36,738 nucleotides of DNA, from IMG/VR virus record IMGVR_UViG_3300020336_000022, positions 1 to 36,738 of that record, one strand, 5' to 3'. Every line of letters begins with the position of its first letter. Within the stretch, counting starts at the first letter, position 1. A program made the position numbers and the translations under genes. The notes beneath the pieces are model-generated. The model was not told the DNA's origin. It saw only the letters and a program-made list of their open reading frames with translations, and searched no databases. This DNA comes from a virus. Its lineage: Duplodnaviria; Caudoviricetes. This document shows, piece after piece, positions 1-36,738 of the stretch.

Positions 1-150
1 TTTTCATTTTTAGACTCTCCATCCACAACAAGTGCAATTACATATAAATTCTGCATTACTCGATATGGTGGTTCAGGGACTGGAAAGATGAACTCAAACA
101 CTGGTAACAATGACCTTAGTTCCATGTTTGTAATGGAGATTGCACAATGA
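1..150 (+). CDS. 5'-truncated small tail-fibre/virion-associated protein, paralogue of 447..911
   Basis: Frame 1 reads FSFLDSPSTTSAITYKFC...MFVMEIAQ* (stop 148-150, ATGA overlap with the next gene); same LDSPxTTSAITYK...MEIA ending as 447..911. Not in the ORF track. Confidence 0.8.
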   Translation, partial: FSFLDSPSTTSAITYKFCITRYGGSGTGKMNSNTGNNDLSSMFVMEIAQ

Positions 151-437
151 AACATGAAGCAATCATTAAATTAAATTCAAAAGTAGTTACAATTATTGGT
201 GATATTGCATATGACAAAGATAACAATGTAGTTGAGTATGATTTATCGGCTATTACAACTGAATCAAACTTAATGGCGTTACGCCAAGAACGTAATGCTA
301 AACTTGCTGAAACAGATTGGTGGGCATCCTCTGACATTACTATGTCATCTGCACAGACAACATACCGCCAAGCCCTACGAGACATCACAGACAGTGCCAC
401 ATCACTAGACGATGTTACTTGGCCTACGAAACCATAG
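147..437 (+). CDS. Tail fibre assembly chaperone-like protein
   Basis: C-terminal RxERNxKLAETDWW...YRQALRDIT...VTWPTKP pattern typical of phage tail assembly chaperones; sits between fibre-like genes. Confidence 0.75.
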   Translation: MKHEAIIKLNSKVVTIIGDIAYDKDNNVVEYDLSAITTESNLMALRQERNAKLAETDWWASSDITMSSAQTTYRQALRDITDSATSLDDVTWPTKP

Positions 438-446
438 GAGACAGAT

Positions 447-911
447 ATGGCATTAACAAAATTAAACAATCAGTCTCTTAGCGCAGTAACAACGGCTGGG
501 ATTCCTATTCGTAGTGGTAGTGTGCTGCAAGCAATAACTGCTGAAAAAACAGGTATATATGACGCTACCACATCACTTGCGGATGTTGGTTTAAGTGCAG
601 CAATTACCCCTTCATCATCAAACAGTAAAATATTAATTTTACACTCTGCGCCTTGTATTTCTACTGCAACTCAAGATGTAATTACCGTTCTTTTACGAGG
701 TAGCACAATTATCTACAATTTTAATTTGTATGGTACTAGTTCTAGCTGGGATTCTGCGCCTAATACTTTTTCATACCTAGACAGTCCAGCAACCACAAGT
801 GCAATTACTTATAAGATTCAAGCAAAAAAAGGCACTGGCACTTATTATTATAACTACACAAATGGTGTAGCATCTCAAGCAACGCTTACTCTTATGGAAA
901 TCGCTGGATAA
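447..911 (+). CDS. Small tail-fibre/virion-associated beta-rich protein of a type common in marine phages
   Basis: RBS GGAG; MALTKL start, GSVLQ, ITPSSSNSKILI and LDSPATTSAITYK...LTLMEIAG motifs. Confidence 0.65.
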   Translation: MALTKLNNQSLSAVTTAGIPIRSGSVLQAITAEKTGIYDATTSLADVGLSAAITPSSSNSKILILHSAPCISTATQDVITVLLRGSTIIYNFNLYGTSSSWDSAPNTFSYLDSPATTSAITYKIQAKKGTGTYYYNYTNGVASQATLTLMEIAG

Positions 912-1114
912 TGAAAACGTCACAAGAAGTTTCACCAGAACTACGAGTTGCTATAGAGCTAGAAGCACACGAAAAAGAATGTGCAGTACGCTATGCGTCT
1001 GTAGAAGATAAACTATCAGGTCTCGACAAAAGATTGTGGAGACTTGAAGCAATGATAATGGGGTCAACGGTAATAGTCGTTGGCTTAGCATCCTCTCTCT
1101 TAATGAAAATGTGA
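911..1114 (+). CDS. Small coiled-coil protein with C-terminal membrane helix (lysis-region hypothetical)
   Basis: TAATG coupling; HEKECAVRY motif, coiled coil, hydrophobic C-terminus. Confidence 0.7.
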   Translation: MKTSQEVSPELRVAIELEAHEKECAVRYASVEDKLSGLDKRLWRLEAMIMGSTVIVVGLASSLLMKM

Positions 1115-1124
1115 GGTTAATAAA

Positions 1125-1604
1125 ATGATCGCAGAAACAATGGCAGGTATAGCTTTAGTTAAAGGCGCGGTTGATGGTATCAAAAGTATGATCGGTACTG
1201 CCAATGATGTAAGCGAAATAGCTGGTTATATAGATAAGTTGTTTGAGGGCGAAAAACAAGTACAACAACAAAGAAATAAAAAAGATGGAGTAGATAACTT
1301 TGGAGGTATCGGAGGCGTAGCATCTGAAGTTATTGATGCAAGACTAGCTGCAGAAAAACTCCAGGAAGTAGCTTCTTTAGTTGATATGCGGTTTGGTCAT
1401 GGTACATGGAAATCAATTGTTGATGAACGAGCTAGACGTATTAGAGAACAAAAAGAAAAAGTTGCAGCATTTAAAAGAGCACAAAGAATAAAAGCACAAG
1501 AACGAGAGGATTTAATAAAACAAATCCTAATTGCTGTTAGTTGTATAATTGCAGTAATAGGGATAATTATAGCTATGGCTGTATCAGTAGCTAAAGCAAC
1601 ATGA
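1125..1604 (+). CDS. Hypothetical protein with coiled coil and C-terminal transmembrane helix
   Basis: RBS GAGG; hydrophobic ILIAVSCIIAVIGIIIAMAV tail. Confidence 0.75.
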   Translation: MIAETMAGIALVKGAVDGIKSMIGTANDVSEIAGYIDKLFEGEKQVQQQRNKKDGVDNFGGIGGVASEVIDARLAAEKLQEVASLVDMRFGHGTWKSIVDERARRIREQKEKVAAFKRAQRIKAQEREDLIKQILIAVSCIIAVIGIIIAMAVSVAKAT

Positions 1605-1614
1605 GGAGATTAAA

Positions 1615-1824
1615 ATGTTTGAAGTATTAGTATTAGTTTGTTTAGCATCAAACCCTAACACATGTTTTGAGTTAGAAGATACAAGGGGTCCGTATGAAAC
1701 AAGAAAACAATGTGTAGCCCGTTCAATAGAAATGCGTGAATTTATAGATGAAATGCCAGATCATATACCTCAAGCATATAAGTGTGTACACCATGAAATA
1801 AAAACCCCAGGAGTAGCAACATGA
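1615..1824 (+). CDS. Small hypothetical protein, N-terminal hydrophobic stretch, 4 Cys
   Basis: Strong RBS GAGGAG; ATGA overlap with the holin. Confidence 0.7.
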   Translation: MFEVLVLVCLASNPNTCFELEDTRGPYETRKQCVARSIEMREFIDEMPDHIPQAYKCVHHEIKTPGVAT

Positions 1825-2216
1825 TATCTGCATTGATAGGCCCTGTAACAGGACTGCTAGATAAGTTTATCCCTGACGCTGATGAAAAGGCAAGGATTGC
1901 CCATGAGCTTGCTACGATGGGAGAAAAACATGCCCAGGAATTAGCACTTGCTCAAATAGAAGTAAACAAAGCAGAGGCAGCTTCAGGCTCTATATTTAAG
2001 GGCGGCTGGAGACCAGCAGTTGGGTGGGTCTGTGCGTCTGCTTTTGCCTACCACTTTGTTTTACAGCCCGTCCTGCTCTTTGTAGTGGCCTTAACGGGCA
2101 CTGAGCTACCTACCCTACCTGAGTTTGATATGAGCACGTTGTTGCCCGTCCTAGGAGGTATGTTGGGGATTGGAGGTTTAAGGACATATGAAAAGCAAAA
2201 GAGGCTAACAAAATGA
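1821..2216 (+). CDS. Holin, GTA 3TM-holin type
   Basis: GWRPAVGWVC motif, hydrophobic segments, LGxGGLRTYEK C-terminus; directly upstream of the lysozyme. Confidence 0.85.
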   Translation: MISALIGPVTGLLDKFIPDADEKARIAHELATMGEKHAQELALAQIEVNKAEAASGSIFKGGWRPAVGWVCASAFAYHFVLQPVLLFVVALTGTELPTLPEFDMSTLLPVLGGMLGIGGLRTYEKQKRLTK

Positions 2217-2653
2217 ATGTAGATAAATTAAGAGAAGAACTTAAAACTGACGAGGGTTGCAGGTATGAAATTTACTTGGATCATCTTGGTCTCCCTACAC
2301 ACGGCATTGGTCATCTTATTTTATCTAGCGATATGGAATACGGACAAGCAGTTGGCACACCAGTCTCAGAAGATAGAGTCAATGAGTGTTTCGCTAAAGA
2401 TGTCGAAACAGTGTTATCGGAGTGCAAGAGGTTATATTCCAACTTCGAACTTTTGCCTGAGGAAGTCCAATTAATTATTGCTAATATGATGTTTAATATG
2501 GGTAGACCTCGGCTTAGTAAGTTTGTAGGTATGAGAGCCGCTGTAGACTCTGGTGATTGGCATAGGGCTGCAGTAGAAATGGTTGACAGTAAATGGTATC
2601 AACAAGTTACAAATAGGGCTGATCGACTTGTACAAAGAATGAGAGCAGTGTAA
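2213..2653 (+). CDS. Endolysin, T4-type lysozyme (GH24)
   Basis: DEG-x-YLDHLGLPTHGIGHL catalytic E/D/T motif; MFNMG; AAVEMVDSKWYQQVTNRADRL. Confidence 0.92.
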   Translation: MNVDKLREELKTDEGCRYEIYLDHLGLPTHGIGHLILSSDMEYGQAVGTPVSEDRVNECFAKDVETVLSECKRLYSNFELLPEEVQLIIANMMFNMGRPRLSKFVGMRAAVDSGDWHRAAVEMVDSKWYQQVTNRADRLVQRMRAV

Positions 2654-2656
2654 TAG

Positions 2657-2672
2657 TATATACCCCTTATAG
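2657..2672 (+). promoter_or_regulatory. Putative phage-RNAP promoter TATATACCCCTTATAG, copy 1, upstream of nrdJ
   Basis: Intergenic; exact copies at 32862-32877(+) and 32928-32943(-); ends in TATAG like T7-family promoters. Confidence 0.7.
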
Positions 2673-2705
2673 GAAAAATCTATTCAAATAAGAGGTAATA
2701 ATACC

Positions 2706-4451
2706 ATGAGAAATGTAGAGTACGCTGGACCAATAACATCTATTTCTGAAGAGATTGATGCAATGAAGTATCGTCAAGAGGGTGAGTCTTTTGATGATAA
2801 AGTAAAACGCATGGCAGGAGCACTTAATGATACTCCTGAGCATCAATTAGAACTAGAGGACATCTTTGGAAACATGAGGTTTCTACCAGCAGGTAGGGTT
2901 CAAAATGCTATGGGAAGTAGGCGTATTACTACAGCTTTTAATTGTTTTGTTAGTGGTGTTATTGAAGATAACATGAAGTCTATAATGAAACGTGCTGCAG
3001 AAGCTGCAGAAACTATGCGTAAAGGTGGTGGTATTGGATATGATTTTAGTAGACTACGACCACGGGGCGATCATATTAACTCTCTCGACTCTCAGTCTTC
3101 TGGTCCTGTTTCTTTTATGGGGATCTTTGATGCGGTGTGCCAAACAATTGCTTCTAGTGGTCACAGGCGAGGAGCACAAATGGGTGTCCTTAGGGTTGAC
3201 CATCCTGACATACTCGACTTTATTCGCGCTAAACGTAACAGTGATAAACTCACCGGATTTAATATCTCCGTTGGGGTTACAGATGCCTTTATGGAAGCTT
3301 TGGATAACAATACCGAGTACGATCTTTTGTTTGACGGTGTTGTGCGTGGCACTCTATCAGCCCAAATGGTATGGGATGAGATAATGAACTCAACCTGGGA
3401 TTGGGCAGAGCCAGGGGTTCTGTTTATTGACCGTATACAAGAGATGAATAACTTATGGTACTGTGAGACTATTGAAGCCACTAACCCATGTGGTGAGCAG
3501 CCGTTGCCCCCTCAAGGTGCATGTCTATTAGGTTCCTTTAACCTAGTAAAGTATCTTGATAAGAGTGCTGGTAACTATACATTTAATTTTACACAGTTTA
3601 AGAAAGACATTCCACATGTAGTACGTGCTATGGATAATATTATTGATCGTACTATATACCCACTTAAAGAACAGTCTGATGAGGCTAAAGACAAAAGACG
3701 TATGGGACTAGGTGTTACTGCCTTAGCTAACGCTGGTGAGCTTCTAGGATACCCTTACGCCTCTCCTGATTTTCTTAACTGGACTGAAAAGGTCTTTGCT
3801 TGTTTAAGAGATAATTGTTATAAGGCATCTGCTTTGTTAGCAAAAGAAAAAGGTGCATTTCCTATGTATCGTCCAGAGTATTTAAAGTCTAACTTTGTAC
3901 GTACTTTACCTGCATCTGTTAAGAAGGAGATTAGAGAATATGGCATACGCAACAGCCACCTCACTAGTATTGCTCCTACTGGTACTATCAGCCTTGTGGC
4001 AGATAATGTCACTGGTGGGATAGAGCCTGTATTTAGTCATTACTATGATCGTACTATTCAAACATTTGAAGGGCCTCGTGTAGAACGTGTAGAAGACTAC
4101 GCTTATTCTAGAGGGGTAGCAGGGAGGACATCATCTGATATTTCAGTTCAAGATCACTTAGCGGTATTGCTGTTGTCTCAACATTATATTGACTCAGCAT
4201 GTTCTAAAACTTGTAATGTGGGAGATGATGTGTCATATGAAGATTTTAAACAAGTGTATGTTGATGCCTGGAAGGGCGGGGCGAAGGGATGCACTACGTT
4301 CAGGATCAGTGGAAAACGATTTGGTATCTTTAACGAAACCGTGGAAGCGGAAGAGAAGGTATCTAGCACGAATGAGGAAATGGTTGAAGAAAAGGGAAAG
4401 GTTGAGGCTTGCTTTATCGACCCGCTTACAGGCCAGAAAGAGTGCGCTTAG
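2706..4451 (+). CDS. nrdJ: Ribonucleotide reductase class II (adenosylcobalamin-dependent)
   Basis: TAFNCFV, GGGIG, RRGAQM, TNPCGEQPL, ACLLGSFNL, IAPTGTIS; KGCTTFR lacks the class I Tyr-Tyr pair; C-terminal Cys pair; no nrdB in the window. Confidence 0.92.
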   Translation: MRNVEYAGPITSISEEIDAMKYRQEGESFDDKVKRMAGALNDTPEHQLELEDIFGNMRFLPAGRVQNAMGSRRITTAFNCFVSGVIEDNMKSIMKRAAEAAETMRKGGGIGYDFSRLRPRGDHINSLDSQSSGPVSFMGIFDAVCQTIASSGHRRGAQMGVLRVDHPDILDFIRAKRNSDKLTGFNISVGVTDAFMEALDNNTEYDLLFDGVVRGTLSAQMVWDEIMNSTWDWAEPGVLFIDRIQEMNNLWYCETIEATNPCGEQPLPPQGACLLGSFNLVKYLDKSAGNYTFNFTQFKKDIPHVVRAMDNIIDRTIYPLKEQSDEAKDKRRMGLGVTALANAGELLGYPYASPDFLNWTEKVFACLRDNCYKASALLAKEKGAFPMYRPEYLKSNFVRTLPASVKKEIREYGIRNSHLTSIAPTGTISLVADNVTGGIEPVFSHYYDRTIQTFEGPRVERVEDYAYSRGVAGRTSSDISVQDHLAVLLLSQHYIDSACSKTCNVGDDVSYEDFKQVYVDAWKGGAKGCTTFRISGKRFGIFNETVEAEEKVSSTNEEMVEEKGKVEACFIDPLTGQKECA

Positions 4452-4474
4452 TAATTAATTAACGGAGGAGTAAC

Positions 4475-7400
4475 ATGGCAGAAGAAACAGTTTCTGTTAC
4501 CGATATCGCATCGCAAGGGGTTATCATTGATACTCCTCCTGTTGCCTTAGCACCAAACGTATTTACAGATGTACGTAATGTTAGATTTAAAGATGGTGCA
4601 GTTCGTAAAATATCAGGAGAACTATTGCTTAATAATATTGTAGAAGATCTTGTACCAGCTAATGAGTTGTTTGGTCAGGTTAGATATTTTGCAGTTTGGG
4701 AAAACCCTAATAAAGCACCTCATGGTTGTTATTATATTTGGGTAGTAGATTATGTTCGTGCTGGTATTACTGTAGGACAAAAGGTTTATATACAAGATCA
4801 CACAGGTACAAAGAAAGATATTACACCTGCTAGTATGACTGATGGATTTGCTTTTACAACACACGGTTGGCAGCATACTTTATTTAGTGGTGGATTTTCT
4901 TTTATTATTAACAATGGAATTGATAAACCTCATTATATATTAGATGCTCCAGGAAATACTAATATAAATAATATTACTTTAGCAGAGCTTCCTGGATGGG
5001 ATAGTTATAATGTACAACAAATAGTACATAGTGATACTTATTTAGCTGGTAATAGTACTGTATTCGATCTTGGTCAAAAAGTAGACTTTACTGCAAACGA
5101 AATTTTAGTGACAGGAACAGTTGCTAAAACAGCACAAGCAGGTAGCCCTGCAGGGTCTGGAACAGTTAACGGAACTAACTTTGTTCCTGGAGCATTACCA
5201 GGGACTATACCTACAGTAAGTGGTAATAATTTTCAAATATATACTGATACAAGTACTAACACAACAGTAATTATAATTGGAAATTTAACAGCTAATGATA
5301 CACTTACAGCTACAATTAAATCTAGAAACCCTGTAAATGTACGAGCAGGTATTGTTCAATCGTTTGGCGATTTGCTTGTTGCAGGTGATTTAACTGAAGT
5401 TGATTCTGTTACACCAACGACTATTATCCGTAGACTTTCTGGTGTTGTAAGATCATCAGATGTAGCAGTTCCTGGATCAGTGCCTAATAACTGGAATCCT
5501 TTTGCTGCTGGTGTCAGTACTGCTGATGAATTTACTTTGTCAGAAACTAATGTTATTCAAGAAATGAAATCACTACAAGGTAACATGTATATTTACAGTT
5601 CAGACAGTATACACGTTATGCGTCTTACTGGTAATGCTACAGCACCTGTATCTTTTGCACCTAATACAGATGAGTATGGGTGTCTTACTACAGGAGCCGT
5701 AGTTGAATATGATGGTAAACATTTTGTAGTAGGCGCTAACGATATCTACACATTTGCTGGAAACCCAGGAAATATACAATCGCTATCAGGTAAAAGAGTA
5801 ACCCAATACTTTTATAATAACTTAAACCCTATACATGAACGTCAATTGTTTACCCTTCAGAATCATCAAGAAGAAGAAATATGGGTGTGTTATCCTACAC
5901 TAAACTCAACTGGAGGGGAATGTGATGAAGCTCTTATCTGGAATTATAGAGACAATACGTGGACTATCAGAGACCTTGATGCAGTTGCAGCTGGAGATGT
6001 GGGTCCAATTAAGGGTGGTGGTATACCGACTGCAACAATTGCCGCAACAGGCAATAGCGGTAATGCAGGATATACTAATCGCGGTAAAAAAGAAGTTCAA
6101 GCTGTAACTATTAACGGTGCTACTCCTCGTGTCACTACAGGAACTAAAGCTGCTAAAACAGTTGCAGTAAGTACTTTTAGTAACTTTACTACTGATGTGT
6201 TAGAAGTAGTAGATCTTTCAGTTACAGGTGATACTGGACCAAACACAGTTAATGCTGCAAGCACACTTACATATCCTTCAAGTGCTACATTTACTTATGA
6301 CAGAAATAAAACTACACATCTTGATGGTGGGGCTAGTGCTGTTATAAACGGTGATAGTACTATTGGTAATGTTAGTTTTCCTGCTAGTGCTATTCTAGGT
6401 ACTAGTTATGCTGATGGTGCTACAATTACTATGACACAGTTTGTTGCAGCTATTCGTGATTATATTAACGCAAACAATGCACTTGCTGATTTTACAGCTT
6501 CTGCATCTTCTAATGTTCTTACATTAACTTCAGATGTTCCTGGACCTCGTGCATTTAGTACTTCTACTTTTGCAGTTTCAGGAAGTGGATCGACAACTAA
6601 TATCGCACCTAACTCAACAGTTACAGGTATTGGTGTTTATGGGATAACTGCAGCACTTAGTCCTGCTATTTCAATGACAATAACGGCTCCTGCCGTAGGC
6701 GGGGTACAAGGTGCAATCAACGAAACAATTACTCTTGCAAAAGGTCTTACGGCTCAAACAGCGATTAGAGATGATATCATTACTAAGCTATCTGCTCTTG
6801 CTGTTTTTAATGGCTCTGGTAGTGCTATTTACGGTATTGCAGCTAATGGAAACAACGTAAGGTTTACTTCTGTTAATGGTGGTAACCATAGTGCTTTAAG
6901 TATTGCATTTGCAACCAGCTATAGTGGTACAGCCTATACTGAAACTACTTTTGGTGGTAATCTTACTGACTCAGTTACAGTAGTAACTACAGGTGTTAAT
7001 AATAATATACCGCAACCAGTTCTTACAGTAACCTTTCCAGACTCTACAACAAGCTCTACAGTACTTAGTGGTACTCAGACAAGGGCAACAGTTGTAACAG
7101 CTGTCAGTGGGCTTATAAACGCCAACAGTGGGTGGTCTACAACTACAGGTACGGGTCTTGTAACAGCTACTTCTGCTACAGTGGGTGTAATAACTAATAA
7201 TTTTAGTGTTGCAGTCACAAGCACAGGCACATTACCTTCTGGTTTTAGTAGCAGTAATTTTACAGGTGCTCAAACAATAGCAGGTGTAGCAGCGCACACA
7301 ACAACAGATCGTGTAACGCTTACACCACCTTTAGGTAACCCAATTACAATTAATTTTGATGACACAAGTGCTTATCCTGCTTACAACCCAGGAACTCAAA

Positions 7401-8728
7401 ACACAGCTGAAGTTACTGCTATACAAATAGCTACAGCCTTACAAGCAGCATGGACAGACACAACTCATTTTACTGTAACTCGTTCTAATGCTGTGTTAAC
7501 TTTTACAGCTGTAGATCGAAAAGCTATTACAGGTGCATTTGCTTATACAGTAGTCAATGGAACTACAAGAACAGGAACACTGGTATCTCCTCTTATTGCT
7601 AATTCGGTATCAGGAAACATTGCAGTTACTGATGGTGTAGACCCTATCTATGCAAAAATGACAAGGGTTACGATTACAATTAACACAACAAGTGGCAGTA
7701 GTGTAATCTTTGATAGGCATTACGGTGAAGGGCCAGGAAGACTACTTGATCCTAACTTTACTGCAGCAGCTAATGATGACACTTATGGTGACTCAGGGGC
7801 AGCTAGTGCTTCAGCATATCTTGCTTTGTATTATAATGCTGATGCTACACAAAACTCTACAGAGTTAGCTAAACCGAATGGTACTGTAGCTACCTTGCAA
7901 AGCGCATTACTAGCAGCTTTGGCACAGATTAGCACTAACAACGCATTGATTGTAACACCTGATAGTACATCAGCACCTACAAGTATTGTAATTAGTCCTA
8001 GTCAGTTTAGTTCTACAGCTAACTATGTGACTGCGTTTAGTCCTGCTACACAAGTAGTAGCAGCTAGTGTTGCTCCAACAACAACAGCACTAACTAATGC
8101 AGCTGAAGGAACTTTAGTAGCAGCTGGAAGCCCGACTCAAAGCACTACAGGAACATCTATTAGTACTACGTTTGATATTGTAAGACCGTGGTCAAGTGGT
8201 CAAACTAACCCTAATAAAATATTTCCTATCTTTGCAGAAAGTGGATACACATCTGGTACATTGTTTAATCGTATTAGGTCAGCTGATCTAGGGTTTGACT
8301 TTGGTGGTACACCATACATATCTTATGCAGAGCGAGAACAACTTTCTATCTCGCCTAACTTTGATACAGAAACATTAAGCAGTATTGCTTTATGGGCTGA
8401 TGGTGGAACTATAACTACTGTAGGTGGTGAGCCTCAAAGGGCAATCTTACAGATACGTGCAAGGTCTACTAATAATCCTGGAGAGTTAGCTTACTTAACA
8501 ACACCTGAAGATAATACACAAACAGGATCTAAAGCAAACAAGTTAACTGTAAATGATTTTACTGTTGCAAGTTCTTATAAAACTGATGTTCGTATTACAG
8601 GTCGTTTCTTAAACTACAGAGTTGATGACGCAGCTGCAGATACTAGTAGCAGTTATACAGGTAGTAATACAAAAGCATGGAACATATCTGGTATGCAGTT
8701 AGGTGTTCTGAAAGGAGGCATTAAGTAA
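4475..8728 (+). CDS. Tail nozzle / head-stabilisation protein (tubular B / P22 gp10-like) with large Thr/Ser/Ala/Gly-rich insertions
   Basis: N-terminal GVIIDTPP...VRNVRFKDG, beta-propeller-like blocks, EIWVCYP...ALIWNYRDNTW and C-terminal DVRITGRFLNYR; position just before GNAT and ejection genes. Confidence 0.7.
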   Translation: MAEETVSVTDIASQGVIIDTPPVALAPNVFTDVRNVRFKDGAVRKISGELLLNNIVEDLVPANELFGQVRYFAVWENPNKAPHGCYYIWVVDYVRAGITVGQKVYIQDHTGTKKDITPASMTDGFAFTTHGWQHTLFSGGFSFIINNGIDKPHYILDAPGNTNINNITLAELPGWDSYNVQQIVHSDTYLAGNSTVFDLGQKVDFTANEILVTGTVAKTAQAGSPAGSGTVNGTNFVPGALPGTIPTVSGNNFQIYTDTSTNTTVIIIGNLTANDTLTATIKSRNPVNVRAGIVQSFGDLLVAGDLTEVDSVTPTTIIRRLSGVVRSSDVAVPGSVPNNWNPFAAGVSTADEFTLSETNVIQEMKSLQGNMYIYSSDSIHVMRLTGNATAPVSFAPNTDEYGCLTTGAVVEYDGKHFVVGANDIYTFAGNPGNIQSLSGKRVTQYFYNNLNPIHERQLFTLQNHQEEEIWVCYPTLNSTGGECDEALIWNYRDNTWTIRDLDAVAAGDVGPIKGGGIPTATIAATGNSGNAGYTNRGKKEVQAVTINGATPRVTTGTKAAKTVAVSTFSNFTTDVLEVVDLSVTGDTGPNTVNAASTLTYPSSATFTYDRNKTTHLDGGASAVINGDSTIGNVSFPASAILGTSYADGATITMTQFVAAIRDYINANNALADFTASASSNVLTLTSDVPGPRAFSTSTFAVSGSGSTTNIAPNSTVTGIGVYGITAALSPAISMTITAPAVGGVQGAINETITLAKGLTAQTAIRDDIITKLSALAVFNGSGSAIYGIAANGNNVRFTSVNGGNHSALSIAFATSYSGTAYTETTFGGNLTDSVTVVTTGVNNNIPQPVLTVTFPDSTTSSTVLSGTQTRATVVTAVSGLINANSGWSTTTGTGLVTATSATVGVITNNFSVAVTSTGTLPSGFSSSNFTGAQTIAGVAAHTTTDRVTLTPPLGNPITINFDDTSAYPAYNPGTQNTAEVTAIQIATALQAAWTDTTHFTVTRSNAVLTFTAVDRKAITGAFAYTVVNGTTRTGTLVSPLIANSVSGNIAVTDGVDPIYAKMTRVTITINTTSGSSVIFDRHYGEGPGRLLDPNFTAAANDDTYGDSGAASASAYLALYYNADATQNSTELAKPNGTVATLQSALLAALAQISTNNALIVTPDSTSAPTSIVISPSQFSSTANYVTAFSPATQVVAASVAPTTTALTNAAEGTLVAAGSPTQSTTGTSISTTFDIVRPWSSGQTNPNKIFPIFAESGYTSGTLFNRIRSADLGFDFGGTPYISYAEREQLSISPNFDTETLSSIALWADGGTITTVGGEPQRAILQIRARSTNNPGELAYLTTPEDNTQTGSKANKLTVNDFTVASSYKTDVRITGRFLNYRVDDAAADTSSSYTGSNTKAWNISGMQLGVLKGGIK

Positions 8729-8895
8729 TGTCAATTCAAAACCCGCCTATTACAGAAGAACCTGCTTTAGATTTTACATTGCTTGAAATGGTTAGATTAC
8801 TTAATGACCTTGAACAACAAAATATAAAGTTGCTTAAAGATATTAGAGAGTCTACTGACTTTGCTGATTTGCAATCAAAGGTAAACCAACAATGA
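8728..8895 (+). CDS. Small hypothetical protein (55 aa)
   Basis: Not in the ORF track; MSIQNPPITEEPALDF...KVNQQ*; RBS AGGAGG; overlaps the stop and start of both neighbours. Confidence 0.75.
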   Translation: MSIQNPPITEEPALDFTLLEMVRLLNDLEQQNIKLLKDIRESTDFADLQSKVNQQ

Positions 8896-9377
8896 TAAAA
8901 CTTATAGAGGACAATGACGTATTTGAAGCTATTAAGCTTATGAATAAGTCAACTGAAGAAAACACATATGGTGGATACGAAAGAAACGAAGCCATATGGA
9001 TTTCTTTTTTCTTAAATATTGTAGCTAAACAAAAAGAAAATAATCCACATTATATAGCTATTGGTGATTATAAAGACAATAAACTTATTGGGTTTCTTTT
9101 AGCTTCTACATTTAAAAGTTATTATAATAACATGTATACTATGGATGTTAAGGATTGTATTGTAGATAAAGATACAGCAACTCCTTTTACTGTAACTAAA
9201 TTATTCGATTCAATGATCAATCATGTAAAGATTCATGGTGGTTCACGATGGAGAGCAGACTCTATTCGGATGATAGAACATTCAGAAAACTATGTTAATT
9301 TACTAAAGTTAAAATACGGTGCAGAGGCTTACTACTCAGCACATGGTATTATAAATCAGGAGAGTGCAAATGGGTAG
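8892..9377 (+). CDS. GNAT-fold acetyltransferase-like protein
   Basis: DNKLIGFLLA strand and helix pattern; position between nozzle and ejection genes, as for T7 gp13-type genes. Confidence 0.55.
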   Translation: MIKLIEDNDVFEAIKLMNKSTEENTYGGYERNEAIWISFFLNIVAKQKENNPHYIAIGDYKDNKLIGFLLASTFKSYYNNMYTMDVKDCIVDKDTATPFTVTKLFDSMINHVKIHGGSRWRADSIRMIEHSENYVNLLKLKYGAEAYYSAHGIINQESANG

Positions 9378-9909
9378 TGGCGGTGGAAATACACAAACAC
9401 AGGTATCGGGGATACCAGAAGAATTTAAACCTCAAGTAAAAGAAGGTTTGGATATTAACTTAGCAAGACTTAGGGATACACAAAGAGACCCTAGTCAATT
9501 AGTCGCAGGTCTTAATGAGCCACAACAACGTGCTCTTGCTTACCAACAACAACTAGGTGAACAAGCTGTTCGTGGTACTGGTATATATGATACTCGTGGC
9601 GCAGAAGAACGTGCTCTTAAAAACCTTATGGGTTCCTCTCTTGGAATGGCCTCAGGCGCTGGATCATTAGGATCTGCACGTAGTCAAGCAGCAATGCAAG
9701 GTGCGTTAGCGGATCGTGCTGGTCAATACCAATCAGACCGTCAAGCAATGGCTGGTATGGGTGTTGATCAAATCGGTCAAGCTGGTACTACATTCCAACA
9801 ACAGGCACAAAAAGAAGCTGAAGCTAAAGATACATCTCTTTCTAACTTCTTTGCTAATCTTGCAGGTGCTGGTTCAGAAACTAAAACTACTAGTAGTGGA
9901 GGTAAGTAA
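9370..9909 (+). CDS. Ejection (internal virion / pilot) protein
   Basis: ATG 9370 after AGGAGAG; MGSGGGNTQTQ...IPEEFKP start; Gln/Ala/Gly-rich; no Cys. Confidence 0.7.
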   Translation: MGSGGGNTQTQVSGIPEEFKPQVKEGLDINLARLRDTQRDPSQLVAGLNEPQQRALAYQQQLGEQAVRGTGIYDTRGAEERALKNLMGSSLGMASGAGSLGSARSQAAMQGALADRAGQYQSDRQAMAGMGVDQIGQAGTTFQQQAQKEAEAKDTSLSNFFANLAGAGSETKTTSSGGK

Positions 9910-10664
9910 TGGCTGTTCAAGTTGCTCAAAGTATGAACAAAGCTAGAAGGGATCCTTTAAGATATCAAGCAGGTCCAATGTCTGGCAGACCACAAGACCC
10001 TACATTAGAACAACAAGCTGCTGCTATAGCAAAAAAGAAAGCTATGGCAAAAGGTGAAGAGTTTGCAATGCCCATGCTTGAAGACACTTGGACTAAAATT
10101 AAAACTGCATTCTCTCCCACATCTACAGCAACATCTGCTGCTCCAATTGCAGAAGGTGCAACAATGGCTGAGGTAGCTGCAGGTGCAGGTGGTAACGCTA
10201 TTGGTACTGTTGGTACTGGATTAACTGAAGCTGCTGCTGCTAATGCTGCTACAGGAGCTACTGGCTCAGGTATGATGGCTGGTCTTAGTGCTTTTGCACC
10301 GTATTTAATTGGTGGTTACTTTGGTGGTAAGGCTCTTGGTTTGTTTAATAAAGGTGGGTTTGTAAAAGGACCATTACATGCTGCTGGAGGATCAAGAGTT
10401 TTTAGAAGGGGATCACACTCATCTGGTTCTGGTTCTTCTTCTCCGAGTTATGCTAAAAAAGACTTAGTAGTGCCAGAGGAATTTAGAAAAAACAACATAC
10501 TTGAAGGTCTAATAAAATCAATGGAAGCTTTTGAAAAAAATCAAGATGTATCTTATAGACAATTTGGTGGTCCGTTATCTAAGGTTCGCTATAAGCAATC
10601 AGGTGGGCCTGTCAATGAAGAGATTGAAGTATCCTACGGTGGACCTTTATCTAAAGGAGTTTAA
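9909..10664 (+). CDS. Ejection protein with Ala/Gly-rich membrane-like segment and repeated xxGG/GPLS motifs
   Basis: TAATG coupling; no Cys; FNKGG, HAAGG, YRQFGGPLS, YKQSGGP, SYGGPLS. Confidence 0.6.
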   Translation: MAVQVAQSMNKARRDPLRYQAGPMSGRPQDPTLEQQAAAIAKKKAMAKGEEFAMPMLEDTWTKIKTAFSPTSTATSAAPIAEGATMAEVAAGAGGNAIGTVGTGLTEAAAANAATGATGSGMMAGLSAFAPYLIGGYFGGKALGLFNKGGFVKGPLHAAGGSRVFRRGSHSSGSGSSSPSYAKKDLVVPEEFRKNNILEGLIKSMEAFEKNQDVSYRQFGGPLSKVRYKQSGGPVNEEIEVSYGGPLSKGV

Positions 10665-10666
10665 CT

Positions 10667-12505
10667 ATGGCAATACCATATCAGCCAAATTATAAGTTAC
10701 AACCTAAAACAGGATTTAGATATTCTGCACAACCTTTTGTACCAGCACAACAGCCAATTAACGCTCCACCTCCTCTTGGATTAGATGGAAGTGCTGCTGC
10801 TCCTCCACCTGTTATGGGTGGTCAACAAGGTCCAGCTTATGCTAACGATCCTTTTGGTGATGGTAATAATTTTCAACCAAACAATCAAGCACGTATTAAT
10901 CAAGCACAGTCTTATGGTTACACAAAAGGTGTTCAAAACCCTGCAGGTATTGTAAGGGGTATTCCTCTTGTTGGTAATTTTATGGCTGACTCTTTAAGCA
11001 TGGGTCAAGATTCTAAATATACATATGGTAATCCAGGAACTTATGATAACGCTGGTAATGTGTTTTCTGATGACGGAAGGGCATATGATCCAATTACAGG
11101 AAAACCCGCACAATCTTATTCTAGGATGACAGGAGAAAACTCTTGGTTAGGTAATGCTTATGGTATAGGAACTGAGGAAGGGATTGGTGGTCCAAGTAGT
11201 AGTTATGGTAAATTAAGGGGTGCTGGAGAAAATGTTATTAGTTCTGCATTAGGTAGTTATGATAACTCTGTTTATAAACAAATGGATATGAATCCAGGAT
11301 TAACATTACAAGGTGCAAGGCAGTCTCGTAGAATGGGGGCAAACTCTCCTATTCAAAACTTTGCTAATACTCTTACAGAAAACACTCTTAATGCTAGAAA
11401 TGATGAGTTTGGTAATATACCAGATGGTCCTGTATGGGGCACAAGACCTGGAGATTATGTTCAATCAGATCAAGGGCCGTTAATGGTTAGTGATGGTGGT
11501 CAACTTAAAGGACCAAACGGTACAACAGTTATGATTGACGGTGTTAGTTTTGTTAATGCTAATGTTACTAAACCAGAAACACTTACTAGAGAGCAGCGGG
11601 TAACCTTAGCAGAACGTACTAACCCTAACCCTAATACAATAGCTGGATGGCATAGTGGAAATCAAAGAGGTACTTGTTTTCCTGAGGGAACTCAAATCTC
11701 TATGGCTAATGACACAACAAAGAATATCGAAGATATCCAAGTTGGTGATAAAGTGTTGGCCTTTGGTGAAGACAGTAAGATTGTTGAAGATGAAGTCACT
11801 AAGGTACACGAACATACCCTTAATGAGTGTTGTTCAGATTCTCTTGTTAAAGTCACACTGTCAAATGATAAAGAGTTTACGGTAACATCTAATCACCCAT
11901 TCTATATGCCTGAGCATAATGGATTTAAATGGATTGGTCTGTTTGAAAAAGGTGAGCTAGTAATGACTAAAGATGGGATGATGTATCCTGTATCTTCTAT
12001 TGAAACCTTAGACACTAATGGACAAACAGTGTATAACTTTGAAGTTAAAGACACACATACTTATATTGCTGAAGATCTTAGAGTCCACAACGGTAGTGGT
12101 GACGATAGTGCTGGTAACGATAATGTAGATAGAAGTAATCCAAATGCAATGGCATCTAGAGAAAAATCATTTGCTGAATCTAAAGGATATGGTTCTACAG
12201 GGAGACCTGATGATACTGGTAAATCTATGGATCAATTTGCAAGAGACGCTAGTGCAGGAATGTTTAGCTCTGAGCAACGTGCTGAAGCTGATGCACTAAG
12301 TCAACAAATGGGATCTGGTAGAACTGATGCGGAAATAAGCGCGGGTGCTGGTGATTATGTAAGTTCAGACCCATCTCCATTTTCTAAAGGTGGTGCAGAT
12401 ACACCTGTTACTGATTTAACAGTTGGAGACATGCTAGGTGAAGGTGTAAACACAACCATGTCAGGTCCTTTAAGTGTAACAAATTTCAACAATACAGTAA
12501 AATAA
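10667..12505 (+). CDS. Putative ejection protein containing a Hint (intein-like) domain
   Basis: Low-complexity Gly/Pro/Asn flanks around CFPEGT...IEDIQVGDKV...TSNHPF...VYNFEVKDTHTYIAEDLRVHN. Confidence 0.8.
   Translation: MAIPYQPNYKLQPKTGFRYSAQPFVPAQQPINAPPPLGLDGSAAAPPPVMGGQQGPAYANDPFGDGNNFQPNNQARINQAQSYGYTKGVQNPAGIVRGIPLVGNFMADSLSMGQDSKYTYGNPGTYDNAGNVFSDDGRAYDPITGKPAQSYSRMTGENSWLGNAYGIGTEEGIGGPSSSYGKLRGAGENVISSALGSYDNSVYKQMDMNPGLTLQGARQSRRMGANSPIQNFANTLTENTLNARNDEFGNIPDGPVWGTRPGDYVQSDQGPLMVSDGGQLKGPNGTTVMIDGVSFVNANVTKPETLTREQRVTLAERTNPNPNTIAGWHSGNQRGTCFPEGTQISMANDTTKNIEDIQVGDKVLAFGEDSKIVEDEVTKVHEHTLNECCSDSLVKVTLSNDKEFTVTSNHPFYMPEHNGFKWIGLFEKGELVMTKDGMMYPVSSIETLDTNGQTVYNFEVKDTHTYIAEDLRVHNGSGDDSAGNDNVDRSNPNAMASREKSFAESKGYGSTGRPDDTGKSMDQFARDASAGMFSSEQRAEADALSQQMGSGRTDAEISAGAGDYVSSDPSPFSKGGADTPVTDLTVGDMLGEGVNTTMSGPLSVTNFNNTVK
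11675..12091 (+). other. Hint domain (139 aa; Cys1 ... His-Asn; next residue Gly)
   Basis: Block A CFPEGT, block B TSNHPF, block F/G VYNFEV...VHN; no homing endonuclease. Confidence 0.9.
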
Positions 12506-12516
12506 GGAGGTAAGTA

Positions 12517-15500
12517 ATGAAGCTTAAAAGTTATACTAATAAAGATCGTTACGGCAACATGACCTCCTTTGAGTTTTATGAAGATTCAAATGTACCTATG
12601 ATGGAAGGTATTCCTGATCATCCAGGGAACCCTAAGGGAACTGACACAGTACCCGCATGGCTAACCCCTGGTGAGTTTGTAATGAACGCTGAAGCTACTC
12701 GTATGTTTGAACCACAGATAGAGCAAATGAACAACGCTGGTCGTGCTATGCAAACACAACAAGGGGGTACAATCCCTGAGTACGCTGCACATGGTGGACC
12801 TGTGTATATGAACCAAGGCGGTAGTTGGTTAGACAGCTTGTTAGGTATGTTTGCTAATAAAGTTTTACCAGAAATGCCAGATGCAACCCAAGGTGCAATA
12901 CCACCATCAGACACTAGTCGTGATGAACGTGTTGCTGCTTTGATTGAAGCTGCAAAAACCGATGGTCCAACTAGACCAGATCCAACTATGTCTAATAAGA
13001 TGTATATGGATTTTCTTAAAGACAAAGAAGGGTTTCGTAATGAAGCTTATCTTGACTCTGCAGGTGTCCCAACAATTGGTTATGGGTTTACTGAAGGTGT
13101 TCAGATGGGTGACACAATGGATGAGAAGACTGCTAATGAAAGACTTCTTAAAGAAATGGCAAAGACTGATCAAGATTATAATAAATTAGTTACTGCTGAC
13201 CTTAATCCTAACCAACAGGCTGCTGTTAAATCACTACTGTATAACATTGGTGGTCCACAGTTTGCTAATAGTAAAGCTCGTGCGGCTCTTAATGCGGGTG
13301 ACTTTGAGTCCTTTAAGAAAGAAGCTGCAGAGTTTCGTATGGCTGATGGTAAGGTAATCCCAGGATTAGAAAACCGTAGGCGTGATGAGCTAGAGTTGTT
13401 CTTTAAACCTTATAAAGCTGATAGACCATCTGTAGAAGATTCACCTAGTGCGATGATACCTGCAGAAGACATACTTGCTCGTCAACAAGAAGTTCGTAGG
13501 TTACAAAAAGATGGAACATATGAAGCCACATCTGATGTTGGTGACCCATTCCCACCTGAACCACCTGCTACTGATCCTGATGCAGAAATGATTGCTGCTC
13601 AAGCAGCTACTGCAAGAGATGGAACATATAATAGTGGTGACAATGACATGGGAGGGTTGGGTAGTGATACCCCTGAGAATGCTGCAAGAGCTAGGTTGTT
13701 GAGAGAACAACAGCGGATGCAACAGGGTCAAGTCCCTCCAATGACAACCCCTCCTCCAATGGATCTAGAAGGTGGTGTAGCAGACGGTGTACCTCCAGTC
13801 GATGATCGTGGTGCTCTTCAAAAGTTTGGAGAGTCTGGTGGACTTATGGGTTTTCTTGATAGAAATATTGTTCAACCATACGAGGAAGGCCAAGAGCGTA
13901 AAAGAATCTTAAGCGATCAAGACCGTATGCAGCAAGGGCAAGTTCCTGATTTTAAAGAACCCCCTAAAGTATCTACGTCTTTTGATAAAGATAATTTACC
14001 AGACAATCTTGTTCTTAATCCAGAAACAGGAAAGGTAGAGTTTAAAGATCCATCACAAGCTCCTGCACTTGGTTTACAAAATGCTATAGATGGCCCGATG
14101 GGAGCACAAGCAAAAGCTTTTCAATTAAGAACAGCAAAAGAAGATATGCAAAAAGCTATTGATAATGGTTATGGCCCAGGTGATGCTATTTTTGATAATT
14201 CTTATGCTCGTGTTCAAGAACTTGAAGGTGCAGATGAAAAACTTGCTAGTCTTCAAGATAAAAAGAAACTTATCTTTACAGATGGTGAACTAAAAGTTAC
14301 AGATGCAGAGATTGAAAAGAAAACAATTCAAGCAGAAAAATTAGTTGACCTTGGTTTATCTGATGCAGCTAAAAAAGTTGAGCAAGAGGTTAAAGATCTT
14401 AAAGATAAAAAAGGAAGACTAGAAACACAAAGCAAAGAACTTACAGTACCTCCTACAGATGCTCCTCCTAAATCTGACCCATCTCCGTTTGCTAAGGGTG
14501 GTGAAGATACACCTATAACTGATTTAACAAAAACAGTTACACCTAAAGATATTGCTGATAATAAACAGTTTCCTGATGATGGTTCTGTTTCTAAAAACAC
14601 AACACCGGAAGCTGCAACAAAAGCAGGTGAAGGAGCACCACCAGAACAGATAAACAAAGCTGAGTCTTTCTTATCAGGTATCTTTGGTGATCTCTTTGAC
14701 AAGGGTGAGCTTAAACGTATGGCTATTATGTATGTTGGTGGTCGTATGTTAGGTGGTTCTCATAGTGGATCTCTTAACTTTGCCGCTAAACAATATGTTA
14801 AGCGTGTTGATGCTAAAGTTAGCGCACATGATAAGTATGTTAAGCAGTTAACAAAAGATGGTCTTTATAAACCGTCATCTATTGCTAAGTATAAAAGAAC
14901 TAAAAACTTAGCAGATCTTGAAAAGAAAGATGCTACGTATTCAGCAACTGGCGGTACTTCTATAACTAAATTAATACCTGTAAAAGGTGGTGGTTTTAAA
15001 GAAACAACCGTTGTCCCTGTAAAAAATAGTATTACAAATGAAATTTCTTATAGGGCAGTCGATGGTACTATTCTTCCTGCAGAGGTTATTGCTAATGCAA
15101 GGGATGCTAGACCAGAACTTAAAGATGGAACTGACGAGTACTATGCAAGGCGTGACCGTGTTTATAATCAAATGGAAAAAAGCTTTGCAGAAACACGTGA
15201 TAACGATGGTAACTTTGAGTTAGACGGTAAAACTAAAAAGTACTATACTAATGTTGGACCACGTAAAGCAGCTAGGGAGTTCTTTGCATGGGCTGAAAGT
15301 GTAGGTCAAGATCCTGAAAGTACTCAATCTATGGATATTTTAACAATGGCTCAAGAGCAAATGATTGAAGAGGCTAAAGGTAAAAAGTTTAGACCTGGAA
15401 GTCTTACTCCATATCTAGAGTATCAAATGATTAGAGAAGAAACTACTGCTCCAGAACTTTTCTTACTTAATCCAAAAGAGATGGCAAAAGGAAAGCCACC

Positions 15501-15747
15501 TAAGATGATACGCATGGATCAAATGCAGTCTCTATATCAAAACATAGACCATCTTATCTATAGTCGAGGAAACAAGACTACAAGAAATGCGATGTTTGCT
15601 AAGGGTGTTCAAAACTGGCAATCCCTATCTCAAAGTGAAAGAGATGATTATGATAAAGGTGCTGAAAAAGATGTTGGCATAAATGGATTTTATAATTTTA
15701 TGCAAGACACTATGGCAGCTGTAAAAGCAAAAGAACCTAAAACATAA
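12517..15747 (+). CDS. Ejection protein with virion-associated GH24 lysozyme domain (~13000-13404)
   Basis: EGFRNEAYLDSAGVPTIGYG...LNPNQQAAVKSLLYNIG...GLENRRRDE; N-terminal GTDTVPAWLTPGEFV motif; no Cys; RBS AAGGAGG. Confidence 0.85.
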   Translation: MKLKSYTNKDRYGNMTSFEFYEDSNVPMMEGIPDHPGNPKGTDTVPAWLTPGEFVMNAEATRMFEPQIEQMNNAGRAMQTQQGGTIPEYAAHGGPVYMNQGGSWLDSLLGMFANKVLPEMPDATQGAIPPSDTSRDERVAALIEAAKTDGPTRPDPTMSNKMYMDFLKDKEGFRNEAYLDSAGVPTIGYGFTEGVQMGDTMDEKTANERLLKEMAKTDQDYNKLVTADLNPNQQAAVKSLLYNIGGPQFANSKARAALNAGDFESFKKEAAEFRMADGKVIPGLENRRRDELELFFKPYKADRPSVEDSPSAMIPAEDILARQQEVRRLQKDGTYEATSDVGDPFPPEPPATDPDAEMIAAQAATARDGTYNSGDNDMGGLGSDTPENAARARLLREQQRMQQGQVPPMTTPPPMDLEGGVADGVPPVDDRGALQKFGESGGLMGFLDRNIVQPYEEGQERKRILSDQDRMQQGQVPDFKEPPKVSTSFDKDNLPDNLVLNPETGKVEFKDPSQAPALGLQNAIDGPMGAQAKAFQLRTAKEDMQKAIDNGYGPGDAIFDNSYARVQELEGADEKLASLQDKKKLIFTDGELKVTDAEIEKKTIQAEKLVDLGLSDAAKKVEQEVKDLKDKKGRLETQSKELTVPPTDAPPKSDPSPFAKGGEDTPITDLTKTVTPKDIADNKQFPDDGSVSKNTTPEAATKAGEGAPPEQINKAESFLSGIFGDLFDKGELKRMAIMYVGGRMLGGSHSGSLNFAAKQYVKRVDAKVSAHDKYVKQLTKDGLYKPSSIAKYKRTKNLADLEKKDATYSATGGTSITKLIPVKGGGFKETTVVPVKNSITNEISYRAVDGTILPAEVIANARDARPELKDGTDEYYARRDRVYNQMEKSFAETRDNDGNFELDGKTKKYYTNVGPRKAAREFFAWAESVGQDPESTQSMDILTMAQEQMIEEAKGKKFRPGSLTPYLEYQMIREETTAPELFLLNPKEMAKGKPPKMIRMDQMQSLYQNIDHLIYSRGNKTTRNAMFAKGVQNWQSLSQSERDDYDKGAEKDVGINGFYNFMQDTMAAVKAKEPKT

Positions 15748-15758
15748 GGAGTATTATT

Positions 15759-18700
15759 ATGCTTGATGTATCGGATTATGAAAACCTATTAAGTGGTGAT
15801 TCAAATCAACTAGTAGGGGCAAAGAACAAGACCACGTTCTTGGATGCAGATACTATCCGTGAAGAAGGCAATGATCTAGATGTACGTTTCGGGGGTATAG
15901 ATGCTCCTGAAACGTATAAAACATGGCAAGGTTTAAGTGCTTCACAAGATGTTGGGGCAGTTCAAACTGCTGAACAGGTTCAAGCTTTAGCTAATCAACT
16001 TGGTTATACTGAAGTGCGTAGACGGTTTAATCCAGATGGTACTCCAGAAATGGATGCCACTAAGACTCGTCAAATGGGTGACCTTGTTCATCCAGAAACT
16101 GGTAAATCTTTTTCTCGTGAGCTTGCTATCAATGGTGTTGTAGATATTGCTGAGGGTTACGATCCAGGTAATATGTTATTAACATCTAAAAGGTTTAGTA
16201 ACTTTTTAAAAGGCCCTAGAGCAGATCAGACTGACCCTGATTATCAACCAAATGAGTTTGACAAAGCTCGTATGATGATACAAGAAGGTGTCAATGAAGA
16301 GCGTAGGTTTGCTCAACAATTTAAAAGAGCACAGAAGTTTTCTGGTGAGATTGGTATGCTTGATGAGCAGATCAAAATGGTTGAAGATGGACTATCTGAA
16401 ATGCGGGAAAGTGGAGAAGAGCCTACAGATCAAGACCTTGTAGGTCTCCAAATGCTTAAGAAACAAAGGGCAGCTATTAACGAAGCTGCTACACCTGAAC
16501 TTGATTACTATGATCGTGATGATGTAACTGGTCGTGCAAATAACCCTATGACTGTTGCTTGGGAAACTGGGTGGAACAGTGTGGCTCAATCCGCTTATGC
16601 TCTTGCAGATATGCTTGGAGAAAAAATAGATTGGGAAGCTGCAGAAAACTTTGGTGAAGCAGGTATGCGTAGGGCACAAGCCCGAATGGGTGACAATGGA
16701 AAGATTATTACAGACTACAAAGATGTAGATGGATTCCTGACAGCTGTTGAGTTCTTAGGTACTAATGCTGCAATGTCTTTACCATATATGGCTGCGTCTG
16801 GTGGTGCTGCTTTACTTTCAGGTGTTACTGGAGGGGCAAGTATTCTTTTACCAGTGTCTATGTATACTGGAAACACATGGGCAGAGATGGAAGGTGATAA
16901 TAAGAGTGCTACTGTTGCAATTGCAGCAGGTACAATTCAAGCTGTTTTAGATAGGGTTGGTATTCAATTAATATTTAGACAAGGTATTACTCCTAAAGCT
17001 ATGTATAAGGATGCTTTAACTGCATTGACATCTAAAGGTATGGGTAAAGAGGCTGCTGAAAAACTCCTTCTTACAGCAACACGTAAAGAACTAGCAGAGT
17101 TTGCTGGTGATGCAGCTAAAGTAGCTCGTCAACAAATTACAGGTAAGGCTATCTTTAAAGACCTTGCAACACGTGGGTTAATTGGTGGCACTGGTGAAGG
17201 TGTAACTGAAGCCATGCAAGAAGCTACTGCTTACCTTGGAGCAACCCTTGGTTCTGATAAGGTCTTTGATTATAATGAACTTACTGATCGAATGATTGCT
17301 GCTTCAATAGCTGGTACTTCTTTAGGTACAGCCTTCTCAGTTCCTGGAGCCGCAGTTAATGCTGGTGCTTGGGCTGATGTGGCAGTACGTCAGTTACCTG
17401 CAGAAGCCAAACGACTTTCTGAAGAAGGAGCACAGGCTGAAGCAGAGCGTACTCGGAATGGTCAAATAGCTTATAATGAAGCTAAAGCTGCTGAAGAATA
17501 TAGAAGAGCTAAAGATGAAGGGTATGATCCTAATAACCCCGATATGTTTACAGCACAAGAAATAGAAGCTATTGCAGAGCAAGCTCGTATAGATGGTAGT
17601 CGTGTTAAAACTATTGAAGAAAATCTACAAGATCTTGAAAAAGAAATAGCTGAACGTAAAGAAGCTGATCCTAATTATAAACCTGCAGAGTTAAATGATC
17701 GAACAGAAGCTCATAGAAAAGCAAAGTCTGAAAGAACTCTTGGGGAAACCATTGGTGAAATGTTTGCCTCGGCTCCTGCACTTTGGAGAAGGTCTATTGA
17801 TTATATTATTCCTGCTGAAGTAAAAAGAATATCTGCTTCTGCTAGAATACTAGCCGCTCAGTTTGGTGGTGGTCTTCAAAAGATATTTAGTAGTGCTGAT
17901 TTTGAAATGGCTAAACGTAATCGTGTTTCTGTATATAGAAATATGTTACAGAACCCTGCTGATTTTTGGAATGTTATGGGGAATGGTAGAGTTTTAAGTC
18001 AAAAAGAAATAGATACTTTAAGTGATGATCTTTACCGTAGACTTGAGCCTGTTATAAATGGTACAGGACCTGTGGATATCTCAGGTCTTAATCAAGCACA
18101 ACAGGCAGCTGTTACTGCTTTATCTCTTCAAATGGATACAGTTTCTGAGGCTATGTATGATGATCAAATAAAAGCAGGTGGTGAACTTAACCAACGTAAA
18201 CATTATCTTCATAGATTTAAAACACTAAACAAAGTTGCTGTTCAAAAGAACCGTAATGAGTTTGAAGCTTTATTAGTAAAGACATATCCGCAGATTAGTC
18301 CAGGAGATGCTAAGATTTTAGTAGATGAGATACTTAACTCTGATACTATTACTGACATTGATGAGGCTGGTGCTGTTGCAGGTATTGAGTTTTTAAAAGG
18401 ATTTGATGTCACTAAAGGTGGTATTGTTCCTGGATCCCATAGAAAAAATACACTTGGTATGTCTGAAAAGAAAGGCGATGATGGTGAACTTGTGTTCAAA
18501 GATTTTATGGAACGGGATATCTATAAAAACATACAGCACTCTATTAAGTCTGCTGCTAGGTTTACAGCACACAGAGATTACATTGGTAAGAATGGTGAGA
18601 AGGTTGCGTTTCTTTTAGATAAGATGCAAGCAGAGGGTGTTCCCGCTGCAGAGGTCAATCGAATTGCTAAGCTTATGCAGGATTATCTTAACGCTGAGTC

Positions 18701-20069
18701 AGGGAACTACAAACGTCCTACATCAGACATGGGTAAGATGCTTGTTGGTATCCAGAAAAACCTTATGTTCCTTACAACTATTGGAACACTAGGCATGGCT
18801 GCTGTGTCATCTCTTCCAGAACTTGCATTGTCCTCTCGTGCTTTAACTGCTGAACAGATCTTTAAAAGAAAAGGTTCATCTTCAAATGACACAAGCCTAC
18901 AAAACTTTGGTAAAGAACTAGCCTCTGGATTAAGTGCTGCAATAAGACAAACAGGTTCTGTTATAACACGTAGAGAACAAGCCTTGGGTAATATTGATCC
19001 ATCTACAGGTGTTCCTTTTGCTAGTAGATCTAGAGGTCAAGACTTACGTAGAGAGCTAGGTTATGATGCGTGGGAGCTTGGTGCAGCTACAGTGACTGGT
19101 GTTTCAGAAATGAATCCATCACATCAAAGATTCTATGAGATCTTCTTTAAGGCTACTGGTCTTACTGGCTTTACTAACATGACTCGTTCTATGAGAGCAG
19201 CTATATCTGCTGATTATATTTTTGATCATGTTAATATTATTGTTGATCAAAGAACAAGTGGTGAAGTAAAAACCAATGAGGTTCAACAGTCAGAAGAAGC
19301 TTTAAGAAACATTGGTATTAATGTTGATGACATGGCTATGTTATTTACTGAATCAAGAAAAAGAGATGCTGTGGGTGATACTAGAACACAAGAACAAATA
19401 CAAGCTGACGATAAACTTATGCAAGACAATTTAAGAATTGGATCTATGAACTTTATTGATGATGCTATAGCACTCCCAGGGGTGGCTAACAGACCATTGA
19501 TCTATCAAGACCCAAGGTTCTTTTTGTTTACACAGTTCCAGGGATTCATTGCTACATTTACAGCAAACCATATTCCTAAACTATGGGGTGAGTATGTAAA
19601 GCGTGGTACTCCAGCAATGAAGTATAATGCGTTTGCTATCATGGCTACTATGATTATGATGGGCTTTGCCTCTCAGTATCTAAAGGATCTCATTAAGTAT
19701 GGTGGTTTGGATGAAGACGAATACAAGACAGGTAAGAACCCTCACCTAGAGACTGAAGAGTATATCCAACGTGGTATCCGTTCATCAGGTCTACTTGGTG
19801 TTGGTGAGCGTGTGCTTGATCAGTTCTTCCCTATATACGAACAACGTTCTGGTAATGCTGGAGAGTGGTTGTGGAATACAACAACAGGTGAAGCACCTGC
19901 TACTGGTACATTAAAACGTATTGGTAGAGCAATCGGTAAGACAGCAACAGGAGACTTTGCTGGTGGTGCACAAGAAGGTAGTAGGTTAATCCCTGCCCTC
20001 GGTGTTACTGGTGGATTCTCAAGAGTTGGAGACTTTGCGCCAGACTCATGGAACTATAAAGGAGAATAA
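15759..20069 (+). CDS. Large ejection protein (T7 gp16-like position) with N-terminal staphylococcal-nuclease-like domain
   Basis: LDADTI, VRFGGIDAPE, DxxxTR, RELAINGV at the N-terminus; amphipathic Gly/Ala helices; C-terminal FTQFQGF...LKDLIK...GLLG; no Cys in 1436 aa. Confidence 0.75.
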   Translation: MLDVSDYENLLSGDSNQLVGAKNKTTFLDADTIREEGNDLDVRFGGIDAPETYKTWQGLSASQDVGAVQTAEQVQALANQLGYTEVRRRFNPDGTPEMDATKTRQMGDLVHPETGKSFSRELAINGVVDIAEGYDPGNMLLTSKRFSNFLKGPRADQTDPDYQPNEFDKARMMIQEGVNEERRFAQQFKRAQKFSGEIGMLDEQIKMVEDGLSEMRESGEEPTDQDLVGLQMLKKQRAAINEAATPELDYYDRDDVTGRANNPMTVAWETGWNSVAQSAYALADMLGEKIDWEAAENFGEAGMRRAQARMGDNGKIITDYKDVDGFLTAVEFLGTNAAMSLPYMAASGGAALLSGVTGGASILLPVSMYTGNTWAEMEGDNKSATVAIAAGTIQAVLDRVGIQLIFRQGITPKAMYKDALTALTSKGMGKEAAEKLLLTATRKELAEFAGDAAKVARQQITGKAIFKDLATRGLIGGTGEGVTEAMQEATAYLGATLGSDKVFDYNELTDRMIAASIAGTSLGTAFSVPGAAVNAGAWADVAVRQLPAEAKRLSEEGAQAEAERTRNGQIAYNEAKAAEEYRRAKDEGYDPNNPDMFTAQEIEAIAEQARIDGSRVKTIEENLQDLEKEIAERKEADPNYKPAELNDRTEAHRKAKSERTLGETIGEMFASAPALWRRSIDYIIPAEVKRISASARILAAQFGGGLQKIFSSADFEMAKRNRVSVYRNMLQNPADFWNVMGNGRVLSQKEIDTLSDDLYRRLEPVINGTGPVDISGLNQAQQAAVTALSLQMDTVSEAMYDDQIKAGGELNQRKHYLHRFKTLNKVAVQKNRNEFEALLVKTYPQISPGDAKILVDEILNSDTITDIDEAGAVAGIEFLKGFDVTKGGIVPGSHRKNTLGMSEKKGDDGELVFKDFMERDIYKNIQHSIKSAARFTAHRDYIGKNGEKVAFLLDKMQAEGVPAAEVNRIAKLMQDYLNAESGNYKRPTSDMGKMLVGIQKNLMFLTTIGTLGMAAVSSLPELALSSRALTAEQIFKRKGSSSNDTSLQNFGKELASGLSAAIRQTGSVITRREQALGNIDPSTGVPFASRSRGQDLRRELGYDAWELGAATVTGVSEMNPSHQRFYEIFFKATGLTGFTNMTRSMRAAISADYIFDHVNIIVDQRTSGEVKTNEVQQSEEALRNIGINVDDMAMLFTESRKRDAVGDTRTQEQIQADDKLMQDNLRIGSMNFIDDAIALPGVANRPLIYQDPRFFLFTQFQGFIATFTANHIPKLWGEYVKRGTPAMKYNAFAIMATMIMMGFASQYLKDLIKYGGLDEDEYKTGKNPHLETEEYIQRGIRSSGLLGVGERVLDQFFPIYEQRSGNAGEWLWNTTTGEAPATGTLKRIGRAIGKTATGDFAGGAQEGSRLIPALGVTGGFSRVGDFAPDSWNYKGE

Positions 20070-20070
20070 T

Positions 20071-23000
20071 ATGGCAGGTAAATCTAATGTAACAGGCCTA
20101 GATACTGGTACAGTACTACCTTCAGAACAATTAGAGTTGGCTTTAGGATTTGAAAAGGTGTTAGCGGGGGATACAGCCCCGCCAGCAGCCCCTGAAGCCC
20201 CTGAGGTTACTACCCCACCAGTAGAACCTGTAGCGCCTGTCACAGAAGCTCCTGTGGAGACTGTTCCAGAAGCCTTGCTTAGTACGGTTGACGAAACAGC
20301 GGGGGTTGTAGAAGAGGTGACTGAGGGTGAGCCTGAGGTGTTTGGTCCTCCAGATCCTAGGTTTACAAAACCCTCTATGGCTCAAGAGGCTAAAGGAGAA
20401 AGCGGCCCTAGCACATACTGGTCAGCGTTTGAAGCACAATCAGACCCTGATGCTGCTGGATCTTCTAGTGCTATGCCTAACGGTGACATTGAGGGGAGAG
20501 CAGCAAGACTAGCTGAAGATGTTGCATCAGGTGCTATATACCTTGGCGGTACTACAGCTGCTGCAGATCAAGACAATAAACTTAACTCTTTGTTAAACAA
20601 TACCAACGCTCTTGACAATGGTAATAATGACTCTGGTAAACCAAGAATGACCCCATTGTTTGCTAAAGTATTAACGTATGTCACTGAAGATGCCTTGTCG
20701 CAAACTTCTTTTGGTAAGAATGAAGACGGTCAGTTTGATCCGATGGATCAGGTTACTGATGATCAACTCATGGGCACTGGCGCTTTCTCTAAAGCTGATG
20801 GTAACCGTAGGCTTGGTCGAGAAATACACAGGGCACATCAAAGAATTATTAATAAGCAGCAAAAGAAACCCACTGATGCTTATACTGATCTGTCTCCTGA
20901 TGATGCTTTCTTACTGGGTGATATAGCAAAAGAATTATACTACCAAGGGATGAACCGACAGTACGGTGAGAATGTTTTTCTTAATAGACAAACACCAGAC
21001 TCTACTGTTAAAGGTGAACAAGTTGTGTTTGAAGTAACCGACACTGGTGCTTCTCTTTTAAGGCAGGGTAATACACTTCGTAAAAAACTACTACCCAAAG
21101 ACCATGTTCGCCCATTAAAGACACCACCAGTAGATGGTATGTTGGGTGGTGAGATAGGTAGAATAACAAGAAGTATAACACAGCGAGTCTTTGTTCCTGG
21201 GGATGCTGTAAATGCTGCAGAACTTAATGAGGCTATGAGAAACTATTCTCAAGTAGCTCATGTGGTTGACCCTCAACGTCTAAAGATTTTGTTAGCTACT
21301 GCTATGGCAGCATTAAGTTCTTCAAGTAATCCTTATAGATCCATCAATCATATTGGTGAAGATAAAATGAACGAGTTTGTTGCTAGACAAAAGATTGCTC
21401 AGTCTCAAGGTCGTAGAATTATCCCTGATCCAAATGACAGTATGAGGGCGATTGAGGATGATTTAGCTCAAGCGTTGTACGGTATATGCCTTGACCGAAA
21501 AGGTGCAAACTATCTTACATTTTATTTGCAAGGTGCAACAGGTCGTATTGCTGTACAACAAACAAACTTTGATCCGACAACTAAAAAGTCTGTTCGGTTT
21601 GTTACTCGTAGCGCAACCCCTACAATGATTAACAAAGGCTCTAGGTTTGATAAAGCTCTTAGACAAATGTATGCTATGGCTTTAGTAAAGGATGCAGATG
21701 CCTTAGTTCCTTCGGCTAGAGAAAAAGCTCTTACAAGTGCAGAAGAATCACTTTACAACAAAGGTGTTAGACTTCGTACTGCTTTAGCTGCAATCTCTGA
21801 TAGTCAAGTTGAAAAAGTAGCTGATGCTATTGCTGCTGGTATGCCTTTGAGTGATCCTAATTTTCCACAGATGCCAACATTACAACTTGATCCTAATAAT
21901 GAATCAGATGCAACTCTTATGGCAGAGATTCAAAAGAAAGGTGAAGATGGTCAAGCTTACATTGATGGGCTTATAGACTTTGCTAATTACAAAGAGGCTA
22001 TGGATGCAAATGAAGGAGCAGGTAGACCATACCATACATACTTTAATGCGTACATAGATGGTAAAACTAATGGTCTTGCTGGTAATGGTATGCAGCTTGG
22101 TGATATGGACACTGCCAAAAGAACTGGTGTAATACGTAGTGGGACCAGTCCATTCTTTCTTGATGATGATCAAGACATACGGGATGTACTTGAAAATACC
22201 CTTATAAGACTATCAGCTAATGAAGAGTATAAGGCTTTTTCAAGAAGTGGGTGGCCTGAAGTATATGAAATAGCTAAGATTGTGTATGGTAATAGGGGTT
22301 TAAATAAAACCACATCTATGACATTTGGTTATGGAAAAAATGTTGAAGGTTTTAAACAAGACATTGAAGAGTTTATGTTGATTATGCAGGGTGAGGGGAC
22401 CCCTGAAGGTCAACGCCTTAATGAGCTAATGTCAATATTTGATAGTAAAAATTCAAGTAAGGGAGATTTAATTGACGCTATACATTCACATTATGACAAT
22501 GCGTTAAGAGAAGTACTTGGTGAAAACACTATGCCATCTCGTAATATTATGAGAGGTGCTGCGTTCTTACACTCAATAGCAAATGAGTTGTTTACTATTA
22601 ATGGGCCAACAGGTTCCAAGCTTAACATGGGTGGGATGATGTCCACTGGTGCTGCTATAGGAAAAGCTACATCAATAAAAATCTTTGTTAATAAAAAAGG
22701 TAAGTATAATATTTGGTACGGGTCTGGTGAAAACGCTAGTCTTAGTAACCTAGCTCTTAGACCTTTTCAAGATAAAGAAGGAAGAGTTTATCAAACAGTT
22801 GAACATGCTTATCAAACCCTTAAGTCTGGTAAGTTTGATGAAGAAACTTATAACAAACCTTGGAAGGCAGGTGTAAAATTTAAAGGAAAACGTGTTAATG
22901 AAGAAATAAGTATTGGTCTTATGACTAAACTTATACAAGCAAGTCTTGATCAGAACCCTGATGCTATGACAGCGTTACAAGAAACTCGTGGAAAAGAAAT

Positions 23001-23928
23001 AACACACAATGAAGATAATACTATCTGGAATAAAGAGTTTCCTAGAATCCTTATGCAAATTAGAGATGGTTCTCCTTTTTATCAAAAGCAAACAACACCA
23101 AAGTCTCAAGTGTACGGTGAAGAGGCTACGTCTGCAGCCCCAAAGTTTAGGACTGACCCTATAACAGGTGAACAAACAACTGAAGTAGGTGGTACATCTT
23201 GGGGTGCTGCAATACCTATCCCTGTTCAATCAATTGATGCTGCAACAGTAGCAAGATTAGCATCTGATAAGGGTGGTTATTGGAAAGACATTAAAAGAAA
23301 GTCACAGAATCCTAAGCAACAACCGTATGTGTTTCCTATCTATGATGCATTTAAAATGGATGCTGCTTCGTATGATGCTGTTCTTAAAGATGTAAACAAA
23401 GCATGGGTAGATATTAATTTTGAGTGGTCTTACCTAAAGCAAACACAGAACTCTTTAAAGCAATTGAGACAATCCTTAAATGAAAAGTTTAAGAATCCAA
23501 CTCAAGTGTTGCAAGGTAATGAAAAAGCTATGATGAATTATCTTTTTTCAAATTATATAACTAAGTCAGGTAACCCCGTGTTAAATATTAACAATAAACT
23601 GGGACAAGTTATGTACCCTGTTCCTAAAGGGGATGATATTTTTGGAGAAGTTAAATCCTTGCAATCAGATATGAAAAAACATGGGTTTACTAAATTTACT
23701 GTAATTGGTGGTGGAGGTAATGAAATTATTAATCCAAACACAGAATTAACTGTAGAAGATTTAAAAATATTTATAGATGCTCTTGAAAGAAAAATAAATC
23801 TTGATCGTAGATTAAACAGTTTGATATCTAAAACTGATGGATTGAGGTCTAAACTAGAGTCAAAGATTATAGCTAACATGAATAGCAATAACCCTGACTT
23901 AGCAGTCCTTCAATACTATTCACATTAA
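20071..23928 (+). CDS. Putative virion-encapsidated single-subunit RNA polymerase (N4 vRNAP-like, ~1285 aa) with NADAR-like insertion
   Basis: ATG 20071 after AAGGAG; ATGR motif, motif A YIDGKTNG, motif B RGLNKTTSMTFGYG (Rx3Kx7YG), IPVQSIDA, motif C PIYDAF, all in canonical order. Confidence 0.85.
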   Translation: MAGKSNVTGLDTGTVLPSEQLELALGFEKVLAGDTAPPAAPEAPEVTTPPVEPVAPVTEAPVETVPEALLSTVDETAGVVEEVTEGEPEVFGPPDPRFTKPSMAQEAKGESGPSTYWSAFEAQSDPDAAGSSSAMPNGDIEGRAARLAEDVASGAIYLGGTTAAADQDNKLNSLLNNTNALDNGNNDSGKPRMTPLFAKVLTYVTEDALSQTSFGKNEDGQFDPMDQVTDDQLMGTGAFSKADGNRRLGREIHRAHQRIINKQQKKPTDAYTDLSPDDAFLLGDIAKELYYQGMNRQYGENVFLNRQTPDSTVKGEQVVFEVTDTGASLLRQGNTLRKKLLPKDHVRPLKTPPVDGMLGGEIGRITRSITQRVFVPGDAVNAAELNEAMRNYSQVAHVVDPQRLKILLATAMAALSSSSNPYRSINHIGEDKMNEFVARQKIAQSQGRRIIPDPNDSMRAIEDDLAQALYGICLDRKGANYLTFYLQGATGRIAVQQTNFDPTTKKSVRFVTRSATPTMINKGSRFDKALRQMYAMALVKDADALVPSAREKALTSAEESLYNKGVRLRTALAAISDSQVEKVADAIAAGMPLSDPNFPQMPTLQLDPNNESDATLMAEIQKKGEDGQAYIDGLIDFANYKEAMDANEGAGRPYHTYFNAYIDGKTNGLAGNGMQLGDMDTAKRTGVIRSGTSPFFLDDDQDIRDVLENTLIRLSANEEYKAFSRSGWPEVYEIAKIVYGNRGLNKTTSMTFGYGKNVEGFKQDIEEFMLIMQGEGTPEGQRLNELMSIFDSKNSSKGDLIDAIHSHYDNALREVLGENTMPSRNIMRGAAFLHSIANELFTINGPTGSKLNMGGMMSTGAAIGKATSIKIFVNKKGKYNIWYGSGENASLSNLALRPFQDKEGRVYQTVEHAYQTLKSGKFDEETYNKPWKAGVKFKGKRVNEEISIGLMTKLIQASLDQNPDAMTALQETRGKEITHNEDNTIWNKEFPRILMQIRDGSPFYQKQTTPKSQVYGEEATSAAPKFRTDPITGEQTTEVGGTSWGAAIPIPVQSIDAATVARLASDKGGYWKDIKRKSQNPKQQPYVFPIYDAFKMDAASYDAVLKDVNKAWVDINFEWSYLKQTQNSLKQLRQSLNEKFKNPTQVLQGNEKAMMNYLFSNYITKSGNPVLNINNKLGQVMYPVPKGDDIFGEVKSLQSDMKKHGFTKFTVIGGGGNEIINPNTELTVEDLKIFIDALERKINLDRRLNSLISKTDGLRSKLESKIIANMNSNNPDLAVLQYYSH
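22705..23070 (+). other. NADAR (YbiA-like) domain inserted within the RNAP
   Basis: LSNLALRPF...YQTVEHAYQTLK...LMTKLIQASLDQNP...LQET...ITH..D..W..EFPRILMQIRD. Confidence 0.8.
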
Positions 23929-23979
23929 AAAAAATACCCCTACTAGAATCCAATCAAGGAAACTAGTAGGGGCTTTTTT
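23927..23979. terminator. Bidirectional intrinsic terminator between the two arms
   Basis: A-tract, CCCCTACTAG (23937-46) / CTAGTAGGGG (23963-72) stem, T-tract; between convergent genes. Confidence 0.9.
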
Positions 23980-24226
23980 ATTTAAGCATACCGTTTTTAG
24001 CCAGTAGCTCTCTGATGTCACGCTCAGCATCTTTCTTTATCTGTGCAGCTGTGTCTGGTTCCATACCACGTTCAACTGCTTTGTCATAGTTATACTGTAG
24101 CATGTCTTCGTTAATCTTATTTGAGTATGCAGACTCTGGGGATAACCCAAAGGTTTCTACATACTCCATGTCATCTACTGGTGCTCCACGTAGAGCCAAG
24201 TAGTTGTACGATTTCTTATCGCTCAT
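23978..24226 (-). CDS. Hypothetical protein (82 aa)
   Basis: Start MSDKKSY at 24226 after AAGGAG. Confidence 0.75.
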   Translation of the reverse strand: MSDKKSYNYLALRGAPVDDMEYVETFGLSPESAYSNKINEDMLQYNYDKAVERGMEPDTAAQIKKDAERDIRELLAKNGMLK

Positions 24227-24236
24227 TGGTTTCTCC

Positions 24237-26555
24237 TTAGGCAAAGAAGTAATCAGACTCATAGATCTGTGTTACGTCTAGGTTGCCTAGCTCTGGTTGC
24301 TCTACGTCAAGGTTAGTAGCATCAGTGATGATGTTTTGTTGTATCAAGTCGTAGTAATTATCTTTATCATACATATCGATAAAGCTTTGTTTAGTCCTCG
24401 CTAGTAGTGCTTCGACATCACATGCATGAGTGCTAAAGGAATCATGTACTGCTCCGAAATCACCATTCCATTCCTCAATAACCAATGCCATATGACTGGC
24501 ATCCTGACTGTGAATGTAGTTAGGGCTGACACCACACATAAATCCGCGAATGTCTGGGGTCTTCGTAGGTACTCTTGCCACATGGTTCACTCCTTTGTGT
24601 CCTTTAGACTCAGACTTATAGCCACTTATAGTACCTCTACATTTTCGTGTAGCTGTAGTATAGTTCTGGTAGATTACTTTAAACCCTGAGGGTGTTACCC
24701 ATGAGAGGTCGCTTCTACCATTGCCATGTATCAGTTTACTTTTGTATGATCTAAGAAGTACTGTGAGTGTGTTGAGGTGTTCAATCTCCTCATCAGTTTT
24801 ATCTTTCTTTGTGTACAATTCTTTCTGATCCTTGACCAGTTGTTTGTATTCTGGTCCAGCAGGTTCATCTTGATCATTGTACTTTAAGTATTCACCTATC
24901 TCATACTGTGCTAGTCTTTGCAGGTATGCCATAGTATGCAGGGGTCCTGGACATACAAGGTTGATTGCTTTGATTAGCAGCTTAGCTAGTTTATCACAAT
25001 CATCTTGTGTTATCCCATACTCTATGTGAAAGTCCTCTGCTTTACAATCAAAGAACATATTCTCAGCGATCTTCTTTGCACCTGCTGAGTATGCTCTTGT
25101 CATACTACCACGTTTAGATATAGCTTTCCTAATATGTTTCATTGGCATCTGATCAAGGATGTCTTTAAGTCTCTCATCAGTTGTCAAATGATATAACTGT
25201 TTAGCAGTCTGAACATAGAAGTCATGTTGTATTTCTACTGGTATTAGCCCTACAAGCCTCCCTGTCTGGCTGTCTTTAGAAATAGCACCTAGATGCTGCC
25301 AACCATTGTTAGACCCGTCTATGGGCACTGGAAGGTGACTAACGTGGATTCTATTATCTTTGACTGCTCTTTGGTAATCAAACCACTCAAAGCAACAGGA
25401 TAGGAATGACACAGATTTCTCTGCTATATCTGTTACAATACCTTGCCTACCCATTTCGACAATAACTTCCATGTTATCGTTAGTCCACCTTACCCTGTCC
25501 TCAAGGGTAAACTTATCTACGCTTATAGACTCTAGCTTTTCTTCTTCTAGGTATCTTGCATAGTCAGCTTCACACCAGTCAGGTATCTCATCTATGTTAT
25601 AACTCTGGTTGAATGTATTGGCTGTGTGTACAGCTAACCAGAAGAGACCGTCCTCTGTCATAGGTTTACCCCTAGCAAAGGTCATCATACCTCTGGCTAG
25701 ATCAGACCCTTGATAGTTTAGGAAGGACTCTGAGTAGTATAACCTACCCCTATAGTCTGCTTGCATGAACTGATAGAAGACATCGTGATCATAGAGCAGC
25801 TTAGCTTTAGTAGTAATGAAACCCCATTCTACCAGCTTGCTTCTACGTTTCATTTCTTTAGCATCATTATCATCTATTGGTGTTGACGACACAAATGCAT
25901 CTTTGTTTTCTATAAGAGTATCATACACACGCTGGTTGATCCTCCATCCAGTGCGTTGTAGTTTGTTTACTGAAGTAACCCAAGGGGTTCCAATCATAGG
26001 TTCAAACCTTGCGTTGTCCTCTTCTGTCCACTCTTTGATTACAGGTTCACCGTCCTGTTGTATGATCTTTGATATTCTATCTGGTCTTTCTAACACAGTA
26101 TGTGTCAAAGATATCCTCATCATTGCCTCTGGTATATCGGCAAGGTCTATCCATTTAGCTGTAGCTGATACAATATAGCTAGTGTCCCTTGTCTTCGGGT
26201 AGTATATGTCTATGTATCCACAGTTATAGAACGCTTCTATAAAGAGATCACCCAACCTCACATGCATGTTCCAGGGTAACCCAGGGGGTTCCCTTTTGAT
26301 TACACGTGCTATACGTTGACCTATTGCTGTAGATACAGCTGTCAACTGTGCAGTCCCTGCAGGACTATCTGAGGTATCGTAGGTGAATCTCATTTGTATT
26401 GTTTGGAAAGCCACGTTTATTAGTCGTGGCATCTCCTCTTTATATTCTTTATACAATCTCAGAAGTACACCACCTGAGTTTGCCTTAGGGTTATTTGGAT
26501 TAACCCTTGAGACCTTATCAATTAGGTACTCTGAGATGTTATCGAATGGATTCAT
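24237..26555 (-). CDS. T7-like single-subunit DNA-directed RNA polymerase
   Basis: DYRGRLY, PVPIDGSNNGWQH (motif A), KRGSMTRAYS (motif B), WVTPSGF, SPNYIHSQDASH, AVHDSF (motif C). Confidence 0.97.
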   Translation of the reverse strand: MNPFDNISEYLIDKVSRVNPNNPKANSGGVLLRLYKEYKEEMPRLINVAFQTIQMRFTYDTSDSPAGTAQLTAVSTAIGQRIARVIKREPPGLPWNMHVRLGDLFIEAFYNCGYIDIYYPKTRDTSYIVSATAKWIDLADIPEAMMRISLTHTVLERPDRISKIIQQDGEPVIKEWTEEDNARFEPMIGTPWVTSVNKLQRTGWRINQRVYDTLIENKDAFVSSTPIDDNDAKEMKRRSKLVEWGFITTKAKLLYDHDVFYQFMQADYRGRLYYSESFLNYQGSDLARGMMTFARGKPMTEDGLFWLAVHTANTFNQSYNIDEIPDWCEADYARYLEEEKLESISVDKFTLEDRVRWTNDNMEVIVEMGRQGIVTDIAEKSVSFLSCCFEWFDYQRAVKDNRIHVSHLPVPIDGSNNGWQHLGAISKDSQTGRLVGLIPVEIQHDFYVQTAKQLYHLTTDERLKDILDQMPMKHIRKAISKRGSMTRAYSAGAKKIAENMFFDCKAEDFHIEYGITQDDCDKLAKLLIKAINLVCPGPLHTMAYLQRLAQYEIGEYLKYNDQDEPAGPEYKQLVKDQKELYTKKDKTDEEIEHLNTLTVLLRSYKSKLIHGNGRSDLSWVTPSGFKVIYQNYTTATRKCRGTISGYKSESKGHKGVNHVARVPTKTPDIRGFMCGVSPNYIHSQDASHMALVIEEWNGDFGAVHDSFSTHACDVEALLARTKQSFIDMYDKDNYYDLIQQNIITDATNLDVEQPELGNLDVTQIYESDYFFA

Positions 26556-26573
26556 ACAATCCTCTTTCTGTTA

Positions 26574-28205
26574 TTATATTGTAAAGTAATCGTCAAATCC
26601 ACCAGATGCTATTAGCCTAGTGGTTTTGTTGTCGTATGTAGCGGATCCTGCAGGTCCAGTAAGCCCTGTGAATCTGGACTTGAGTACCTTAAACTTAATT
26701 GTGTTTCGTTCTGACTCTGACTCTGCAACGAGGTTCCTTGAAAAGGCGATGATGTCGAACGAGATCTGCTTGATCGAACCACTGCCTTTGATATCATCGA
26801 TAGATGCGATGTTCCCTTCCTCAAAACTCTTACCTCCTTGTGCTTTACGTAGGTGACTGATAAGACCCAGCCATACATTGTGTTTCTTAACAACCTTAAG
26901 CAGGTCAGACATTACCTTGTCTATCGCTTCGTTACCAGATAACCCTTCAGAGCCTTCCGATACCGCGATAGTAATGTGGTCAAGAACGAGGTACTTGCAA
27001 CCCATAAGGGCCATGTATTCAATCTTGTCGATAAGAGATGCGTCCCCAACGGAGCCTTGGTGATCCAAGAGAACCAGTCGCTCGTCACCAAACACAGCTT
27101 CGTATCCTGATCGCAATTCACTTTCACTAGTTGGTGGAGGATCCATGATGTTGCGTTTAAGTTGCATTGAGATAAACTTTTCGGCTGTATCTCCAACACT
27201 TTCTTCCAAACTAATGAGTCCAACCTTATCACTTGTCTTAGCAAGCAGGTCAAGAATAATCTCTTTAATGACAGTAGACTTACCACTACCAGTGCCAGAG
27301 GTAAACAAAGTAATCTCACCATATCTTATCCCCTTGAGTTTTTCATTGAGTCCTTGAAGACAATCAGGGTAAGGAACCGACTCAACATTCTGGCGTTCCT
27401 TGAGCTTTTCCCAGACTGCTTCGCCCATGATAATTCCTGCAGGGGACCACGTTTTAGCGCCCCATATACTCTCCACGACAGCATCGGGTCCATGCTTGAG
27501 GAAGAGTTCTGATGGATCTTTGCACCCTTTAAGTGACGCAACCTTACATCTCCCCGTACCCACGATACGTGCCGCTTTCTCCACAGCTTGCGATCCAGCT
27601 TCGTCTGAGTCGAACATGAGTATGACAGACTCATACTTAGATACCCACTCCCGCTGCGCCAGAAGTGTATTGATTCCTGAAGCACTGGGAAGCGATACAA
27701 CAGGGTAGACCCTTCCATACTTTTGTTTATATGCCTGAGCAACAGCGAGTGCATCCAACTCCCCTTCGGTGATGACGAGCATCTTGCTACCCACCGACTG
27801 TTCCTGACCGAATAGTTCCACATCTTTAAAATCTCCATGAACACTAAATGTTTTAGGTAGTTTTCGTTCTTTGTATGCTACGATCTTACCGTTCTTTGTG
27901 TATGGGTAGAAGTGGGATTGAGGTAGTCCTTCTGGGGTTACACTCATTTTTACATTAAAGTAATCTACTACTTCTTTAGAGATACCACGAGAAGAAATAC
28001 CATAGCTACGATAAGAATCGATATCGGAGAATCTAGTAAGCTCATTAAAGGTGGCGGGTTCATAACTATCCATTTCTGTTTCTACTTTCTTTGATTTGCC
28101 ACAGCTGAAGCAGTGTCCTACTCCATCACTGTACGTTGTAAATGCATCGGAGCTACCACATCCAGGGAATGGGCAGGGTCCTCTAGTATATCTTTTATCA
28201 TCCAT
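26574..28205 (-). CDS. Primase-helicase (T7 gp4-like)
   Basis: Zn finger CPFPGCGSSD...CFSC, TOPRIM ITEGELDA / FDSD, Walker A SGTGSGKST, LVLDH, KGSGSIKQ. Confidence 0.96.
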   Translation of the reverse strand: MDDKRYTRGPCPFPGCGSSDAFTTYSDGVGHCFSCGKSKKVETEMDSYEPATFNELTRFSDIDSYRSYGISSRGISKEVVDYFNVKMSVTPEGLPQSHFYPYTKNGKIVAYKERKLPKTFSVHGDFKDVELFGQEQSVGSKMLVITEGELDALAVAQAYKQKYGRVYPVVSLPSASGINTLLAQREWVSKYESVILMFDSDEAGSQAVEKAARIVGTGRCKVASLKGCKDPSELFLKHGPDAVVESIWGAKTWSPAGIIMGEAVWEKLKERQNVESVPYPDCLQGLNEKLKGIRYGEITLFTSGTGSGKSTVIKEIILDLLAKTSDKVGLISLEESVGDTAEKFISMQLKRNIMDPPPTSESELRSGYEAVFGDERLVLLDHQGSVGDASLIDKIEYMALMGCKYLVLDHITIAVSEGSEGLSGNEAIDKVMSDLLKVVKKHNVWLGLISHLRKAQGGKSFEEGNIASIDDIKGSGSIKQISFDIIAFSRNLVAESESERNTIKFKVLKSRFTGLTGPAGSATYDNKTTRLIASGGFDDYFTI

Positions 28206-28224
28206 CTAGTTCCATCTTTCTTCT

Positions 28225-28650
28225 TTAGCTTGACGATTTAGTTTCCTCTTGTAACTCGCTTCTCGTTTCTTGTTGAGTCTCTTCTGCTTGATTATCTTCA
28301 TACTCTCGTACTCTGATGTCAAGGAACTCTCCTCCTCGTTTAACGATTCGCTTTTCAAGTTCGATGTTGTAAACTTTATTGTCATTGAAATCCTCATACA
28401 CTCCTTGATATGTATCTAGTATTGGTTTAATTACGTTATCCAGATCTGCTCCTCTATTAGATAGACCTGCTGTAATGTTAAAGGTAACTTGACCAGCCCC
28501 GAAAGGCCAGTCAGTTCCTATAAGCTCATCACGAATCTGGTTCTGATACTCCAGATAATCCGCTGACTTGAACGTTGTCTTCCCCCTTCGGTTCCACATC
28601 TTGTTCGCACTCAGGGGTTTGATTGAGAAGTAATGACTCATTTGGTTCAT
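28225..28650 (-). CDS. rusA: RusA-like Holliday junction resolvase
   Basis: PLSANKMW and DLDNVIKPILD...ND catalytic pattern. Confidence 0.75.
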   Translation of the reverse strand: MNQMSHYFSIKPLSANKMWNRRGKTTFKSADYLEYQNQIRDELIGTDWPFGAGQVTFNITAGLSNRGADLDNVIKPILDTYQGVYEDFNDNKVYNIELEKRIVKRGGEFLDIRVREYEDNQAEETQQETRSELQEETKSSS

Positions 28651-29335
28651 CCTTACTCACCTCCTTTAGTTCATCCCATGTAGTCAGCATAGTAAGTAGT
28701 TTACGACTAAGCCAAGGGTCACCTGCATTGTTTTCTTTCCAGGCTTTCTCAACAGCTGCCCATCGTTGACCCATAGGTATACCGTCTAATAGTTTAGAGG
28801 CAGTCTTTGGACCTATACCGTGTATCCCTGGTATGTTATCACTGTTGTCACCAGTCAAGCATTGTAACATTAAGTTTAGATCTGCTTGATCATCGTTAAC
28901 AAACTCATGGGTTTTCTTAGTATAGTTGTAGTGATGACCTGGGATTTGTTTAAGGTCTTTATCAATACCACAGATAACAAAGTCTAGTTCTAATTCACGA
29001 GCTTCGTAAGCCCATATACATACTAGATCATCTGCTTCCATACCATCTGCTTCTATTCCACCCCACTTTTCTTTCATATAGTTATGACCGTAGTTAAGGG
29101 ACTCTTTTATTTCCTCTTTTAAGGACGGTCTGGTGCCCTTGTAGGGGGCATAGAGGTCTTTCCGGTAGTTCCCCCTGCCTTTGAGGGCTACACGGCACTC
29201 CTGAGGCCCTGAGAAGGCGTATGCGATACATTGATTTACAGTAGTATCGATTACTTTTCTGATCTCTGTTTTATCAGAGTTGCTGTAAGCAGCCCTGAAG
29301 TAGATAGAGTCAGCGTCAATTAAGGCTAATGCCAT
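28529..29335 (-). CDS. 5'-3' exonuclease (T7 gp6 / FEN-like)
   Basis: LIDADS, YKGTR, EADD, DKDLKQIPG, GDNSDNIPGIHGIGPKTA. Confidence 0.93.
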   Translation of the reverse strand: MALALIDADSIYFRAAYSNSDKTEIRKVIDTTVNQCIAYAFSGPQECRVALKGRGNYRKDLYAPYKGTRPSLKEEIKESLNYGHNYMKEKWGGIEADGMEADDLVCIWAYEARELELDFVICGIDKDLKQIPGHHYNYTKKTHEFVNDDQADLNLMLQCLTGDNSDNIPGIHGIGPKTASKLLDGIPMGQRWAAVEKAWKENNAGDPWLSRKLLTMLTTWDELKEVSKDEPNESLLLNQTPECEQDVEPKGEDNVQVSGLSGVSEPDS

Positions 29336-29347
29336 TACGTTTTCCTT

Positions 29348-29599
29348 TTATCTATAGACAACATCGATACCCCATTCCTTTACTTTATTTTCTAAAGGGT
29401 AGGGGTCCCAGATGTCTCTTTCATATTGCACTGCTGCGAGAAGATGGAGAATGATGTATCCTTTTGAAGTATAGTAGTAACGCAATACATCAAACCATTC
29501 TCTCGGTTCAACACCGTCTGGTTTTGGGTGGAAGGATACGATGTACCCTGGGTATTCAATTGATTGTTCATAGGGTACTTCCTTTATATTAGTGGACAT
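29348..29599 (-). CDS. Hypothetical protein (~83 aa)
   Basis: Likely start MSTNIKEV overlapping the end of the DNA polymerase gene; the ORF-track extension lies inside the polymerase. Confidence 0.65.
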   Translation of the reverse strand: MSTNIKEVPYEQSIEYPGYIVSFHPKPDGVEPREWFDVLRYYYTSKGYIILHLLAAVQYERDIWDPYPLENKVKEWGIDVVYR

Positions 29600-31415
29600 C
29601 TGCGTAGCTAGTTCCGATAACATAGTCACCACCTTCCATACAGGTAACACCAAACATTTCTGGACCTTTCTTGAAAGATTCCTGAAGTATCTCACCGACA
29701 CGATCTGCATCATCAGGATGTGACACATAAGCAATCTCATCGTGATAGAACAAGCGTGGCTCTGCACGTAGCTCTTCTTCGTCAATCTTATTCATAGCAT
29801 AAGACAATGCAGACTTACAGGTAATACCTTCAGCAGTTTGCAGCAAGTAGTTAAGTGCTTGGTATTCACCAGACACAAACACAGGTCTACCATCAAGGCC
29901 AGGGAACCAACCCTCACCTGTTGCATATTGTGTGCTGCGCCATACTTCACCTAGTTTATCTTTAAGTTCTTTCAACCCTTTGATTCCTTTGGCAAAGTCT
30001 TCACGTGACTTCTTACCAGCATTAGCATTAGACTTACCAGTTAGGATAGAACCTAACTTAGCATCACCAGCACCAAACAAATAAGCATAGAGATAGTTCT
30101 TTGCTACAGGTCTAGAACAACCAAGTGCGTCTGCATTACGTTGGTGTTGATCACCATAGATTACCTCATTAGTAAACTCATCGTTGTTTACATAGTGACA
30201 CAGACCACGTAGCTGGTTGCCAGAACTGTCTGCACCTACAACTTTCCAGTCTTCATCAGGTATGAATAGCTCACGTAACTCTTTACCCCAGGGTGCATTG
30301 ACTCCTGGAAGATTCACGATTACTTCATGTCTGCAACGGAATGTTTGAGTACCAATAGTCCACATGTTGCCATGTATACGTCCAGCTTCTAGGGTCTCAA
30401 GCCAGCCTTTAATTACAGAGCTACGGTTACGTAGAGTGTAATACTCACTGATCATTTTACCCATATCACCTAGTTTCTCTAGGGATGTATCAGTAATCTT
30501 TGGTCCTACGGTTACCCATTCACGACCAATCTTCTTTCGGTTGTACTCATCTGGCTTCCAACCTACAGTTAGTAACCAGTCCTTTACAAGTTCCATAGAT
30601 CCTAGTGTGATCTGTTCTACTGTGAACCGTTGGAACTCTTTGTTTACTGGATGCACATGTGTGTCTTCTGACTTTACTTCTTTCTCATAGAAATCTGAAA
30701 GCAAACGTGCAGTTACAGCAGTGTAGTCACCATTCTTTTTGTATTTAGGTGTTTTAGGTGTTTTATCAATGTATACTTTATGCGTACCCAACTGAGGATG
30801 TATTACTTTTTCTATCTCATCCATCCTAGTTTGCATAAGTTTAAGGTTCTTTACTGCCTTGACTCTATCAAACTTCCAACCACGGGTCTTTACACGGGCA
30901 TTGAACTTTGCAGTATCATGCTCAATTAGTAAACCTTCCTTGATTGTTGGACGTTTAGCAGCAATTCGTTTGTATTCTTCCATCAAGTGATTAAACACAT
31001 CTACGTTTAGCATTACATCTTGTACACAATAACGTAGCATTTCTCTAGAGTATCCATCCCACTCATCAAATTCAATCTTTGAGTTGTTAAGGTGTTCACC
31101 CCAACCTTTTAGGCCATGCTTGTGGGGTCTTTTGTATTGTAATACTTGAGACATAACCCAAGTGTCATATACTTTCTTATTATTTAGTTTCAAACTATAT
31201 AGTTTTTCCATAACTAAATTATCAAAGCCAATAATGTTATGACCAATTAAGACTTCTGCGTTGTTTAGTACTGCACAACCATCATCCATTCCTGGAAGAG
31301 CGTCATCGTAATCACTAAACTTGTATGTTGTACCACTGTCTAGGTTGTATGCTACAAGACACCAGACTTTAGTTGCATCAAAACCATCTGTTTCAATATC
31401 ATACACTAATTTCAT
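29589..31415 (-). CDS. Family A DNA polymerase with 3'-5' exonuclease
   Basis: DIETDG, GHNIIGFD, YCVQDV (Exo I-III); motif A DSSGNQLR; motif B RPVAKNYLYAYLFG; motif C YHDE. Confidence 0.96.
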   Translation of the reverse strand: MKLVYDIETDGFDATKVWCLVAYNLDSGTTYKFSDYDDALPGMDDGCAVLNNAEVLIGHNIIGFDNLVMEKLYSLKLNNKKVYDTWVMSQVLQYKRPHKHGLKGWGEHLNNSKIEFDEWDGYSREMLRYCVQDVMLNVDVFNHLMEEYKRIAAKRPTIKEGLLIEHDTAKFNARVKTRGWKFDRVKAVKNLKLMQTRMDEIEKVIHPQLGTHKVYIDKTPKTPKYKKNGDYTAVTARLLSDFYEKEVKSEDTHVHPVNKEFQRFTVEQITLGSMELVKDWLLTVGWKPDEYNRKKIGREWVTVGPKITDTSLEKLGDMGKMISEYYTLRNRSSVIKGWLETLEAGRIHGNMWTIGTQTFRCRHEVIVNLPGVNAPWGKELRELFIPDEDWKVVGADSSGNQLRGLCHYVNNDEFTNEVIYGDQHQRNADALGCSRPVAKNYLYAYLFGAGDAKLGSILTGKSNANAGKKSREDFAKGIKGLKELKDKLGEVWRSTQYATGEGWFPGLDGRPVFVSGEYQALNYLLQTAEGITCKSALSYAMNKIDEEELRAEPRLFYHDEIAYVSHPDDADRVGEILQESFKKGPEMFGVTCMEGGDYVIGTSYADVH

Positions 31416-31725
31416 AAGCTTTTCTTTCTAGGTAGTGTTTTTCTTTTACTGACCTGATTGTGTGACAATTAGCGCAACGTATGTCGCACTTACGAGCCTC
31501 TTTGATAATGTTCTTGATACTACAAGAAGCCATTCTATGAGGCGTATATATTTTATCTGATGGATCTCTGTGATCCCATTGAAGAGCGTAGGGGTTTTCG
31601 TTGTAACCACAATCAATACAACCTTTAGCAATTTTGTATCGGTCTAGTATTTTTCTACGTCTTCGTATCTTTAGTATTTGTTTTTTGCTGCAAGTCACTT
31701 GTCTTTTCCTTCTGGCATGTCGCAT
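31399..31725 (-). CDS. HNH endonuclease (Zn-binding)
   Basis: CIDCG...WDHRDP...CDIRCANCH; true start may be the GTG at 31698. Confidence 0.85.
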   Translation of the reverse strand: MRHARRKRQVTCSKKQILKIRRRRKILDRYKIAKGCIDCGYNENPYALQWDHRDPSDKIYTPHRMASCSIKNIIKEARKCDIRCANCHTIRSVKEKHYLERKAYEISV

Positions 31726-31850
31726 TTAGGACAGATAGTGTACTTTGAATCAATACTCATAATTGAAAATTCCTTTCCGCAAATGTCGCATATGATTGTT
31801 TTAAACGGTTTGTCGGTTATGTGATCTTGTTTGCTTCTGTCTGATTTCAT
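31695..31850 (-). CDS. Small zinc-ribbon protein
   Basis: CDIC...CPKC; ATG 31850 overlaps the upstream stop. Confidence 0.65.
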   Translation of the reverse strand: MKSDRSKQDHITDKPFKTIICDICGKEFSIMSIDSKYTICPKCDMPEGKDK

Positions 31851-32041
31851 GGTATTACACCCAATACCCAGTTTTCTGCACAATCTTCTGCATATTGTTC
31901 TGAGTGTCCTTCGATAAGCCTGTCTTCAATTACGGTTTCTCCTTTGATCATGACTACTGAGTAGCCTGTCAATTCTTTGAACACGTGAGATTTCCTGTCA
32001 GAATATTGACCATTCCCCCAGAATGTGTGTAGCTCTGTCAT
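31847..32041 (-). CDS. Hypothetical protein
   Basis: Coupled ORF; HSEQYAEDCAENWVLG C-terminus. Confidence 0.75.
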   Translation of the reverse strand: MTELHTFWGNGQYSDRKSHVFKELTGYSVVMIKGETVIEDRLIEGHSEQYAEDCAENWVLGVIP

Positions 32042-32211
32042 GGTCCAAACTCTTCCATTAGTTCATCAATGTGTTCTATAGGCTGAGACCTATCCATGTA
32101 TTCTTTATAAAGCATTTCTGTTGCGTACATTACAAGTGTATCCATGTCCCAACTATCAACACAGTTAGTGACTGCTGTAGCTATATCTTCTTCATCATAT
32201 TTTTTAATCAT
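32038..32211 (-). CDS. Small acidic hypothetical protein (57 aa)
   Basis: Not in the ORF track; MIKKYDEEDIATAVTNCVDSWDMDTL...EEFGP* fills the gap and overlaps both neighbours. Confidence 0.75.
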   Translation of the reverse strand: MIKKYDEEDIATAVTNCVDSWDMDTLVMYATEMLYKEYMDRSQPIEHIDELMEEFGP

Positions 32212-32530
32212 CTCTAGACCTTTCGATTTGTTTCTGAAGGTTCGCCAAGGCTCTCCAAGCTACTTGTGCCCAGTCCTCGTCAATCAGGTGACGCATCATA
32301 GCATCTAGTTCATCACCAGACTTAGACCTGTCCCAGTGTAGTGTCTCTGGTGTTTGACCATGTTGGATACCACCTTTGAGAGACACTTTTGATATTTCTA
32401 CGATTGCATCGGGGAAGTATTTTATGAATCCTGTGTATACTGGAATAGATTTACGTTCTTGTGCGTCACTTGGTAGTGTGGCTTTTAAGTTTCTTTTCAT
32501 GTATGCTTCATGCCTTTCGTTATCGATCAT
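32204..32530 (-). CDS. dATP/dGTP diphosphohydrolase-like protein (DUF5664-type)
   Basis: YFPDAIVEISKVS..G..QH...LHW...DAMMRHL...AWRALA pattern. Confidence 0.65.
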   Translation of the reverse strand: MIDNERHEAYMKRNLKATLPSDAQERKSIPVYTGFIKYFPDAIVEISKVSLKGGIQHGQTPETLHWDRSKSGDELDAMMRHLIDEDWAQVAWRALANLQKQIERSRDD

Positions 32531-32855
32531 CTCCAGATCCTTTAATTGTGTTTGCTTCTGCTCTTGCTGCTAGTTTATCCAGATTAGAAGTAGCAACAAG
32601 CTCAAGGTTAGTATCCAACTCTGAGGCAAGGACAGCGATATACCAAAGAGTATCGCCAAGTTCCATAGATATATTGTGTAAGGCTTCCTCGGCTTTCTCT
32701 GGGTCATTGTCGTAATCTCCACGAAGAATCTTCTTCACTTTGTTTGCGACCTCAGCAGCCTCTCCTGACAAACCTAATGCCAAGTACGGAAGTGCGTTAT
32801 CTTTTGGATAGACAGCCGTTGTAACAGCCTTTGATTGATAGTCATTTAGTTTCAT
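32520..32855 (-). CDS. mazG: MazG-like nucleotide pyrophosphohydrolase
   Basis: YQ..A..TA.YP, LGLSGEAAEVANKVKK, ELGDTLWY, NLDKL..R...GSGD.R. Confidence 0.9.
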   Translation of the reverse strand: MKLNDYQSKAVTTAVYPKDNALPYLALGLSGEAAEVANKVKKILRGDYDNDPEKAEEALHNISMELGDTLWYIAVLASELDTNLELVATSNLDKLAARAEANTIKGSGDDR

Positions 32856-32861
32856 AGTGGT

Positions 32862-32877
32862 TATATACCCCTTATAG
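32862..32877 (+). promoter_or_regulatory. Putative phage-RNAP promoter, copy 2, pointing at the + strand terS-like gene
   Basis: Exact TATATACCCCTTATAG. Confidence 0.7.
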
Positions 32878-32927
32878 AATTAATACCTTATTGATGACGA
32901 GGCTTGTCCTCGGCATAAAAGATATAC

Positions 32928-32943
32928 CTATAAGGGGTATATA
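32928..32943 (-). promoter_or_regulatory. Putative phage-RNAP promoter, copy 3, pointing at the replication operon
   Basis: CTATAAGGGGTATATA is the exact reverse complement of the motif. Confidence 0.7.
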
Positions 32944-32961
32944 GAATTTATGGAGAGAACA

Positions 32962-33366
32962 ATGCCTTTTAATCCAAAAAGCCTCAAAAACCTTAACGGT
33001 AGTTGGACTACTGAGTCTGCGAGAAAAGCACAGGCCAAGGGTGTAGAAACCCGCAAGGCTAATAAAGAAGCTAGAGATGCTGCTAAGATGTCTATGGCTG
33101 AATGGAAGCTATATAAAACAGATGTGCTTGATCAAACTGATATGACATCTTTGGATGTCCTTAAGATAATGATGATTAAAGCTGTGTCAAGAGATGACAT
33201 GGACACTGCAGTAGATATAGCAAAGACTCTAGCAGAGTTTGAAGCACCCAAGCTTGCACGTGTCGATCAGACCAATGTAGAAATACAGGCTGAAGATTTA
33301 TCTGATGAAGAACTGCAAGAACTATTAGACCAAGCAAGTGCTGAGGCGAGTGCCCCGCGACACTGA
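32962..33366 (+). CDS. Putative terminase small subunit / DNA-binding protein
   Basis: GGAGAG RBS before MPFNPKSLKNL; basic N-terminus, helical core, AEFEAPKL and LSDEEL C-terminal motifs seen in TerS-like proteins. Confidence 0.5.
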   Translation: MPFNPKSLKNLNGSWTTESARKAQAKGVETRKANKEARDAAKMSMAEWKLYKTDVLDQTDMTSLDVLKIMMIKAVSRDDMDTAVDIAKTLAEFEAPKLARVDQTNVEIQAEDLSDEELQELLDQASAEASAPRH

Positions 33367-33426
33367 TGCATTTTGTCGGTTACCCAAAAAAGATGCATAT
33401 GCGTTTTGTCGGTTAGCTAAAAGAAA
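33366..33426. repeat. Two imperfect direct repeats (period 33) with core TTTTGTCGGTTA
   Basis: ATGCATTTTGTCGGTTACCCAAAA at 33366 and ATGCGTTTTGTCGGTTAGCTAAAA at 33399. Confidence 0.8.
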
Positions 33427-33428
33427 AT

Positions 33429-33473
33429 AAAAGAGTCCCTAGATACACATTTAAGTGTACCTAGGGGCTTTTT
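33429..33473. terminator. Bidirectional intrinsic terminator
   Basis: AAAAG..CCCTAG-a-TACAC / GTGTA-c-CTAGGG..CTTTTT between convergent genes. Confidence 0.85.
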
Positions 33474-33479
33474 GGTTAT

Positions 33480-33680
33480 CTATGCGTGTACTTTAGGGCG
33501 GCTACAGAAGTTACCACCAGTACCGTTGGGGCTACCTGCAGCTAGTCGTGATACAGATAAGTAGCCTTGGTTGTTTGACCAAGAGCCTTTAGGCCCAAAT
33601 TCATTAGTAGTCCTACGGAACTGCAGGTTCTGCCGACCAATAGGGTTTACGATAATTTTAGCTGCGATTGATTTTTGCAT
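33480..33680 (-). CDS. Small basic hypothetical protein
   Basis: Likely start MQKSIAAK; last gene before the terminator. Confidence 0.65.
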   Translation of the reverse strand: MQKSIAAKIIVNPIGRQNLQFRRTTNEFGPKGSWSNNQGYLSVSRLAAGSPNGTGGNFCSRPKVHA

Positions 33681-33693
33681 GATACAAAACTTT

Positions 33694-33858
33694 CTATTGA
33701 ATGTTAAACTGTCCATCTAGTTCCTGTAGAACATAGCCTAGATCTATATATAAATGTGTAGCTTCTTCTTGTGTAAGAAGCACTTCTTCACCGCCAAAGT
33801 CGATAGCAATTTTACCATCGGCTTCAGCGTATACGTTTTCTATGTCAACGACTGGCAT
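33694..33858 (-). CDS. Small acidic hypothetical protein (54 aa)
   Basis: Not in the ORF track; MPVVDIENVYAEADGK...QFNIQ*; TAATG coupling. Confidence 0.75.
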   Translation of the reverse strand: MPVVDIENVYAEADGKIAIDFGGEEVLLTQEEATHLYIDLGYVLQELDGQFNIQ

Positions 33859-34079
33859 TACACATCGTCACTATCGTCTACGAAACCTTCTTTGAAAGCG
33901 TCATGTAAAGTCGAGATATCTGCTGTATCTATAGATCCATACACGTTGTAGTATGTTATCTCTGAACCATAGCGTTTGCCTTTGCCGATTCTGATTTCTT
34001 TACAGACAGCATCTAGTTTTATATATGCTTTTGTAGCATTTTCTAAGTTTCTTGTATATACATCAAATGATAGTTTCAT
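33858..34079 (-). CDS. Hypothetical early protein
   Basis: Start MKLSFDV just after the upstream stop, GGAG RBS. Confidence 0.7.
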   Translation of the reverse strand: MKLSFDVYTRNLENATKAYIKLDAVCKEIRIGKGKRYGSEITYYNVYGSIDTADISTLHDAFKEGFVDDSDDV

Positions 34080-34080
34080 G

Positions 34081-34308
34081 TCATACTCCATAAATTGAAT
34101 TGATTGCGTCCTCAACCATGTCATGTATTTCATCTTGAGACATGGATAAGCCAATGTTTTGTAATTCAAAGTTTACAAGGTCTTTTACATGCACTTTTAT
34201 ATATTCTTTTGATTCTGCAATGTAGTCTTCGACCATTACCCATTCATTGTAAACTTCTTGATCTACCATTTCTTGGATACTCATATGTATTTCTTTTAGT
34301 TTACCCAT
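34081..34308 (-). CDS. Hypothetical acidic early protein
   Basis: MGKLKE start, TAATG coupling. Confidence 0.7.
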   Translation of the reverse strand: MGKLKEIHMSIQEMVDQEVYNEWVMVEDYIAESKEYIKVHVKDLVNFELQNIGLSMSQDEIHDMVEDAINSIYGV

Positions 34309-34469
34309 TACATAGCCTTTAGTTTGTTATAACGAGTCCACCACATTTGCCAAGAGAACTGGTCGTTACGTTTTTTGAATAGTTCTAGCAACTCTGTAAT
34401 AGCCTCATCTGGTAGAGAGTAGTCTACAGCGAACTTAGCAAAGAACTCAAAATCTTGTTTAGTCATCAT
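34308..34469 (-). CDS. Hypothetical early protein
   Basis: Start MMTKQDFEFFA after GAGG. Confidence 0.7.
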   Translation of the reverse strand: MMTKQDFEFFAKFAVDYSLPDEAITELLELFKKRNDQFSWQMWWTRYNKLKAM

Positions 34470-34689
34470 TATCCTCGTAATAGTCAATTGAATCAGGACG
34501 TTTGAAATCGTGTTCCCAATCGTCACATTCAGCATCAAAGGTCATTGTTGTACCATCAGTGAAAGTAATACCGCCATCAGCCCATTTGACATATAGTTCA
34601 TCAATATCATCAACTTCCATACCTTCTGGTAAATTGACAAAGACTTGACCATATGTACTGTAAGATAGGTCTACTCTGATTCTGGTCAT
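34459..34689 (-). CDS. Hypothetical acidic early protein (paralogue of 36087..36485)
   Basis: TAATG coupling; RIRVD...FVNLP...VDDIDELY. Confidence 0.7.
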   Translation of the reverse strand: MTRIRVDLSYSTYGQVFVNLPEGMEVDDIDELYVKWADGGITFTDGTTMTFDAECDDWEHDFKRPDSIDYYEDNDD

Positions 34690-34907
34690 TAACAAGTCTC
34701 CAGTTGTTCTATTTGTGGATCATAGTTTTCTTCAAGATATTTACATACTTGATCCCAGTTTTCCGGTGTAAACTCAAGATTACCACACCAGATACCGTCT
34801 TGGTTTTCGTCATTACATACGACAGAGAAGTTACTGTCTTCTTCAATGATCCCATAGCACCAAGTTTCTCCACCGTCTTTACGTATGTACACATGTTTGT
34901 CAAGCAT
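34689..34907 (-). CDS. Hypothetical early protein
   Basis: Coupled ORF in the compact - strand chain. Confidence 0.7.
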   Translation of the reverse strand: MLDKHVYIRKDGGETWCYGIIEEDSNFSVVCNDENQDGIWCGNLEFTPENWDQVCKYLEENYDPQIEQLETC

Positions 34908-35119
34908 TATGATACACCTTTGATAATGTTGTTTTCCATAGTTACATTTGCAAAGAACTCTCGGCCACCTTTCCCTATGATAGCAGGACGGTGTGCAACT
35001 GCAAATGATCCATTACTTTTGTATTCGTTACCAAACATACTTGTTTCTTGGTATTTTAATGGTTGTCCAATAGATTCTTTGAGTTGTTTTTTGGTTTTAT
35101 AGAACACTAGCATTGTCAT
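34907..35119 (-). CDS. Hypothetical early protein
   Basis: YKTKKQLKESIGQPLKYQETSMFG; coupled ORF. Confidence 0.75.
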   Translation of the reverse strand: MTMLVFYKTKKQLKESIGQPLKYQETSMFGNEYKSNGSFAVAHRPAIIGKGGREFFANVTMENNIIKGVS

Positions 35120-35429
35120 AATTGAATCTCACTGATATTTCTTGAGTGGTTGACATGACACACTTCTCGTTACGTTTGAATAGTTCAGCCTCAATTAGAT
35201 TGAGACCAGAGAATGTGGGATCGTCAGATACAACACGAACAATCCAGACTTCTTCACGCATCTGGACAGAGTTAGTAGTACCATCAGTATTAGTACCTTC
35301 ATCGTTCCAGTGACCAACACCGTTGTATGCTGTGCAGCCGCCATGAATGTTAGTTAGAAGTGTCTTGGCATCTTCAAAGGTTTGTCTACCCACTGCACAT
35401 GGGATATATACTTCATGTATGTAGTTCAT
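35097..35429 (-). CDS. Hypothetical early protein, possible PII/SAM-lyase-like fold
   Basis: GGCT..G.GHW...REEV..V...NEKCV pattern; function speculative. Confidence 0.6.
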   Translation of the reverse strand: MNYIHEVYIPCAVGRQTFEDAKTLLTNIHGGCTAYNGVGHWNDEGTNTDGTTNSVQMREEVWIVRVVSDDPTFSGLNLIEAELFKRNEKCVMSTTQEISVRFNYDNASVL

Positions 35430-35650
35430 TGTTCTAGTACCACTTCTGCATTGGTTTCTATCCAGACTTTAGCACCACATGATAGTGGTTTGTCAGGACT
35501 GTATACGACTGTGCTACCGCCCATGATATGGACAGCGTGTGCATACTCGTTAGACTTACTGGTTTTGACACTGATCACAGGGTTACGATTACCAGACTTT
35601 GCATTGTCTCTGATAACATGCTGGTTGATATGGATACGTTTAAGTGTCAT
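35426..35650 (-). CDS. Conserved phage hypothetical protein
   Basis: IHINQHVIR...PVISVK...VVYSPDKPLSCGAKVWIET; likely start MTLKR. Confidence 0.75.
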   Translation of the reverse strand: MTLKRIHINQHVIRDNAKSGNRNPVISVKTSKSNEYAHAVHIMGGSTVVYSPDKPLSCGAKVWIETNAEVVLEQ

Positions 35651-35822
35651 CTTTTCTCTCCACACAAAAGCATTGTTGTTTAGGATAATCAAAGCCACGC
35701 TCTGTATGTGCTACGTGGCAATGGGACATGTATTTATGTTCAGAGTGTATTTCAAGATTAACTTCTGAGTATGTGATTGTACCTGTACAAGCCAACACCC
35801 ATTTATATACTATTGGGTTCAT
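35640..35822 (-). CDS. Small Cys/His-containing hypothetical protein
   Basis: Fills the gap in the - strand chain; start uncertain. Confidence 0.5.
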   Translation of the reverse strand: MNPIVYKWVLACTGTITYSEVNLEIHSEHKYMSHCHVAHTERGFDYPKQQCFCVERKDDT

Positions 35823-36090
35823 CGTCATACACCTCACCAAAGTCTTGCCATTCTTGTTCCCAAGTAGGCTGACCATCATCGTAGTCTTCTTCATCTTCAT
35901 ACCAATGTGGTTCTGTACCAACAACTATTTGTGATATAGCGGCACAGTATACATCATCGTTTTCATGCATGATAGTATTGTACATTGATTCAGCATGTTC
36001 CCAATTTTGAGAGACCTGCCAGTGATCTACAAGTGTAGGTTTGTTGTCAATTGTTTGTCTGACTTGCCAAGATACAATGTACATACTCAT
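35803..36090 (-). CDS. Hypothetical early protein with acidic DDGQPTWEQEWQDF tail
   Basis: ATGA coupling at 36087-36090. Confidence 0.7.
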   Translation of the reverse strand: MSMYIVSWQVRQTIDNKPTLVDHWQVSQNWEHAESMYNTIMHENDDVYCAAISQIVVGTEPHWYEDEEDYDDGQPTWEQEWQDFGEVYDDEPNSI

Positions 36091-36485
36091 AGTTCTTCTT
36101 CCCAATGGTTTACAAGTAGCTCTACATCGTAGCATTCCATGTCTTCATGGTGTGTGATTAAGTCAACCTCTAGTTCACCACTGCTCCATTCCTGTGCATG
36201 TACTTCGTGAAAGTCCCAATCAGTTGGTGTATTAAATCTTAAGTGCATATTACCAGAGCCAGTAATGTGTTCTTTCCATTTATTGGAAGAGAACAGGTTG
36301 TCTCGTCTAGCAAGTTTCATAAACTCTTTACCAGAGGTTTTGGTTAGTTTTAAGATTACTTCACCGTATCCATTAGAGTATATATCTTCAATATCATCCA
36401 CTGTAAATTCATATGGTAGGTTACAAAATAGGTCGAGTTCATAGTATTCTGTAGCTCGTACATCAATTCTTATTTGAGTTGACAT
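36087..36485 (-). CDS. Hypothetical early protein
   Basis: Start MSTQIRID after AGGAG. Confidence 0.7.
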   Translation of the reverse strand: MSTQIRIDVRATEYYELDLFCNLPYEFTVDDIEDIYSNGYGEVILKLTKTSGKEFMKLARRDNLFSSNKWKEHITGSGNMHLRFNTPTDWDFHEVHAQEWSSGELEVDLITHHEDMECYDVELLVNHWEEEL

Positions 36486-36675
36486 CTTTAAGATACTCCT
36501 GTTTCCATTCTGAGAAAGCATACCCACCCATTTGACTGAATTGGTGTAGTGTGTAGTTGTGTACCATGAGAGCTAGAACAGTAGCATATGCTTTGTATTC
36601 AAAGGTCTCAATGTAATCTTGTATTTCATCCCAAGATTCTGGGGTGATTACTAGTTTTTGATTTGATAGATCCAT
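36463..36675 (-). CDS. Hypothetical early protein
   Basis: TGATG coupling to the upstream partial ORF. Confidence 0.7.
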   Translation of the reverse strand: MDLSNQKLVITPESWDEIQDYIETFEYKAYATVLALMVHNYTLHQFSQMGGYAFSEWKQEYLKDVNSNKN

Positions 36676-36737
36676 CAGTGACCAGCCTTTCCTGTGTAAC
36701 CATTACTGTTAAGACGGTTACGATTATCAATAGCATC
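36675..36737 (-). CDS. 3' end of a gene starting beyond the window
   Basis: ...DAIDNRNRLNSNGYTGKAGH* ending at a TGATG overlap. Confidence 0.5.
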   Translation of the reverse strand, partial: DAIDNRNRLNSNGYTGKAGH

Positions 36738-36738
36738 T

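Follow-up and report, generated by a model that had tools for sequence, protein, structure and literature searches.

A marine phage with a compact NADAR domain predicted to cap the specificity loop of its putative virion RNA polymerase

The locus analyzed here raises the question of why a putative virion RNA polymerase should carry an extra block of about 122 residues, and of what such a block could do for the phage. The window, i.e., the whole stretch of DNA that was analyzed, is the 36,738-nt IMG/VR record IMGVR_UViG_3300020336_000022, from a marine phage (Caudoviricetes). The polymerase gene (20002..23928, + strand) encodes 1308 aa when counted from its GTG codon, but the ATG at 20071 (residue 24), where the Atlas record also begins, is the likely start. 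The virion block ends with this gene, which follows those for two large virion-type proteins: a lysozyme-bearing one (12517..15747, + strand; Pfam Phage_lysozyme, E 4.2e-32), which is likely an ejected internal virion protein, and, 5′ of the polymerase, a virion-structural-like one (15759..20069, + strand; phrog_6958, virion structural protein, E 1.2e-17), a homologue of which precedes the polymerase in every related locus that reaches that far. A second, conventional T7-like RNA polymerase (24237..26555, − strand; Pfam RNA_pol, E 7.7e-56) is convergent with it and closes the replication block, and was found downstream in 66/66 loci. Because of this gene position, and by analogy to N4, the insert-bearing polymerase is likely packaged and injected.

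The original prediction had assigned the block to the NADAR/YbiA family from short motifs, and all the motifs that it quoted lie in frame, within residues 902-1023 of ORF 20002-23928(+) (22705..23070, + strand). With the isolated 122-aa block, Pfam NADAR was matched at E 6.7e-4, under the gathering cut-off; the Pfam and NCBIfam scores were under the curated cut-offs, and PADLOC gave no match. The block matched phrog_1017 (E 1.4e-8), and a profile of 38 family sequences matched E. coli YbiA (E 8.9e-11). The AlphaFold model of the insert (pLDDT 97, five helices) returned 2b3w, 8bau and 8bat as its top three Foldseek matches, all of them NADAR structures and YbiA the best, with TM-scores by query of 0.73 (YbiA), 0.65 (PnNADAR) and 0.54 (GlNADAR). 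These results bore out the assignment, which goes beyond a chance match: the insert is, as modelled, an intact NADAR domain with a YbiA-like fold, of a compact, His-type subfamily. In the P. nicotianae (Pn) NADAR, E43 is catalytic and K50 binds phosphate (PMC11543638). Alignment to 8bau, with a 2-residue tag offset, gave Glu934 (22801..22803, + strand) as the E43 equivalent, present in 154/154 family domains, and Lys941 (22822..22824, + strand) as that of K50 (153/154). At the E125 position the insert has His1002 (23005..23007, + strand), the state of phage gp30.3/AdfN, and 151 of the 154 domains carry His there. These conserved residues suggest that the insert may have N-glycohydrolase activity. 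PnNADAR has further contacts to the ADPr phosphates (R79, W89, R93, D130 and W133); in a weak profile alignment, the R79 position was basic and a D and a W were located near the 130 and 133 positions, and the phosphate-binding W89 and R93 had no evident counterpart in the insert.

The host protein itself was less easily placed. The whole 1308-aa product had no Pfam match, the polymerase family had no sequence-level match to any solved polymerase in a profile search, and hhalign of the family against the window's other RNA polymerase (E 0.073) established no link; in 50,697 phage records searched by tblastn with two members of the family, no polymerase was matched. As the link to solved polymerases failed at the sequence level, a structure comparison was needed. 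The best Foldseek matches of the model were to N4 mini-vRNAP (E 3.8e-13), and VIA-align aligned the model to T7 RNAP (Z 28.6, rmsd 4.7, 541 aligned) and to N4 mini-vRNAP (Z 24.1, rmsd 6.2, 691 aligned), at only about 11-13% identity in the structural alignments. The catalytic residues were invariant in 121/121 sequences: Asp686 of motif A (22057..22059), Lys769 and Tyr777 of motif B (22306..22332) and Asp1115 of motif C (23344..23346), all on the + strand. In addition, the DxxGR-type Arg R515 was invariant in 121/121 and R765 was found in 116/121. By its predicted structure, then, the ORF product has the right-hand fold of a T7-like single-subunit RNA polymerase, in support of the original prediction, and with such invariance a dead polymerase is not supported.

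We then located the insert within this fold. The homologous anchors of the specificity loop in the window's other polymerase, which align to T7 W727 and P780-D787, are 66 aa apart, and those of T7 span about 60 aa; in the family studied here the anchors enclose 71-104 aa in 111 of the 121 aligned proteins and 213-232 aa in the ten with the insert, a long hairpin being predicted here between the same two anchors as in T7. At the DNA level, the alignment to insert-less kin ends at 22698 and restarts at 23085-23091, so that the cassette boundaries are at about 22699-23090. DSSP of the model predicted the outgoing strands of the hairpin at aa 878-895 (22633..22686, + strand) and the returning strands at aa 1030-1043 (23089..23130, + strand); the latter are kept in insert-less alleles, in which a two-residue turn joins the hairpin strands. 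The insertion proposed in the original prediction is therefore a true one, and its placement in the specificity loop, predicted from anchors, topology and DSSP (junction pLDDT only ~54), is supported. However, besides the insert the anchors enclose native loop sequence of about 83 aa; the domain would thus be at the loop tip, and the loop is not replaced. Since both flanking strands are kept, the polymerase probably still reads promoters. The T7 loop is oriented toward the upstream promoter and the RNA exit, and its tip helps build the RNA exit tunnel (PMC13614062).

Whether homologues do without the insert was also analyzed, and it was absent from 111 of the 120 homologues listed, including kin of 87-94% identity. 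In FastTree trees, in which several branches are long, carriers were interleaved with non-carriers within the 23-member home clade. The carriers at the loop site belong to three distant lineages, and those that bear the domain at a C-terminal site to four other lineages of the polymerase family. One of the latter, P0027, has a domain 90% identical to the insert in a polymerase only 43% identical. The synonymous distances of insert and flanks were 0.07 versus 0.35/0.26, 0.38 versus 0.85/1.0 and 0.22 versus 1.14/1.41, and these lower values in the insert, together with the identities of P0027, argue for sideways movement of the domain. From these sequence comparisons, the insert is a mobile, exchangeable cassette with two docking sites in the polymerase family. 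Its base composition (GC 34.2%, GC3 18%) fits the gene's own downward trend and is uninformative. An assembly artefact was rejected, as independent records also have the insert in frame (P0005-P0010, P0022, P0029 and P0124; L073, L074, L076 and L153). A degenerate passenger was rejected as well: of the 41 columns with at least 80% conservation across 154 family domains, the window's copy matches 39, and six comparisons, made pairwise against non-identical carriers, gave the insert a dN/dS of ~0.2-0.45, which points to purifying selection on it.

The same NADAR subfamily is not confined to these polymerases. The best 150 family matches included 92 proteins of >1000 aa and 31 stand-alone proteins of ≤250 aa; 24 of the 92 large ones had N4 gp50 C-terminal homology and 4 an N4 polymerase core. 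Four N4-type vRNAPs carry the subfamily upstream of the polymerase core, and it is also found in giant virion-type proteins with no polymerase match. It shares polypeptides with cpYpsA/DprA-like SLOG, DUF4326 and DUF7831 domains, and a cpYpsA SLOG or DUF4326 match at or near the Pfam cut-off was observed in 4 of 15 large carriers (P0137, P0141, P0153 and P0160). Relatives of the polymerase bear zincin-like HExxH (in some relatives only) and ART-like inserts. The earlier statement that NADAR occurs in polyvalent proteins was upheld by P0143, although NADAR is not mentioned in the body text of the paper on polyvalent proteins.

Compared with the phage anti-DarTG1 NADARs, i.e., AdfN (T4 gp30.3) and its like, the insert has in common the fold, the Glu and Lys seven residues apart, the last-strand His and the phage origin, and neither it nor AdfN has the N-terminal extension of DarG1, which in DarG1 binds DNA. 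However, each AdfN is a protein of its own, synthesized after infection, whereas the insert lies within a polymerase and represents a separate, shorter subfamily: it had no match to Pfam Phage_30_3 (PF08010) at E 0.01, and only two relatives matched this profile weakly (16.5 and 21.2 bits, with a cut-off of 36). With E. coli YbiA and DarG1 it shares the fold, but at about 122 aa it is short, and His replaces the Glu/Asp of the family-defining position (Asp in DarG1). No linked DarT toxin was found among the Pfam and PHROG matches of the window. With N4 gp50 and the N4-like polyvalent vRNAPs (PMC5512222, PMC4496689), the polymerase shares the single-subunit fold, the late-gene position near ejected proteins and the carriage of conflict domains. 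In contrast, members of its family have ~1100-1500 aa (1308 in the window) rather than ~3500 aa; the window polymerase lacks the long N- and C-terminal ejection/encapsidation domains of N4, the vRNAP Pfam domains and the fused metallopeptidase, and its passenger lies within the predicted promoter-reading loop of the catalytic domain rather than at a terminus or in a linker. The closest cultured relative found was the Roseobacter podophage CRP-7 (MK613349; PMC6918029), whose RNAP is 38% identical to the second polymerase of the window and whose genes are arranged alike, the position of the host gene being taken by a convergent gene for the 1235-aa gp33. This gp33 is annotated as hypothetical; by eye it has motif A/B/C-like strings, with Arg at the motif-B Lys, it matched the family profile only at E 0.17-0.38, and it has no insert between the anchors.

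What, then, could the cassette do? The reading that we prefer, and to which we give about an even chance, is that a loop-tip NADAR on a likely injected polymerase serves as an early, ADP-ribose-removing counter-defence. The polymerase would be the delivery vehicle, packaged and injected with the NADAR aboard, which would already be active in the first minutes of infection, stripping host-added ADP-ribose, and whose most likely targets are guanines of the phage DNA that bear DarT1-type marks. Such a role has precedent: in infected cells, phage NADARs (AdfN) remove the DarT1 marks and defeat DarTG1, and the His-type AdfN-T4 needs the phage context, possibly for its localisation (PMC11825919). 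N4 vRNAPs, in turn, are known to carry peptidase, ART, lysozyme and RNase domains (PMC5512222). The loop tip would be a tolerant docking site rather than a device coupled to transcription; it was probably used since it accepts extra residues, as the length range of the insert-less members suggests, and the gain would be that the enzyme arrives early and close to the phage DNA. The unmatched W89 and R93, the shortness of the domain and its lack of the DNA-binding extension of DarG1, the missed curated cut-offs, the negative PADLOC result and the absence of the long N4 terminal domains count against this reading, as do the SLOG and DUF4326 matches in large carriers, which point to soluble ADP-ribose derivatives (PMC9503650). 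In uninfected cells, moreover, neither T4 gp30.3 nor YbiA rescues DarT1 toxicity (PMC11125620, PMC11825919).

The same injected cassette could instead act on a soluble ADP-ribose derivative, such as an immune signal or toxic product of defences of the TIR/SIR2/Thoeris type, with the polymerase purely as a vehicle. This has been proposed for phage NADARs (PMC9503650), and the company of SLOG, DUF4326 and DUF7831 domains, the many unrelated positions of the subfamily and its occurrence as stand-alone proteins (31/150, of ≤250 aa) speak for it; but all three phage NADARs tested, later than that in-silico proposal, act against DarTG1 (PMC11825919), and an early protein made in abundance would be better suited to clear an immune signal than the few copies that are injected. 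We consider it unlikely, if worth keeping in view. Coupling of the eraser to its position was part of the original prediction, in which the NADAR was set beside the transcription bubble. That overall reading was partly supported: the NADAR, the fold, the predicted loop site, the absence from most homologues and a precedent spoke for it, but the occurrence of the same domain at the C-terminal site, upstream of N4-type cores and in giants with no polymerase match argues against a purpose-built place, as does the orientation of the loop in T7. That the loop tip was selected to hold the enzyme at the upstream DNA and the RNA exit, with the polymerase clearing ADP-ribose from its own template or nascent RNA, is improbable, even though three lineages at only 25-40% polymerase identity use this site, loop-site domains group together among the 154 sampled (SH support 0.89), the T7 tip is part of the exit tunnel (PMC13614062) and DarT-marked DNA sometimes blocks transcription (PMC11825919): the loop-site clade includes the C-terminal carrier P0027, C-terminal carriers occur in four lineages, the tip is length-tolerant anyway, and 111 of the 120 homologues listed manage with no such domain.

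It is a little more doubtful still that the polymerase is made late and is not injected, so that its NADAR would act, as AdfN does, at a middle or late stage of infection. The missing terminal domains of N4 would fit this, as would the action of DarT1 on single-stranded DNA, which is abundant during replication (PMC11825919). However, the gene ends the virion block while a separate T7-like polymerase lies in the replication block in all 66 loci, the other large carriers of the subfamily are virion-type proteins, and a late-only polymerase would have no evident job. Finally, the domain could bind without catalysis, either soaking up ADP-ribose as a sponge or serving as a decoy for a host toxin or as its inhibitor. 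This would agree with the truncated fold and the unmatched ADPr-contact residues, and PMC11825919 mentions another phage NADAR that reportedly acts without enzymatic activity; but across 154 domains the Glu, Lys and His of the three catalytic positions are 98-100% conserved, and we regard this reading as very improbable.

No description of a NADAR insertion in a polymerase was found in the literature searched, in line with the original prediction, although the supplements of PMC5512222 and PMC9503650 may list NADAR-polymerase architectures. For NADAR together with crAss, only unrelated word matches were found among the matches listed, and PMC12629253 was set aside because it concerns another phage family.

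A second polymerase has likely been overlooked in a large group of marine phages, of which one member is in culture. A bolder version, which we hold to be rather unlikely, is that CRP-7-like podophages have a widespread, unrecognised family of compact injected polymerases with a loop-tip slot for a mobile eraser, and that such a self-repairing transcription machine would clear its own template or nascent RNA of host-added ADP-ribose ahead of all phage gene expression. The near-identical polymerases with and without the cassette, plus the two sites, represent a ready-made controlled comparison, and the carrier polymerases a natural experiment on why phage NADARs of the His type depend on the phage context (tethering). 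The T7-type specificity loop may tolerate a whole enzyme at its tip, which would be useful for polymerase engineering. If our inferences hold, enzymatic counter-defence against DarTG or against NAD-derived signals would be extended to the moment of injection.

The original prediction placed a NADAR-like domain in a putative virion RNA polymerase, and all the motifs quoted for it lie within residues 902-1023 of the host ORF (22705-23070 (+)). The identity of this domain was borne out by profile matches and by the AlphaFold model of the isolated block (pLDDT 97), for which the top three Foldseek matches were 2b3w, 8bau and 8bat. The isolated block matched phrog_1017 at E 1.4e-8 and Pfam NADAR at E 6.7e-4, which is below cut-off, and an insert-family profile of 38 relatives matched E. 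coli YbiA (E 8.9e-11) and the P. nicotianae NADAR (E 0.015). By a hand count on the profile alignment, E934, K941 and H1002 of the insert fall at E43, K50 and E125 in the P. nicotianae NADAR, positions that have been shown to be catalytic (PMC11543638); phage NADARs carry a His at the position equivalent to E125 (PMC11543638; PMC11125620). When the 7 proteins without a full-length match were left out of the 161 supplied, E934 was conserved in 154/154 domains, K941 in 153/154 and H1002 in 151/154. No evident counterpart of P. nicotianae W89 and R93 was observed in the insert on the profile alignment.

The host ORF (20002-23928 (+), 1308 aa) was modeled over residues 215-1308 on 104 sequences (pLDDT 85, pTM 0.80). 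As predicted, it adopts a polymerase fold: the model matched N4 mini-vRNAP and the mitochondrial and T7 polymerases (best Foldseek E 3.8e-13), and its structural alignment with VIA-align gave Z scores of 28.6 to T7 and 24.1 to N4. Residues R515, D686, K769, Y777 and D1115 were unchanged in all 121 aligned host-family sequences, and the family is considered divergent because it has no sequence-level match to any solved polymerase. When the window's other polymerase was aligned to T7, the anchors that bound the insertion site fell at W727 and P780-D787, the part of T7 that contains the specificity loop. The tip of this loop in T7 is Met750 (PMC13614062). In the host model, DSSP places strands at 878-884, 890-891 and 894-895 ahead of the NADAR and at 1030-1031, 1034-1035 and 1038-1043 behind it, with a pLDDT of ~54 at the junctions, and in the insert-less kin the flanking strands are connected by a two-residue turn. 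We read these strands as a hairpin that would bear the NADAR at its tip, the pairing being deduced from the DSSP spacing. In both T7 and N4, the major groove of the promoter is contacted and read by the specificity loop (PMC4496689, PMC13492108), which in T7 also forms part of the RNA exit (PMC13614062).

The NADAR insert is a mobile cassette, with DNA breakpoints at ~22699-23090. Homologues without it were found: among the 120 listed (167 found), 111 lack the insert, some at 87-94% identity, and 9, including the window's own cluster, carry it at the loop site. The home clade has 23 members, with 8 carriers interspersed among 15 non-carriers, and in a 67-row tree (FastTree, with several long branches) loop-site carriers occur in three distant lineages and carriers at a second, C-terminal site in four. 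The identities to the window's protein, for the domain and the polymerase respectively, are 84% and 72% (P0022), 65% and 40% (P0029) and 61% and 28% (P0124) at the loop site, and 90% and 43% (P0027) and 49% and 32% (P0188) at the C-terminal site. In each of the six comparisons with non-identical carriers, the insert showed a smaller synonymous distance than its flanks did, the distant flanks being near saturation, and the dN/dS of the insert was ~0.2-0.45. A third loop-tip allele (P0015, P0024-P0026 and locus L003:1253-1310) exceeds the tight-turn allele by ~10 aa, has flanks in common with the NADAR allele and is possibly a deletion remnant.

Other passengers were found in this polymerase family. 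At the C-terminal site, the NADAR is nested in a HExxH zincin/peptidase-like insert in P0027 (residues ~1180-1480) and adjoins one in L154:1572-5987. A different 120-aa insert follows motif B in P0056, P0064, P0077 and P0085, at the site of window protein residue ~801; its ADP-ribosyltransferase-like motifs and an Atlas score of 0.84 against clusters that contain ART-PolyVal or PARP make it a candidate ADP-ribosyltransferase-like domain, as a lead only, and the family may bear both writers and erasers of ADP-ribose. The NADAR subfamily of the insert comprises 673 cluster representatives at E <= 0.001. Among the best 150 of these, 31 are <= 250 aa and 92 are longer than 1000 aa; 24 of these 92 show N4 gp50 C-terminal homology, and 4 are metagenomic N4-type virion RNA polymerases (P0145, P0206, P0255 and P0256) in which the NADAR lies upstream of an N4 polymerase core. 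MuF_C, LPD3, SLT, SLOG, DUF4326 and virion-protein families were detected in 15 large carriers scanned, and these families, together with the N4-type polymerase carriers, indicate that the linkage of NADAR both to injected proteins and to virion polymerases arose repeatedly. What is particular to the window's case is the predicted position of the NADAR inside the promoter-reading loop.

The host gene is the last of the virion block, 3' of the genes for a lysozyme-bearing and a virion-structural-like protein, and is convergent with the second, ordinary T7-like polymerase gene, a pair present in all 66 of the viral loci inspected, a set that includes duplicates. From this gene context we infer that the host polymerase is packaged. 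The closest cultured relative found, Roseobacter podophage CRP-7, has at the same position gp33 (L070:9860-13567 (-), 1235 aa, annotated hypothetical), in which motif A/B/C-like polymerase strings were recognized by eye, with weak profile support; this protein is probably a second (virion) RNA polymerase that has gone unrecognised in a cultured phage, and the CRP-7 paper, in the sections covered, names one polymerase only (PMC6918029). Elsewhere in the virion block, the 10667-12505 (+) protein has a Hint domain at residues ~335-480 (Pfam PT-HINT E 1.3e-10), which suggests self-processing, and two adjacent genes share a 57-nt direct repeat (12365-12421 and 14473-14529, 88% identity). Two distant homologues of the 15759-20069 virion-type protein, P0129 and P0170, bear the same NADAR. 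A T7-promoter-like 16-base motif has 4 matches in the window vs 0.46 expected, at 2657-2672 (+), 32862-32877 (+), 32928-32943 (-) and 31535-31550 (-) (2 mismatches); the two divergent copies close to the gene for a putative small terminase were found again in 5 related loci, both insert carriers and non-carriers.

The most likely mechanism, to which we give an even chance as a whole with DNA as the substrate, is one in which the polymerase would be packaged in the virion and ejected together with the phage DNA, so that its putative ADP-ribose N-glycohydrolase would be brought onto the phage genome before phage gene expression. There is a precedent, since DarTG1 is defeated by T4 AdfN and two unrelated phage NADARs, and AdfN-T4 is fully effective only in its own phage context, localisation possibly being wanting otherwise (PMC11825919). 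ADP-ribosylation of cytidine, too, is reversed by certain NADARs (PMC12945103). Against such an eraser, however, the fold of the insert is trimmed, and gp30.3 and YbiA fail to rescue DarT1 in uninfected cells (PMC11125620, PMC11825919). It has also been proposed that the substrate of phage NADARs is soluble rather than DNA (PMC9503650), and the SLOG/DUF4326 partners of the subfamily fit this proposal. A coupling of the loop position to transcription is possible, because three distant polymerase lineages use this site, but the C-terminal-site carriers weaken it.

In agreement with the original prediction, the literature covered, which took in few subscription papers, yielded no account of a single-subunit polymerase with a NADAR inside it. 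Fusions of N4 vRNAP to peptidase, ART, lysozyme and RNase domains are already documented in a paper whose main text, as far as covered, makes no mention of NADAR (PMC5512222), and the sections covered of PMC7824862 hold nothing further on polymerases. Viral NADARs are described as typically stand-alone, except in RNA-virus polyproteins, and as likely often packaged (PMC9503650). The observation is real, and extends the known themes of polyvalent virion polymerases and phage NADARs.

Follow-up and report, generated by a model that had tools for sequence, protein, structure and literature searches.

Two different single-subunit RNA polymerases (RNAPs) are encoded tail to tail in the window, the whole 36,738-nucleotide stretch of marine phage DNA analysed here, which covers only about 64% of the genome, with the head genes outside it. 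One is a compact N4-related RNAP of 1285 aa (20071..23928, plus strand), a candidate virion RNAP, and the other is RNAP2, an unsplit T7-family RNAP of 772 aa (24237..26555, minus strand). The tail-to-tail pairing of these two types, which an earlier note had read from the window, was found in 65/65 viral loci. Prior characterisation of this two-RNAP architecture was looked for, and no description was found in the literature searched. Also new here are two promoter-like classes and, in the window's copy, a specificity-loop insert that is NADAR-like. On balance we consider it rather probable that the compact RNAP is packaged and injected and starts at template-strand hairpins, and that RNAP2 then serves the replication and virion genes; packaging and injection, the hairpin as promoter and the order of the cascade are the steps that we infer.

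The compact RNAP ORF starts with the ATG at 20071, preceded by AAGGAG at 20059-64. Upstream on the plus strand lies a likely ejection cluster, headed by a 251-aa Cys-free ORF and a 612-aa Hint-domain ORF (9909..12505) and continued by two further likely ejection proteins, one of 1076 aa, Cys-free and with a lysozyme domain (12517..15747), and one of 1436 aa, Cys-free and with a PHROG virion structural protein match (15759..20069), whose stop is one base before the compact RNAP ATG. On the minus strand, RNAP2 is the final large gene in the replication operon, in which T7-like genes for primase/helicase, RusA-like nuclease, 5'-3' exonuclease and DNA polymerase A were found (26574..31415), in line with the replication genes that the earlier note had described. 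A 94-aa ORF of no known family (23978..24262, minus strand) is kept downstream of RNAP2 in most relatives. A two-way terminator-like hairpin (23930..23982, both strands, z -7.0 and -6.7) separates the converging arms, and another terminator-like hairpin (33437..33466) lies upstream of the replication operon, where it closes off the cluster of early genes. RNA-run contigs span both RNAP genes; such contigs give no starts, strand or level.

Fold and residue conservation show that the compact protein belongs to the Pol A-family RNAPs, with RNA synthesis itself as a prediction. Its motifs follow in order as TGR (R492, 21544-46), motif A YIDGKTNG (D663, 22051..22074), motif B R742-x3-K746-x7-Y754-G755 (22294..22335), QSIDA (D1056) and motif C IYDAF (D1092, 23338..23352), so that both catalytic Asp residues are present as first noticed. 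R492, D663, G664, K746, Y754, D1056 and D1092 are invariant in 209/209 full-length homologues. Modelled with AlphaFold, aa 200-1285 (pLDDT 81, pTM 0.80) take the right-hand RNAP fold along the whole chain and match T7 RNAP with Z 27.4, mitochondrial RNAP with Z 25.4 and N4 mini-vRNAP with Z 23.3, and the longest structural alignments are those to N4 mini-vRNAP (687-692 residues). Because the residues are invariant and the model matches these three RNAPs, the motifs are not a chance occurrence. The C-terminus is a conserved QYYxH at the point where T7 RNAP ends. The protein might also be a polymerase that has lost its activity and is retained for a structural part in ejection, and its very fast divergence (about 24-45% identity in the family) and the 130 aa inserted into the specificity-loop hairpin in the window's copy speak for this, but with all of the catalytic and nucleotide-binding residues invariant in the 209 homologues we regard it as highly improbable.

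The family is missed by standard searches. The whole compact RNAP gave no match in Pfam and NCBIfam, PDB sequence searches starting from the protein or from its alignments turned up no RNAP, and tblastn against cultured phages matched only the NADAR-like stretch. The family comprises 387 cluster representatives (50% identity, E up to 0.001), and its members have about 1080-1540 aa. The enzyme stands alone, as had been proposed: the longest homologue has 1537 aa, and a fused form was found nowhere, including among proteins of 2350-5000 aa, which is weak evidence. A read-through fusion with the upstream protein was rejected, since the reading frames differ in 23/30 loci.

By its family profile, the compact RNAP core lies nearer to that of N4 vRNAP than to those of T7-like RNAPs. 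In profile-profile comparison (hhalign), the family matched N4 vRNAP with E 1.6e-18 and score 174, and T7-like RNAPs with E 1.7e-12 and score 120; N4 vRNAP was the nearer in 12/12 resamplings. The N4 initiating-nucleotide residues K437/R440 align to K506/R509 of the compact RNAP. The N4 motifs that the earlier note had given are also correct, with EADGVTNG aligned to motif A and IFDG having its aromatic residue in front of the motif C Asp. However, the affinity is modest, because the structural Z (T7 27, N4 23) and the PHROG matches lean to T7; among 41 proteins scanned, 26 match the T7-type phrog_414 and 3 match the virion-RNAP phrog_2206.

The closest known counterpart is gp50 of coliphage N4 (Schitoviridae; mini-vRNAP aa 998-2103, PDB 2PO4, 3C46), which has the same Pol A single-subunit fold. 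Both enzymes have the DGxTNG motif A, an aromatic residue preceding the motif C Asp and the K437/R440 equivalents. Both are Cys-free, except for 1 Cys in the window's copy, and both are the final late-arm gene converging on the other arm. N4 gp50 uses template-strand hairpin promoters, and candidate ones are found here. In contrast, N4 gp50 has 3500 aa, at about 11% identity to the compact RNAP, which ends at a T7-like foot without the domains that gp50 has at its N- and C-terminus and is preceded by three or four separate ejection-type genes. The partner RNAP is one chain here and gp15+gp16 in N4, and the late arm here has candidate partner-RNAP promoters, whereas N4 late genes are described as using host RNAP (PMC4496689).

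The compact RNAP is likely packaged with the ejection proteins and injected, as judged from gene position and Cys depletion. It has 1 Cys in 1285 aa and its three neighbouring ejection-cluster proteins have 0, as do N4 gp50-52, while RNAP2 has 10 and the other cytoplasmic enzymes counted have 6-12. No Cys at all is present in 189/209 homologues. Like N4 gp50, it is the structural arm's final gene. Its start abuts the stop of the large Cys-free neighbour in 30/30 loci examined (gap -44 to +30), and the two genes have been swapped between lineages together. It could alternatively be an active non-virion enzyme that is produced late and acts inside infected cells, with packaging or the processing of concatemers as examples of its task. 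The late-arm position alone is no proof of packaging, and the domains at either terminus, N and C, assigned to injection and encapsidation in N4 vRNAP (PMC5512222) are missing from the family. The HExxH metallopeptidase-like domain, reported as almost always fused to N4-like vRNAPs (PMC5512222), has a counterpart motif in only 3/209 homologues and none in P0001, the representative of the window's cluster. The Cys depletion, the abutting of the neighbour and the joint exchange of both genes argue against such a role, which we hold to be very unlikely. For comparison, the vRNAP proposed for StenR_269 is based, in the available text, on size and absence of cysteine only (PMC10747016).

RNAP2 matches PF00940 with E 8e-56, so the second gene does encode a T7-like RNAP of 772 aa. 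The description of it as conventional did not hold: its identity is about 22-27% to the listed Autographiviridae RNAPs and 38% to gp30 of Roseobacter phage CRP-7, with which it forms its own clade (100/100); N4 gp16 was unplaceable in the same tree (branch 6.4). RNAP2 is unsplit, as had been claimed, being matched as one continuous stretch in 65/65 loci, and the partner RNAP is thus one chain rather than an N4-style heterodimeric RNAP II. A stop check of 10 genomes gave a single ORF in 9/10 and one TAA in the remaining genome (G014).

A repeated 16-base motif that ends in TATAG, like the T7 promoter, is likely read by RNAP2 and is a candidate promoter. It occurs in the structural arm (2657..2672, plus strand), facing the 138-aa gene at 32950 (32862..32877, plus strand) and facing the replication operon (32928..32943, minus strand), and a 2-mismatch copy lies before the DNA polymerase (31535-31550). 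With up to 3 mismatches allowed, these make 4 matches where 0.46 would be expected. The motif follows RNAP2: it persists in two mosaics with an RNAP2 85-91% and a compact RNAP 36-39% identical to the window's, and it differs in genomes with distant RNAP2.

The second promoter-like class is a co-varying hairpin with the sense loop ACAAG (32894..32916, minus strand) upstream of the replication operon, a candidate virion-RNAP promoter on the template strand. Copies are positioned before early genes and the replication operon, and the 4 copies of G003, a complete genome, are all on the early/replication strand. Among 16 copies, each of the 9 pairs shows changes in both of its partners and no pair in a single partner alone, with pairing inflated by the selection of copies by loop pattern and the copies being related. 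In 35 distinct copies, leaving out the two early hairpins of CRP-7, the 39 internal mismatches on the sense strand are 33 C.T and 6 A.C with no G.T, and on the template strand the same mismatches are G.A or G.T. These mismatch types speak for the template strand of the DNA, which is also the strand in N4, whose promoters are described as stable template-strand hairpins (PMC4496689). The hairpin of G011 has a template C-GAA-G loop, like one N4 early hairpin. The hairpin is likely the promoter of the compact RNAP, a candidate assignment made from such patterns. An Rfam search of the early region of G001 gave no match, and motifs like the N4 stem (CGCTTC) in that genome were dropped as probable chance.

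The injected compact RNAP may transcribe early genes from other signals, with the hairpins serving, for example, RNA processing or antitermination, or being bound by a protein of replication or packaging. The loop persists across compact RNAPs only 30-41% identical, and one copy is identical in the window and G006, whose compact RNAPs are 36% identical, so that the hairpin follows the compact RNAP only imperfectly. Several copies follow an RNAP2 promoter by only 10-15 bases, and the two early hairpins of CRP-7 contain G.T pairs when read on the sense strand, the strand on which they fold better, and look like RNA. However, sense-strand G.T pairs, which should accumulate in an RNA stem, are missing among the 39 mismatches, other copies are far from any RNAP2 promoter, the G003 copies keep to one strand, and G010 and G011 share an RNAP2 promoter (RNAP2 76% identical) and yet differ in their hairpin loops. 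We therefore judge this alternative unlikely.

In the cascade that we favour, the compact RNAP would be packaged with the ejection proteins and then injected, and would initiate at the template-strand DNA hairpins and so switch on RNAP2, whose own 16-base promoter would then drive the genes for replication and the virion. Because a terminator-like hairpin closes the early cluster, the hairpin copy before the operon would explain the first RNAP2 synthesis, after which RNAP2 would amplify itself. Since the late genes have RNAP2-type promoters, unlike those of N4, host RNAP may be dispensable at every stage. If the compact RNAP were injected mainly as a genome-pulling motor or primer maker, its gene would also fit within the ejection cluster, and host RNAP would transcribe the early genes as in T7. 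Sigma-70-like sites are not in excess in 19000-36738 (54 versus 48.7 expected) and strong ones number 0-2 per early region in four genomes, although such a simple scan may miss alphaproteobacterial promoters. One hairpin also precedes the replication operon at a site far inside the genome, as fits a signal for gene expression, and a motor or primer role appears quite improbable.

Roseobacter phage CRP-7 (MK613349) has a similar layout, with DNA polymerase, exonuclease, primase, RNAP gp30 and small genes, followed by the converging Cys-free gp33-gp35, and the head genes of the window's relatives match those of CRP-7; the seven hallmark genes of Schitoviridae include capsid, portal and terminase. 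CRP-7 gp33 has the blocks DARQSNAG, GLYG, QGGD and IHDA, the last three conserved in 7/7 relatives checked. Its identity to the compact RNAP family is about 16% (HMM pairwise E 9e-8, profile-profile E 0.09), and its motif B Lys and Arg are apparently swapped relative to the compact RNAP. A first search of the CRP-7 genome with alignment A2 gave no match, and tblastn of gp33 against cultured phages matched only itself. On these sequence comparisons gp33 is likely homologous to the compact RNAP, and the cultured roseophage probably carries the same RNAP pair; the available text of the CRP-7 paper mentions one RNAP, with gp33 annotated as hypothetical (PMC6918029). The early hairpins of CRP-7 look RNA-like, unlike the template-biased ones of the window's relatives. 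DSS3_VP1 was rejected as a member within the stretch seen. T7/phiKMV-like Autographiviridae share with the window a T7-family RNAP, a repeated promoter-like motif and T7-like replication genes, and KP34 also has its RNAP gene after the replication genes, but they have one RNAP and co-oriented genes, where the window has a second RNAP and two converging arms.

More tentatively, it is possible, though somewhat doubtful as a whole, that a widespread, overlooked marine podophage clade including CRP-7 runs its whole cycle without host RNAP: a free-standing virion RNAP would act on template-strand hairpins and so express both the early genes and the unsplit RNAP of T7 type, and the latter would then serve the genes for replication and the virion. 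On this view the giant N4 vRNAP would have its unfused counterpart in the virion enzyme, which would also be a swappable platform that on two or more occasions gained a domain for ADP-ribose removal. Such a naturally mini-vRNAP-sized enzyme, separate from the ejection proteins, would allow testing whether fusion gave rise to the giant of N4 and how packaging of a polymerase works when the extra N4 domains are missing. With predicted promoters for both enzymes and a probable cultured member, the cascade is directly testable, and the family, missed by Pfam, is a possible source of new single-chain RNAPs with single-stranded hairpin promoters.

The compact RNAP of the window also carries a NADAR/YbiA-like domain (about aa 872-1005; 22684..23085, plus strand), which the earlier note had not noticed. 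It is an insert of roughly 130 aa at the tip of the hairpin corresponding to the specificity loop. The insert matches PF08719 with a Pfam E of 9e-4, under the gathering score; 7/55 of its stand-alone homologues carry PF08719, and their profile matches YbiA 2B3W with E 0.002. Folded alone from single sequence it gave pLDDT 44, and the model was left out. ADP-ribose-processing and HExxH peptidase-like domains are described on injected proteins including N4-like RNAPs (PMC5512222, PMC9503650, PMC11125620, PMC11825919). The insert resembles these polyvalent virion proteins and phage NADARs in the joining of such domains to injected proteins, but a NADAR-like domain inside a polymerase was not found in the available text of that literature. 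The insert is likely an anti-defence passenger. The YbiA Glu aligns to a Thr adjoining an invariant His in the insert family. The insert is optional in the population, and NADAR-like domains are inserted at two separate sites within the compact RNAP family.

The window is a linear virus record with an estimated completeness of about 64%, organized as two converging arms. The + strand carries the structural genes as far as 23928, and the − strand carries the replication genes and the small early genes. The last + gene encodes a 1285-aa protein (the first polymerase; ATG at 20071, end at 23928, AAGGAG ahead of the start), and the last large − gene (26555–24237) encodes a 772-aa polymerase, RNAP2 (PF00940, E 8e-56), in which DYRGR, motif A, motif B, PNYIHSQDA and HDSF are intact. 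As the earlier note described, the two genes converge. The stretch that separates them holds a 94-aa ORF together with a two-way terminator-like hairpin. RNAP2 lies on the opposite strand downstream in 65/65 IMG/VR loci found by family alignment, near-copies being among them. The two-polymerase arrangement is real and conserved, and that note's reading, a distinct transcription strategy with an injected stand-alone enzyme plus an unsplit second RNAP, holds as an inference. No description of the pairing was found in the literature searched, which took in few subscription papers. The 94-aa ORF (23978–24262, −) belongs to no known family, has a match 3′ of RNAP2 at the majority of the 65 loci, and is possibly a cofactor or inhibitor. 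The − arm also contains an HNH endonuclease gene (31399–31725) ahead of the DNA polymerase gene and a 64-aa ORF (31847–32041) absent from contigs of three runs.

The first polymerase was missed by Pfam and by PDB sequence searches, and against PHROGs it gave a weak RNAP match only (E 1.4e-4). Its family is large, with 261 proteins matched at E values of 0.001 or lower and 387 cluster representatives at 50% identity. The single-subunit RNAP motifs read from the sequence are found at the positions claimed, and R492, D663, G664, K746, Y754, D1056 and D1092 are invariant in 209/209 full-length homologues. The chain ends in QYYxH (158/209 homologues), at the end point of T7 RNAP. The AlphaFold model of aa 200–1285 (pLDDT 81, pTM 0.80) matched T7 RNAP (Z 27.4, 537 aligned), mitochondrial RNAP (Z 25.4) and N4 mini-vRNAP (Z 23.3, 687 aligned), in line with the expected Pol A-family RNAP fold, and the ESM Atlas gave RNA_pol and N4 vRNAP-domain clusters at 0.93–0.96. 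By sequence and model, the hidden gene 20071–23928 is a single-subunit RNA polymerase of predicted activity.

The first polymerase had also been placed nearer to N4 vRNAP than to T7 RNAP. The structural Z-scores lean to T7-like over N4, and PHROG scans of 41 proteins, with 26 matching phrog_414 and 3 the virion-RNAP phrog_2206, lean to T7-like as well. In contrast, when 26 family members were compared by profile–profile alignment with 9 Schitoviridae vRNAP cores and 15 T7-like RNAPs (6 from the RNAP2 clade), the N4-type cores scored 174 (E 1.6e-18, 766 columns) versus 120 (E 1.7e-12) for the T7-like RNAPs, and the N4 side was preferred in 12/12 equal-size resamplings. Because these two comparisons favour N4 and the structural and PHROG comparisons favour T7-like enzymes, the N4 affinity is borne out yet modest; identity to N4 vRNAP is about 11%. 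The profile alignment sets GRMQMLGKYNPQSAKLVR of N4 on GRIAVQQTNFDPTTKKSVR of the first polymerase, so N4 K437 and R440, described as binding the initiating nucleotide (PMC4496689), align with K506 and R509, neither of which varies in the family alignment. The first polymerase is not a strict N4 gp50 family member as judged from the homologues, because a 3500-aa form was not found (the longest of 209 has 1537 aa) and HExxH, described as almost always fused to N4-like vRNAPs (PMC5512222), occurs in only 3/209. A search among proteins of 2350–5000 aa gave no family member, which is weak evidence. In homologues P0152 and P0157, a peptidase-like HExxH insert past the palm recalls the N4 gp50 peptidase domain, and in P0152 a NADAR-like domain comes next.

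Several features mark the first polymerase as a candidate virion protein that would be packaged. It contains one cysteine and its 251-, 1076- and 1436-aa neighbours contain none, like N4 gp50, gp51 and gp52, compared with 10 in RNAP2 and 6–12 in the other cytoplasmic enzymes counted. Cysteine is absent from 189/209 homologues and occurs once in 20/209. In PHROGs, the 1436-aa neighbour matched a virion structural protein group; a lysozyme domain is present in the 1076-aa neighbour. The start of the first polymerase adjoins the stop of the 1436-aa-type neighbour in 30/30 loci examined, with different frames in 23, and N4 gp50 is also the final gene of an opposite-strand arm. A 612-aa protein (10667–12505, +), likely of the ejection cluster, has a Hint domain (aa 337–477) and is probably self-cleaving rather than splicing, because this domain ends in HN then Gly. 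A 57-base direct repeat (88%) has one copy in the 612-aa gene, in its C-terminal part (12365–12421), and the other in the middle of the 1076-aa gene (14473–14529), and possibly encodes a packaging or processing peptide common to both proteins.

Between locus L002 and genome G006, RNAP2 is 99% identical and the first polymerase 36% identical, and the large neighbour moves together with the first polymerase between lineages. On these sequence comparisons, the first-polymerase module is swapped between lineages. In L010, L011, L016, L022, L043 and L033, the entire ejection module and first polymerase are exchanged, with near-identical replication arms. The nearest cultured phage is the Roseobacter phage CRP-7 (MK613349), whose RNAP, gp30, shares 38% identity with RNAP2 and groups with it at 100/100 in the tree; one RNAP is named for CRP-7 in PMC6918029. 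Its syntenic, hypothetical, cysteine-free gp33 has degenerate forms of the first-polymerase motifs, and a converging RNAP is present in 9/9 loci with gp33 relatives. Compared with the first-polymerase family, gp33 gave a pairwise HMM E of 9e-8 and a profile–profile E of 0.09 over 480 collinear columns, so it is likely homologous, though weakly scored.

A 16-mer, TATATACCCCTTATAG, has exact copies at 2657 (+), 32862 (+) and 32943 (−), each facing adjacent genes, and one further copy with 2 mismatches in the window; 0.46 matches at up to 3 mismatches are expected by chance. It has the same ending as the T7 promoter. The 16-mer is unchanged in the mosaic loci L010 and L016, where RNAP2 is 91% and 85% and the first polymerase 39% and 36% identical to those of the window. 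Other repeated motifs take its place in G003 and G004 (RNAP2 58% and 46% identical), and copies of this promoter-like class lie ahead of terminase, portal or tail-arm genes in G001, G003 and G004. The 16-mer most likely belongs to RNAP2 as a candidate promoter; RNAP2 would therefore produce replication and late RNA alike, transcribing both gene sets from 16-mer promoters. A ribonucleotide reductase gene (2706–4451, +) follows a 16-mer within the structural arm, with the gene likewise placed in CRP-7 and G003. A 138-aa gene (32950–33366), the sole + gene inside the − arm, has its own 16-mer and is kept in relatives, running with early genes in some (G010, G012); it had no Pfam or PHROGs match, and its small-terminase-like label comes from appearance only.

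Short hairpins form a second promoter-like class, with 1–4 per genome in the stretches examined of the relatives' early regions, ahead of the first early gene, an SSB-like gene and the replication operon. In the complete genome G003, 4/4 copies are on the early/replication strand. The single window copy (32894–32916, −) lies between two facing 16-mers. In 16 aligned copies, chosen by loop and related to each other, 9/9 pairs changed on both sides and 0 on one side only. Across 35 distinct copies, 39 internal mismatches were counted on the sense strand: 33 C.T, 6 A.C and 0 G.T. On the template strand these become G.A or G.T, and G.A pairs in tandem are stable there. The template C-GAA-G loop of the G011 hairpin resembles one N4 early hairpin, and N4 promoters are described as acting via a stable template-strand hairpin (PMC4496689). 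Against a promoter, an identical copy accompanies first polymerases that share just 36% identity, several copies lie close behind a 16-mer, and the two early hairpins of CRP-7, outside the 39-mismatch count, contain G.T pairs on the sense strand, the strand on which they fold better. On balance, the hairpin is somewhat more probably a promoter than something else. Because a terminator-like hairpin (33437–33466) closes the early cluster, the candidate promoter at 32894–32916 would account for, and drive, the first synthesis of RNAP2. The first transcription step is likely N4-like, probably with hairpin promoters of its own, but the first polymerase is not a gp50 family member and the later programme looks T7-like. 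At 32879–32928, a contig of run X3 has different letters between the facing 16-mers, giving another small hairpin. A repeated intergenic motif in relatives' early regions (L071, about 11560–11680 and 12250–12280; L084; L088), a stem around CTGAGCATG then AACTGCT, had no Rfam match and is possibly an RNA pseudoknot.

The first polymerase carries an optional insert domain at about aa 872–1005. Alignment and secondary structure would place it at the tip of a beta-hairpin matching the specificity loop. It is missing in L002 (first polymerase 88% identical), and a contig of run X1 has 47 letters in its place. At this site it is present in 8/209 homologues and also in G002, where polymerase identity is just 36%. 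The insert resembles NADAR/YbiA below the Pfam cut-off; PF08719 was found in 7/55 stand-alone homologues, whose profile matched YbiA at E 0.002. NADARs are described as taking ADP-ribose off guanine (PMC11125620) and as frequently packaged in virions (PMC9503650). An anti-defence role for the insert is a guess, and a rather doubtful one. In P0152 and P0209, the domain occurs at another, C-terminal site.
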